Notes under the pieces: generated by a model
What the model saw: the letters and a program-made list of their open reading frames with translations, nothing else
What the model was told of the DNA's origin: nothing
Database searches by the model: none
Position numbers and translations under genes: made by a program
Part shown: positions 1 through 43,601 of the stretch, in pieces
How the letters are laid out: each line of letters begins with the position of its first letter
Position numbering within the stretch: position 1 is the first letter of the stretch
Origin: an uncultured archaeon
Lineage (GTDB): Archaea > Asgardarchaeota > Thorarchaeia > Thorarchaeales > Thorarchaeaceae
Direction of reading: 5' to 3'
Length of the DNA stretch: 43,601 bases
Assembly (NCBI GenBank): GCA_964473825.1
Contig: CAYYQL010000020.1
Span: 1-43,601, forward strand

Positions 1-88
1 CTTCTTCATTTTGCTTCGCGCGTTTCCAGAATTCCTCAAATACATCTTTCAGTTGCTCAGAATCATCGAAGTACGGCACTTCACTCAC
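1..88 (-). CDS. 5' end of a gene running off the window (MSEVPYFDDSEQLKDVFEEFWKRAKQNEE...), function not assignable; possibly SCP2-like lipid-binding protein
   Basis: Hand translation from GTG at 88 is open to the window edge; AT-rich promoter-like tract at ~107-115. The SCP2 guess rests only on context and weak resemblance. Confidence 0.55.
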   Translation of the reverse strand, partial: MSEVPYFDDSEQLKDVFEEFWKRAKQNEE

Positions 89-944
89 CTTTGAAACCTG
101 AGTGTACTATATAGGATAGAAGTCTTACGGCTTGTGTTGAATCTGCCGAGTATTGGGTTGACCGGCGCGTATATGACGAATTAGGATATTCATTATCCCT
201 AATTACCGTGTACTACTCACTCAGAGGTGATGTCCTGTGACGCGTCGGAGACCAGACCTTTTCGGTATGACGCAAGAATCCATGATTCTGTGGGCGTCAG
301 TGAAGATGAACGTTCGGGTGCGAGAGGTTCGAAATCTGAACCAATCCGCTGTGATGCCTTTATCAGCGCGCTCGCATTATGAATGCCAACGTACAGGATA
401 GTCGGCTCATCCCAAACCTCATGCGTTTTTTGATTTGAGCTGTGAATCTTCATCCTCAGGCCATTTGGATGAAACTACATGGTGTCTTTCCATTTCGTCT
501 AGTCGTCATGGTCAGAAATGCTGTCAAGGAGCACATCAATTTCGGCCTTGATGAGTTCTTTCACATTTCGAGCATCAGTTCGACTTCTTCAATGCCGATA
601 GCCAGAAGGCGTTCTCTTATCTATTGGAGCAGCTCTAGCCCCTTTCATGGAGAAGGATCATTCTGGTATGTAAGACAGTGCAACTCATTATGAACGGCAA
701 TGTAAATGGCACCGCAAGAACCGTCGTGCCATTGTCTGCCATCTCTTCGGAGAGGGCGGAATTAGAGGAATGTGATACGAATGACTAGGACTGTATGTAT
801 CGCGGGTGGTGCAGCATGACATTCCAGACTTCAATCTTGGAAATTTGGAAACCTATTCTGCAATCATTTACACTGATTGACAGTGTATTTCGAACATAGA
901 GAAGAGAACGAGTTGATATCAATACAACTCGTTCACTCAGTGGT

Positions 945-1415
945 TCATTCAGGCTTGAAGTACTCTATGTCTGTTAGCCCACCTTTCCGTTTTGACTTGT
1001 CTTTAAGGACTACAGATACTCGCATCCCGATTTTCACGTCACTGGCATCAATTTCGCCAAGTTGGTGAATGAGCCCTCCATCAGTGCCATCCATCCTGAT
1101 GAAAGCGACCACTACAGGTTCAGCCAGCTTCTCGCTATCTCTGTCCTCATGTGTCACTGTAAATGTGTCAACAACACCGGTTGGTGGGACTTCTACATAT
1201 TCATCGAGTTTCTCGAAGCATTTCTCACAGTACATTCGGGGAGGCATGTAGGTTATTCCACACTTATCGCAGGAGGCAGCAAGGAGCTTACCCTCATTTC
1301 GTAATGCCATGAAGAACTTCTCACCTGCTATGCCTGCAGTATAGATGTAGTCTGCCTCCATATCTCCGACAAGATGTTGCGCCTTCAATGGATTGGTTAT
1401 TTTGTCGAATGACAT
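945..1415 (-). CDS. DUF35 family Zn-ribbon/OB-fold protein (thiolase partner)
   Basis: CDKC..PPRMYCEKC Zn ribbon followed by OB-fold (GVVDTFT..., IGMRVSVV); last gene of thiolase-thiolase-DUF35-DUF35 operon. Confidence 0.93.
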   Translation of the reverse strand: MSFDKITNPLKAQHLVGDMEADYIYTAGIAGEKFFMALRNEGKLLAASCDKCGITYMPPRMYCEKCFEKLDEYVEVPPTGVVDTFTVTHEDRDSEKLAEPVVVAFIRMDGTDGGLIHQLGEIDASDVKIGMRVSVVLKDKSKRKGGLTDIEYFKPE

Positions 1416-1419
1416 CTTT

Positions 1420-1944
1420 CTAGTCCTCCTTCAGTGGTTCGAAAAAGGCAATATCGCGAACAGAGCCAACTCTCTCCCCCTCGGGCTTCCAGACAGCACG
1501 GAGTTTCATTCCTATATGTAAGTCGTCGGGCTTACAGTTCCCTACAAGGTGGAGAATGCCCACGCCCTCACTTGCTCCGTCAAGATCAATGACCGCGACG
1601 AGAATCGGGTCATCTATTCGGTTTGCATCAGCGTCAAGATAGGATATCGAGTAGGTGTTGATTGTGCCAGTATCTTCGACTTCGACCCATTCATCTGTAG
1701 AACGGAAGCACTGTTCACAGAACATCCTGGGAGGCACTATCACCCGTCCACACTCTCGGCAACCGCGTCCAATGATCTTCCCGTTTTTGAGTCCTTCTAG
1801 GAACTTGCTGTATGCAATCCCCGCGCTCCAGACATACTTGGCATTGGGTCGCCACCGGAAGGCGATTGCGTCTTCAGCCTTGAGCTCAGAGTCGCGTAGA
1901 TATACTCCCGGAACGTCTTTCATTTTCTCACTCATCTCACTCAT
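1420..1944 (-). CDS. DUF35 family Zn-ribbon/OB-fold protein
   Basis: CRECG..PPRMFCEQC, GTINTYS, IGMKLRAVW; start placed at ATG 1944 overlapping the thiolase stop (ATGA). Confidence 0.93.
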   Translation of the reverse strand: MSEMSEKMKDVPGVYLRDSELKAEDAIAFRWRPNAKYVWSAGIAYSKFLEGLKNGKIIGRGCRECGRVIVPPRMFCEQCFRSTDEWVEVEDTGTINTYSISYLDADANRIDDPILVAVIDLDGASEGVGILHLVGNCKPDDLHIGMKLRAVWKPEGERVGSVRDIAFFEPLKED

Positions 1945-3104
1945 CTCCTGAATACCGTAACCGTGCCAACTTGCATGAGATCTCCCCATGCTTGGCACAC
2001 ACCAGTTTCTGCTCCATCTACTTGCCGCTTGCCAGCTTCATTTCTCAATTGCCAAAATGCTTCACAACACTTCATCAACCCGGCAGCTGCGATGGGATTC
2101 CCTACTCCCAGTAAACCTCCAGACGGACATATTGGGAGGTCGCCATCACGTTGTGTTACCCCTTCTGCGGTCAGCTTGGGGGCTTGGCCTTTCTCAGCGA
2201 GAAGTAGGCCTTCCATGTGATGTAGCTCCTTGTACGTGAACGGGTCATATGGCTCTGCAAAGTCGACCTCTTTCGGAGGGTCATCAATCTTGGCCATCTT
2301 GTACGCCATTTTTGCCGCCTCAGCAACATATTGTGGGAAGTACAGATCTCTATTTGTCCAGTAGGAGCTATCAAGTGACCATCCCACTCCGTCGATCCAG
2401 ACTGGAGAGTCAGTGTACTTCTTAGCAACATCTTCAGAGGCCAGGATCAAAGCGGCCGCCCCGTCACTGGGCGGACTGATATCCAATCGCTGTACTGGCC
2501 AAACCATAGTCTCAGAGTTCATCACGTCTTCAACTGTTATCTTGGCTGCCAGTTGAGCGCTTGGATGATCCAGTGCGTTGCCTTTGTTCTTCACCGCAAC
2601 TTCCGCAATGTGTTCTTTTGGAATATTGTGGGCCTGCATGTAGCGGTTCATCTCCAAGGCGAAGATCCATACAAGATTCGGGTTCAGAGGTCTAGTTATT
2701 ATTGGATCCCATATTGTACGAAACGCCGTTTGGGGGTGCGGTTGACATGGACTCATCTTCTCTTCTGCGACTACCATACAGGTATCGAAGAGACCAGAAG
2801 CCACATGCCACCAACCCGCTATCGGTGAGAACACCCCTGTGCCGCCACCTACAAAGGGTCTCATATATGGCCTCCCAACTCCACCTGCGCCGTCCAGCAG
2901 GTTCTCTGACTTCATGTGGATGCCATCAAAGGCGTCTGGAGCAGTACCCATCACTACACTCTCGATATCACTCAGATTCATCTCGGCTGAATCGAGTGCC
3001 ATCTTCGATGCATGATACGACAGCTCTTTTCCAGTCTCCTTTAATCTCCGCCTGAAGAGGGTGATTCCGGCTCCAATAACTGCTACGCGTCTCTTTATTG
3101 TCAT
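1941..3104 (-). CDS. SCP2-type thiolase-family protein (non-canonical active site)
   Basis: VAVIGAG, VAEEKMS, VAVKNKGNA..P.AQ, SPPSDGAAA, YDPF, SGGLLGVGNPIAAAG; start trimmed to MTIKRR. Confidence 0.92.
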   Translation of the reverse strand: MTIKRRVAVIGAGITLFRRRLKETGKELSYHASKMALDSAEMNLSDIESVVMGTAPDAFDGIHMKSENLLDGAGGVGRPYMRPFVGGGTGVFSPIAGWWHVASGLFDTCMVVAEEKMSPCQPHPQTAFRTIWDPIITRPLNPNLVWIFALEMNRYMQAHNIPKEHIAEVAVKNKGNALDHPSAQLAAKITVEDVMNSETMVWPVQRLDISPPSDGAAALILASEDVAKKYTDSPVWIDGVGWSLDSSYWTNRDLYFPQYVAEAAKMAYKMAKIDDPPKEVDFAEPYDPFTYKELHHMEGLLLAEKGQAPKLTAEGVTQRDGDLPICPSGGLLGVGNPIAAAGLMKCCEAFWQLRNEAGKRQVDGAETGVCQAWGDLMQVGTVTVFRR

Positions 3105-3117
3105 TCTCCATCTCCTC

Positions 3118-4269
3118 CTATTCTTCGCTCCCGAGAACCAGCATGCTACCTGTGGCTGTGGGCACACCACGCCATGATTGGGCGACTGCTGTGTCTATGT
3201 TTTTCAATTGCCTTTTCCCTGCATGACCTCTCAGCTGCAAGACGCATTCCAATACTGATTGAAGGGAGGAAGCCTCAAGTAAGTTGCCTGCTCCCAATCG
3301 GCCACCGGAGACATTGACGGGGTTTTCTCCATCTCTGTAGAATGCTCCATCTTCAAGGAGCTTGCCTGCCTCCCCCTTCTTACAGATTCCGATAGCCTCC
3401 AAGTGTTGCAGCTCTTTGTATGAAAACCAATCATCAACCTCCAATAGGCCAATCTCCTTCTTCGGATTTGTGATTCCAGCCATTTTGAAGGCCTTTTTGG
3501 CGGTCTTCCGTGCATAGGTAGCATCACTCCAATCTCGTGATTCTAGCCAGGGAGTTTCAGAAATCCAGCTTATTCCTTTCAGCCATATGGGATATTCTGA
3601 GAGTTCCTTGGCCTTCTCCTCCGAGGCAAGAACAAATACAACCGCCCCATCTGCAAGAGGACTGATGTCACGTCTGGTTAGTGGATCAGAAACCATTCCT
3701 GATTTCATCACCTCATCCACAGACATCACTGCAGGATATGCTGCAAGGGGATTGTCTAGCGCATTGTTCTTGTTCTTGGTGACCACGTGCGCACAATGCT
3801 CCCGCGTATTGCCGGACTCAGAGAGCCACTTCTTCATCTCAAGACCAGCAACAAAGAATGGATTCACATCCATGCTTCGATTATACACTGGGTCAAGTGC
3901 GTGGGTCACAATCCCTGTGAATGATAGCAGATCCGAGGCTTTACTATGAGACTCGACTGCCGCAATATCAAACAACCCCGTTTCAATCTGCATGGCCGCT
4001 GTAATGAGCGCCTGCATTCCGTCTCCGCTTATTGTACAGACCGAGCGAAGGACCGCACCAAGCTGGTCAGGCACAAACTCGTCAAAAATCGAGTAACCTT
4101 CCCAGTAGTCCTCAGCACCTGTGATGAAACTGCCAATGTCTTTCCTTGGATCGACTCCTGCATCCTCATATGCCTTGAGGGCAGCTTCAAACATCTGTTC
4201 TTTGAAGGAAACGTCGGGCGTTGTACTTCGAAAACCAGTATGTCCAATACCAACTATAGCTACTGTCAT
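3118..4269 (-). CDS. SCP2-type thiolase-family protein (non-canonical active site)
   Basis: VAIVGIGHT, KNKNNALDNPLA, SPLADGAV, EVDDWFSYKE, VNVSGGRLGAGN, QLRGHAGKRQ. Confidence 0.92.
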   Translation of the reverse strand: MTVAIVGIGHTGFRSTTPDVSFKEQMFEAALKAYEDAGVDPRKDIGSFITGAEDYWEGYSIFDEFVPDQLGAVLRSVCTISGDGMQALITAAMQIETGLFDIAAVESHSKASDLLSFTGIVTHALDPVYNRSMDVNPFFVAGLEMKKWLSESGNTREHCAHVVTKNKNNALDNPLAAYPAVMSVDEVMKSGMVSDPLTRRDISPLADGAVVFVLASEEKAKELSEYPIWLKGISWISETPWLESRDWSDATYARKTAKKAFKMAGITNPKKEIGLLEVDDWFSYKELQHLEAIGICKKGEAGKLLEDGAFYRDGENPVNVSGGRLGAGNLLEASSLQSVLECVLQLRGHAGKRQLKNIDTAVAQSWRGVPTATGSMLVLGSEE

Positions 4270-4433
4270 GGGAAGTACTTCCTCCATCTTGAATACCCAA
4301 GATTCCGAACATCCAACCTTGGTTATACCGGGAGATATTTAGGCCTCTATAAAGCCTTCCGAAATTTCGTGAGAATCAGCAACAGCTTGACCGGATGAGT
4401 AATCTTCATCTCAAATCCGTCAGGCGCGTAACT

Positions 4434-4691
4434 CTCGTCTTCGTATTTGCTATCGTTGATGGCTGAAACGTGGCTATCGCCAACGAGCTCCGCGGCTTGG
4501 ACCCCTGGGATGCTGAGTTTGGCATGCCGGTAAAGGTGGTCTGGCACGACAAGAAGACGCGTCGCGGCACGGTGACCGACTGGCACTTCGAGCCCGCAGA
4601 CGACTGGGAGCCGAGCCCCATGAACGACGAGAAGCGTCGCATCAAGGAGCTGTGCGAACCCGTCTTCGAATGGGTCAAGACGATGAAGTAG
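4434..4691 (+). pseudogene. 5'-truncated DUF35/OB-fold gene remnant with C-terminal helical extension
   Basis: LVFVFAIVDG*NVAIANELRGLDPWDAEFGMPVKVVWHDKKTRRGTVTDWHFEP...CEPVFEWVKTMK*; GMPVKVVW..RGTVTD.HFEP matches the C-termini of the two intact DUF35 genes here; in-frame TGA at 4464-4466; no Zn ribbon upstream. Confidence 0.8.
4623..4691 (+). repeat. Gene-tail repeat copy 1 (NDEKRRIKELCEPVFEWVKTMK*)
   Basis: Reference copy; core TCTTCGAATGGGTCAAGA at 4663-4680. Confidence 0.9.
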
Positions 4692-4703
4692 AATACACAT
4701 TGA

Positions 4704-4746
4704 TGAGCTGGAGTCGATAACTCCCAGCTCACTCTTCTTCTTTTTC
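4704..4746 (+). terminator. Hairpin plus pyrimidine tract after repeat copy 1
   Basis: TGAGCTGGAGT-cgata-ACTCCCAGCTCA (one bulge) followed by CTCTTCTTCTTTTT. Confidence 0.7.
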
Positions 4747-4766
4747 AGATATCGTTTTCTTGAGGA

Positions 4767-4979
4767 AACAAACTCTCCAAAACTTATTCCTGCTTGTCGT
4801 AAGATTGAACGTAATGTACCTTGAGCTAGTTTCTTGTGATCCGGAATTATCACAACTAGATTTCGTGGAGTCAGAAGTTTCTTCATTCTAACATGAGAGC
4901 CCTTTCTACCTACTATCTCAAATCATCTATCTGCGAGATACCTGATCATCTCTTTTCCAGAGAGAACTGGAGCTTTCAA
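4767..4979 (-). pseudogene. hicA: HicA family toxin with nonsense mutation
   Basis: From TTG 4979: LKAPVLSGKEMIRYLADR*FEIVGRKGSHVRMKK...IIPDHKKLAQGTLRSILRQAGIS; TGA at 4923-4925 replaces the conserved Gly of GF; no stop at the expected 3' end. Confidence 0.85.
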
Positions 4980-5188
4980 CTCGAAGCCTCAAGAAGAGAG
5001 ATAATTGGCTGGCCTGTAAGGGGTGGTCTTATTGCATCTTCATCTTCAAAATAGAGTTCCAGCGCTTCCTTGAGATTTGCCAGAGCCTCTTCTATTGTTT
5101 CACCTTGACTAGCAATATCTACATCTGGAGCAAGTGCAACATAGTGCTTTTCTTCACGACTAACGACCACAGTAAAGAACATTGACAT
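4976..5188 (-). CDS. hicB: HicB family antitoxin (short, no DNA-binding domain)
   Basis: YVALAPDVDIASQGETIEEALANLKEALELYFE signature; stop overlaps hicA start (TTGA). Confidence 0.9.
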   Translation of the reverse strand: MSMFFTVVVSREEKHYVALAPDVDIASQGETIEEALANLKEALELYFEDEDAIRPPLTGQPIISLLEASS

Positions 5189-5281
5189 CGAAACCACCTT
5201 CAAAGAATTCTCTATTAGTCTTTGTCAACCAACCTTTTGAACGCGTATCTGAATGAACATATGACCTGCGTAACTAGTCGC

Positions 5282-5314
5282 CCTGTCACCGACTGGGTCA
5301 AGACCATGAAATAG
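5282..5314 (+). repeat. Gene-tail repeat copy 2 (PVTDWVKTMK*)
   Basis: 27/33 nt identical to 4659-4691 by hand count, stop codon retained. Confidence 0.85.
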
Positions 5315-5330
5315 GCTCAACATGAACCAT

Positions 5331-5367
5331 CTGGGCGGCCATCTTCGTCCAGTACTTCCCTTTTTTC
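5331..5367 (+). terminator. Hairpin plus T-tract after repeat copy 2
   Basis: CTGGGCGG-ccatct-TCGTCCAG (with G-T pairs) then TACTTCCCTTTTTTC. Confidence 0.6.
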
Positions 5368-5484
5368 TGGTGCCGTATCTCGGAAGTTTCCTCGGATGGG
5401 CCAAGTAAACTCAATGTATCATCTAGAGCTCTATCTATGCAGACTTCAGTGTCCTCAGAGAACAGCATTCCACTTGATTCAGAG

Positions 5485-7377
5485 CTATGACGAGGACTTT
5501 TTACGGCGATGCAGAACAATCAGTGTTCCGAATACTGCGGCGACCCCCCCTCCAATAATGGTCACGATGAGGGACAGCATCTGGAGGCGAACGATGGGGT
5601 CAATGACCGTCACCATGACTGTGTCGGAAACGCTGTTGCCATGCACATCAGCCGCCACTATGGTGTAGATGTGGGTGCCAGCATCAAGACCGTCCACGGA
5701 GATGGTGATGGTCGCAGAACTCGAGTTCCACATCCCTGATTCCAGCGGCAGACCATTGAGGTAGATTGTATACGTGTCGGGGCTGAGGTCCTCAAGGACC
5801 CAGCTGATGGTGTGTCCTGTCGTGCCATGCTCGTACTCGATGTCTGCTGGACGACTGATCGTGGGCGGTGTTGTGTCCACCACGGTGACAAGCACCATGT
5901 CACTCCCCTCATTTCCTAGGATATCCCTTGCGACAAGTGTGTAGGCGTAGACTCCCACGGCAAGCTCGTCGATAGAGATGGTGATGGTCTCGGAGCTTGT
6001 GTTCCAGACTCCCGTTCTCACCACTGTATCGTTGCGATAGACAGCGTAGCTGTGGGGGTTCAGGTCCTCAGGACTCCACGTGATGGTGTGCCCAGTGGTC
6101 CCGTACTCGTACGCGATATCTTCCGGACCGTCGACCGTGGGCGGGATGTTGTCGATCCGATAGGGATGGTTGTCGATGCTCTCTGCTGAACCCGGAATGA
6201 GGTAGGCGCCGTCGCCATCATAGTCGTCCCAGTAGTTGCCGTGTGTACCATTGTCCCAGGTATTCGCAGTGCCGTTGTCCATGGCATTGTGCTGAGCGTT
6301 GTCGTAGAGCCGGTTGAGAGACAGCAAAACATCCTGACTGGATCTGCTTAGACAGACGCCACAGACATTGTCGGTAGCGGTATTGTTGATGAACACGCAG
6401 TCAGAGCCACCCAATAGGAAACCTCTCTCACCGTTACTAATGGCCGCGTTGCTGATCAGGGTGCATTCATCAGCGTCCAACAAGAATCCCGTCCGACCAT
6501 TGTTGATAGCACTGTTCATCGTCATGGTGAGATGATTGTGGGAAATGAACAAGAAACCATGGTCGGTGGCATTGCTGGCAATATTCCCTATCATGATGGA
6601 TGCTGAACCATACAGGAAATAGAACCCGCCCAGATTCTTGACAGCTCTGTTATCCGTGAAGGTGCCGTTGGAGTAGTGGAAAAAGAAACCATCTCCTGAA
6701 CTGTTCGTGACGATGTTGGCTGTATAGATGCAGTTGTAGGCGAATTTGGCAGAGATTCCCTTTCCACCAGTATCGCTGATGGTGTTGTTCTCAATGATAG
6801 AGTCACGAACAATCCAGAAACTGATACCGCCCCACTCGCTATCGTTGATGGTGTTGTTCAGGATGGTGCAGTCACTTGAGTGATCGATGTAGACTCCACA
6901 TTCATTGCTCCATAGGATGCTGTCCGCCACGGTGCAGTTAGGCGACGAAGAGAATCTCACTCCGTACCCGTGCAGCTCAATGACACAGTCCTTCACAGTT
7001 CCATGGGTCACGTTGTCAAAGACGATGCCATCGCTGCTGGTCGGCAGAGGTGCCGAGATGAGACAGTCCCTTATCTCGAAGTAGACATCTGTGTTGTTGA
7101 CAGTGATGCATGTTGAGCTGTGTATGATCCGCAGCCCCTCGATGACATAAGGGTCATCTTCAGTCCCGCTCCCCGGCCATTCCTGGTCCTCGAAGTCAGC
7201 GTTCCCGTTGATGGTGATGGGTCCGTGGGGGGTATAGGAGAGGACAGAGTTCACCTGCTGCTCCTTTCGACTGACCCGGCTCTCTCGGAATGATCCATGG
7301 GTGACCATGCAGACATTCGATAGAAGCAGCGCTACAAGGACCAGCAGTGTATAGACTCGACGTTCCCACTCACCCAT
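5485..7377 (-). CDS. Cell-surface protein: signal peptide, NosD/CASH right-handed beta-helix, two Ig-like repeats, C-terminal TM anchor
   Basis: WPGSGTEDDPYVIEG, Asn-ladder repeats, GNYWDDY motif, two ~92-aa D..PPT...GTTGHTI.W units, TM followed by RRKK; GGAGGA before ATG 7377. Confidence 0.9.
   Translation of the reverse strand: MGEWERRVYTLLVLVALLLSNVCMVTHGSFRESRVSRKEQQVNSVLSYTPHGPITINGNADFEDQEWPGSGTEDDPYVIEGLRIIHSSTCITVNNTDVYFEIRDCLISAPLPTSSDGIVFDNVTHGTVKDCVIELHGYGVRFSSSPNCTVADSILWSNECGVYIDHSSDCTILNNTINDSEWGGISFWIVRDSIIENNTISDTGGKGISAKFAYNCIYTANIVTNSSGDGFFFHYSNGTFTDNRAVKNLGGFYFLYGSASIMIGNIASNATDHGFLFISHNHLTMTMNSAINNGRTGFLLDADECTLISNAAISNGERGFLLGGSDCVFINNTATDNVCGVCLSRSSQDVLLSLNRLYDNAQHNAMDNGTANTWDNGTHGNYWDDYDGDGAYLIPGSAESIDNHPYRIDNIPPTVDGPEDIAYEYGTTGHTITWSPEDLNPHSYAVYRNDTVVRTGVWNTSSETITISIDELAVGVYAYTLVARDILGNEGSDMVLVTVVDTTPPTISRPADIEYEHGTTGHTISWVLEDLSPDTYTIYLNGLPLESGMWNSSSATITISVDGLDAGTHIYTIVAADVHGNSVSDTVMVTVIDPIVRLQMLSLIVTIIGGGVAAVFGTLIVLHRRKKSSS
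5602..6153 (-). repeat. Intragenic tandem duplication of a 92-aa Ig-like domain (276-nt period)
   Basis: DNIPPTVDGPEDIAYEYGTTGHTITW.. and DTTPPTISRPADIEYEHGTTGHTISW.. Confidence 0.85.
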
Positions 7378-7615
7378 GTTTGCTCCTCCAGGTCTACGTA
7401 CCAACACCATACTTGGAAACAGGCCCTTTCAAGTCTTTCTTGCAGTCCCATTCTCCTTGAGTGTTTCTTGATGCTCTGGATACGGAAGTGTGTCTTTCAG
7501 CACCACAGTTGAGTAACCGGCAGCACATCCTGGTGTTGTTCCGTGATACATCACTCTCTACCCTCCTGCTATCGTTCTTCGACGGCTGCCTAAGAGATTT
7601 GCATTTCCATCTTCG

Positions 7616-8458
7616 CTACCCGAGTTTCGGACCAATGACAAAGCCTCCGTTCGGATTGCCATCATATTTCTGAGGGGTGTCCTCTTCATCACGTTCTTTG
7701 AATACCATGAAGCTATCAAACGCCTCGTCATACACAATCTCCTGAGCCACATTGCACCCATATGATCGTATCAGCCCATTCCATTCAAGGATGTAATGGT
7801 AGGTCCATACTCCATTCTCCAGATCATGATCCTCGAATGATACTCCGTTGTAGTGGCAAGCCGATGTCGCAAACACATTCGCACTGTTGTCGATGTTTTC
7901 GAGGTCGTCCAAGAAGCCACCAGAATGACAGAAATCAAGGAATAGGAAGATGCGCCTTGCCACCGCTGTGGCCAGTATTGAGGCAATCTCAGAATCGTAG
8001 AGGTAGCTCTCCTCCCATGTAACGAAGTATGTTTCAGTTGTTTCACCAATCTGGCCACCATGACCAGCGAAGATGACTGCGATGTGATCATCAGAGTCAG
8101 CAACACCCACCAGCCAGTTCAGGGAGTTCACGATGTTGGTCTTCGTCGCCAGTGCGTAGTAGCTCTGATAGTAGCTTGTGTCATCTCCCAGAACCCTTAC
8201 CTCATCAAACTCAATCGTACAGGTAAGGAAGCAGTACCAATCGTTCGCGTCATCATCGGCATAGTCTAAATCATTAACTCCCGTGGAGTCATCATAGTCG
8301 CTGATCCCGACAATGACTGCGTAATAGTTGACTGTTGTTGCTCTTGCATCTGGGATTGACCCAAGACCAAGGATCAGGACGCCAAGGAGCAGTACAACAA
8401 CAACTCGCTTCCTCCTCGGCCACCTGTGGTTGATATCTACAGCATGAAACACAGACAT
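7616..8458 (-). CDS. Caspase-like (clan CD, C14 metacaspase-type) peptidase with N-terminal signal/TM segment
   Basis: YAVIVGISDY, DLDYADDDA, ATKTNI, FAGHG (His) and LDFCHSGG (Cys) dyad; RRKR plus hydrophobic stretch at the N-terminus. Confidence 0.88.
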   Translation of the reverse strand: MSVFHAVDINHRWPRRKRVVVVLLLGVLILGLGSIPDARATTVNYYAVIVGISDYDDSTGVNDLDYADDDANDWYCFLTCTIEFDEVRVLGDDTSYYQSYYALATKTNIVNSLNWLVGVADSDDHIAVIFAGHGGQIGETTETYFVTWEESYLYDSEIASILATAVARRIFLFLDFCHSGGFLDDLENIDNSANVFATSACHYNGVSFEDHDLENGVWTYHYILEWNGLIRSYGCNVAQEIVYDEAFDSFMVFKERDEEDTPQKYDGNPNGGFVIGPKLG

Positions 8459-8639
8459 ATACCCCCTTTGTGTTAGAAACTCACGAAACTATTAGATACA
8501 TTGCCTTATATTTTTTTGTTCAAAGGTTTGGTTATAGAAGCGCTGTCAACCCGACACAGAGCTATGATGGGCGCGGCGAGACGTCCAGCACGTCTCTCAA
8601 ATTGCCCCGCCTTGTTACGCCGTTGAGTCCCGTTTCACT

Positions 8640-8708
8640 GATGACGAGAAGCGATTCATCAACGAGCGCTGCGAGTCCGCCTTCGAATGGGTGTGGACAA
8701 TGAAACAG
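8640..8708 (+). repeat. Gene-tail repeat copy 3 (DDEKRFINERCESAFEWVWTMKQ)
   Basis: 52/69 nt identical, ungapped, to 4623-4691 by hand count; TAG changed to CAG. Confidence 0.88.
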
Positions 8709-8719
8709 ACTTGAAACGA

Positions 8720-8754
8720 GGGAGATGGAATAATTCAGCTCTCATCCCTTTTTC
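8720..8754 (+). terminator. Degenerate hairpin plus T-tract after repeat copy 3
   Basis: GGGAGATGGAATAATTCAGCTCTC then ATCCCTTTTTC; shares GAG.TGGA...CAGCTC with the copy-1 hairpin. Confidence 0.5.
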
Positions 8755-8881
8755 ATACAACTCCAATTCGTTTCTTTCGATGTCACAGGAGTCTGTCGTA
8801 TCTCGGTATTGAGAGGACACCTTCGAGTTTATATGCCGAATCTGATGTAGGGGTGTTTGGAACAATCAAGAGGGGTCGAAC

Positions 8882-9277
8882 ATGCTCGACAATAGTGAGA
8901 TAGTACGAAGAATTCTGGAAGCCGCACCAGAAGGCATCAGTCTCATTGTATTATTTGGTTCAAGAGCCCGAGGTGACCACTCTGAAGCAAGTGATCTTGA
9001 TATTGCCATCAGCACAACAGAAACAGACGCGCAGAAACGATTTGATCTTCGACTCCAGGTCATCTCTGCACTGGAAGGGCCCGAAACTGCCGTAGATGTG
9101 GTTCTTGTTGAAGATGCGAATTGGACTCTACGTTATCGCATAGCGAGAGATGGAGTTGTACTGTTTCAGAGGAATCCCGACTCGTGGTCCGATTTCATTG
9201 AAGAAGTCCTCATACGATATCCCGACTACAGAATCTTTGAACAGCGTCTGCTCAGAGAAACACTGGGAGGTCTCTAG
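8882..9277 (+). CDS. mntA: Minimal nucleotidyltransferase (MntA-type antitoxin)
   Basis: LFGSRARGDHSEASDLDIA, VDVV, IARDGVVLF. Confidence 0.92.
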   Translation: MLDNSEIVRRILEAAPEGISLIVLFGSRARGDHSEASDLDIAISTTETDAQKRFDLRLQVISALEGPETAVDVVLVEDANWTLRYRIARDGVVLFQRNPDSWSDFIEEVLIRYPDYRIFEQRLLRETLGGL

Positions 9278-9278
9278 G

Positions 9279-9710
9279 GTGGGTCTTGATGCAACAATTG
9301 TCGAGCGACGACTAGCAGTCATTCTAGAGGAGCTCAAGTTCTTGAAGATCATAAAAGCACAGAGCTATGATGAGTTCTTGACTGATGGAAAGAGCCTAAG
9401 GGCAACAGCTAGAGCCATTGAGACCATTGCCCAGTCGATAATCGATGTCAGCAGCCACATTGTTGCCCAGAAGAACTACGGGCTTAGTGATACCTACAAA
9501 GGTACAATCGAGCTCTTAGCTAAGAACCACATCATCCCCAGTGATTTTGCATCTAGTCTACAGAAGGTCATTGCCATGCGGAACGTGTTAGTGCATCAGT
9601 ACATAGAGATCGATTTCGGAATAGTATGGGATTCAATCGACTCTCTTCTGGTTGATGCGCCGAGATTCGTCCGTGCAATTGAGAAGTATTTGAAGGCCGA
9701 AGCGGCATGA
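9279..9710 (+). CDS. hepT: HEPN/DUF86 RNase toxin (HepT-type)
   Basis: RNVLVHQY.EID (Rx4H-Y) motif; GTG start directly after the MNT stop. Confidence 0.92.
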   Translation: MGLDATIVERRLAVILEELKFLKIIKAQSYDEFLTDGKSLRATARAIETIAQSIIDVSSHIVAQKNYGLSDTYKGTIELLAKNHIIPSDFASSLQKVIAMRNVLVHQYIEIDFGIVWDSIDSLLVDAPRFVRAIEKYLKAEAA

Positions 9711-9734
9711 CACACGAGACTGTAACATCATTGT

Positions 9735-10100
9735 CTAGGCGATGTTCCAGAACACGACAAGGTCATCCGACCACTTGAAACGTCATTGAAGAAGAATCAG
9801 GCTGCAGTGAATGCAACCATAGTCGTGGAAACTCTACACTATCTTGTGAAACGTCTAGGTTCCCTGGAGGGACCAAAGAGAGGGCGCATCTTTCTGAGCT
9901 ATGAGATGCCGTTCTACAGTATAGATGAAGAAACAGCTGATTTGACGGTCACGAAACTTGGCTAATTCACCCATCTTGGGATTGGTGGACGAAATCCGAC
10001 AGTCTTGGCAACTATATCAGTTGAGTGTATAACCAGCTTGATGACGCATGATCAAGCGTTCAAACGTATTCCTGACCTTGATGTGGTTGATCCAGTATAG
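9735..10100 (+). pseudogene. vapC: VapC/PIN-domain toxin remnant
   Basis: LGDVPEHDKV...VVETLHYLVKRLG...KLG*FTHLGIGGRNPTVLAT...LMTHDQAFKRIPDLDVVDPV*; N-terminal Asp strand missing, internal TAA at 9963-9965. Confidence 0.8.
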
Positions 10101-10103
10101 ATC

Positions 10104-10142
10104 TGTGAGCCGGTCTTTGAGTGGATAAGAACTATGAGATAA
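10104..10142 (+). repeat. Gene-tail repeat copy 4 (CEPVFEWIRTMR*)
   Basis: 26/39 nt but 9/12 aa identical plus 3 conservative changes versus 4653-4691; stop kept; followed by the same GAGCTGGAGT as copy 1 (10157-10166 vs 4705-4714). Confidence 0.85.
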
Positions 10143-10349
10143 TCATGTAGCATGAAGAGCTGGAGTTCTCCGGTCCCCTCCTCTCAGCCTTCAGTGTATT
10201 CACGATCCATTTCCATTCAGTACTAGAGTGATCCATGTAACTCTGGTACTGGTGTGAAACAGACAAATGAAGGAACCAAAGCAGAGGATGCAAAGGTATA
10301 AACTCGAAGAAATGCTTGAAAGAGCCATCAGCCGTGGGAGATATTGTCC

Positions 10350-10775
10350 ATGCCCAAGTTACCTGAGCCACGCAAGAAACGCTACATGCAGAAGATACAT
10401 CATGGTCGACATCGGATTGCACTTGTCAAAGAATGGCAAAAGGAAGGAGCATCTGAATATGAAATAAAGAGTCTGTTAGCAATAGAGAAAGCGGCTCAGG
10501 AATCTATTGAAGTTGCTACAGACTTGATGGCGATGATTCTGAAGGACATATCCATCCCGCCGACCGATGATTACACTAATATCTCAAAGGTTAGAGATGA
10601 GGGTATCATAACGGAGGAAATTGGAGGGGTTCTGAGAGAAGCCAATGGGCTTAGAAATCGTCTTATTCATGTGTATAATGACATAGAGCAAGAAGTGCTT
10701 TTGCAAAGCATCAAACGAGTCATTCCCGGAATATCCGAGTTCTTGGATGTGGCGGAAAAATGGTTGAGCGGATGA
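10350..10775 (+). CDS. hepT: HEPN/DUF86 RNase toxin
   Basis: AIEKAAQESIE, PTDDYTNI, GLRNRLIHVYN. Confidence 0.9.
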   Translation: MPKLPEPRKKRYMQKIHHGRHRIALVKEWQKEGASEYEIKSLLAIEKAAQESIEVATDLMAMILKDISIPPTDDYTNISKVRDEGIITEEIGGVLREANGLRNRLIHVYNDIEQEVLLQSIKRVIPGISEFLDVAEKWLSG

Positions 10776-11200
10776 TATCTAAAACCAGAGATGAACTTGA
10801 TTGGATGCAAGAGATACCTGAGATTGATGCAGTTCTCCTATTCGGTTCTCAAATTGAAGGTACTGCCACAGATACAAGCGACTACGACCTCTGCGTTGTT
10901 GCTTCAACTCTTCAATCCGCAGACGAGATGGCAGAACTTCTTGGTAAGATTTGGAGGCAGTTGGATGCAAACAAGTATGATGTTTGGGTCTTTGAAGAGC
11001 TACCTTTGTACCTCCAGATGACTGTAATCGGTAACCATGAGATTCTTTTCTGTGACGATGTCCCCGACCTCTATGAATACTTCTATAGATTCAGAAAAGA
11101 GTGGAGAACCCAAGCGCAGAGGCAGTCTCTGGATTTTGAAGTCGGTGCTGATCCGATGAATCTCAAGGAGATTTGGAAAACAGGATCCTCGTCCACATAA
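10772..11200 (+). CDS. mntA: Minimal nucleotidyltransferase antitoxin
   Basis: LLFGSQIEGTATDTSDYDLCV, YDVWVFEELPLY; ATGA overlap with the HEPN stop. Confidence 0.9.
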   Translation: MISKTRDELDWMQEIPEIDAVLLFGSQIEGTATDTSDYDLCVVASTLQSADEMAELLGKIWRQLDANKYDVWVFEELPLYLQMTVIGNHEILFCDDVPDLYEYFYRFRKEWRTQAQRQSLDFEVGADPMNLKEIWKTGSSST

Positions 11201-11213
11201 ACTGCGCTTCACT

Positions 11214-11321
11214 TCATAACCTCAATAAGGTGATGATAGGGTTCCTCGTCAGTGGTGGTCTAATCGCATGTTCCTCCTCGAGATAGAGTTCCTAAGCTTC
11301 CTTGAGCTTCGCGACAACCAG
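11214..11321 (-). pseudogene. hicB: HicB remnant (C-terminal half)
   Basis: LVVAKLKEA*ELYLEEEHAIRPPLTRNPIITLL aligns to EALANLKEALELYFEDEDAIRPPLTGQPIISLL of the HicB at 4976-5188; TAG at 11292-11294. Confidence 0.8.
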
Positions 11322-11483
11322 CTCATTTCTCTATCTCCTCACTCAAGAACCGATCAGGGGCCAATTCAAGGTCCAGAGGGTTGATGAGCTCGAAACTCAT
11401 GTCATGATAGGATATGCCAAATGTATATCTGGCGACAATCCATGGTATTGGCTATTATCACTTGGCTTAGGAGTTGTCAGAAC

Positions 11484-12401
11484 TTGCAGACGTGTCCAAA
11501 GTGTGGGAGAGCGAATGATGTGACGAGGAAGTTCTGCGTTCGTTGCGGGGCCTCTCTCCTAAATAGAGAAGAAGAATTGACGCCAGAACCTGTCAGGGCG
11601 CCTGCAACCGAACCAGTCCTAGAAGAGACTGTTGAATCCGAAGAAGCTGGCGTAGAACCTCCGGGCGAGGTACCCTCTGATTTGGTGAAAGCCGAAAAAG
11701 CTGGACCGGCCGAGTCCCATGTGCTGGACCGTGAGAGCGGGAAGGCGGTTGTCAAGGACATCCTTGAGAAGGTAAGAGCCGTGCAGACGGTTCCCCGGGC
11801 GGAACCTGAGGTCAAGGAGCCAACCTCAGAAGTGGAGGTCGTTGAGGAAATACCCGTTGAGGTTATTGAAGAACAACCGCCCGTTGAGGCGCCAACGACT
11901 GAGCCAGAGATTGAGCCCTCCTCTCCCGAGCCCCCAGCTCCGCGACCCAAAGAGGCTATTATGCATGACTATGCTCCGGACGTTCCTCCTTCAGCTGTTG
12001 CAGAGGCTGTTTATGAAGTCGCACGAGATGAGAAGATCAGAAGCATTGATTCAGACATCAAGGCCTATACCATCGAACTCGGACAGCTAAACTCCGAGCT
12101 GGACAAGTTGCGGGCTCGTCTTGACTCCGAGGTTGACCGTTACCTCACCGTTGCCGAAACAAAACGGACTCATTTTGAGGGCCTAGAGCGGGAGCTGAGC
12201 CTCGCAAAGAACGAGTATAAAGAGGCAAGTAAGGAACACAAGAACTCGGAGAAACGTCGGAAGAAAGAGTTGTCAGAAGCAGAAAAGCGTATCCGGAATT
12301 CGGAAAAGCGAATCAAGAAGGCGGAGAACGCCAGACAGAAGCGAGTTGACAAACTGGAGAAAGAGCGGCGAAAACGCGAAGAAGAAGCCATGAGGGATTA
12401 G
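11484..12401 (+). CDS. Zinc-ribbon protein with acidic Pro/Glu-rich linker and C-terminal coiled coil
   Basis: CPKCGRAN...FCVRCG; E/P-rich middle; heptad E/K/R-rich tail; TTG 11484 preceded by AGGAG. Confidence 0.85.
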   Translation: MQTCPKCGRANDVTRKFCVRCGASLLNREEELTPEPVRAPATEPVLEETVESEEAGVEPPGEVPSDLVKAEKAGPAESHVLDRESGKAVVKDILEKVRAVQTVPRAEPEVKEPTSEVEVVEEIPVEVIEEQPPVEAPTTEPEIEPSSPEPPAPRPKEAIMHDYAPDVPPSAVAEAVYEVARDEKIRSIDSDIKAYTIELGQLNSELDKLRARLDSEVDRYLTVAETKRTHFEGLERELSLAKNEYKEASKEHKNSEKRRKKELSEAEKRIRNSEKRIKKAENARQKRVDKLEKERRKREEEAMRD

Positions 12402-12406
12402 GTTTC

Positions 12407-12431
12407 TCTTCGAATGGGTCAAGAGTATGAA
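12407..12431 (+). repeat. Gene-tail repeat copy 5 (outer boundary)
   Basis: TCTTCGAATGGGTCAAGA identical to 4663-4680, then nnATGAA (23/25). Confidence 0.85.
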
Positions 12432-12512
12432 TTGCAGCGGTGACAATCGAGTCGGCCCTATAGGCCACTTGGCCGAATAAGAGAAAAGCCCGTCTGCTCC
12501 TAGAGCAGAACC

Positions 12513-12935
12513 ATGCACAATCAGACCCCCTTCGCATTGTGTGTCATCGGTGGATTGTTGTTGATCATAACTGGATACACCCAAGGTGTGGGAACAATCA
12601 TTTTGATCTATCAGCTTGTACATTCGCTCGCGGCGTTGTCACCATTCTATCCCATCATTGACTCTGTATTGCTTGTCCTCTGGATTATTGCTTGGCTTGG
12701 AGGTTTTGCAGTGATTCTTGGCGGATATCTCCTGACGACGACACATGTTGGGCTCGGGAAATTCATCATTGCAATCGCGTCGGGCTTTGGACTCATCAGT
12801 TTTGTTCTGGCATTGCTCTACGTCGGTATCACGTCGGGACCCGTGGGCCTTCTTGTGCTCACTTGGTTCGTTCTGAACTCTGCTTGGGCACTCGGGCTTG
12901 TGTTGACGGTGATTGCCAGGACGAAGGCAGTATAG
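12513..12935 (+). CDS. Hypothetical integral membrane protein (~4 TM)
   Basis: Almost entirely hydrophobic 140-aa ORF. Confidence 0.8.
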   Translation: MHNQTPFALCVIGGLLLIITGYTQGVGTIILIYQLVHSLAALSPFYPIIDSVLLVLWIIAWLGGFAVILGGYLLTTTHVGLGKFIIAIASGFGLISFVLALLYVGITSGPVGLLVLTWFVLNSAWALGLVLTVIARTKAV

Positions 12936-12996
12936 AGTCCTTCATCTCGATATCCGGCCGTTGATGGTGGTTTTCAACACGCCACCATGTGGTGTT

Positions 12997-13458
12997 CTAG
13001 AACGCTCTTTCCATCCAAGGTCCTTTGTAGTCTCTTATGAAGACAACTCCAGCTAGGATTGCCATTACTCCAGCGAGAAACCCTGGCGCAAGGAGAATGA
13101 TTGCGTCGCCCAGTTCGGCTCCGAACATAAAAGGCACAACGATGGTCATGATTCCCCCACATATCCCACAACATGGGGTGGCCTGTACTCGTTGTCCTGT
13201 GTCTCTGGTTGTCACCGTCCTGGTGTACGTCCCGTCGTAGTTGGGTGTTTCGACTACAGTCTGGTCCATCACGGCAGTGAGGCCTCCCTTGTATGCCATG
13301 CCCATCCCTAGAAACATCACGATGGACAGAGTTCCTGCAACCATGGCGCCGACCCAGTCATCAAAGGCAATTAGACTGAGAGCAGCCTGAGCGATGAGGA
13401 ATAATGACGATATGAAGAACAGAATCGCACTGTTTCTTGATCCTTTCAAGATTCGCAT
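12997..13458 (-). CDS. Hypothetical membrane protein (4 TM, Thr-rich loop, CCGIC motif)
   Basis: Hydrophobic pairs flanking a polar loop. Confidence 0.8.
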   Translation of the reverse strand: MRILKGSRNSAILFFISSLFLIAQAALSLIAFDDWVGAMVAGTLSIVMFLGMGMAYKGGLTAVMDQTVVETPNYDGTYTRTVTTRDTGQRVQATPCCGICGGIMTIVVPFMFGAELGDAIILLAPGFLAGVMAILAGVVFIRDYKGPWMERAF

Positions 13459-13530
13459 TCTCCCTAGAGCCTAGGATTATCCAATCTAAGTAATATCTCT
13501 TTCAGATACGACGAACCAAGGTTGTTCTGA

Positions 13531-13869
13531 TTATTGGTCGTTGCCGAACACTTCAGCCACGATGTTCTGCAGTATCACCATGTCTGCGAAGTTGCCGCTA
13601 CCTCGCTTTAGACCCTCAGGATAAGTCTTCTCCACCCTCTTCTTGAAAGCCTTGAGATACTCCTTGACCTTAGGCGTTTCATGTCTGACGAGAGCACTGT
13701 AGACGGCATATGTCCCCATCTCGTGGACTAGCGTAAGTTCTCTTGATCTGACTCTTGCTGGAATCTCGGAAGGATTCTTCTTGAGTTCCTCATCAAAGAA
13801 GTAAGAATAGAGTGGCTGACCCGTGTCCTCATCGAGTATCAGGCAGCCCAACACTTCCGGTATCATCAT
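13531..13869 (-). CDS. Small longin-like domain protein
   Basis: GCLILDEDTGQPLYSYFF beta-hairpin start and L..F...VEKTY helix resemble longin-fold proteins; fold call is inference. Confidence 0.65.
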   Translation of the reverse strand: MMIPEVLGCLILDEDTGQPLYSYFFDEELKKNPSEIPARVRSRELTLVHEMGTYAVYSALVRHETPKVKEYLKAFKKRVEKTYPEGLKRGSGNFADMVILQNIVAEVFGNDQ

Positions 13870-14052
13870 AAATCATGCTGCATAAAGCGTATCAGGATAT
13901 TACTGCTTGCACGGCGAAATGGAACGTTCAAGATCACGTTAGTTTGCTGTGTCTGGCTGAGAGAAAGGCGTCTTCAATCAGTTTCTCTCGCGTCGAAGAA
14001 GGATATGAAACACATATAGATGAAGGAAGCTTCTCTTTGGGAGGTGAAACTC

Positions 14053-14721
14053 GTGGGTATATCGATTCGTTTGCTAGCTCATGCGAGCGTACAGATTAGG
14101 ACAGACACTCAGAACATCTACATAGACCCAACGACAAAAGGGACAGGTCTCAAGAAGGGCGACTTCAGCCCTGCAGATTTGATACTGGTCACACACGGCC
14201 ATCAGGATCATTTCGACAAGGGTCTAATCAAGAAGATTCGGAAGTTGGGGTCACCAGTGATAGCTCCCGAGGGCCTCAAGAAGGAGTTGAAAGGGGCTGT
14301 GGTGTGGGGGATGGATTCAGGTCAGCACATGGTGATAAGTGACGGACCTACCATCTGGACGACTCCGGCATATAATGTGAAGAGATTCCGCTCCCCCGGG
14401 AAGCCATATCATCCTCAGGGATTGGGAGTTGGCTACATCATCAAGCTGGATGATAAGAAGATATACCATGCCGGCGATACAGACTTGATTCCGGAGATGG
14501 AGCGGCTCCCCGAGCTTGATGTCGCACTACTCCCAAGTGGCGGGACCTATACGATGGACATGACTGAGGCTGCTGAGGCGGCAATCCTCATCAAGCCGAA
14601 GATTGCGATTCCTATACATCTCCGAGATGCCGACCCTCAGGGTTTCAAAGAGCAAGTTGAGAAGAACTCTTCAGCGAGAGTTGTCATTCTGGGTCACGGT
14701 GAGGAGTACGTGCTTGAGTGA
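14053..14721 (+). CDS. Metallo-beta-lactamase fold hydrolase (UlaG/UPF0173-like)
   Basis: IYIDP, LVTHGHQDH, IYHAGDT, AIPIH; GGAGGTGA before GTG 14053. Confidence 0.92.
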   Translation: MGISIRLLAHASVQIRTDTQNIYIDPTTKGTGLKKGDFSPADLILVTHGHQDHFDKGLIKKIRKLGSPVIAPEGLKKELKGAVVWGMDSGQHMVISDGPTIWTTPAYNVKRFRSPGKPYHPQGLGVGYIIKLDDKKIYHAGDTDLIPEMERLPELDVALLPSGGTYTMDMTEAAEAAILIKPKIAIPIHLRDADPQGFKEQVEKNSSARVVILGHGEEYVLE

Positions 14722-14796
14722 GTTTCTCTCTGAAGGCAACTTGTTTTCCGTCCGAGGAAAAACATAATTACCACACGGTGAGTGACTTCCATTTGA

Positions 14797-16470
14797 TTGG
14801 TGATATGTGTGGTTAGAGAACTCAGTATTGGGCTAGCTTTCATTGATTCCGCCTCTAGAAAACGAGAATTGTCGAAGGAAGAGACCTATGTCACCACCCT
14901 TGCTTTAGCTGAGCATCAGAAGGTTGGTCATCCGCGTGTTGCAGGCCTCAGTCTGGTTGGATTGCCCTTCTGGCTCGTCCAGACAAGTGCTTCAACATCA
15001 ATAGTGCTCGCTCCCTCAAGTGCCACTTCTGCTGAATTCGGATTCACAGAAAATCCCCATGTTAGTGATATGCGGAAGACACTCATGAGTGGAGTTTCAG
15101 AGCCCAAGGATGTCCCAGCTGCAGTGGACCGATTGATCAAGAATTTGGCTGAGCTGGAGAACAGAACTCAGAGGATTCAATCGGTGGAAGACCCGTCTGC
15201 TCTACTCTCAGCCGCGGACTATGTCAGTCCTTCTTCATCAGAACAATCCGTCTCGCTCATCGAAGGCGCCGTCACGTCCCAAGATGCACTCTTGGCGAGC
15301 GGGACTTATCAGGATCTGAAAGAGTCAATATCTGTTCGCATCAAGGCCATGGAAGAACTCCGTTCATTGGCAGACGAGAAACTAGGCGGCCAGCTATCAG
15401 TCATCGAGAACATAATCTCCACAGATGAACGAAGGTATCAGCAGCAGCTGGAACACATGCAGCAGACCGTTGATTACGACATAGAGCAGTTAAGGGAGAA
15501 GATCAATCGTCAGGTCTACTCCCTACGCGAGAAGCTCACAATGGACCTGCGTGCGAGGACTGCTGATTTTGCCCGATCACTGACTCAAATCGAGTCACTA
15601 CTCGGCAATCTGCTCGGTGAGACAAGGTCCTCTCAAGCAGCAGTCAACGAGAAGGGCGAAGACGTACAAGGGGCTGTTTCGGTTTTCATGGATTTCTCTG
15701 AAACGCTTAGAGACCGTACCTCGGATATTCCTGAGGTTGTGACAAAGGTTGAGTCTTACGCTCAGATGCTGCTAAAATCTGCTGAGGAGCTTCGTGAGGG
15801 TTTTGATGAGGAACGGAAGAAAGCCGAGGCCATGTATGAAGAAGAGGTCAAGAAGAAGAGGGATCGGGTCGAGGCCTTCAGAGAAGAGATGGATGCAAAG
15901 ATTGAGAGCCTCCGGGTGATACGTGACGAGGTCAAGGTATCGCTAGAGCGACTGGATGCAGAAATCAACAACCGCATTGTTCAGCTTCAGGCTGAGTTTC
16001 TCGATGTCACTAGGATCTCCATAGAAAACGAAAGAATCGAGGGGATTGCACCCCTTACTCGGCTAACGGTCAACTGTGCAGTCATCACTTATCCTGATGG
16101 AAAGACACAGCTTCTGTTTCCGTATTCTGTGCCTGATGAGCGAATTGGTGCGACCTTACATCATCATCCAGTAAGTCGCCCGCTTGCAGAGAGGCTTTCC
16201 TCTAGTGTTCAGAAGTGGCTCAAAGAAGACCCTACCTTCGCGAACGCCTTTGAACGTGCAATCCGAGAGGGGAACATCTTCCTGCAGGAAGATGCCGGAC
16301 GCATCATAGAAGACGGGTTGTTCAAGCTTCAGGCAAGTCAGAGGCTCCAAGACGGCGCAAAGGGAATACTCAAGACCATCTGGAACCGTTATTCAGGTAA
16401 GTGCCCGAAATGCGGTGTAGCGGTGGCAATCGGTGACGAGTTCTGCCCGAAGTGTGGTGCAACCATCTGA
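14797..16470 (+). CDS. Long coiled-coil protein with C-terminal zinc ribbon
   Basis: Central heptad-rich region; terminal CPKCG...FCPKCG. Confidence 0.85.
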   Translation: MVICVVRELSIGLAFIDSASRKRELSKEETYVTTLALAEHQKVGHPRVAGLSLVGLPFWLVQTSASTSIVLAPSSATSAEFGFTENPHVSDMRKTLMSGVSEPKDVPAAVDRLIKNLAELENRTQRIQSVEDPSALLSAADYVSPSSSEQSVSLIEGAVTSQDALLASGTYQDLKESISVRIKAMEELRSLADEKLGGQLSVIENIISTDERRYQQQLEHMQQTVDYDIEQLREKINRQVYSLREKLTMDLRARTADFARSLTQIESLLGNLLGETRSSQAAVNEKGEDVQGAVSVFMDFSETLRDRTSDIPEVVTKVESYAQMLLKSAEELREGFDEERKKAEAMYEEEVKKKRDRVEAFREEMDAKIESLRVIRDEVKVSLERLDAEINNRIVQLQAEFLDVTRISIENERIEGIAPLTRLTVNCAVITYPDGKTQLLFPYSVPDERIGATLHHHPVSRPLAERLSSSVQKWLKEDPTFANAFERAIREGNIFLQEDAGRIIEDGLFKLQASQRLQDGAKGILKTIWNRYSGKCPKCGVAVAIGDEFCPKCGATI

Positions 16471-16553
16471 GTTTCTTATAGCGTATTGTGGTGGAAGAGC
16501 CATAGCTCGTGCGATATCATCTACCTACCTACGTGCTGACGGAGTTGATGGTT

Positions 16554-17174
16554 CTACAACATCTTGCCTTCCGGGAGTTCGTTGAGTAGGAGTCCCTCTT
16601 TCTCGGCTTCCGCAATAGCCTTTGCAGCTTTTCTCCCTCCGATTGATTCGAGTGAACCGGCTGCCGTCTGTCTCACAAAGAGCGATTCGTCCTGAAGGAC
16701 CTCTATCAATACATCAATGGCTTTCTTGTCACCGCGTTCTCCCAGTTTCAACGCGGCCTGCAGGCGGACCATGTACCTCGGATCGTTCAGACAGTCAATG
16801 AGGTAAGTCGTGGCTTGGGGATGATCGATGTTAGCCAGTCCATCAACCGCTCCGAGTGCAACTTGTTGGTCTGCACTGTGGAGTTCCACGAGATAGTCTT
16901 GGATCATCTGGTCAATCGGTGCAGTCTTCTTTGCCGCTGTCTTCTTGGGATGCTTCTTCACAACTTGCTTTGGAGATGAGAGCTTATTGGCTGATGCAAT
17001 CATCTTCTTGGCGGTCGTGGTTCCAAGACCATCTACTTTCTGAGCCAACCTGGCTGGTTCATACTTGGCTAGACTGGCGACGGTCTTTATTCCTGCATTT
17101 CTCAGCTTCTCCTCGGTCTTCGGTCCTATGCCCGATACATCCGAAAGCTTGGGTCTGCCAGATTTCTTCGTCAC
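16554..17174 (-). CDS. Helix-hairpin-helix domain plus HEAT (PBS-lyase-like) repeat protein
   Basis: LSDVSGIGPKTEEKLRNAGI and VDGLGTTTAKK HhH motifs; L.D....VR..AA..LG repeats. Confidence 0.88.
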   Translation of the reverse strand: MTKKSGRPKLSDVSGIGPKTEEKLRNAGIKTVASLAKYEPARLAQKVDGLGTTTAKKMIASANKLSSPKQVVKKHPKKTAAKKTAPIDQMIQDYLVELHSADQQVALGAVDGLANIDHPQATTYLIDCLNDPRYMVRLQAALKLGERGDKKAIDVLIEVLQDESLFVRQTAAGSLESIGGRKAAKAIAEAEKEGLLLNELPEGKML

Positions 17175-17424
17175 GAGAGTCCCACCTTACGATGCTGTAC
17201 TGTGAATAGTCTGGCTATTAAATCCATTACCATAATGTCATTTTGTTTGCATTTCTCTGAAACTTGACGAGTGACCAACCATGGATAGGTGTCATCTTTT
17301 GATCGGATGGTTGGAGCAATCGGCGATTCTTGCAGCAGCTGGAGGAAACCCTGCGATAACCGCCTCTTTGGGAGAACACAAAACCCTTTTGAGACATGTC
17401 AGGAGTCGGGTGTGTGGTGAACGA

Positions 17425-19098
17425 ATGGTGAGGATAGCCATGGCACAATTGAACCCAACAGTGGGCGACTTCGAGGGTAACAGGCGATTGGTGTGTGAGT
17501 ATATCGAGCGTGCAAAGACTGCTGGAGCAGACATCGTCGTGTTTCCCGAGCTTGTTATCAGTGGCTATCCGCCCCAAGACCTGTTGAACGCCAGAGCCTT
17601 CTTGGAAGACAATCAGAGATCATTGGAACTTATTCGTGATTCAGTAGAAGGAATAGTCGCCATCGTCGGATCTGTGGAGTACAAGTCAGACTGGCGACTG
17701 TATAATAGTGCGGCTGTAATCCAAGATGGTCGGATACTCGCAATGGTTCGCAAGACCTTGCTTCCGACCTACGACGTGTTTGATGAGGAGAGGTACTTTG
17801 AGGCGAATCCTTCCGACGATATAGAACCCGTTGAGGTCATGATAGACGACAATGTCTACAGACTTGGGGTAGAGATCTGTGAGGACCTGTGGGATGATGA
17901 TTACAGCGTCAAGGTCACCGACACTCTTGTTGAGCATGGAGCACACATCATCATCAACATTTCGTCCTCCCCGTTTCATGTGGGAAAACGCATAGAACGT
18001 TTCAAACTCATGCATGATCGTGCCAAGAGACTAGAGGTTCCAGTCTTGTTGACCAATCTGGTTGGCGGGCAGGACGAACTGGTCTTTGATGGGCATAGCC
18101 AAGCTGTTGATGCTTCGGGTGTTCTTGTTTGCCTTGCCAAGCAGTTCGAAGAGGATCTGGCTTTGGTTGACCTTGACGCAAAGAGTGGGCTTGCCGAGCC
18201 AATCTCTGAGCCAACATACGACAGGGATGCTGAGATATTCAACGCCATTGTGCTTGGCATTCGAGACTACTTCAGAAAGACAGGGTTCAAGATGGCTGTT
18301 CTGGGGCTGAGTGGAGGAATAGACTCAGCAGTCACAGCCTGTATCGCAGCGGAGGCCTTGGGCTCGGAGAACATCATTGGAGTCTCGATGCCCTCAAAGT
18401 ACTCCAGTACACATAGCAAGACAGACGCTCAGCAGCTTGCTGAGAATCTCGGCATGCATTACATCCAGTTCTCGATTCAAGACATCGTCAATAGTTATCA
18501 TGATGGACTGGCGTCACCTCTTGCCACCATCCGTGATGAATTCGGTCTGACACCTGAAGATGACGATCCCGTGGCGGACGAGAACATTCAGCCCCGAGTG
18601 AGGGGAAACTGCCTCATGGATTTCTCGAACAGGCTGAAGGACCTTAGGATTCTCGTTCTCAACACCGGCAACAAGACTGAGCTCGCACTGGGCTATTGCA
18701 CGCTCTACGGTGATCTGACCGGGGGCGTTGGTGTCATAGGAGATGTGAGCAAACTCCAAGTCTACAGTCTCGCTGAATACTACAATTCTCTCAAGGGTGA
18801 GAAGGTGATTCCACAGAACACTATCGAGAAGCGCCCCTCTGCTGAACTCAAGGAAGACCAATATGATCCCTTCAACTTCGATATTGTGAGTCCGATGGTT
18901 GATGAGATTGTAGAGAATCGCCGTAGCAGACGAGAACTGATTGACATGGGATACCCCGAAGATGTGGTTGATGACGTGTATTCACGATTTGTCAATGCTG
19001 AATACAAACGTTGGCAGGCACCTCCCTGCATACGCATCACGAGAAAGGCATTCGGCACCGGGTGGAAGATGCCCATAGTCAATCACTACATGGGTTGA
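17425..19098 (+). CDS. nadE: Glutamine-dependent NAD+ synthetase
   Basis: Nitrilase-type domain (FPEL, RKTLLPTYDVFDE, ICEDLW) fused to synthetase (GLSGGIDS, ENIQPRVRG, TGNKTE, PSAELK, AEYKRWQAP). Confidence 0.97.
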   Translation: MVRIAMAQLNPTVGDFEGNRRLVCEYIERAKTAGADIVVFPELVISGYPPQDLLNARAFLEDNQRSLELIRDSVEGIVAIVGSVEYKSDWRLYNSAAVIQDGRILAMVRKTLLPTYDVFDEERYFEANPSDDIEPVEVMIDDNVYRLGVEICEDLWDDDYSVKVTDTLVEHGAHIIINISSSPFHVGKRIERFKLMHDRAKRLEVPVLLTNLVGGQDELVFDGHSQAVDASGVLVCLAKQFEEDLALVDLDAKSGLAEPISEPTYDRDAEIFNAIVLGIRDYFRKTGFKMAVLGLSGGIDSAVTACIAAEALGSENIIGVSMPSKYSSTHSKTDAQQLAENLGMHYIQFSIQDIVNSYHDGLASPLATIRDEFGLTPEDDDPVADENIQPRVRGNCLMDFSNRLKDLRILVLNTGNKTELALGYCTLYGDLTGGVGVIGDVSKLQVYSLAEYYNSLKGEKVIPQNTIEKRPSAELKEDQYDPFNFDIVSPMVDEIVENRRSRRELIDMGYPEDVVDDVYSRFVNAEYKRWQAPPCIRITRKAFGTGWKMPIVNHYMG

Positions 19099-19112
19099 CT
19101 TGTCTCTGCGTT

Positions 19113-19805
19113 CTAGCCTCCAAGTAGTACGACCTCGATGATCAAATAGAAGACGCATGCGTTCCCCAGATATAGTGCCATTACTATGTAGGACCAGAAC
19201 AACTTGAGAACATGGCCGTAGTGTCGTATCATGGCATAGATGATGTAGGAGGAGCTTCCCAGAAGGAGCTCAGGGACGACGATGTATACGGCCACAGAGC
19301 TGATTGTTAGTACGTTCTGTGCTGACCAAGAGGGGAGCGCCCACATTGTTGCTTCAGCACCAACGAAGAGTACGAAAGACGTGATCAGTACGGCCAGCTG
19401 GGTTTCCCAAGCAGAGTGCTCTTCCTCCACTCGCAAGCCCACATAGACTATGATGAACAGCGGAATTGACCAGAGACCTGCCATATAGAGCGGCACTGTG
19501 CCTATCATCGGGGAGCCGTCGTTTGGAAAAGAGAGGACCCCTAACTGTGCTGATAGAAACCAGTCAGGCAAGAGTTGGAAGACACTCAAGGGCATAACAA
19601 ACATCCATATTTTGACCCATTCTGTGTGGCCCAGCAGATAACCACCGAAAGGGATCAATGTGTTGTACACAATGACTATGGCCAGCATACGCCATCCTAC
19701 CGGTGTTGCGGTGGGCGAAAACAGTAATGCCAAAGCAACGAACGCGAACAGCAGATGCAGTGTTATCAGGTTACGAATGGGCCTAGCTCGTAGTACTTTC
19801 TCCAT
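19113..19805 (-). CDS. Hypothetical multi-pass membrane protein
   Basis: About 7 hydrophobic segments; PDWFLS and VPLYMAGLW motifs. Confidence 0.82.
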   Translation of the reverse strand: MEKVLRARPIRNLITLHLLFAFVALALLFSPTATPVGWRMLAIVIVYNTLIPFGGYLLGHTEWVKIWMFVMPLSVFQLLPDWFLSAQLGVLSFPNDGSPMIGTVPLYMAGLWSIPLFIIVYVGLRVEEEHSAWETQLAVLITSFVLFVGAEATMWALPSWSAQNVLTISSVAVYIVVPELLLGSSSYIIYAMIRHYGHVLKLFWSYIVMALYLGNACVFYLIIEVVLLGG

Positions 19806-20074
19806 TGGACTCCCTCGGATCTTTCGGTTCCTTGATAGAACTGTTCAGTCAGGCGCTGAAATGGCCCGTGCTCTATTGAATCTTTAGGCCGAATCCGATG
19901 GCCAAGATTCCTGACATACACATGACATCGCATAGCTATGTCGGTGCCTTTCCTGGAGTAGAATTACTGCATTGTTAGGTTACTCCATGTTTCAGTGAAC
20001 GGTCTGTCGGGTCCGATAACTGGAAAGAGAACTGCCGCATATGGAGTATCCTGGAAGCATTTCAAAGAGGGAAG

Positions 20075-20181
20075 GTGGTGGCCAGGACCAATAAGGCATC
20101 GTAGGAGGGGGGGGAGTTATGAGGGCATGTTACAGAAATTAGGTGCCCTACCAGTTGCCTGACCACCACAGTATTCTGTGG
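20075..20181. other. Candidate structured RNA / nested inverted-repeat element
   Basis: Outer stem GTGGTGGCCAGG (20075-20086) / CCTGACCACCAC (20158-20169), inner stem AGGGCA/TGCCCT, G8 run, overlapping hairpin CCACAG-tatt-CTGTGG. Confidence 0.45.
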
Positions 20182-20640
20182 ATTACTGTCTAATAAGCTC
20201 TGTCATGATTGCCGCCCGGAATCAGATGCGCAACATAGGCTTAGAAACATCCGCTAACACGACTCTCTATAATACAGTTTTCAAACAGAGGGCGAGTATG
20301 ATTCATACCTGAAGACCTTTCTAAGAGTGGGGATCCAGCTGGGTAAGTGACAAGATTGTAACTATTGAGAGTGAATGGAGGCGCTCTCTCGAAGTGGCAT
20401 CCCCTCCTGATTTCTGGGACGATGCTCCCCACGAGTATCTCTCAGTCGAAAACCTGTCTCTTGTCTCTGCGGTCTGCTGCTATTGCGTGTTGTTGTCAGG
20501 TGTGGCGAAGCGTTATCATGCAGAGTTGTGTGTGATTTCAAATTCGATGAAGTGTACAGTGTATTTTGAGTATGCGGTTCGCATCGAGTGAAACCCCCTT
20601 TCAAAGGCCACATTAATATGCCAATTTCCTCAGACTCGTC

Positions 20641-21087
20641 ATGATTGTCATGTCAGATGAACACAGATACAAAATGACAACACGAGTTCTCAAACCGATG
20701 TTTGTTGGAGTGGATATTGAAGGAATGGAAGAATTTGAGGTGACCTCGGCGCCCGATTGGTGGCCTGAAGCGCCAGAAGGCAAGTTCTCCCCGCAGACTC
20801 TCCTGGTGGCAGCTTCTGGGTCCTGTTTCACTCTCTCATTCTTCAAGGCAGCAGGCAGTCTTCGGGTTCAGGCTAAGAATGTAGATGTTGTAGCAGAAGG
20901 AATAATGGTTGAAGATGGACCTGTCTGGAGATTCGGGGAGATTAGGCTGGATGTCAAGGTCTACATCTCGAGTGATGAAGACAAGAGCAAGATTGAACGA
21001 GCAGTCAAACTGGCCCATGAATTCTGTCCTATCGCCAACACGTTGAAGTGTCCTACCAAGCTTGATTACGAGATTATAGTATCTTGA
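20641..21087 (+). CDS. OsmC family protein
   Basis: FSPQTLLVAASGSCF and AHEFCPIANTL, the two conserved Cys. Confidence 0.9.
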   Translation: MIVMSDEHRYKMTTRVLKPMFVGVDIEGMEEFEVTSAPDWWPEAPEGKFSPQTLLVAASGSCFTLSFFKAAGSLRVQAKNVDVVAEGIMVEDGPVWRFGEIRLDVKVYISSDEDKSKIERAVKLAHEFCPIANTLKCPTKLDYEIIVS

Positions 21088-21110
21088 TAACGATAGCACT
21101 GGATGCAGTA

Positions 21111-21536
21111 TCAATTCGGTGGTGCAATCACGGGGAGATGGATCTCTGAAGTGTAATCATGACCGCAGGTGCATTCAAGTTTCACAGACCATTTTCTCGG
21201 AACCGGAACATTGAATTCTTCTACTAGTCCCTCAAGACTCATCTTGATTCCTGCAATGAGCGATAGATAGACCTTTGCCAGATTTCGTACTTCTGCAGGG
21301 AAGTCCAGATCGGAGGCGAAGTACTTGACGACCTCCTTACACTGAGGGCACTTGGTCAGAAGCAGATGCGTCCTGTTTGAACACCTCTCACAGTTGATTT
21401 CGACCTGTTCCATCTTGGGCGCTGCAGGGACTTCAAGCTGCGTCACTATCTTGTTGCCACACACACCGCAGAAATAGGTCAGTTCATGGTCATTCACATA
21501 CACTACCTCGGTGTTTCTGACTATGATGCTTTCCAA
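21111..21536 (-). CDS. Hypothetical multi-Cys zinc-binding protein
   Basis: CGVC, CERC, CPQC, CTCGH. Confidence 0.8.
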   Translation of the reverse strand: MESIIVRNTEVVYVNDHELTYFCGVCGNKIVTQLEVPAAPKMEQVEINCERCSNRTHLLLTKCPQCKEVVKYFASDLDFPAEVRNLAKVYLSLIAGIKMSLEGLVEEFNVPVPRKWSVKLECTCGHDYTSEIHLPVIAPPN

Positions 21537-21603
21537 GTTAAAGGTCTGGTGGAGACCATGACCACGGTTTTATAGGTGAGAGAAGACTGCTTGACTGACG
21601 GTC

Positions 21604-22257
21604 ATGGAGTTGCCCGCTATGATGCCTGTTGATTCACTTCAGTCTGGCGATAGTATCGGTGCAAGATTCTTACAGATGTCTACTCTGCCTATGGTCATAT
21701 TTGCCTCTCTCGTTTCGTATTCCCTATCCATCATCTGGTTCTTAAGGACGGGGGCTGAGATGCTTCAGGGCATTGGTCTGACAGGGTTGTATTTCTTGGT
21801 GACAGTTCTAGGAATCCAACTCTATCGTCCGGTGTTCAGACTGTATGAGGAAGATGGACATAGGATTATGGAATACAGCGGACCGGGCTACAATTGGGCG
21901 GTCTTGTTGGAAGGACTAGTCGGGTGTGCCCTGGTTTTCAGCCTTGCGTGTTTTGTTTTCTTGAACTCGTTGCCCTCGAGCCCAGAGATCGCCTCAATTA
22001 TCGCATACTTGGCAATCGGCTTTGATTTTCTTCTGATTCCTTTTATCCCTGTGGTCGCAGGTTCTCCTCGTATCCCCTTTCTCAAGACATCCGTCCGAGT
22101 CCTAGTGTCTGACAAGAATCAGGTCTTAGACGTTCTGGACATTAAAGTAAGCATGTTGGATCTGTCGTGGTTTCCAGTTAGAAACAGGGATGAGCTCTGC
22201 GAATCTGTACTCCAGAGGTTTCAGGAGATGATCACAGAATGTGCTCTTCCTCATTGA
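21604..22257 (+). CDS. Hypothetical membrane protein (4 TM)
   Basis: Four hydrophobic segments, 217 aa. Confidence 0.78.
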   Translation: MELPAMMPVDSLQSGDSIGARFLQMSTLPMVIFASLVSYSLSIIWFLRTGAEMLQGIGLTGLYFLVTVLGIQLYRPVFRLYEEDGHRIMEYSGPGYNWAVLLEGLVGCALVFSLACFVFLNSLPSSPEIASIIAYLAIGFDFLLIPFIPVVAGSPRIPFLKTSVRVLVSDKNQVLDVLDIKVSMLDLSWFPVRNRDELCESVLQRFQEMITECALPH

Positions 22258-22287
22258 TTGTTGCAGATTGAACCATGCCCGTTCCTA

Positions 22288-22524
22288 TCAGTGAACCTTG
22301 CGGATTTTTCGAGCGACCCATATATCGGTGTCGCCTAAGGTCTCTAGGTCGACCTGAACCTCTTGCCCTATTTCCAGAGTTTCGGATTCGGTGTATGTGT
22401 CTACCTTGGCTCTAATGTGTTCGCCGTTTGGCAGCTCAAGGCCGATGTAACCATACTTGATGTCTTTTCCGCCAAATCGGCCAAGTTGATGTGACGCTAT
22501 CCTTCCACTCAAAGTCTTACTCAT
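22288..22524 (-). CDS. Small hypothetical beta-rich (OB-fold-like) protein
   Basis: 78 aa, alternating beta pattern, LEIGQEVQV..WVARKI. Confidence 0.72.
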   Translation of the reverse strand: MSKTLSGRIASHQLGRFGGKDIKYGYIGLELPNGEHIRAKVDTYTESETLEIGQEVQVDLETLGDTDIWVARKIRKVH

Positions 22525-22588
22525 TGATTCTTCACACGTTAACTATAGTAGACAGCTTTATGGCTTTTGTGATACGGGCTTCCGTCTT

Positions 22589-23299
22589 CTACTGTTTCTC
22601 CAGTACTCCAACGTAGATTGATTCATCGCCGAGAATCTCTGAAACTCTCCAACCAGCTCTTTCTGCAATGGACTTCATGAGTGCGGGTGTCGCTAGGAGT
22701 AATTGCCACCAGTCACCAGTCGCTCCTTTATACCGCAGTCTTATCTTGACAAGGCCAGGTGGATTTCCTTTGTCCCTGTTCTGTTCATGATAGGCTAGAT
22801 GAACAGGATTATCGGTAGTGAGAGGGTTTCGTGACTCTGCAAGAATGAGGGCTTCTGGTGAGGTGATGTCATGGAGCCTTCTGAGCATGTCGACAACTCT
22901 GTCAGGATGGCCCAAAATGCCGAAGTTATTTCCGAACATGATAGCAGTGTCGAAGACCCCCTCGGTGAACTCTAGGTTTTCAGCATTCATGAGGCGAACA
23001 TCCTCAACGCCCCTATTCCTGCTCGCCTTTACCGCACCCGGAGACGCGTCTATACCGGTGACCTCATGTCCTTGGTTCTGAAGATAGATGCTGACTCGGC
23101 CAGCACCACAGCCGATATCAAGGACTCTTCCCTTAACCATTCCAACTGCTTCTTGCTGGCCCTCCAGCCACTCCTTAAACTCTGCCACATACTGCTTCCC
23201 CAGACTCTCATCCACGTAACCATCATCACGTTCTATCTCATGGATGGCATCCTTTCCATCGGCTGCATCGAGCAGCACCATTCCAAATACATCGGCCAT
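22589..23299 (-). CDS. Class I SAM-dependent methyltransferase
   Basis: [29 protein letters not shown]; start trimmed to MADVFG. Confidence 0.93.
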
Positions 23300-23402
23300 G
23301 ATACTCCGTTGACAAGAATCTATGAAAAGGCATTCGGACGCCCGCGGCAAAGGATTATTACGTTCTGGTCCACCTTGTAGGTAGGTTCGGAGGAGAAACA
23401 CA

Positions 23403-24113
23403 ATGAGCAAATCTGATATTGAATATGATTTGGAGATAACCATCTACGGGGCTAAGAAAGATGACGTCGACTCCTCCTTCAAGAAGCACATGTTTGCTTC
23501 GGAGGAATCCCACATATATTCGACATGGGTAAATGTCGATGCTTTGAAGAGACTGGCCTTTCTTTTCGAGGGTGGAGTTGAGAGTGCTGGAGGTATCTTT
23601 GAGATCCTCTGCGTTTTTGCCGTGATGGGTGCAGTACTGGCAGCTTTTGCCTTCTGGCAGATTGTCATTGTCTTCGTGGTGATTGCCGTACTGACTCTAC
23701 TGAGTGGCGGAGCGGCGCTGAAGTATGTTCGTTCCACAAAGATTCAAACCTTGGCCGAGAGAATTGAACCTCAGGCATTGGATGCATTTGTGGATGAACA
23801 ACTCAAAGAAGGGCGATTTGTCAGGGTTAGTGCTGAGGATTCAATGGACCTTTCTGAGCGACTGCTCGACTCGAATAGTGCGACGGATACGTTCCGCTAC
23901 GGAATCATAACGGCGATACTCATTGCAACGTTGTTTTTCATCGTGGAAGTGTTGTATCTACTTCTATACCAGTCTTGGATGACAGACACATGGTTTCTTG
24001 CTGTCTGGGGCATCGCCTTTCTAGTCGCTGTCGTGACCATGGACGTTGGGGCGCTCTGGCGGCATAATCTGGCACACCACATCGGCGAGAAATATCGCGA
24101 ACTAAGCGAATGA
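23403..24113 (+). CDS. Hypothetical membrane protein
   Basis: Two hydrophobic hairpins separated by a soluble segment. Confidence 0.8.
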
Positions 24114-24124
24114 TGCTAGTCGAT

Positions 24125-25441
24125 TCAGACAACATCGAACACAATGGACCAGAACTCTCTCTCGGAGACCCCCGTACGGAGACTGTCAATCTCCTTCCTG
24201 ACTCTCTCAAAATCCTCAACAGATTGCTGCTTCTTCTGAGCCTCGTGATTGCTCTTGACTCTCTCAGTAATCTCTCTGACTTGATTCGGAGTGGCTTTCA
24301 CTCCTCCCATCTTCAGCAAGTATTCCACGTAGCCTCGCCCTACGAACTTACCGAGATGAAATTCTCTTTTTCTTCCCACGGTGCTGGGGCTGATTGGTTC
24401 ATAGGTCATTGAGTGAGTTAGTTGTCCATGGGAGTGAATGCCGCTGGAATGTGTGAAGGCATTTGCACCCGATATTGCCTTATGAAGTGGTAATGGAACT
24501 GCGAAGTACTTCTCTACCATCTTTGAGAGCTGGTAGAGCTTCTCGGTAGCAATACCGGTGTTAATGCCATACAACTCCTCTAGCACCATCACAATCTCCT
24601 CAAATGCTGCATTACCTGCTCGTTCACCATAGGCGTTTACGCAGACTTGGGGATAGGTTGCACCCTCTTCAATGGCTGTCAGCGTGTTGGCTGTGGCAAG
24701 ACCGAAGTCATCGTGACAGTGTACTGCGATGGGCACCTTGTACTTACTACTTGTCCAGAGACGCTCCTTTATGCCTTTCATGATGTATCTCATGACTTCT
24801 GGTCTGACGAAACCCACAGTGTCAGCCACACAGATCTTATCGGCCCCTGCATCGATTGCAGTTCTATATGCCTCTACCAGGAAGTCGAGTTCAGACCTTG
24901 TAGAGTCTTCAGCAATGTAGTCTATGGTGAGTCCGTGGTCCTTTCCATATTCGATGCAACTGCTCAGACGTTCTAGCATGTCTTCTCGAGTCATCTTCAG
25001 TTGATACTTCAATCTGAAGTCTGATGCTGCTATGAAGATGGGTACTTCTTCGACTTCTGCCTCGATGCATGCGTCAATATCTGAGATGACTGCACGTGCA
25101 GGAGCACCCACAGTTGCTCTACTCAGGCCCTCTTTTGCAATCGTCGCAACAGTGTTTTTCTCGTCGTTACTGACCGCCGGGAATCCCACAACAACGATGG
25201 CTGTGCCAATCTCGTCAAGCATCTTGGCGATGGATATCTTCTCATCTACCGTCAATACAACTCCCGGTGTCTGTTCTCCGTCGCGGAGAGTTTCATCCCA
25301 AATCCAGACGCGGGAGGGCAAACTGGGTGGCTTCGTACTCTCTTCTCGATTGTAGTTGACAGCTAGGCCGGCCTTTTCCAGGGATTCCATAAGCTGGGTT
25401 CTACCTCTTCCTTCTTGTATCTTCAGTTTGGTACGATTCAC
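24125..25441 (-). CDS. DRE-TIM metallolyase (homocitrate/isopropylmalate/citramalate synthase family) without the C-terminal allosteric domain
   Basis: DETLRDGEQTPG, HCHDDFG, GERAGNA, HSSGIH, YEPI; 438 aa. Confidence 0.92.
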   Translation of the reverse strand: MNRTKLKIQEGRGRTQLMESLEKAGLAVNYNREESTKPPSLPSRVWIWDETLRDGEQTPGVVLTVDEKISIAKMLDEIGTAIVVVGFPAVSNDEKNTVATIAKEGLSRATVGAPARAVISDIDACIEAEVEEVPIFIAASDFRLKYQLKMTREDMLERLSSCIEYGKDHGLTIDYIAEDSTRSELDFLVEAYRTAIDAGADKICVADTVGFVRPEVMRYIMKGIKERLWTSSKYKVPIAVHCHDDFGLATANTLTAIEEGATYPQVCVNAYGERAGNAAFEEIVMVLEELYGINTGIATEKLYQLSKMVEKYFAVPLPLHKAISGANAFTHSSGIHSHGQLTHSMTYEPISPSTVGRKREFHLGKFVGRGYVEYLLKMGGVKATPNQVREITERVKSNHEAQKKQQSVEDFERVRKEIDSLRTGVSEREFWSIVFDVV

Positions 25442-25995
25442 TCAAATCTGTAGTGGCCGTGGTCCGAGATGGACGCAAGGCTCTTATCCAGGGCCTCGGT
25501 TTGCGCCTCATACTCCTCCTTCGATACACTGCCAGCATCCAGTGCTTTCTTTGCTTTGCCCTTCTTGTACTCGATTTTGGACTTGGCTACGTGCGACAGC
25601 CGCAGAGAATTCTCAATCATGGACTCTGTTCCTGTCAACTCGCCTATTCCTTCAAGAAGAGGTCTCCAGCAAATCTCCTCTATATGAAACGCGTACTCTA
25701 GTCCTCTCTCTTGAACTCTTTCCCATAACGGGCATCTTTTCACAATTATCTCAGTTCCCTTGAGTTCTAAATCCTGCCCAATTGAGGTCAGGATAGATGC
25801 TGCTATTTCAGCGGCAGCCTCAGGGCCGCTCCCTCCTGCTCTCTTCGCGGCCTCTCGTCCTATCTGCTTGAAACCTCTGCTATATCCATCGTGCATCGAG
25901 AGTGCTCCAGTAGTATCTCTCAGTCCCCACCAGAGCCCATCAAGAAATGCTACAAAACCCTCCTGAAGTGTGTTGAGATCTTCCATGGTTTTCAT
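25438..25995 (-). CDS. Hypothetical protein, possible V4R/ligand-binding-like fold with short helical C-terminal tail
   Basis: IVKRCPLW...EEIC motif; ATGA overlaps with both neighbours. Confidence 0.75.
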   Translation of the reverse strand: MKTMEDLNTLQEGFVAFLDGLWWGLRDTTGALSMHDGYSRGFKQIGREAAKRAGGSGPEAAAEIAASILTSIGQDLELKGTEIIVKRCPLWERVQERGLEYAFHIEEICWRPLLEGIGELTGTESMIENSLRLSHVAKSKIEYKKGKAKKALDAGSVSKEEYEAQTEALDKSLASISDHGHYRFE

Positions 25996-26735
25996 TCCTC
26001 CACCTCGAAGTTGTTACCCCATTCGTCAATGAAGGCTATCTCCTCCGGTGGTTGTCGAGGTGGTCCCAGTGTCCTTTCGTATTTCGCATATCCGAGAGTC
26101 AGACACAGTATCGGCACCCAGTGAGGGTGAGGAATCTTCAGACGTTCACAGACAGCTCGGATATCGTCGAAATGATCAAGCTGAACAGAAGACACACAGC
26201 TTCCGAGACCTAGAGATGCAGCTGCGAGTGTCATATTCTGTAACATCATTGAGCCTGCAATGATGGCGTGACGCGGTGCAGACCATCCATACACTCCGCC
26301 CGTCCCTCTGAGCGTGGGTTGCGAATTACCCACATGAGTGCGGTCAACAGCCAGAACAAGCAGTACCGGAGCGCCATCGGTTTCCATATTCCCCTTGATA
26401 TACTCAAATCGTTCTCCTGTGATGAGGATGTCAATGGTCCTCTCAAGGCTCGCCTTAGAACGGATATATGACAGTCTTCTCTCAAGTTCTTGCCGCGGGG
26501 TTGCTCTCCCAAAGAGCTCGATGGTTCTATCCACGGCCATCTGACCTATGAACTCCTGCGTTTCTTTGTCCTTCACAACGATGATACGCCATGGCTGCTG
26601 GTTTTCTGCACTTGGTGCATACGTCCCAGCCTCAATCACTTTGTATATCAACTCGTCCGGAACTTCGCGTTCATTGTCATAGTCTCTGATAGCACGTCGT
26701 TCCTTTATCATTGAGATTGTATCGTTATCCTGCAA
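25992..26735 (-). CDS. Nitroreductase family flavoprotein
   Basis: RRAIRDY, APSAENQQPWRIIVV, QNMTLAAASLGLGSC, LGYA. Confidence 0.93.
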   Translation of the reverse strand: MQDNDTISMIKERRAIRDYDNEREVPDELIYKVIEAGTYAPSAENQQPWRIIVVKDKETQEFIGQMAVDRTIELFGRATPRQELERRLSYIRSKASLERTIDILITGERFEYIKGNMETDGAPVLLVLAVDRTHVGNSQPTLRGTGGVYGWSAPRHAIIAGSMMLQNMTLAAASLGLGSCVSSVQLDHFDDIRAVCERLKIPHPHWVPILCLTLGYAKYERTLGPPRQPPEEIAFIDEWGNNFEVEE

Positions 26736-26764
26736 GATACTCAGTCTCCGCCTTGATGACGTTC

Positions 26765-26781
26765 GCCGAATTTATTTCGGC
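26765..26781. promoter_or_regulatory. Palindrome (possible operator) upstream of the nitroreductase operon
   Basis: GCCGAA-tttat-TTCGGC, 30 nt upstream of the start and next to CTTAAG. Confidence 0.4.
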
Positions 26782-26844
26782 CTTAAGTAGCTAACTGCTC
26801 CTTTGCTCCTGTGATGTCCATAGCGATTCTCGGAAAGCGCTGTC

Positions 26845-26868
26845 CCAGGGGACAAAGACGTCCCCCGG
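26845..26868 (-). terminator. Hairpin downstream of acyl-CoA dehydrogenase
   Basis: GGGGAC-aaagac-GTCCCC stem about 30 nt after the stop. Confidence 0.45.
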
Positions 26869-26895
26869 CACAGGTTACTCTACTCTCGTCTCGAT

Positions 26896-28098
26896 TCACG
26901 TTAGCGGTGCGTCACGGCCTTCATACTTGACAACGAATCCAGTATCTTTCCCTGTATTCTCTTTGAGCACAGTCTTGCCTGCCACGAGTCGCTGAATCTG
27001 GTTTGTCCCCTCATAGATCTGAAGGAGTTTCGCATCTCTCAGGAGTTTCTCAACTGGGTACTCCTCAATGTATCCATATCCACCGAAGACTTGCACAGCA
27101 TCTGTTGCATTCAGCATGGCAGCATCTGATGCGAACGCCTTCGCCATTGCGGACTCCTTTGAGTTCGGTTGGCCTTGGTCAGCAAGCCATGCTGCATATC
27201 TCGTCATCCAGCGAGCCCCCAGAGCGCGTGTTCCCATATCAGCTAGCATGAAACTGATGCCTTGGAAGTTACCAATCTCTGTTCCGAACTGCTTTCTTGC
27301 TCCTGCGAACTTCGCTGCTTCATCAACTGCTCTTTGAGCAACACCAGTTGCAATGGCTGCTATCCCTGCTCTTGTTTTGTCTAGCGTCATCATAGCAATC
27401 TTGAATCCCTCGCCCTCCTTACCAACAAGACAGTCCTTTGGAACTCTAACGTCATCAAAGAAAACTTCGCTCTGCACCGAATTACGTTGTCCTAATTTCT
27501 TCTCAATATGCCCGATTTTGACACCTTTGGTCTTTGGGACCATGAAGCAGGAGAGCCCTTTGTGTTTCAATTCTGGCTGCGTTGATGCAAATACAGTGAA
27601 CAGAGATGCTACTGACCCATTGGTCGACCAGCACTTCATCCCATTGATAATGTATTCGTCGCCATCCTTTTCCGCACGTGTCAGCATTCCCGCAGGATCG
27701 GATCCTGCATCTCGTTCTGTCAGGCAGAAGGAACCGAATTTGACCTCCTTTGCAGTTATCAGGGGTTGAACATACTTCTGTAGTTGCTCAGTAGTGGCGC
27801 CAATCACGAGGGGAGCGAAGGCAAGATTATTGCACATGATTGATGTTGCCATGCCTGCGCATCCGTATCCAGTCGCTTCTGAAACCAGAGTTTCAGAGAG
27901 GAGTGACAATCCTGGTCCTCCGGCCTCCTTGGGAATGTGGAGGTTCATCAGACCTGCTTCATACGCCTTCTGAACTACTTCCTTTGGAAACTCATCTTTC
28001 TTCTCAAGCTCGTGGGCATAGGGAGTGATATGTTCGTAGGTGAACTGCTTTGCTCTGTTCCAGAGCTCCTGTTCCTTCTCATCTAATTTGAAGTCCAT
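26896..28098 (-). CDS. Acyl-CoA dehydrogenase
   Basis: FCLTERDAGSD, INGMKCWSTNG, RKQFG, QVFGGYGY, IYEGTNQIQR. Confidence 0.97.
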   Translation of the reverse strand: MDFKLDEKEQELWNRAKQFTYEHITPYAHELEKKDEFPKEVVQKAYEAGLMNLHIPKEAGGPGLSLLSETLVSEATGYGCAGMATSIMCNNLAFAPLVIGATTEQLQKYVQPLITAKEVKFGSFCLTERDAGSDPAGMLTRAEKDGDEYIINGMKCWSTNGSVASLFTVFASTQPELKHKGLSCFMVPKTKGVKIGHIEKKLGQRNSVQSEVFFDDVRVPKDCLVGKEGEGFKIAMMTLDKTRAGIAAIATGVAQRAVDEAAKFAGARKQFGTEIGNFQGISFMLADMGTRALGARWMTRYAAWLADQGQPNSKESAMAKAFASDAAMLNATDAVQVFGGYGYIEEYPVEKLLRDAKLLQIYEGTNQIQRLVAGKTVLKENTGKDTGFVVKYEGRDAPLT

Positions 28099-28244
28099 TC
28101 TTGGCCAGCTCCTTTTGCCCGGCAGTCAGAACTCTCCCTTAAATCAGTTGTTGGAAAAGAGCCGTTGCGTTGCCTCTCGCATATTCTTTATATGGAGCAA
28201 TTCCTCAAGCCCTTCTACCCTATACTGGGTGGAGTCTCAGGATC

Positions 28245-29417
28245 ATGCCACTGAAGAATACGAATATCGTGAGCGCGGCTCAGACCAAATTTGGAAAATT
28301 GGAAGGAATAACGCTCAGAGAGATGTTTGCGGAAGCAGTCGATAAAGCAACCGTTCAATCGGGTGTTCCGAAGGAAGATATTCAGGCTGCGTTTGTCGGC
28401 ACCTTCATCCCTGAGATGCTGGTACATCAGGGTCATTCAGCACCATTACTGGTTGACTTTGCCGGGATGAGAGGCCTCGCTGCAACGCGACATGAGGCAG
28501 CTTGTGCCTCAGGCGCAACAGCTCTTCGAGCAGGGATTATGGCCATTGAGTCAGGTATGTACGACACCGTTCTAGTGGCAGCTGCAGAGAAGATGACGTC
28601 TGTAAGCACCAACAGAGCGACCGAGGCTCTTGCGGCAGCTGCAGACGACGAGTTCGAGTCAAGTATAGGTCTCACATTTCCAGGTGTCTTCGGAATAGCT
28701 GCTGTTGCCCATATGCAGCGTTACGGTACAACTGAGGAAGATATGGCTCGTGTGGCTGTTAAAGCGCACAAGAATGCATCAACAAATCCCTTGGCACAGT
28801 TCCAGAAGGAGATCACCCTAGAGAAGGCGATGACACCACGTTACATCGCGTGGCCGCTCAAGTTGTATGATTGTTCGCCGATTTCAGATGGTGCAGCAGC
28901 CCTAGTTCTGACCTCGAGTGAGAAGGCAAAGGAGTACACTGACCTTCCAGTCAAAATCGTCGGTAGCGGACAGGCCTCTGCCTCCATGAATCTCTGTGAT
29001 CGGATTGACCTCACAACCTTTGAGGCGTCAGTCCGTGCCAGCAAGGAGGCATATGCTATGGCCAACCTTGGTCCAGAAGACATGGATTTTGCTGTTGTTC
29101 ATGATTGTTTCACCATTGCAGAGATAATTGCATCCGAAGACATCGGCTTCTTCAAACCAGGTGAAGCTACCAACGCTGTTCGGGACGGTGTGACTGCCCG
29201 TGATGGGGACAAACCTATCAATCCCATGGGTGGTCTGAAGGCAGTTGGTCATCCTGTTGGCGCGACTGGGGTGAAACAGGCTGTGGTTCTCTACAGGGAA
29301 CTCATCGGTGATGCTGGTCCAAACCAAGTACCCAAGCATGATACTGCAATCATGCACAACTTTGGTGGGACGGGCGCTACGTGTGTTGTAAGTATCATGA
29401 GGAGGGCTGATGCATGA
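28245..29417 (+). CDS. Acetyl-CoA acyltransferase (thiolase), canonical active site
   Basis: EAACASG (Cys), HDCF, GHPVGATG (His), HNFGG. Confidence 0.95.
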   Translation: MPLKNTNIVSAAQTKFGKLEGITLREMFAEAVDKATVQSGVPKEDIQAAFVGTFIPEMLVHQGHSAPLLVDFAGMRGLAATRHEAACASGATALRAGIMAIESGMYDTVLVAAAEKMTSVSTNRATEALAAAADDEFESSIGLTFPGVFGIAAVAHMQRYGTTEEDMARVAVKAHKNASTNPLAQFQKEITLEKAMTPRYIAWPLKLYDCSPISDGAAALVLTSSEKAKEYTDLPVKIVGSGQASASMNLCDRIDLTTFEASVRASKEAYAMANLGPEDMDFAVVHDCFTIAEIIASEDIGFFKPGEATNAVRDGVTARDGDKPINPMGGLKAVGHPVGATGVKQAVVLYRELIGDAGPNQVPKHDTAIMHNFGGTGATCVVSIMRRADA

Positions 29418-29803
29418 GCGAGAAACCAACGATTGAACAATACAAGAAGAACATCCAAGAGGAGAGATTCAAGGCCTATCGTTGTACCGGCTGTGGAGCT
29501 ATCATTGCGCCTCCGTCTGGTGCCTGCTATGGCTGTGGAGGTGCTGAGATGGAGTGGGCTGAGGTTAGCGGAAAGGGAACCTTGATCTCGTTTACAGTTA
29601 TCCACATAGCTCCAGATGAATTCCAAGATGAAGCCCCCTATTTCATTGCAATTGTTGAGCTTGAAGAGGGTACTCGTGTGAGCGCCCGGCTCAAGGGATT
29701 TGATCCGATGAAGCCAGAAGAGGTTTCTTTGGGAATCCCTGTTCTGCTTGACTATGAAGAGAGCGAGAGCGGCAGGAACTACCTGGCGTTCAGACCCGCA
29801 TAG
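29414..29803 (+). CDS. DUF35 family Zn-ribbon/OB-fold protein
   Basis: CTGCG..PPSGACYGC, GKGTLISFT, PYFIAIVELEEG; ATGA overlap with the thiolase. Confidence 0.94.
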   Translation: MSEKPTIEQYKKNIQEERFKAYRCTGCGAIIAPPSGACYGCGGAEMEWAEVSGKGTLISFTVIHIAPDEFQDEAPYFIAIVELEEGTRVSARLKGFDPMKPEEVSLGIPVLLDYEESESGRNYLAFRPA

Positions 29804-29857
29804 TTGTTCACGCAGGGCTGGTTACAATCAGTTCCTGCGCTTCATTCTTTTTCTCGC

Positions 29858-30898
29858 ATGAGCAAGCTTGATAACTGGAGTGACTTCAAGATTGGTGAGG
29901 ACACCACACTGATAGAGAAGCAGTTTGAAAAACTCCTACATCTGGATGTTGATTGGAAAGAGAGCACTTTCGGTCAGTGTTCAAAGAATCTCAAGGCCAG
30001 ATACGATGCAAATCTCTTAGCTGAACACCTTCCACCGACATGGGGAGTACTCAACGGTGATGCCACTCTACTCACCTCTCTCGGTAAGGCCCTGCCCGAG
30101 GATACACGGGCTGCTCTGGAGAGCACTGAGTTTGTTGGAGTGTTCGGAAGAGTCATCGAGGAGAAAGGCTGGGGTGGTGCCAAGTGTCTTCAGTATCTCT
30201 ACGTCTGGGACTATCAGGCAGTCCCTGCTCACGAGGCAGACTATGAGCCAATATTCGTCTTCTTGGATGGAGGACGCAGATACGTAGTCTATGATCTGGT
30301 GCACTACTGCTCTAGAAGTCTTGATCTCAACAAACCTGGCAAGTCTGGCCCAGGACTGAGGATGATTCCCGGGTGGCACTCGTTTTTGCCCGCCCCCAAC
30401 TTGGAGGTATCTTCTCTGGACAGCGGTATAAAGATCAAACCGTTGACAGATAAACACATTGAAACCTGGTGGAATATCCCGGAACCAGAGCCTCAGCTCA
30501 AGATTCGGAAATATATGCTCGACCCGTTTCAACTCGAGGCACCGGGTCATTTCATGGAGACGCCCGATGAGGAATCCCTCACCATATGCTGTACCTTCTT
30601 GGAGATTGAGAGGGCGCTGGCTGAGTTCGAAGACCCAAGACAGGGTCTCGTAGAAGGGATAAAGCGGGCCATGACACGGTGCATCGGTATCTTTGCATTA
30701 CATCGTCTTCCGGCACTGATTCAGCTCCTGAGTGAAATGTCTCAAGTGGGCTTGGTGGCCATGCCTGCACCAATATCTTCTGTCGGAATGAACTTGGCGG
30801 CGGTTGGCAACCTGCTTCGAGATGGATTCATCAGTCTCACCAACGCAGGAAAAACGTTCTTCGAATCATTTGGTCAAGCATCTGATGGTGAAGAGTAG
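29858..30898 (+). CDS. Hypothetical protein with H-x2-D-(W/Y)-E motif
   Basis: Long ORF; LQYLYVWDYQAVPAHEADYEPIFVFL. Confidence 0.8.
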   Translation: MSKLDNWSDFKIGEDTTLIEKQFEKLLHLDVDWKESTFGQCSKNLKARYDANLLAEHLPPTWGVLNGDATLLTSLGKALPEDTRAALESTEFVGVFGRVIEEKGWGGAKCLQYLYVWDYQAVPAHEADYEPIFVFLDGGRRYVVYDLVHYCSRSLDLNKPGKSGPGLRMIPGWHSFLPAPNLEVSSLDSGIKIKPLTDKHIETWWNIPEPEPQLKIRKYMLDPFQLEAPGHFMETPDEESLTICCTFLEIERALAEFEDPRQGLVEGIKRAMTRCIGIFALHRLPALIQLLSEMSQVGLVAMPAPISSVGMNLAAVGNLLRDGFISLTNAGKTFFESFGQASDGEE

Positions 30899-31701
30899 CT
30901 TGAGGAACTGCCTTCTGGAGGGCCTCCCTGCACGACTGGCTCCTCAGACTCCTGTGGTTCCTCAGCGCGATGCACTCTCAACAATCGGTTACTAGTCATC
31001 TTTCCCCAGTCTACCTTGACCAGTAGGTAGATTGCGATTACAACCAGAAGCACTGCGAAGACTTCTGTCGACCTCGATACCATGCTGGTTGAATCGGTTG
31101 CTGCGAAAATCTCTCCGACCCAATCAAGACCGAATCTGCCAGCCCACGCGACTCCTATGAGAAACATCGATTTTCCAATCAACAGTGGAACCAAGACCTT
31201 CCACCAAGAGTATCTTACAGCTCCCAACGGAACAATAACGACATCATCAGGAAGGGGCGTTGCAGCGAGAAACCAAATCACTACCGGAGTGGCTCGTGGA
31301 TAGAGATGCACAAACCGCCGGAAACCGTTGATGTGCTCATCATCGAGCACTTGTCCCCCTAGATGCCCGATAAGGTACCCTGTCATCTCACCTAGGCATG
31401 CACCTATCCCCGCCAGGAAACCAACAAGAGTTGGATCGAATATGAACAGAGATGACACACTATCTCGCAGTCCTCCAAGCACGAATGGAACCCCGATGTA
31501 TGGAAACGGCACCAGTATAGTCGCATTACCCAAGAAAGAAACAAACAGCGAGCCCGCATAACCCATTGTCAATGACACATCTAATAACGTAAGATAGAAA
31601 CTATTGAACGGACTTGTGAGCTCGGGGTTGAGCATGACCAGAACCCAGTATCCGAACAGGCCTGAAATCACAATGATTAGAAGCAGGTCTGAACGTTTCA
31701 T
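30874..31701 (-). CDS. DedA/VTT (SNARE-associated) family membrane protein
   Basis: FLGNATILVPFP, GACLGEMTGYLIG, ATPLPDD, LIGK. Confidence 0.88.
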   Translation of the reverse strand: MKRSDLLLIIVISGLFGYWVLVMLNPELTSPFNSFYLTLLDVSLTMGYAGSLFVSFLGNATILVPFPYIGVPFVLGGLRDSVSSLFIFDPTLVGFLAGIGACLGEMTGYLIGHLGGQVLDDEHINGFRRFVHLYPRATPVVIWFLAATPLPDDVVIVPLGAVRYSWWKVLVPLLIGKSMFLIGVAWAGRFGLDWVGEIFAATDSTSMVSRSTEVFAVLLVVIAIYLLVKVDWGKMTSNRLLRVHRAEEPQESEEPVVQGGPPEGSSSSYSSPSDA

Positions 31702-31817
31702 GTTGTGTGGCTCACCTGCCTGCTGGCTCATGCAGTAATATGAGCATTCCTCTCTGTTGCTCTTCTCATGGCAGGCTTAAGAGGCCGCGTCATCAGACAA
31801 CTGACGGAGCTGAGAGA

Positions 31818-33086
31818 TTGAGAGAGAGTCTTCCATACGGTCTGGGGTCTCTCCCCTTGGACCTGGATACAGGTGATATTCAGAGGCTATCCCCTAGGAC
31901 CCTAGGTGTGCATCCTGAGCCTAAGCAGGCAATTTGTCGAGCCTTGAGGCACCCAATTGGGCAACAAGACATACGACGACTGGTTTCTTCTGGCAAGTCC
32001 ACAGCCATCGTCCTGGATTGTCATCTGGGACTGACAGACATAACAGAGGTTGTTGATGCAGTATCTGAAGCAATAGGCTCTCAGGAAGAATCGGATAGGA
32101 CTGTCAGCTATGTAGTGAGCTCGTCTGCTGGCAGAATGACGGCGCTGCAGTTTAGGCGCGAGATTGACGAATGCACATCTCTCCGAAGCGATGAGGTATT
32201 GCTTCACAACCCTGACAGAGAGGAAGGCCATATCGAGGTGGGAGTGTCGCCCTCCATAGGAAATCGAATCTTGGTCGATGAGACTGTGGTTGGAAGCGAA
32301 CTTGTTGTATCTGTTGGCTCCGTCATACAGGACTCATTCGCCGGTGCCACTGGTGGAAGAATGGCAATACTCCCCGGAGTGAGTCACCGTCAGACAATCA
32401 ATCGCAACAAAACCCAGCAAGCTATCGATGGCGTTTCTCCATTCAATCTGCAGACCAAGTCGTGCATGGACATGATGGAGGCATCTCAAATGGCTGGTCT
32501 TACTCTCTCAGTGAACCTTGTCTACGACAGGATGGGAAACCTTGCCTCGGTTAGAGCAGGCGTTCCCGAAGAGTCTTGGCTACAGGCCGTCGACGATGCT
32601 AGGCAGCTTGCACTCACCGATTTCACAGAAGCTGGAGATGTTGTTATCGTGAGCCCTGGTGGATTTCCTTTCGATTTGACTCTTTATGATGCCGTTGATG
32701 CACTGTTTGCAGCATCACGGGTCTGCAGAAGAGATGGTGTGATTGTTCTTGTGGCAGAGTGCTCGCAAGGTGTGGGGCCGAAAGGATTCGTGGAGGGTAT
32801 TTCTCAATCAGGGTCGCAGGCTGATGCTCTTGTAAGAATCCAGACTGGTTACAGTGATGGGATGGAGAAGTCAAGATACTTCTGGCGGATTCTCGAGAAT
32901 CACCGTTTAGTCATATGTTCAGGTCTCCGACGATCTCACGTGGAGGAGAGGCTCTATGCAGATGCGGTGCAAGACCCCCAAGAAGCCGTGGAGCTTGCAA
33001 AGAACTATGCTGGAATACGTCCAAAAGTCACTGTGATTGAATGCGGGAATATGACATATCCGTCGTATGTCTCCAAAGAGCAGTAG
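31818..33086 (+). CDS. LarA (lactate racemase/DUF2088) family homolog, degenerate active site
   Basis: LPYG start, ALRHPIG, HNP, FAGATGGR.AILPG, SPGGFPFDLTLY, VLVAECSQGVG. Confidence 0.85.
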   Translation: MRESLPYGLGSLPLDLDTGDIQRLSPRTLGVHPEPKQAICRALRHPIGQQDIRRLVSSGKSTAIVLDCHLGLTDITEVVDAVSEAIGSQEESDRTVSYVVSSSAGRMTALQFRREIDECTSLRSDEVLLHNPDREEGHIEVGVSPSIGNRILVDETVVGSELVVSVGSVIQDSFAGATGGRMAILPGVSHRQTINRNKTQQAIDGVSPFNLQTKSCMDMMEASQMAGLTLSVNLVYDRMGNLASVRAGVPEESWLQAVDDARQLALTDFTEAGDVVIVSPGGFPFDLTLYDAVDALFAASRVCRRDGVIVLVAECSQGVGPKGFVEGISQSGSQADALVRIQTGYSDGMEKSRYFWRILENHRLVICSGLRRSHVEERLYADAVQDPQEAVELAKNYAGIRPKVTVIECGNMTYPSYVSKEQ

Positions 33087-33102
33087 TCCTTGTACTGCGG
33101 TT

Positions 33103-33411
33103 TTATCTCTCAAATAATGCGTCACTTGCGCCCAATGCCTGCTCGATCTCTTTCTTTGTGAACTCCTCGAGCTCCCCCTTCTTCGCGATACGTATTGTGA
33201 CAAGAGCTAGGTCATCTTCTGGTTGCATCTCCCACGACGCCTCGTAGTCTGGTTCTTCCTTCACGAACTGCTTAAGCATCTGGAACCATGCATCTTTGAC
33301 CTCCTCAATCTTCGGAGCCTCTTTGTAAATGAACTCTAGGAGAGGGATTGTAATCTCGACATTGAGGACTCGGCCGCCCATAATGTAGTAGTTTCTGATG
33401 TCCCAAGGCAT
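33103..33411 (-). CDS. Hypothetical protein
   Basis: 102-aa ORF with protein-like composition, directly downstream of the giant gene. Confidence 0.75.
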   Translation of the reverse strand: MPWDIRNYYIMGGRVLNVEITIPLLEFIYKEAPKIEEVKDAWFQMLKQFVKEEPDYEASWEMQPEDDLALVTIRIAKKGELEEFTKKEIEQALGASDALFER

Positions 33412-33473
33412 TGTGAGTGCTCCTCAACTGGATTTCGAAGAGCGACAGATAAGTGTTCTTCGCGCTTTCTCGA

Positions 33474-36400
33474 CTAGTCGTTGTCGTCTGTTTCAGGGGA
33501 CATGAGTGCCTCAACATCCTTTATGAACTTCTCTGCCTCGTCTTCGTCTTTCTCAGGTTCTTTCTCATCTGAAGCATCTTCGTCTTGTTCTGAGGGCTCT
33601 TCGGCTCTCATATCGGATGGTGTTTCAGAGACCGGAGCAGGCTCTTCCTCAACGCTTTCTACAGCTTCTTCTCCCCCGATCATCTCAATCTCACCTTCTT
33701 CTTCTCCTAAGATTCCTAGCCCTTGACGTTGGAGAACTGTGTGGATGCTTATGGGACGAATCAGTCCCTTCTCCTGCATCTCCAGCAGTACATCCAGGAT
33801 TTCTGCCTCTGTTTTGCCAGTTTCCTTGGCGGCAGGTTCGAGTACATCCGCAATCCTGAACTCGTCTTTCTCATCAAGTCTTTCAGACAAAACCTTGAGT
33901 ATCTCTGATTCAAAGCCTCGAGCTTTTTCCCTCTCTACTATTATATGAGGGAGCATCCAGTTGTAGTTGAATGTTTCATTGAGGTTTCCGATTACCCATT
34001 CAGGATCAAAACAGTCAACGGCTCCTTTCCAGTCGGTGAGATGTGACTCATATTGGTTCTCAAACATCTCTACGAAGAACTGAAGCCGTTCTCTGAGGAA
34101 GGGGCTCGTTTCTCCCTCTAGAATAAGAATTCCAATAACGTATTGGCTGCTGTAGCTGTTCAACCAGAGACCCTGATACTGAATCTCTTCGAGAGTGCCG
34201 CTTACTCCATCGCCCTTTATCTCGCCGTACACACTCGTGATTGCGGCAATGAAGCCGCTGATGAGATCTGGCTGAATTCTTGTGTCCGTGAAGGGATGAT
34301 AAAAGACACAGGTGCCGCGATCGAGATAGACCGCCATGAAGTGCCGCAGTGTCTGAAGATCATGAAAGGCGTTCAGTTGCCTCTGAAGTACACGTTTCTC
34401 GTGTGCCTTGCGAGGCTTGTGAATCTTGTTGTATGCACCAGCCACCACTCCCAATATCGCTATGACCAAAACCATGTACAATCCTGGAGGCCGAGTAAGA
34501 AACTCAATGAACTGTGTTATGACGCCCGGTGTAACTGGTATCGTCCCCGATTGTTCCTCAACACTCCAGACCTGTCGTGTTCCTTGGAATACTGCAACAA
34601 CTGTGACGTTGACGGCGTTGGAGGGAACTGTAAACGCCTGACTAGCATAGCCTTGGAGGTTTGTGACAGCATTCAGTTCTTCCACCAATTCTGTGTCATC
34701 GTCCAGAATCACATGGACATAGAACTTCACGGGTACACCATCAAATGGTTCATCCGTTCCGGCGACCAGAAGGGTGGCACCAACAGAGAATGATGATCCC
34801 TCGGCAACTGATTCAGGGAGATCGAACACGAAGTAGAGGTTAGTCTTCGCTCTGACCTCAAGTTGTGCACTTAACGTCTGAGAACCACAACCAACGGCCT
34901 CGGCTGTGAACGTGAGGTCGTAAGTGTTGGGCGCGAGAAGTACCCTGTATTCAACTTCGTAGATGCCTTCTCCAGCGTGACTCATGTTCAGCTCGATACT
35001 GCTGAAACTGACGCGGACTGAGGCCCAGTGCACTGGCACGTCATGGTCAAGGTCGTGAAACTGCACTGCAAAGACCATTGTTTCGTTTTCCCACTCGAAG
35101 TACTCTGTGTTGCCGGTCAGCGCTGTGTGTACAGCCCTCACAGTGATTGTCGCACTGTAACTGATACTGGTGTAGTTCGTCTTCAAGAATGTGATATTCA
35201 GCAAGTGACTTGTCAGCGGCAGCGAGAATGTACTGATCTCGAACGAGTATACGCCCTCGCTTATTATTCTCAAGGTGACGGGATTTGCGAAAGACGCCAT
35301 GATTTCACCGGCAGTAATGAGGTCGCCCGTGTGGCCGTCAGTGAAGTTCAGGATTAGGTCGAATGTGTCATTAAGGAACATGACTGATGGAGCTTCTTCA
35401 GTAAACTGAATCTGTGTGGGTACTGGGATAACATCAAAGTTCAGGGTTTCAGAGAAGGATTCGTACCCATACACATCACCCTGCAATAGTACAGCGAATG
35501 AACCAACACCTATTGCTGAGCCTGCGATGGTGGTGCTGTAGGAGCCGCCTCCCACAGATACCAACGGATAGATCTCACCATCGATTGTCACATTCACAGT
35601 AAGGGTATTCACAGGTTTGGAATCCACGTCAAGGATATCTACAGACACGTAGTACTCCCCGTCATAGAACAGCTCTACGAAGACGGAACCATTGAACCCA
35701 TAATAGATCTCTTCGATGGTGGGGTCTAGTAGAGGGGTTTCGATGATATTCAGCAGCACCGAGTCTGTGAGGTTCTCAAAACCATACACCCAGCTCCTGA
35801 TGGCAATCGTGAAGGATCCCAACCCATCACTGCCGTCAAACTGTAAGGTGTAGGCACCAAGCCCTTCGTGGGTCAACGTGTAGTTTTGTGAACGATAGGT
35901 TGCATTGACTTCAGCATCAAGGATGGGGTTGCCCAGCGAATCGACAAGCGTTACTGTAAACTCTGTTTCGTGTGTGTAGTAGAGATCGTGTTCGCTCCAG
36001 CTGGGTGTCAATACTGGCGTGTCAACTTGTACTTCAAGAAGAACTTCTTCCCGACCTGTGTCGTATCCGCTGCTGTTGGCCAGTATTGTCAGGTTCCAGC
36101 TCCCCAGGCCGATGTCGCTGGCGGCAAGGGAGATGTGCCAGTTCTCGTCCATGCCAAGAATCAGATCATAGATGCGACTGCTGTTCACATAGAGGCGCAC
36201 AGTGGCATTCTCAACGGGTTCACCCTCATAAAGGTAGTAGACTGTGATGTTCAGGGTTTCTGCGTAAGTCATGATATAGTCTGAGGGCTCATATTGAACA
36301 TCGAACATATTCGGAGATGGGGTTACATTCAGCTCAGCCGTGACATCCAAGGCGTCTTCGTATCCATAGCAGTCAGCAAGAATCGTCGCAGTGTAGTTGC

Positions 36401-39400
36401 CCACTCCCAAGTCGCTCCCGTTTATGGTGACATACCAGTGTGAGCCGTTGTATGTCAGGTGATAGGTAGTACCATCGATGGTGACATTGACCATCGTTCC
36501 AGTTTCGGGTACGTCGCCCGAGCTGTAGGTGTAATCAACAGTCAGGTTGAAGGAGTCTGTGAACTCGATGGTCAGGTTTGCAGGTGTCCACGTCACGTCG
36601 AGCGTGGTAGGCTCAGGAATGATATCTAGAGTGATGCTTGAATCATATGCAATGGCGTAGCCGTACTTGCTCAGATTAACGGCTATCTCGAAGCGACCAA
36701 GGTCCAGAGAGTTGTTGAATGTGAACCAGTACGTTCCATTGTCGCCTTGGAGTTCGTATTCTGTTCCATTGATGAAGACCTGTTTGGTCTCTGCTGACTC
36801 AATCAAAACACCATTCGAGTCTGTGTAGTTGATTTCCAAAGTTATGCTATCTGTCCAGTGTATGGTATTGGTCTTCCAGTTGAACGTGAGTTCGGTTGGT
36901 TCCTCTCTGATGGTCAAGCTTGTGGATTGGCTCTTGTCCTGGTAGCCGAATTTCCATGCCTGAATTTCAACAACATGATTGCCGAATCCGGGGGGGTCAT
37001 CAGTGCCCTGGAACGTGTAGTTGTAGCGTTCACTAGCTGCGTCCCATGTCAGATTCCAGGTGTCTGCTCCGATGGTGACATTGACCCAGGCATCCTCGAT
37101 TGCCGTGCCATTTGCGAGAGTATAGTTCACCCACAGTATTGTACTCTCGATATAGGTGATATTGAACGATTCCAGCCAGTCATAGTCGAGTGATGTTGTG
37201 GCGAGACTGATGGTCAGCGTCTGAGTCGAGTTAGTCTGCTCCTCGTGACCTAGCTCCCACGCATAGATCGTGAGGTCGGTGCTGCCGATGCCAGGTGGGT
37301 CGTCAATCCCTTTGAACGTATGGTTGTAGCGTCCACTAATTGCGTCATACGTCAGGTTCCACCAATTCGTTCCATCTGTCACATTAAGTGTGGCACCATC
37401 GACTGGAGTGCCGTTGACATAGTAATAGCCCACGGAGAGCGTTGTGTGTTCGAGATACTCTATGGTATCAGTATTCGACCAGATGATGTCCAATGACTGA
37501 GTCTCATAAATCAGGGTCACAGGAATGTTGATGGTCTGGTTCTCAAGAGCAAATCCCTCTGCGACCACATAGACGTCGTAAGTACCGTCACTCTTTCCAG
37601 CGGTGGATACTGTGGCCGTCCATGTACCATTACCATGGTCGAGCAATGGACTCTCATCACCATCGAAATACCACGTCACAGAGGCACCATCACCCCCCGT
37701 CAGTCCCTGTGGTGTGAACGTATCATTGAAGTACACACTGATGTCAAAATTATCATCGGTGAAGGCATCAATAGAGCTCTCGGCTGGAGTCAGGGTTGTC
37801 GGATAAAATACAACAAGTTCGACTGAGAGATATCCGGACTCTGTACCATTGGACCAAAACACGTCTAATGTATACAGACCGTTATTGGACGTTGATTCCG
37901 AGATATCCCAGTGAAAGCTTGCTTCATCATCCGCCGTCGCATTCAATGCGGTATAAACAGAGACAGCCTGGTGATAGATGGTCAGGTTTGCATTTCCATC
38001 AGACACAGTATCAATAAGAGTACTATTTATGAACAGTGTCTTGGTGATGTCAATATTTTCAAGTATTGTCTCCTCGGATACTGAGTCGCTCATATCAATC
38101 GCAGTGACATAGTTCGGAGCAGTGCTGGTCATAGTCCACGTTCCATTCGTCATATCCGAACAGAACACGGTTGTAGAGGAGGCCGAATAGTGCTCATAGC
38201 TCTCTGTACTCGTCCCGTTGTAGAGGCCTGTCACGGTCCAATCGGGCATCTTGGACAGGACGGCCATCTGCTCTATAACACCCGTTTGCACTGAGGGATA
38301 CTCTAAGGTCACTGTCTGGTTCCATAGAATGTCCTGTCCGGGCTCGGGGGCATCCCATAGTGTAGTGGCTGTCACAGACTTAGAATAACGGAGAGTCATA
38401 TTGTGTAACATATAGACCGACTGGTTCGAGTCGAAGTGAAGAAGGGTGATGTTACTGCCAGGGGTCTCAAAGGAAGCCCTGTTCCCACTGATAGGTGTCT
38501 GGTTCGCTCTCAGAGAGACCTCAGAAGCATTGAACAGGAGCGGGCTGTTGGAGGTCTGGTTCCAAGGGATGTAGGTGTAATTAAGCAATGCCTCGCGAGC
38601 AAAATAATTCCAATTTGGTGACATATACTTGTATGAATTAAAGTCGCCATCTACGCTTTCAGCACGCCACTCTATCTCGGGAAATCTCTCTTCGTGTTCT
38701 ATGAGTTGTCTTCCATCTATGATGAGATAGTAGGTATCATCGGCAGTAAGATTAACCCGGATGTTCTCGGTATGCCAAGTACCCGAAATATAAGCTGGAA
38801 CAGTAGAATAGCTTGTCACGTTCGATGTGTCGTTGTTGTATGCTCTTCTGATGACAAAGTATGCGTAGTTGTTGTAAACAGGGTCATAACGTGCAGTGCT
38901 GTAGTAAAGGGAATAATTCTGAAGCGAGCCATTGTAAGGCTGGTCATAGAAGCCCTGGGCAAGCTGTGTCCAATAAGACCCACCGGTCTCCTCTATCTTG
39001 AAGTCCCATGTCTGTCCATTGACACCCACCGTCTCTCTCTCGGGTGCGGCCACCAATGACTCGATATCTATGGTGACATTGTAGAGCGTCCACCCCGGAA
39101 TCTGATAGTCTGAGAGGTCGATGGTGGCGTTATGCTCATCTGGGCTACCATAGGTGTTGAGGATGGACAGATTTCCTCCCGAGAAGGCCCTTGACATGAT
39201 TGCGGTGGTTGTGAGATCGCTCCCAGTACCCCCGTAATCGGACTCGATGAAGGGAGAGTGTTCTCTTCCCATGATGTCTCTACTCTGCGCCGGATTGCCC
39301 ACTCCCCTACCATCAAACGGTGATATCTGTGGGATGGTCGGAATGAAGAGCAGAATCACGAACAGCAGAACAACACTGGTCTTCAAGGTTTCTCGCCTCA

Positions 39401-39401
39401 T
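33474..39401 (-). CDS. Giant single-pass surface protein: signal peptide, tandem Ig-like repeats, TM, cytoplasmic longin-like domain, winged-helix-like segment, acidic tail
   Basis: 1975 aa; many ~100-aa repeats ending in G(Y/F)(E/Q); abundant N-x-S/T; TM GLYMVLVIAILGVVAGAY; LRHFMAVYLDRGTCVFY..PDLISGFIAAITS..EIQY..LRERLQFFVEMFE. Confidence 0.9.
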   Translation of the reverse strand: MRRETLKTSVVLLFVILLFIPTIPQISPFDGRGVGNPAQSRDIMGREHSPFIESDYGGTGSDLTTTAIMSRAFSGGNLSILNTYGSPDEHNATIDLSDYQIPGWTLYNVTIDIESLVAAPERETVGVNGQTWDFKIEETGGSYWTQLAQGFYDQPYNGSLQNYSLYYSTARYDPVYNNYAYFVIRRAYNNDTSNVTSYSTVPAYISGTWHTENIRVNLTADDTYYLIIDGRQLIEHEERFPEIEWRAESVDGDFNSYKYMSPNWNYFAREALLNYTYIPWNQTSNSPLLFNASEVSLRANQTPISGNRASFETPGSNITLLHFDSNQSVYMLHNMTLRYSKSVTATTLWDAPEPGQDILWNQTVTLEYPSVQTGVIEQMAVLSKMPDWTVTGLYNGTSTESYEHYSASSTTVFCSDMTNGTWTMTSTAPNYVTAIDMSDSVSEETILENIDITKTLFINSTLIDTVSDGNANLTIYHQAVSVYTALNATADDEASFHWDISESTSNNGLYTLDVFWSNGTESGYLSVELVVFYPTTLTPAESSIDAFTDDNFDISVYFNDTFTPQGLTGGDGASVTWYFDGDESPLLDHGNGTWTATVSTAGKSDGTYDVYVVAEGFALENQTINIPVTLIYETQSLDIIWSNTDTIEYLEHTTLSVGYYYVNGTPVDGATLNVTDGTNWWNLTYDAISGRYNHTFKGIDDPPGIGSTDLTIYAWELGHEEQTNSTQTLTISLATTSLDYDWLESFNITYIESTILWVNYTLANGTAIEDAWVNVTIGADTWNLTWDAASERYNYTFQGTDDPPGFGNHVVEIQAWKFGYQDKSQSTSLTIREEPTELTFNWKTNTIHWTDSITLEINYTDSNGVLIESAETKQVFINGTEYELQGDNGTYWFTFNNSLDLGRFEIAVNLSKYGYAIAYDSSITLDIIPEPTTLDVTWTPANLTIEFTDSFNLTVDYTYSSGDVPETGTMVNVTIDGTTYHLTYNGSHWYVTINGSDLGVGNYTATILADCYGYEDALDVTAELNVTPSPNMFDVQYEPSDYIMTYAETLNITVYYLYEGEPVENATVRLYVNSSRIYDLILGMDENWHISLAASDIGLGSWNLTILANSSGYDTGREEVLLEVQVDTPVLTPSWSEHDLYYTHETEFTVTLVDSLGNPILDAEVNATYRSQNYTLTHEGLGAYTLQFDGSDGLGSFTIAIRSWVYGFENLTDSVLLNIIETPLLDPTIEEIYYGFNGSVFVELFYDGEYYVSVDILDVDSKPVNTLTVNVTIDGEIYPLVSVGGGSYSTTIAGSAIGVGSFAVLLQGDVYGYESFSETLNFDVIPVPTQIQFTEEAPSVMFLNDTFDLILNFTDGHTGDLITAGEIMASFANPVTLRIISEGVYSFEISTFSLPLTSHLLNITFLKTNYTSISYSATITVRAVHTALTGNTEYFEWENETMVFAVQFHDLDHDVPVHWASVRVSFSSIELNMSHAGEGIYEVEYRVLLAPNTYDLTFTAEAVGCGSQTLSAQLEVRAKTNLYFVFDLPESVAEGSSFSVGATLLVAGTDEPFDGVPVKFYVHVILDDDTELVEELNAVTNLQGYASQAFTVPSNAVNVTVVAVFQGTRQVWSVEEQSGTIPVTPGVITQFIEFLTRPPGLYMVLVIAILGVVAGAYNKIHKPRKAHEKRVLQRQLNAFHDLQTLRHFMAVYLDRGTCVFYHPFTDTRIQPDLISGFIAAITSVYGEIKGDGVSGTLEEIQYQGLWLNSYSSQYVIGILILEGETSPFLRERLQFFVEMFENQYESHLTDWKGAVDCFDPEWVIGNLNETFNYNWMLPHIIVEREKARGFESEILKVLSERLDEKDEFRIADVLEPAAKETGKTEAEILDVLLEMQEKGLIRPISIHTVLQRQGLGILGEEEGEIEMIGGEEAVESVEEEPAPVSETPSDMRAEEPSEQDEDASDEKEPEKDEDEAEKFIKDVEALMSPETDDND

Positions 39402-39429
39402 GGGGCATCATGTCATGGCCTTTCAATGG

Positions 39430-39479
39430 ATGTCGCCCAGAGAAGACGCGTAAACGCTCTTCTGCAGGGGGCGCACGTC
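39430..39479 (-). promoter_or_regulatory. Long hairpin immediately upstream of the giant gene
   Basis: CGCCC..AGAAGA-c-GCG-taaa-CGC-TCTTCT..GGGCG nested stems. Confidence 0.45.
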
Positions 39480-39573
39480 TGGACAGCTATTCCGACTGAT
39501 AAATACGTATCTCTGGACGGTCTTTCAATGTATTGGTGATTGACACTTTCGATATTTCGGTAGTCGTCCGATG

Positions 39574-40092
39574 TTATGTGTAGTAGGAAGGTCCACTATC
39601 GGTCTCTTGTTGAATGGTTCCTGGCATCTTCCCCGTGATGTCGTTGAGAATGTGTATCACCATATCAACCGTACTGTGGACCCTTCTCATCAACCTCCAG
39701 AGGCGGTCTTCGCTGAACGCATCATCATAGACTCTATCGGAGACCACAAAACCTGGCCCGGGAGGCTTCTTCCCCTGCTGTTGGTCGGGCCGAGGCTGAA
39801 TGAAACCAAGGTCCACATCCTGAGAGAAGCTGTAACGCATGGCCTTGATTTGAAACTCTTTCATCTTCTCTGCATTGAGGAGCTTGAGATGCTGGGGTGA
39901 TATCATGACCTGCGATTCAACTTGGATGAAGGGTTGATCGTTGGGACGGACTACGCTGAAGAAGAAGCGCTTAAACTTGACTTTGAAGAGGAATTCTGCC
40001 CTGGGATTTGATATCGTTTCAACCTTACTTCCCTCCCGTGAGAACCACTCTTTGATCTTCTCCCTGATTTCGTCGGTTGTTCCATCCGCCAT
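39574..40092 (-). CDS. Hypothetical protein (DUF2299-like)
   Basis: IKEWFSREG..AEF..ISPQH..RVYDDAFSEDRL pattern; family call tentative. Confidence 0.72.
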   Translation of the reverse strand: MADGTTDEIREKIKEWFSREGSKVETISNPRAEFLFKVKFKRFFFSVVRPNDQPFIQVESQVMISPQHLKLLNAEKMKEFQIKAMRYSFSQDVDLGFIQPRPDQQQGKKPPGPGFVVSDRVYDDAFSEDRLWRLMRRVHSTVDMVIHILNDITGKMPGTIQQETDSGPSYYT

Positions 40093-40154
40093 GTGCGCCT
40101 TCTCCAAGATGGGCTAAGAAGACCCTCCCATCACTTAATGCTTGTGCTATGTGG

Positions 40155-40961
40155 TTAAGCCTTGAATCGCTCGATGGTGTCGTAGCCGGATGGCGCAATA
40201 TCAGCATAGCAGGTTATCTGTTCCCTGACCGACTTGATCATCTCTGTATCTGATGTGTTCACAATGACCCGTTCCTCAGAGTTCAAGTGATTCAGCCTCA
40301 CACCCCATGGGTCGATGACTTGGCTGTGACCGAAATAGGTCTTGCCGTCAAAACCAAATCCGATGCGATTGGCGGCCGCCACAAATAGCTGATTCTCGAT
40401 GGCTCTCCCCAGCAGCAGAGCGTTCCAGTGTGCATTTCTCGGATCTGGAAAAGCAGCGGGAATTACGATCAACTCTGTTCCTTCCAATGCCAGTCTCCTC
40501 GTTACCTCGGGGAATCGGATGTCATAGCAGACCTCCAGCCCAACAACCATCTTTCCGAGGTCAAGCAGAGCTAGACTCTCTCCTCCCTTGAAGACATCCC
40601 TCTCCTCCTGAAACGGATGCATCTTGCGGTATTGCGCCACGATCTTGCCGTTGGGGGCTGCAACTACAAGCGTGTTATAGAACATCTCATGCTCTGTTCC
40701 TTCGATTCCTGTGCCTATGACGAATGCACTGTGTTCTTCTGCCAAGTCAGTGAGAAAATCAACTGTCCGACCTGGGATGCCCGGCCCCAGCTGAGAGTAG
40801 TCTGTAGGTCTGAACCCTATGGCAAATAGCTCTGGAAGAATGATGAATTCCAACGCGGCATTTGTCCTTCGTTCACGTAGCAGCCGTCTTGCTCTCGCGA
40901 AGTTACCGTCACGGTCACCATCTTTGCAGGGCATCTGGACAAGAGTTGTTGCAAACTCCAT
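40155..40961 (-). CDS. Carbon-nitrogen hydrolase (nitrilase superfamily, omega-amidase-like)
   Basis: Glu-Lys-Cys triad: LPELF, YRKMHPF, VCYDIRFPE; RAIENQ, GHSQVIDPWG. Confidence 0.94.
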   Translation of the reverse strand: MEFATTLVQMPCKDGDRDGNFARARRLLRERRTNAALEFIILPELFAIGFRPTDYSQLGPGIPGRTVDFLTDLAEEHSAFVIGTGIEGTEHEMFYNTLVVAAPNGKIVAQYRKMHPFQEERDVFKGGESLALLDLGKMVVGLEVCYDIRFPEVTRRLALEGTELIVIPAAFPDPRNAHWNALLLGRAIENQLFVAAANRIGFGFDGKTYFGHSQVIDPWGVRLNHLNSEERVIVNTSDTEMIKSVREQITCYADIAPSGYDTIERFKA

Positions 40962-41128
40962 AGTCACTCCTCGGTTGCGTCTAAAGGGATGTGGGTACTT
41001 ACTGGCTCTTAAGGCTTCATCAAGTAGTGCAGCATCTTTCAGCGGTTTCTTTCAAGTGTCAGATGATAATCCTTAATATGTTCGAAGCGGGCTCAAGAAT
41101 CGTAAGGGCTCTTACGGAAGTGTGACTA

Positions 41129-41434
41129 GTGGTCAACGAAGTCGATATTGAGCCGGATAAAAGGGCTGATATGCCGAAGACTCCCTATTCTAAACCAGTA
41201 GAGGGTTCCATGGGGAAGACCGGCAGTTGGCGGACCTTCAATCCTGAGATTGATTATGATGAGTGTAGTCGATGCAGGACCTGTTGGCTCCATTGCCCTG
41301 AAGCGGTCATAACACTTGATGAAGACGGAACACCGCACATCGACTTGGAGTACTGCAAGGGCTGCGGCATCTGCGCCCAGGTATGTCCGAAGAAGTGCAT
41401 AACAATGGTTCGGCGCAAGCTGCTGGAGGACTAG
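41129..41434 (+). CDS. porD: 2-oxoacid (pyruvate/ketoisovalerate):ferredoxin oxidoreductase delta subunit
   Basis: KTGSWRT, CSRCRTCWLHCPE, YCKGCGICAQVCP. Confidence 0.94.
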   Translation: MVNEVDIEPDKRADMPKTPYSKPVEGSMGKTGSWRTFNPEIDYDECSRCRTCWLHCPEAVITLDEDGTPHIDLEYCKGCGICAQVCPKKCITMVRRKLLED

Positions 41435-41436
41435 AA

Positions 41437-42618
41437 GTGCAAACGAAGATAATGAGTGCGAACTATGCGGCTGCGCGGGCAGTGATGTCCGCTCGTGTGG
41501 AGGTTGTTGCTGCATACCCCATTACGCCTGCAACCACGATTCCCGAACAGATAGCCTATCTGAACGAGACGGGACAGTGGCCGGGCGAGTTTATCAGGGT
41601 GGAGTCTGAGCACTCTGCGATGTTTGCTTGCATTGGCGCTAGCTCAACAGGAGCTAGAGCATTCACGGCAACAGCATCTAATGGTCTACTCCTCATGGAC
41701 GAGGCTCTTCACTGGGCGGCGGCTGCCAGACTGCCCATAGTTCTTGCGAACATCAACCGTTCGGTTTCCCCATCATGGAATATCCATGCCACTCATGATG
41801 ATGCCTTTTCGAAGCGTGACACTGGATGGATTCAGTTCCATGCAGCCAGCGTTGACGAGTTCTATCATACGATTATTCAGGCGTTCAAACTTGCAGAAGA
41901 CCCACGGGTACTGATGCCAGTAATGGTGAACGCTGACGCCTTTGTTCTAAGCCACACTCTGGCCCCCTACGATTACTTGGAACCAGAAGAAGTGGACCGA
42001 TTCCTACCCCCTTACACGCCTTCAGAATGGGTGATGGATCCCGAGAAGCCTGTTTCTCACGGAAACATTGTCTTTCCTGAATACTTCCAGGAGTTTCGCT
42101 ATGGAATGCACAAAGGCGATCTTGCAGCTCTTGAGGTCTACAAGGAGGTCGAACGTGACTACAAGAAGATCTTCGGTAAGGAGCTTAGAGGAACAATCGA
42201 CTGTTACAAGTGCGACGATGCTGATGTTGTATTCACGGCGCAGGGCACTATCGGATCTGAGGCTATTGATGCAGTCAAAGAGCTCCGCGAAGAGGGGTAC
42301 AAGGTCGGAAATGCCCGAGTCAGAATGGTGCGTCCCTTCCCAATCGATGACGTGAGAGAGCTTGCCAAGAAGGTGAAGGCCTTTGCTAGTTTCGACAGGG
42401 CTGTATCTTACGGAATGGGTGGGCCAGTGGCCAATGATATCCGCGCATCACTCTACAATACAGACCTGAGGCCAATGGTCAAGAGCTACATTGGGGGTCT
42501 TGGAGGCAGGGATGTGACAGTGGCCGACATCAAAGAGATTATTCTAGACACAGTCGATGCCGTAGAAAAGGGCGAGATAGGCCCAGAGGAGACCTGGCAC
42601 GACCTCATGGAGGAATGA
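41437..42618 (+). CDS. porA: 2-oxoacid:ferredoxin oxidoreductase alpha subunit
   Basis: AYPITP, VESEHSA, RAFTATAS, RDTGW, GLGGRD. Confidence 0.95.
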   Translation: MQTKIMSANYAAARAVMSARVEVVAAYPITPATTIPEQIAYLNETGQWPGEFIRVESEHSAMFACIGASSTGARAFTATASNGLLLMDEALHWAAAARLPIVLANINRSVSPSWNIHATHDDAFSKRDTGWIQFHAASVDEFYHTIIQAFKLAEDPRVLMPVMVNADAFVLSHTLAPYDYLEPEEVDRFLPPYTPSEWVMDPEKPVSHGNIVFPEYFQEFRYGMHKGDLAALEVYKEVERDYKKIFGKELRGTIDCYKCDDADVVFTAQGTIGSEAIDAVKELREEGYKVGNARVRMVRPFPIDDVRELAKKVKAFASFDRAVSYGMGGPVANDIRASLYNTDLRPMVKSYIGGLGGRDVTVADIKEIILDTVDAVEKGEIGPEETWHDLMEE

Positions 42619-43526
42619 AAATGGTTGCTACAAAAGATATGCCATTAAAGGAATACATACTGAAGGGCAATGCGGCATGTGCCGGTTGCCAAGACATGGT
42701 CGCTCTGAGACATGCGCACAAAGCGCTTGAGGGTGATGTGATTCAGGTTGTTCCCGCCTGTTGTACAAGTGTGGTCCAGTCATTGTTCCCGAAGTCATGT
42801 ATGGACTTCCCGGTTCTCAACACCGCTTTCCCTGCAGCTGCGGCGACTGCATCTGGAGTTCGTGCTGCATTACATGCAAAAGGCAATGATCACACCACGG
42901 TGATGGTTTGGGCTGGAGACGGTGGAACGTTCGATATCGGTATCCAGGCTCTCAGTGGAGCGCTGGAGAGACGCACTGATTTCCTCTACGTCTGCTACAA
43001 TAATCAGGTGTACAGTAATACCGGGACACAGCGTTCCGGTGCAACTCCTCTACATGCACAGACCACTACGACCTGGTTTGGAAAGACCGAGCCGGAGAAG
43101 ATGTTGGACCTTGTGGTCGCTGCCCATGAACCTGTCTATCAGGCCACAGCAAACGCTGCATATCCCCGCGATCTCTATGAGAAATTTACCAAGGCCCGAG
43201 AGATTCAGGGTCCGAAGTTCATTCACGTCTTCATTCCGTGCCCACAAGCTTGGAACTACCCCGTGGAGAAGGGTGTCGAGATGGGCAAACTGGCGGTTGA
43301 GACCGGATATTGGATTCAATGGGAACGCGTCGGTGACAAGTTCGAATTGAGCCGCCACAGTAAGCGGTACCAAGACCCAGACAAACGCAAACCAATTGAA
43401 GAGTTCCTGAAACTACAGGGTCGATTCTCAAAGCTCTTCAAGCCAAAGCGCGACGAGAAGAAGATACAAGAGCTTCAGGACTATGTCCAGCATCGCTGGG
43501 ATGTCATTATGCGAACCTTCACGTAG
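42615..43526 (+). CDS. porB: 2-oxoacid:ferredoxin oxidoreductase beta subunit
   Basis: ACAGC, GDGGTFDIG, YSNTGTQRS, PCP; TPP-binding motif. Confidence 0.95.
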   Translation: MKMVATKDMPLKEYILKGNAACAGCQDMVALRHAHKALEGDVIQVVPACCTSVVQSLFPKSCMDFPVLNTAFPAAAATASGVRAALHAKGNDHTTVMVWAGDGGTFDIGIQALSGALERRTDFLYVCYNNQVYSNTGTQRSGATPLHAQTTTTWFGKTEPEKMLDLVVAAHEPVYQATANAAYPRDLYEKFTKAREIQGPKFIHVFIPCPQAWNYPVEKGVEMGKLAVETGYWIQWERVGDKFELSRHSKRYQDPDKRKPIEEFLKLQGRFSKLFKPKRDEKKIQELQDYVQHRWDVIMRTFT

Positions 43527-43601
43527 AATCAGTGCCCGCAATCGGCTGCGCAAGTGTCCGAGAGCCCTGAATCAATATATTGGATTCGGTGACAGACCTC
43601 T

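Follow-up and report, generated by a model that had tools for sequence, protein, structure and literature searches.

Gene 3' ends seem to serve as landing sites for new genes in Thorarchaeota

We analysed a window of 43,601 nucleotides from an uncultured archaeon of the Thorarchaeaceae (genome G000), in which the 3' end of a DUF35-type gene, c0, is present in five same-strand (+) copies that bound four blocks of cargo genes. Similar arrays occur at c0 and at an unrelated gene in relatives, and new genes seem to land at gene ends. Serial accretion of blocks at the gene's end, guided by homology and independent of a recombinase, has in our estimate an even chance of being the process behind the arrays.

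Results

A repeat search placed the 25-nt core of the tail copies at 4663, 5286, 8680, 10114, and 12407, with 68–92% identity to copy 1. A profile made from the tails of 16 intact relatives matched 4570–4690, 5277–5314, 8640–8706, 10099–10140, and 12375–12433, the last match being convincing in 12407–12431 only. All five copies listed in the first-pass annotation, which was made from the sequence alone, were therefore recovered, each on the + strand. A 23-nt pattern with up to three mismatches allowed retrieved four of the five copies and gave no match in 100 shuffles; no tail copy is expected by chance. That annotation had also noticed no copy in the rest of the window, which was borne out by blastn-short, a six-frame motif scan, and tblastn: these found no further copy in the window or the other 102 contigs, that is, none elsewhere in the 3.27-Mb genome.

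The parent had been described as a DUF35-like gene. The family assignment holds, but c0 is cut at 4452. The parent is a distinct DUF35 protein of 219–221 amino acids (zf-ChsH2 plus OB), intact in the same-genus genome G002 (219 aa); neither of the two DUF35 genes at 945–1998 is the parent. The c0 genes of 40+ relatives align with the window solely from 4451–4458 onward, the remnant is 88% identical in amino acids to residues 129–219 of c0 in G002, the frame of copy 1 begins only past a stop at about 4466, and about 80–91 of 219 codons survive. Copy 1 is a dead, 5'-truncated remnant rather than the end of a live gene. Because c0 itself is a dead remnant, the array in the window is a fossil and the process is over in G000.

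The place of most of c1, the thiolase-like gene preceding c0 in relatives, and of the first ~130 codons of c0 is occupied by an inverted operon (Table 1), where G002 carries intact c1 (428 aa) and c0. A c1 start remnant upstream of the operon matched a profile built from 27 c1 starts weakly (nhmmer, E 0.067 and 0.011), and 677–816 aligns to the c1 start of G002 and the sequence upstream of it. Genome G005 has the same four-gene operon in co-orientation, followed by orphan tails.

Table 1. Coordinates of the array and its flanks in the window
Feature	Position	Strand	Basis or remark
c1 start remnant (c1 nt 1–35 and 103–140 survive)	781..849	+	weak nhmmer matches
Inverted four-gene operon: two thiolase-like and two DUF35 genes	945..4287	-	Pfam
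c0 remnant, 5'-truncated (DUF35-type)	4452..4691	+	last 23 codons are copy 1, 4623–4691
Native terminator-like hairpin GAGCTGGAGTC..ACTCCCAGCTC with T/C-rich tract	4705..4748	+	DNA fold z = -3.1
Block 1: hicA 4733–4886, hicB 4976–5203	4733..5203	-	Pfam
Copy 2, orphan tail, stop kept	5277..5314	+	repeat search, profile, G002 alignment
Block 2: NosD/beta-helix + Ig surface protein 5485–7410, caspase-like protease 7616–8458	5485..8458	-	Pfam
Copy 3, orphan tail, stop decayed to CAG	8640..8708	+	repeat search, profile
Block 3: MNT 8882–9277, HepT to 9710, PIN/VapC remnant 9745–10094	8882..10099	+	Pfam
Copy 4, orphan tail, stop TAA	10099..10142	+	repeat search, profile
Block 4: HepT 10344–10775, MNT 10760–11200, Zn-ribbon coiled-coil gene 11421–12401	10344..12401	+	Pfam
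Block 4, hicB remnant	11232–11319	-	repeat D3 in block 4
Block 4, displaced hairpin, right arm	about 11310–11327		matches G002 hairpin arm
Copy 5, orphan tail, stop decayed	12407..12431	+	repeat search, blastn-short
Ancestral downstream flank: c38 12997–13458, c39 13531–13869, MBL-fold gene, c40 14797–16470	12997..16470		

The blocks hold 2–4 genes on both strands. Pfam agreed with the cargo first named (HicA/HicB, NosD with Ig, caspase C14 in block 2, two MNT/HepT pairs, and a Zn-ribbon coiled coil), and the proposed vapC remnant gained support from its alignment with the PIN genes of relatives L054 and L022. The 3' part of copy 2, together with the next hairpin and the NosD block, is orthologous to the intact tail of G002 and the sequence downstream of it (82% identity to G002 over 5282–5369), and block 2 is 82–87% identical in nucleotides to G002 and G001. 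Copy 3 is orthologous to an orphan at the same place in both of these genomes. Block 3 is found at a different place within the G002 array, and the HepT-MNT-Zn-ribbon order of block 4 also follows an orphan tail in L059. Most changes between copy 4 and copy 1 are synonymous or conservative, and copy 5, which adjoins the ancestral downstream flank, has a perfect 18-nt match in common with copy 1.

A comparison with relatives for gain or loss of whole blocks exactly at the repeats, as the first-pass annotation had proposed, showed one such block. The hicAB block is missing from G002 exactly between tail copies 1 and 2. With the tail of G002 written as X5'+Y3', copy 1 of G000 is X5'+W3' and copy 2 is V5'+Y3'; the three tails are related as attB/attL/attR, and the crossover lies inside TGGGTCAAGAC, which is common to all three. 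This sole resolved crossover sits in the most conserved 12-mer of the gene. Between copy 3 and the Zn-ribbon gene, the window and G002 also differ by 2.7 kb, and here the right end of the difference is at a terminator hairpin, with no recognisable tail there.

Orphan tails accompany 18 of the 42 Thorarchaeota c0 loci, with 1–11 tails each. All are downstream of c0, share its strand, and keep the register of the stop codon, and none was found upstream in up to 10 kb. Their 3' ends fall at profile positions 116–123, nearly all at 120–123 (the stop codon), and their 5' starts are spread over positions 1–98; scattered starts with a constant 3' register are unlike a fixed att core. Duplications span 21 to about 380 nt, orphan tails reaching 85–128 codons and every orphan keeping at least the last ~21–25 nt. 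A comparison at 27 loci gave 16 orphan tails in about 161 kb downstream and no orphan head of the first operon gene across about 192 kb upstream. Mismatches between an orphan and its nearest intact tail are distributed over codon positions 1/2/3 as 28/23/49% (23/14/63% for intact gene pairs), and in several long orphans nearly all differences are at third positions. This coding-like divergence indicates that the orphans were once parts of working genes, some of them of other lineages. The mosaic signal within intact genes is weak. The empty site is seen in distant relatives L061 and L062, where c38, c40, and c39 come immediately after intact c0 with no orphan tail.

Blocks measure 0.6–10 kb and consist of ordinary genes, including HicAB, MNT/HepT, NosD, caspase, methyltransferase, heliorhodopsin, and others, with no protein family recurring across the arrays. 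A methyltransferase module is 88–93% identical in nucleotides across four genera, its non-coding flank included. The largest array, with 12 tails, is in G031 (97% complete), and the slot beside the intact gene there holds an HNH/NUMOD3 endonuclease and a HerA-like ATPase; no endonuclease gene was found in the window array or in the other annotated arrays.

Arrays of the same kind are found at the gene of ribosomal protein uS19 in at least 6 genomes of the same family. The two targets, c0 and uS19, are unrelated and share no sequence, which argues against a recombinase specific to one sequence. The proposal that the 3' end of a metabolic gene is the attachment site holds as far as accretion at a gene's 3' end is concerned, but this is not peculiar to a metabolic gene.

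Hairpins of the type found after copy 1 trail the c0 tails of most relatives, and the conserved stem GAGYTGG..CCARCTC comes after most tails. Of the tail copies in the window, copy 1 alone has a significant hairpin behind it, and the whole genome contains only 6 hairpins of this stem type.

The search for recombinases covered three Pfam families, and a new family would escape it. Tyrosine recombinases (PF00589) are on no array contig of the 41 family genomes; 16 of these genomes have a match somewhere and 25 have none. The single match in G000 is on contig C1, with none on C20, and G031 has none despite its 12 tails and its completeness. Serine recombinases (PF00239) have no match in G000 and none on any array contig across five genomes searched, and SSV-type integrases (PF16795) have none in five genomes. 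Pfam found no integrase among the window ORFs, in line with the earlier remark that none was seen in the array, and ~60 array ORFs returned ordinary accessory functions only.

Discussion

In the reading to which we give even odds, a gene end would be a recombination hot spot that is filled serially, with no recombinase dedicated to the task. The arriving DNA, whether a chromosome fragment from a relative or a circle that looped out of another array, would bear a 5'-truncated c0 3' end, the terminator hairpin, and some neighbour genes, and would pair with a resident tail. Insertion could then proceed by a single (Campbell-type) crossover or by a homologous anchor combined with an illegitimate join, as in homology-facilitated illegitimate recombination, and would leave one intact gene end and a silent, promoterless orphan tail beyond the new block. 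Repeated at any tail, the process would stack blocks, while recombination between tails would delete a block or free it as a circle; no circles or deletion variants were seen among the contigs, which are assembled sequence rather than reads. The scattered 5' boundaries and the lack of recombinases agree with formation by anchor plus illegitimate join. A purely neutral homologous process should give heads as well as tails, so that selection or an intrinsic 3' polarity is needed. We infer that the enzymology is that of general homologous recombination, that the incoming DNA has one of the two forms above, and that purifying selection is the reason for tails without heads. Both drivers first suggested are candidates; recombination at short homologies agrees better with the data than does a trans-acting site-specific recombinase.

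Such a recombinase, of a new family or among integrases lost from decayed elements, is a somewhat unlikely alternative, under which the tail end and hairpin would form the att site and the blocks would be integrase-less, cis-mobilisable elements. The strict 3' polarity without heads is typical of integrative elements (PMC6563490), and the attB/attL/attR relation, with its crossover in the most conserved 12-mer, suits a site-specific core equally well. A stem conserved behind most tails without being a genome-wide repeat, the minimum of ~21–25 nt kept by all orphans, and the endonuclease and ATPase genes of G031 also speak for it. However, no tyrosine, serine, or SSV-type integrase is on any array contig, most family genomes have no tyrosine recombinase match, including the one with the largest array, and no protein family recurs among arrays; the duplicated length ranges between 21 and about 380 nt, at least two unrelated target genes have no common sequence, and one block boundary relative to G002 is away from any tail. 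Homing offers another route. Free-standing homing endonuclease genes in organelle genomes sit behind partial C-terminal duplications of host genes, and upon insertion at a 3' end the incoming tail restores the frame and the displaced tail is left downstream. The 3'-end insertion with a displaced tail is alike here, whereas the endonuclease is the cargo there. Double-strand-break repair of this type, in which a nuclease would cut near gene ends and a donor tail-cargo-tail allele would be copied in, yields 3' polarity, requires homology just on both sides (the gene on the left, the orphan tail and hairpin on the right), and has a possible nuclease in the first slot of G031. It leaves the first orphan at a site unexplained and meets no endonuclease gene in the window array or other annotated arrays, and we consider it improbable.

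An artefact, either an assembly chimera of strain variants or copies of the tail that arose in place by tandem duplication and then decayed, is suggested by the origin of the sequence in a metagenome-assembled genome and by relatives' contigs that often end within arrays. This explanation is largely refuted and has very little probability left. The assembly of the window is sound: Logan unitigs of two samples from 2018 and one from 2021 bridge every copy and the 4452 junction, which answers the earlier concern about a chimera in the negative. The copies are too diverged for assembly collapse, with 18 identical bases as the most they share, not enough to mislead an assembler, and arrays are also present in a 415-kb contig. 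Orphans with coding-type divergence and foreign affinities are unlike the simple decay of a resident tail, and the cargo between copies is unrelated.

Integrons insert cassettes at attI through the tyrosine recombinase IntI; their attC sites are imperfect inverted repeats (R''-L''...L'-R') with a GTTRRRY boundary, and the cassettes are mostly single promoterless ORFs in one orientation. The integron-like stacking reported at first is right as to appearance, with stacked TA-rich cargo, a recurring site in between, and an order that varies among relatives, but an integron is rejected. The c0 arrays have no IntI, attI, or attC-type site, their repeats are co-linear copies of coding sequence (the last codons) in whose core no GTTRRRY box was seen on reading, and their cargo is multi-gene, on both strands, with its own terminators. 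Casposons use a Cas1-type casposase and have terminal inverted repeats and a target duplication of ~14–15 bp; neither ten window array proteins nor about 50 ORFs from relatives' arrays had a Cas1 match in Pfam, and with duplications of 21–380 nt a casposon is likewise rejected.

The C-terminal (3'-end) displacement arrays of rhs, CDI, and T6SS effector-immunity loci (Kirchberger et al. 2017, PMC5361080; Jackson et al. 2009, as cited there) are similar in that orphan 3' ends, all 5'-truncated and on the gene's own strand, line up behind a conserved gene without an integrase, and modules are exchanged between lineages. For these loci, a homologous anchor with an illegitimate join and later homologous exchange of whole arrays have been proposed. 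Their orphans carry a variable toxin tip and an immunity gene under selection, whereas the orphans at c0 and uS19 lack a variable domain and repeat only the conserved end of an ordinary gene, the cargo has no relation to that gene, and the host is an archaeon. Thaumarchaeal iMGEs use the 3' ends of protein genes and form arrays at reused sites (PMC6563490), and Prochlorococcus tycheposon islands contain scattered partial tRNAs (bioRxiv 10.1101/2020.12.28.424599). Both resemble the c0 arrays in having a gene 3' end as landing site, gene-end direct repeats bounding blocks, older arrivals displaced by newer ones, empty and filled sites in relatives, and accessory or defence cargo. Of the hallmarks of tandem islands, the c0 arrays show direct repeats of the 3' end and the attB versus attL/attR relation. 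In contrast to those islands, which contain integrases or their fragments and short att repeats of fixed extent, no recombinase of the families searched was found in any array, nor one matching PF00589 in most of the family genomes, the repeats vary in extent, and the blocks are small.

If gene ends are widely used as integrase-free landing pads in Asgard archaea, the gain and exchange of accessory genes, here toxin-antitoxin and defence genes, surface proteins, and even a heliorhodopsin, would have a main route there, with a bearing on gene flow in the lineage that gave rise to eukaryotes. Orphan tails also date and order insertions, the long ones bearing a signature of the donor lineage. In annotation, they account for many short "conserved" intergenic pieces and for contig breaks just behind certain core genes in these genomes.

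It is also conceivable, though we hold it to be unlikely, that Thorarchaeota, perhaps Asgard archaea at large, have a dedicated system for capturing and rearranging blocks of genes where conserved genes end; its guide would be the tail copy and terminator hairpin on incoming DNA instead of a fixed att sequence. Such a system would be an integrase-free functional analogue of the integron with many genes as docks, and the tail-only polarity and conserved hairpin would be features of the mechanism, not products of selection. The conserved stem could be a protein-binding site, a point against the homology-guided reading; one stem sequence is found behind intact and orphan tails alike, across genera.

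Five copies of a gene tail and their broken parent

Inspection of the array revealed a 25-nt core (TCTTCGAATGGGTCAAGACGATGAA) that is repeated at positions 4663, 5286, 8680, 10114, and 12407 of the forward strand with identities of 68–92%, and the match between copies 1 and 3 reaches 67 nt. A 23-nt pattern with at most three mismatches recovered four of the five copies in the window and gave no match in 100 shuffles, confirming the claim of the first-pass annotation that five same-strand copies of the 3' end of a DUF35-like gene lie between the cargo blocks. No further copy was found in the window or in the remaining 102 contigs of the assembly (3.27 Mb in 103 contigs, one of which is the window in its entirety). 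A genome-wide dispersed element, one of the outcomes that would have refuted the proposed cassette accretion, is ruled out because the motif is confined to this locus in the subject genome. The hairpin that follows the tails is not a genome-wide repeat either, its stem motif having only six matches. Pfam searches confirmed the proposed cargo, namely HicA/HicB, a NosD beta-helix/Ig protein with a caspase-like protease, two MNT/HepT pairs, and a Zn-ribbon coiled-coil protein, and the PIN remnant was identified through the sequences of relatives.

Every copy, and the 4452 junction as well, is spanned by Logan unitigs of three samples from one study (two taken in 2018, one in 2021), indicating that the array is not a chimera of the assembly. 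Joints from repeat to repeat, the mark of excision or deletion variants, were not found in the public runs, which were interpreted only if at least 12% of the words were present; because these runs were available as contigs only, which lose rare variants, the absence of excised forms says little.

A search of 60 relatives identified the parent of the tails as a conserved protein of 219–221 aa that combines a zinc ribbon of the ChsH2 type with an OB fold (DUF35; c0), whose gene is always preceded by a thiolase-like gene of ~425 aa (c1). In the subject genome, c0 is dead. The alignments of relatives' c0 genes to the window all begin at 4451–4458 (codon ~129 at 4452), a stop codon lies just upstream in the c0 frame, and no second copy of c0 or c1 was found in the genome. 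Scraps of the c1 start remain, and between them and the c0 remnant sits an inverted operon, at the position that intact c1 and c0 occupy in a genome of the same genus (G002). In another relative (G005), the same thiolase-like/DUF35 operon is found in the opposite orientation with orphan c0 tails directly after it, and its final DUF35 gene seemingly ends in a c0-type tail.

Empty and filled sites in relatives

At two relatives' loci (L061 and L062), the genes c38, c40, and c39 directly follow c0, and the same genes follow copy 5 in the window, placing the 7.7-kb array between c0 and its ancestral neighbour. Comparison with G002 resolved individual steps. The hicAB block together with one tail is an indel with limits exactly at copies 1 and 2, and the single tail of G002 agrees with copy 1 in its 5' part (GTCTTCGAA) and with copy 2 in its 3' part (GACCATGAAATAG, with the CTGGGCGG hairpin and NosD behind it), so that the three tails are related as attB is to attL and attR. 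The crossover was placed within the common TGGGTCAAGAC. Further on, G002 has the order tail, hairpin, and Zn-ribbon gene, and the subject genome carries an additional 2.7 kb there (block 3, copy 4, and the second HepT/MNT pair), which begins directly after copy 3 and ends at an apparent right arm of the same hairpin, where no tail is present; block 3 is found at another position within the G002 array. The expectation that relatives gain or lose whole blocks at the repeats therefore holds exactly for hicAB but not for the right end of the 2.7-kb difference, which seems to lie at a hairpin arm.

The G002 array also contains c39, together with ~180 nt from the start of the MBL-fold gene, after which further tails and the MNT/HepT/VapC block follow until the contig ends, indicating that its ancestral flank was rearranged or partly duplicated.

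Tail arrays across the lineage

To survey the relatives, which were fetched by name as Thorarchaeota MAGs, we ran a nucleotide profile of the final 123 nt of 16 intact c0 genes on 42 named loci, with up to 10 kb on each side, and on extra stretches. Orphan tails, i.e. displaced gene 3' ends truncated at the 5' side, were detected at 18 of the 42 loci with 1–11 per locus, counts that are lower bounds since a very short remnant after the HepT/MNT pair in L045 fell under the profile threshold. All lie downstream of c0 on the same strand, and none was found upstream within the up to 10 kb scanned per locus. The largest array, in genome G031, has 12 tail copies across 30 kb. Tail arrays appear to be distributed lineage-wide.

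The 3' ends of nearly all orphans are in register with the stop codon, and their 5' starts are spread from 21 to ~380 nt before it. Behind each tail, intact or orphan, at a distance of 8–20 nt, stands a hairpin whose stem is often GAGYTGG..CCARCTC, and behind this a T/C-rich tract. Mismatches between orphans and the nearest intact tail fall on codon positions 1, 2, and 3 at 28, 23, and 49%, compared with 23, 14, and 63% for pairs of intact genes, and in several long orphans the differences are almost confined to third positions. This bias indicates that the orphans once belonged to working genes. The tails of the nearest relatives are more like intact tails than like most orphans; a native look goes with intact tails and a foreign look with decayed orphans, fresh orphans being indistinguishable and the values for G031 unreliable because of an indel.

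A crude scan of the subject genome for orphan tails found hits no more often downstream than upstream; it overlooked the c0 locus, which was masked by a spurious antisense ORF, yet found an orphan of the gene for ribosomal protein uS19. Five relatives (G002, G007, G016, G019, and G022) carry 1–3 uS19 orphans each, all downstream on the same strand with the stop in register, and a small hairpin and a T/C tract after each. The process is therefore not bound to one target sequence. In G002, 16 kb separates uS19 from the orthologous orphan.

Orphan heads, i.e. displaced gene starts, were sought with a profile covering nt 1–150 of c1, and none was found in ~192 kb upstream, compared with 16 orphan tails in ~161 kb downstream at the same 27 loci. 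Selection could account for this polarity, since orphan tails are silent and heads would be expressed.

Coordinates of features in the window (w), in other contigs of the subject genome (C), and in locus records (L)
Feature	Position	Remark
Scraps of c1 start	w781-849	
Four-gene thiolase-like/DUF35 operon	w945-4287	Inverted; fills gap between c1 scraps and c0 remnant
Tyrosine recombinase region	C1:51628-58474 (L076)	
uS19 gene	C60:8092-8511 = L078:3093-3512	
uS19 orphan, last 15 codons and stop	C60:10399-10443 = L078:5400-5444	1.9 kb downstream; 38/45 nt
c39 and MBL-fold piece in G002 array	L034:15100-19582	
Short tail remnant	L045:18400-18470	~20 nt, GAACGAGTCAAGACCATGAAGTA
261-aa class I SAM methyltransferase module	L022:6611-7396, L022:17166-17951, L027:5709-6494, L029:6913-7698, L030:2300-3085	Two copies in L022 array
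Heliorhodopsin gene in G031 array	L022:5216-6040	
HerA-like and HNH/NUMOD3 genes in G031	L023:6560-11499	

Integrase or homology

The first-pass annotation saw no integrase; the searches here covered the subject genome and relatives. Tyrosine recombinases (PF00589) have matches in just 16 of 41 family genomes and none on array contigs, with zero matches in G031 despite its 97% completeness and its array being the largest. PF00239 has no match in the subject genome and none on array contigs in the five genomes searched, and PF16795 has zero matches in five genomes; no serine or SSV-type integrase of relevance was found in these searches. The search for orphan recombinases proposed earlier yielded a single tyrosine recombinase in the subject genome, a 380-aa protein on contig C1 beside two paralogues (732 and 569 aa) that resemble each other at the C-terminus. 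The region is probably an ordinary integrated element, and the recombinase was rejected as the driver because of that appearance and because a counterpart is missing in most array-bearing relatives. Some 60 array ORFs from the subject genome and relatives show ordinary accessory functions (e.g., TPR, LRR, GNAT, CAAX protease, HxlR, cupin, ABC ATPase, ammonium transporter, heliorhodopsin, and DinB), and no protein family recurring across arrays was found. A 261-aa ORF seen in several arrays was considered as a hidden recombinase and as an ancestral c0 neighbour; its identity as a class I SAM methyltransferase excludes the former, and its presence at only seven loci the latter.

The variable duplicated length, the origin of the tails in working genes, the at least two unrelated target genes, the lack of a recurrent array protein, and the scarcity of recombinases argue against a classical integrase/att system and fit homology-guided insertion. 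Incoming DNA that brings along a shortened gene tail with its terminator and some adjoining genes would pair with the resident tail and enter either as a circle by a single crossover or through a homologous anchor and an illegitimate join, a route already put forward for the rhs and T6SS effector-immunity arrays (PMC5361080); recombination from tail to tail could then delete, release, or move blocks. An unrecognised recombination system is a less likely alternative, favoured by the tail-only polarity, the conserved hairpin after the tails, and the crossover within the most conserved 12-mer of c0 (GAATGGGTCAAG). This 12-mer shows low synonymous variation, and similar clusters exist elsewhere in c0; comparison of 5' and 3' identities among intact c0 genes, made to detect mosaic structure, gave weak overdispersion only (best |z| = 4.1 among 595 pairs) and was set aside.

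The proposed integron-like cassette stack is partly supported: accretion at a gene 3' end, with no integrase found, stands. The locus is not an integron, as it lacks IntI and attC and holds blocks of several genes on both strands. The locus can be classed with 3'-end displacement or accretion arrays. In archaea, integrase-bearing elements and casposons are known to form arrays where protein-coding genes end (PMC6563490), and stacks with scattered partial tRNAs occur in Prochlorococcus islands (bioRxiv 10.1101/2020.12.28.424599). None of the papers searched describes integrase-free tail arrays in Asgard archaea.

Exchange of cargo between genera

The DNA of the methyltransferase module is 88–93% identical across four genera, including non-coding flank, while their c0 genes are ~75–80% identical. 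Its presence in four genera, and twice in one array, points to recent intergeneric transfer. The G031 array also holds a heliorhodopsin gene (Pfam E = 9e-90) as cargo flanked by two orphan tails. The sole nuclease-like pair among the array ORFs occupies the slot adjoining intact c0 in G031, where a 1028-aa HerA-like ATPase stands beside a protein of 618 aa that carries an HNH domain and five copies of the NUMOD3 motif; possible roles are those of a defence pair or of a homing-type nuclease.

Follow-up and report, generated by a model that had tools for sequence, protein, structure and literature searches.

Displaced gene tails bound exchanged gene cassettes downstream of a DUF35-type gene in Thorarchaeota

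We found that a 39-base repeat in the genome of an uncultured Thorarchaeota (Asgard) archaeon is one of five leftover copies of the end of a thiolase-partner (DUF35-type) gene, and that blocks of accessory genes have been inserted, removed and swapped at these copies, with no tyrosine or serine recombinase found in or near the arrays. The analysis started from a stretch of 43,601 nucleotides (assembly GCA_964473825.1, contig CAYYQL010000020.1, positions 1 to 43,601), hereafter the window, and was extended to related genomes, in about a quarter of which (22 of 86) the same arrangement recurs. The five copies lie on the same strand and in the same register, and their coordinates, together with those of the cassettes between them, are collected in Table 1. 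In what follows genomes are labelled G, their contigs C, and extracted loci L, with G000 being the genome that carries the window and G002 its sister genome.

Table 1 Features of the tail array and its surroundings (positions are those of the window)
Position	Strand	Feature	Supporting observation
849..4453		Inverted operon of two thiolase-like and two ordinary DUF35 genes	Replaces the partner thiolase gene and the first 130 codons of the extended DUF35 gene, relative to G002
4413..4691	+	5'-truncated remnant of the extended DUF35 (zf-ChsH2 + OB_ChsH2_C + 45-aa tail) gene, residues 131-222 of about 220 aa; its end is tail copy 1 (4653-4691), CEPVFEWVKTMK-stop	Search with protein P0001 matches residues 131-222, 60% identity, one TGA inside; blastn gives 90% identity to the last 240 nt of the intact G002 gene; intact relatives are 219-222 aa
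4671..4681	+	Core TGGGTCAAGAC of copy 1; same register at 5294-5304 (copy 2), 8688-8698 (copy 3), 10122-10132 (copy 4, degenerate, 7/11) and 12415-12425 (copy 5)	Exchange point maps here in four comparisons; synonymous sites of the core unusually conserved
4702..4745	+	Terminator-like hairpin (GAGCTGGAGT..CCAGCTC) plus T run after copy 1, of the type that follows the intact gene in other Thorarchaeota genera	Fold -15.8 kcal/mol, z -2.9; similar hairpins follow resident tails in L059, L065, L060, L067 and L075; hits of 88-89% in four genomes of genus g6
4747..5203	-	Cassette 1: hicB (4976-5203) and a hicA of which only the C-terminal half is recognisable (4747-4886)	Pfam HicB_lk_antitox/UPF0150/DUF7387 (all below Pfam's curated cut-offs) and HicA_toxin profile positions 32-58; same cassette flanked by tail copies in G100, G065, G020 and G023
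5282..5314	+	Tail copy 2 (PVTDWVKTMK-stop); left 12 nt cassette-borne; core, right part and following terminator (about 5331-5367) are the displaced resident gene end	Three-way alignment with G002
5485..8458	-	Cassette 2: NosD/beta-helix protein (5485-7410) and caspase-like peptidase C14 (7616-8458)	Pfam; the same pair follows the intact gene directly in G002
8637..8715	+	Tail copy 3 (..DDEKRFINERCESAFEWVWTMKQT-stop), decayed, CAG at the stop position	Positional counterpart in G002 is intact and nearly identical to the resident tail
8882..10100	+	Cassette 3: MNT nucleotidyltransferase (8882-9277), HepT RNase (9279-9710) and remnant of a further gene ending in ..LMTHDQAFKRIPDLDVVDPV-stop (about 9745-10100), read by eye as PIN/VapC-like	Pfam Polbeta/NTP_transf_2 and HepT-like; no family for 9786-9965 or 9966-10100; 90% identical to a G002 cassette behind a different tail
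10104..10142	+	Tail copy 4, CEPVFEWIRTMR-stop	Comparison with copy 1 (see text)
10344..11400	+	Cassette 4a: HepT (10344-10775), MNT (10760-11200) and a decayed hicB-like remnant on the minus strand (about 11212-11400), broken by a stop or frameshift	Pfam; the hicB-like repeat is 73% identical to hicB; intact HepT-MNT-hicB occurs between tails in G002:C8 and G023:C495
11421..12401	+	Cassette 4b: zinc-ribbon plus coiled-coil protein, 326 aa	Pfam Zn_Ribbon_1; syntenic in the arrays of G002, G065 and G064
12404..12432	+	Tail copy 5 (LFEWVKSMN, stop lost), the oldest copy	Orthologue in G002 has decayed differently (LFKWTKTLR)
14020..14721		Metallo-beta-lactamase-fold (MBL) gene	Two fragments of it in G002

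A preliminary description of this sequence had reported that copy 4 differs from copy 1 in the manner of coding sequence, and that observation was correct. The two copies match at 26/39 bases, with 1/2/10 differences at codon positions 1/2/3: six sense codons are synonymous (TGC/TGT, GAA/GAG twice, CCC/CCG, TTC/TTT, ACG/ACT), the three replacements are conservative (V/I, K/R and K/R), and the stop changes from TAG to TAA. The hypergeometric probability of at least 10 of 13 differences falling at third positions was 9.5e-5. We also placed 13 random substitutions on copy 1 in a simulation, and at most three replacements with the stop kept and no inner stop occurred with P = 3e-5. The statements made about two other copies, three synonymous changes and an intact stop in copy 2, and many non-synonymous changes and a lost stop in copy 3, also held: copy 2 has 3 synonymous and 2 replacement codons with an intact stop, while copy 3 has 5 synonymous and 7 replacement codons over the 22 codons compared (about 8640-8708; the copy spans 22-24 codons, about 8637-8708).

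We next asked what the gene is and in what state it survives. The 73-aa frame that ends in copy 1 has no Pfam hit of its own, but it matches the last third of proteins of about 220 aa (P0001 and P0008), which consist of the ChsH2-type zinc ribbon, the OB fold and a 45-residue C-terminal extension, and which sit directly behind a 425-428-aa thiolase-like gene. The family is placed in Thorarchaeota, with more distant orthologues in Thermoplasmata. Copy 1 is not the end of an intact gene, as the gene itself is dead in G000: its first 130 codons and its partner thiolase are missing, and no orthologue of that thiolase exists elsewhere in the genome, where the best match is 32% identical. Copy 1 is therefore a relic rather than a working C-terminus, none of the tails is a functional C-terminus now, and the ancestral operon has been destroyed while its downstream cassette array persists.

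To determine whether the arrangement could be generalised we took 80 loci holding the gene with 10-kb flanks and searched them with a profile of the last 50 alignment columns. This gave 109 hits of at least 8 bits on the strand of the gene and 2 on the other, and all extra copies on the gene strand lay downstream, apart from one 9-bit hit upstream in locus L112 that we take as chance. Sixteen Thorarchaeota loci carried one to three extra tails, whereas the Thermoplasmata loci with the same gene carried none. The 27 spacings between tails ran from 533 to 9667 nt, with a median near 1.5 kb. Across 86 genomes of the family the pattern GAATGGGTCAAGNNNATGAA, with one mismatch allowed, occurred 97 times in 49 genomes, against once for the reversed control, and 22 genomes had two or more matches on one contig, always on one strand. 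The largest array, in G078 (C10:1-36000; loci L158/L159), has 11 tails over 30 kb, its cargo includes a heliorhodopsin, methyltransferases, TPR and LVIVD proteins and a HepT, and its first cassette holds a HerA-like ATPase and an HNH/NUMOD3 endonuclease. Cargo elsewhere includes methyltransferases, TPR, LRR and NosD proteins, ABC ATPases, a CAAX protease, HepT and a heliorhodopsin.

The coding-like divergence was also general. In the 16 other loci 25 displaced tails differ from their resident tail by 68/41/192 changes at codon positions 1/2/3, and 23 of them keep an in-frame stop at the same place. If only the resident copy were under selection while the displaced copy drifted, at most half of the differences could be at third positions; since the observed 64% exceeds that, most of the divergence arose while both sequences were constrained as protein.

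Four comparisons of an occupied site with another arrangement placed the exchange point in a core of 11-16 nt (TGGGTCAAGAC, codons W-V-K-T). In the first, G002 has no hicAB cassette at this place, and its resident tail equals copy 1 to the left of the core and copy 2 to the right of it, including the terminator hairpin and 55 nt of flank, while the last ten bases and the hairpin of copy 1, and the first 12 nt of copy 2, are foreign. In the second, L066 is an empty site for a 1.3-kb cassette present in L057, with a 16-nt shared core and the same mosaic pattern. In the third and fourth, contig C8 of G002 has one tail with the left flank of copy 2 and the right flank of copy 5, and another with the left flank that precedes copy 4 in the window and the right flank of copy 2. 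Each tail is thus a mosaic, whose left part belongs to the cassette on its left and whose right part and terminator belong to what was previously the gene end. The hairpin after copy 1, being of the type that follows the intact gene in other genera, is direct evidence for an imported end. Moreover, the hicAB and HepT-MNT(-hicB) cassettes lie between tails in four other genera, at 72-82% DNA identity and with different tails beside them.

The core also appears to be constrained at the DNA level. Third positions of the E-W-V-K codons mismatch in 15/75 comparisons, against 77/175 for flanking synonymous-capable positions (Fisher 3e-4). In resident genes of 38 Thorarchaeota loci the Val after Trp is GTC in 35, and the Glu before it is GAA in 31 of 36, although elsewhere in the same gene GAG is preferred and Val codons are mixed; Thermoplasmata use GTT, GTA or GTG at that Val. 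These counts are not phylogenetically independent, but the other columns share the same tree, suggesting that the core is either a site that something recognises or one that is kept uniform by repeated overwriting.

The best explanation, to which we give a probability of about 0.62, is that copy 4 is one of five scars left where blocks of DNA were exchanged at the 3' end of a conserved gene, an extended DUF35/ChsH2-like protein gene that follows a thiolase-like gene in Thorarchaeota. In this view a cassette carries a stretch that mimics the last codons of the gene together with a terminator, and exchange with the chromosomal tail happens inside the core, so that after insertion the gene would end in cassette-borne sequence, with a tail behind the cassette whose left part is cassette-borne and whose right part and terminator are the former gene end. 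Repeating this process, and running it in reverse between any two tails, would stack, delete and reshuffle cassettes. The tails would diverge like coding sequence because the pieces come from working gene ends of other lineages and take turns serving as the working end, and in G000 the array was orphaned once the gene lost its 5' half. The analysis itself demonstrates the repeat architecture, its mosaic junctions, its direction, its recurrence and the selection signature, whereas we infer from these that cassettes move between lineages and that the core is acted on in trans by a sequence-specific enzyme, a recombinase or a homing-type nuclease, which we favour about two to one over plain homologous recombination.

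Some results do not fit this explanation neatly. Not every breakpoint between G000 and G002 lies at a tail, since in G002:C8 window position 7618 is joined to 10189, and the MNT-HepT cassette does not carry the same tail or terminator in the two genomes. The core is also the longest stretch of identity, meaning that a homology-dependent process would map there too. In addition all the genomes are MAGs, and G002 (7% contamination) may mix strains: the remnant gene upstream of copy 4 appears split between the end of its contig C14 (C14:1-18000) and the start of C8 (C8:1-9000), so that the two contigs probably join and C8 continues the array, in which case G002 carries two NosD copies and two fragments of the MBL gene, implying either real duplication inside the array or a mix of strains in the bin.

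The preliminary description had proposed that the tails were each once the functional C-terminus of the gene in different lineages, imported or displaced rather than decayed local duplications, and that the array may record successive donors; this interpretation was only partly supported. Displaced and imported ends are both real, as the right half and terminator of copy 2 are orthologous to the resident gene end of G002, and the last bases and hairpin of copy 1 are of the type found after the intact gene in other genera. However, each tail is a mosaic of two sources joined at a short core and not one donor allele, and the order of tails is not a clean chronological record, since G002 carries the same cassettes in another order with recombinant tails. 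No intact orthologue in the 80 loci ends in EWIRTMR or PVTDWVKTMK, and among 103 tails none was closer to copy 4 than 8/39 differences, the nearest resident tails differing from it at 8-10 of 39 nt, so no donor lineage can be named. Since the core of copy 4 is also degenerate, the claim that this copy was once a working C-terminus rests on the substitution pattern alone.

We then looked for the enzyme. Pfam scans found no PF00589 tyrosine recombinase in the window, whose annotated genes include no tRNA, integrase or transposase, and a search for a tRNA or tmRNA target in the window found none. G000 has a single PF00589 hit, on another contig, whose protein has no close orthologue in most array-bearing genomes, and G078 (97% complete), G068, G062 and G022 have arrays but no PF00589 hit. 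By our tally PF00589 was found in roughly two thirds of the array-bearing genomes examined and in about 5 of 13 without arrays, which is no clear link. Serine recombinases (PF00239) were absent from G000, G073, G068 and G067. No XerA/dif-like palindrome was seen by eye in the tail, an Rfam search of window positions 4000-13500 gave only two chance-level hits, and a scan of IMG/VR with the core pattern for a viral attP gave 11 hits, all chance in-frame EWVK matches without tail context. PHROGs and PDB sequence searches of large unknown cargo proteins, including a 613-aa ORF beside a displaced tail in L071, a G078 locus, returned nothing. Of ten first-cassette ORFs other than the G078 endonuclease Pfam named none as a nuclease, five matching Rce1-like, TPR, NosD or LRR families and five matching nothing, and the first ORFs of L071, L089 and L085 are unrelated to each other.

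Among the possible mechanisms, which sequence alone does not separate, the one that survives best, though it remains unlikely, is a dedicated site-specific recombinase of an unrecognised family, encoded elsewhere, that recombines tail cores, so that circular cassettes would excise and reinsert as in an integron or in accretion arrays of integrase-less elements (CIME, pseudo-SCC). The four exchange points in one core and the conservation of its synonymous sites agree with this idea, as do the incoming hicAB cassette, which shares only 33 nt with the host, with 11 nt of perfect identity, and the cassettes of 0.5-10 kb (median about 1.5 kb), which have no recombinase of their own. On the other hand no tyrosine or serine recombinase co-occurs with the arrays, and some displaced tails carry up to 46-126 codons of gene sequence left of the core, which a core-only recombinase does not need.

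Almost as likely is a homing-type spread, in which a nuclease would cut the gene tail at or near the core and the break would be repaired by copying from an allele that carries a replacement tail, a cassette and a displaced tail, the latter serving as the right-hand homology arm. This model needs no integrase and explains the long left-hand homology, and an endonuclease of 618 aa with an HNH domain and five NUMOD3 motifs does sit in the first cassette of the largest array (G078, L071), next to the HerA-like ATPase, with homologues next to a tail in G065 and at a contig end in G069. The published mobile endonuclease ORFs (mORFs) with a carried C-terminus show the same signature, their inserted and native C-termini being 63.5% identical in DNA but 91% in protein (PMC3630166). 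However, the endonuclease occurs in only one to three arrays and not in that of the window, the resident tails keep the consensus core after insertion, which is not the expected loss of the cut site, and no co-conversion tract is visible left of the core in copy 1, where divergence is about 9%, as over the whole 240 nt.

Less likely still is plain homologous (RadA-type) single-crossover insertion and loop-out of circularised DNA fragments from related strains, with the conserved tail being simply the best available homology next to a variable region. No special enzyme was found, the left boundaries of the tails vary from 7 to over 46 codons, as random fragment ends would, and other genes in G000 also have displaced tails downstream; but exchange occurred with as little as 11 nt of identity inside 33 nt of 80% similarity, the synonymous conservation of the core against codon preference is left unexplained, and arrays are absent from Thermoplasmata that have the same gene. 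Local tandem duplication followed by neutral decay, with no import and no mobility, can be all but dismissed, since although copies 3 and 5 are decayed and have lost the stop, the excess of third-position differences, the 23/25 stops kept, the mosaic junctions with foreign terminators and the presence of the same cassettes behind different tails in other genomes contradict it.

Searches of the literature for integron-like or homing-type arrays in Asgard archaea found no description of this structure, but parts of it resemble known systems. Integrative elements that insert into the 3'-distal part of archaeal protein genes, and arrays formed by re-use of a site, are described for Thaumarchaeota (PMC6563490). 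Phage 21/e14 at icd, ICESt/CIME accretion at fda and SCC/pseudo-SCC at rlmH are further examples of integration at a gene's 3' end. As in such elements the direct repeats derive from the end of the target gene, empty and occupied sites differ exactly at the repeat, stacking is in tandem, some array members lack a recombinase, and the element supplies a new stop region: resident tails in 16 arrays are intact and followed by foreign sequence, and the last codons and the stop of copy 1 are cassette-borne. Here, however, no integrase was detected in any array or, in several genomes, anywhere, cassettes can be as small as 0.5-0.6 kb, and the repeats reach 46-126 codons and are diverged like alleles rather than being short identical att cores.

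In the fungal mitochondrial mORFs (atp6, atp9, cox2 and nad3 of Glomus; atp6 of Allomyces; PMC3630166) an inserted foreign C-terminus is likewise fused to the gene, the native C-terminus is displaced downstream, the two differ mostly by synonymous changes, and horizontal origin is inferred. In those cases one endonuclease ORF lies between the two ends, whereas here there are up to 11 tails and ordinary cargo such as toxin-antitoxin pairs, methyltransferases, TPR, NosD and a heliorhodopsin. Integrons share the fixed platform next to a conserved gene, the many small cassettes each bounded by a copy of a recombination site, and the strain-specific content with a reshuffled order, but no IntI-type recombinase lies next to the array, the sites are in-frame copies of a coding gene end plus its terminator and not attC hairpins, and cassettes lie in both orientations, several of them looking self-expressed. 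Nor do the repeats behave as the target-site duplication of a casposon or transposon, since they are 24-378 nt, diverged, and end at the stop codon, and no transposase-like family appeared among the cargo.

A broader reading, which is possible but less likely than not, is that Asgard archaea, at least Thorarchaeota, possess a general, integrase-independent gene-capture mechanism in which the last codons of conserved genes serve as portable recombination sites, and accessory-gene cassettes are stacked, exchanged between lineages and reshuffled behind them by an enzyme of an undescribed kind or by targeted break repair. This would be a functional counterpart of integrons, with the DUF35-type gene as one of several platforms. 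If tail-bounded arrays are a regular feature of Asgard genomes, they are a main route by which these archaea gain and shuffle accessory genes, including toxin-antitoxin pairs, surface proteins, methyltransferases and a heliorhodopsin, and they would do so without the recombinases on which all current mobile-element finders rely, so that such islands are missed by existing tools. The conserved core gives a concrete DNA substrate with which to look for the enzyme, and the synonymous-biased tails are a simple sequence signature for finding further platforms.

Tail displacement is not unique to this gene. A genome-wide scan of G000 found further genes with a displaced, stop-retaining copy of their end 1.9-4.5 kb downstream on the same strand, on contigs C10 (gene stop 16120, fragment ending 20663) and C60 (uS19-like gene stop 8509, 15-aa tail copy ending 10440), while the upstream control gave one hit. 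The same scan showed regularly spaced short repeats with a 72-77 nt period on contigs C10 (about 77.3-78.5 kb), C19 (about 25.7-27.1 kb) and C32 (about 20.8-21.3 kb), which look like CRISPR arrays or tandem repeats. Finally, a 162-aa metagenomic protein (P0024) contains four or five tandem repeats of a 20-residue unit (LDDWQMMPVNDEKIQPKSG.) derived from the tail region of this gene family, a different kind of amplification of the same sequence.
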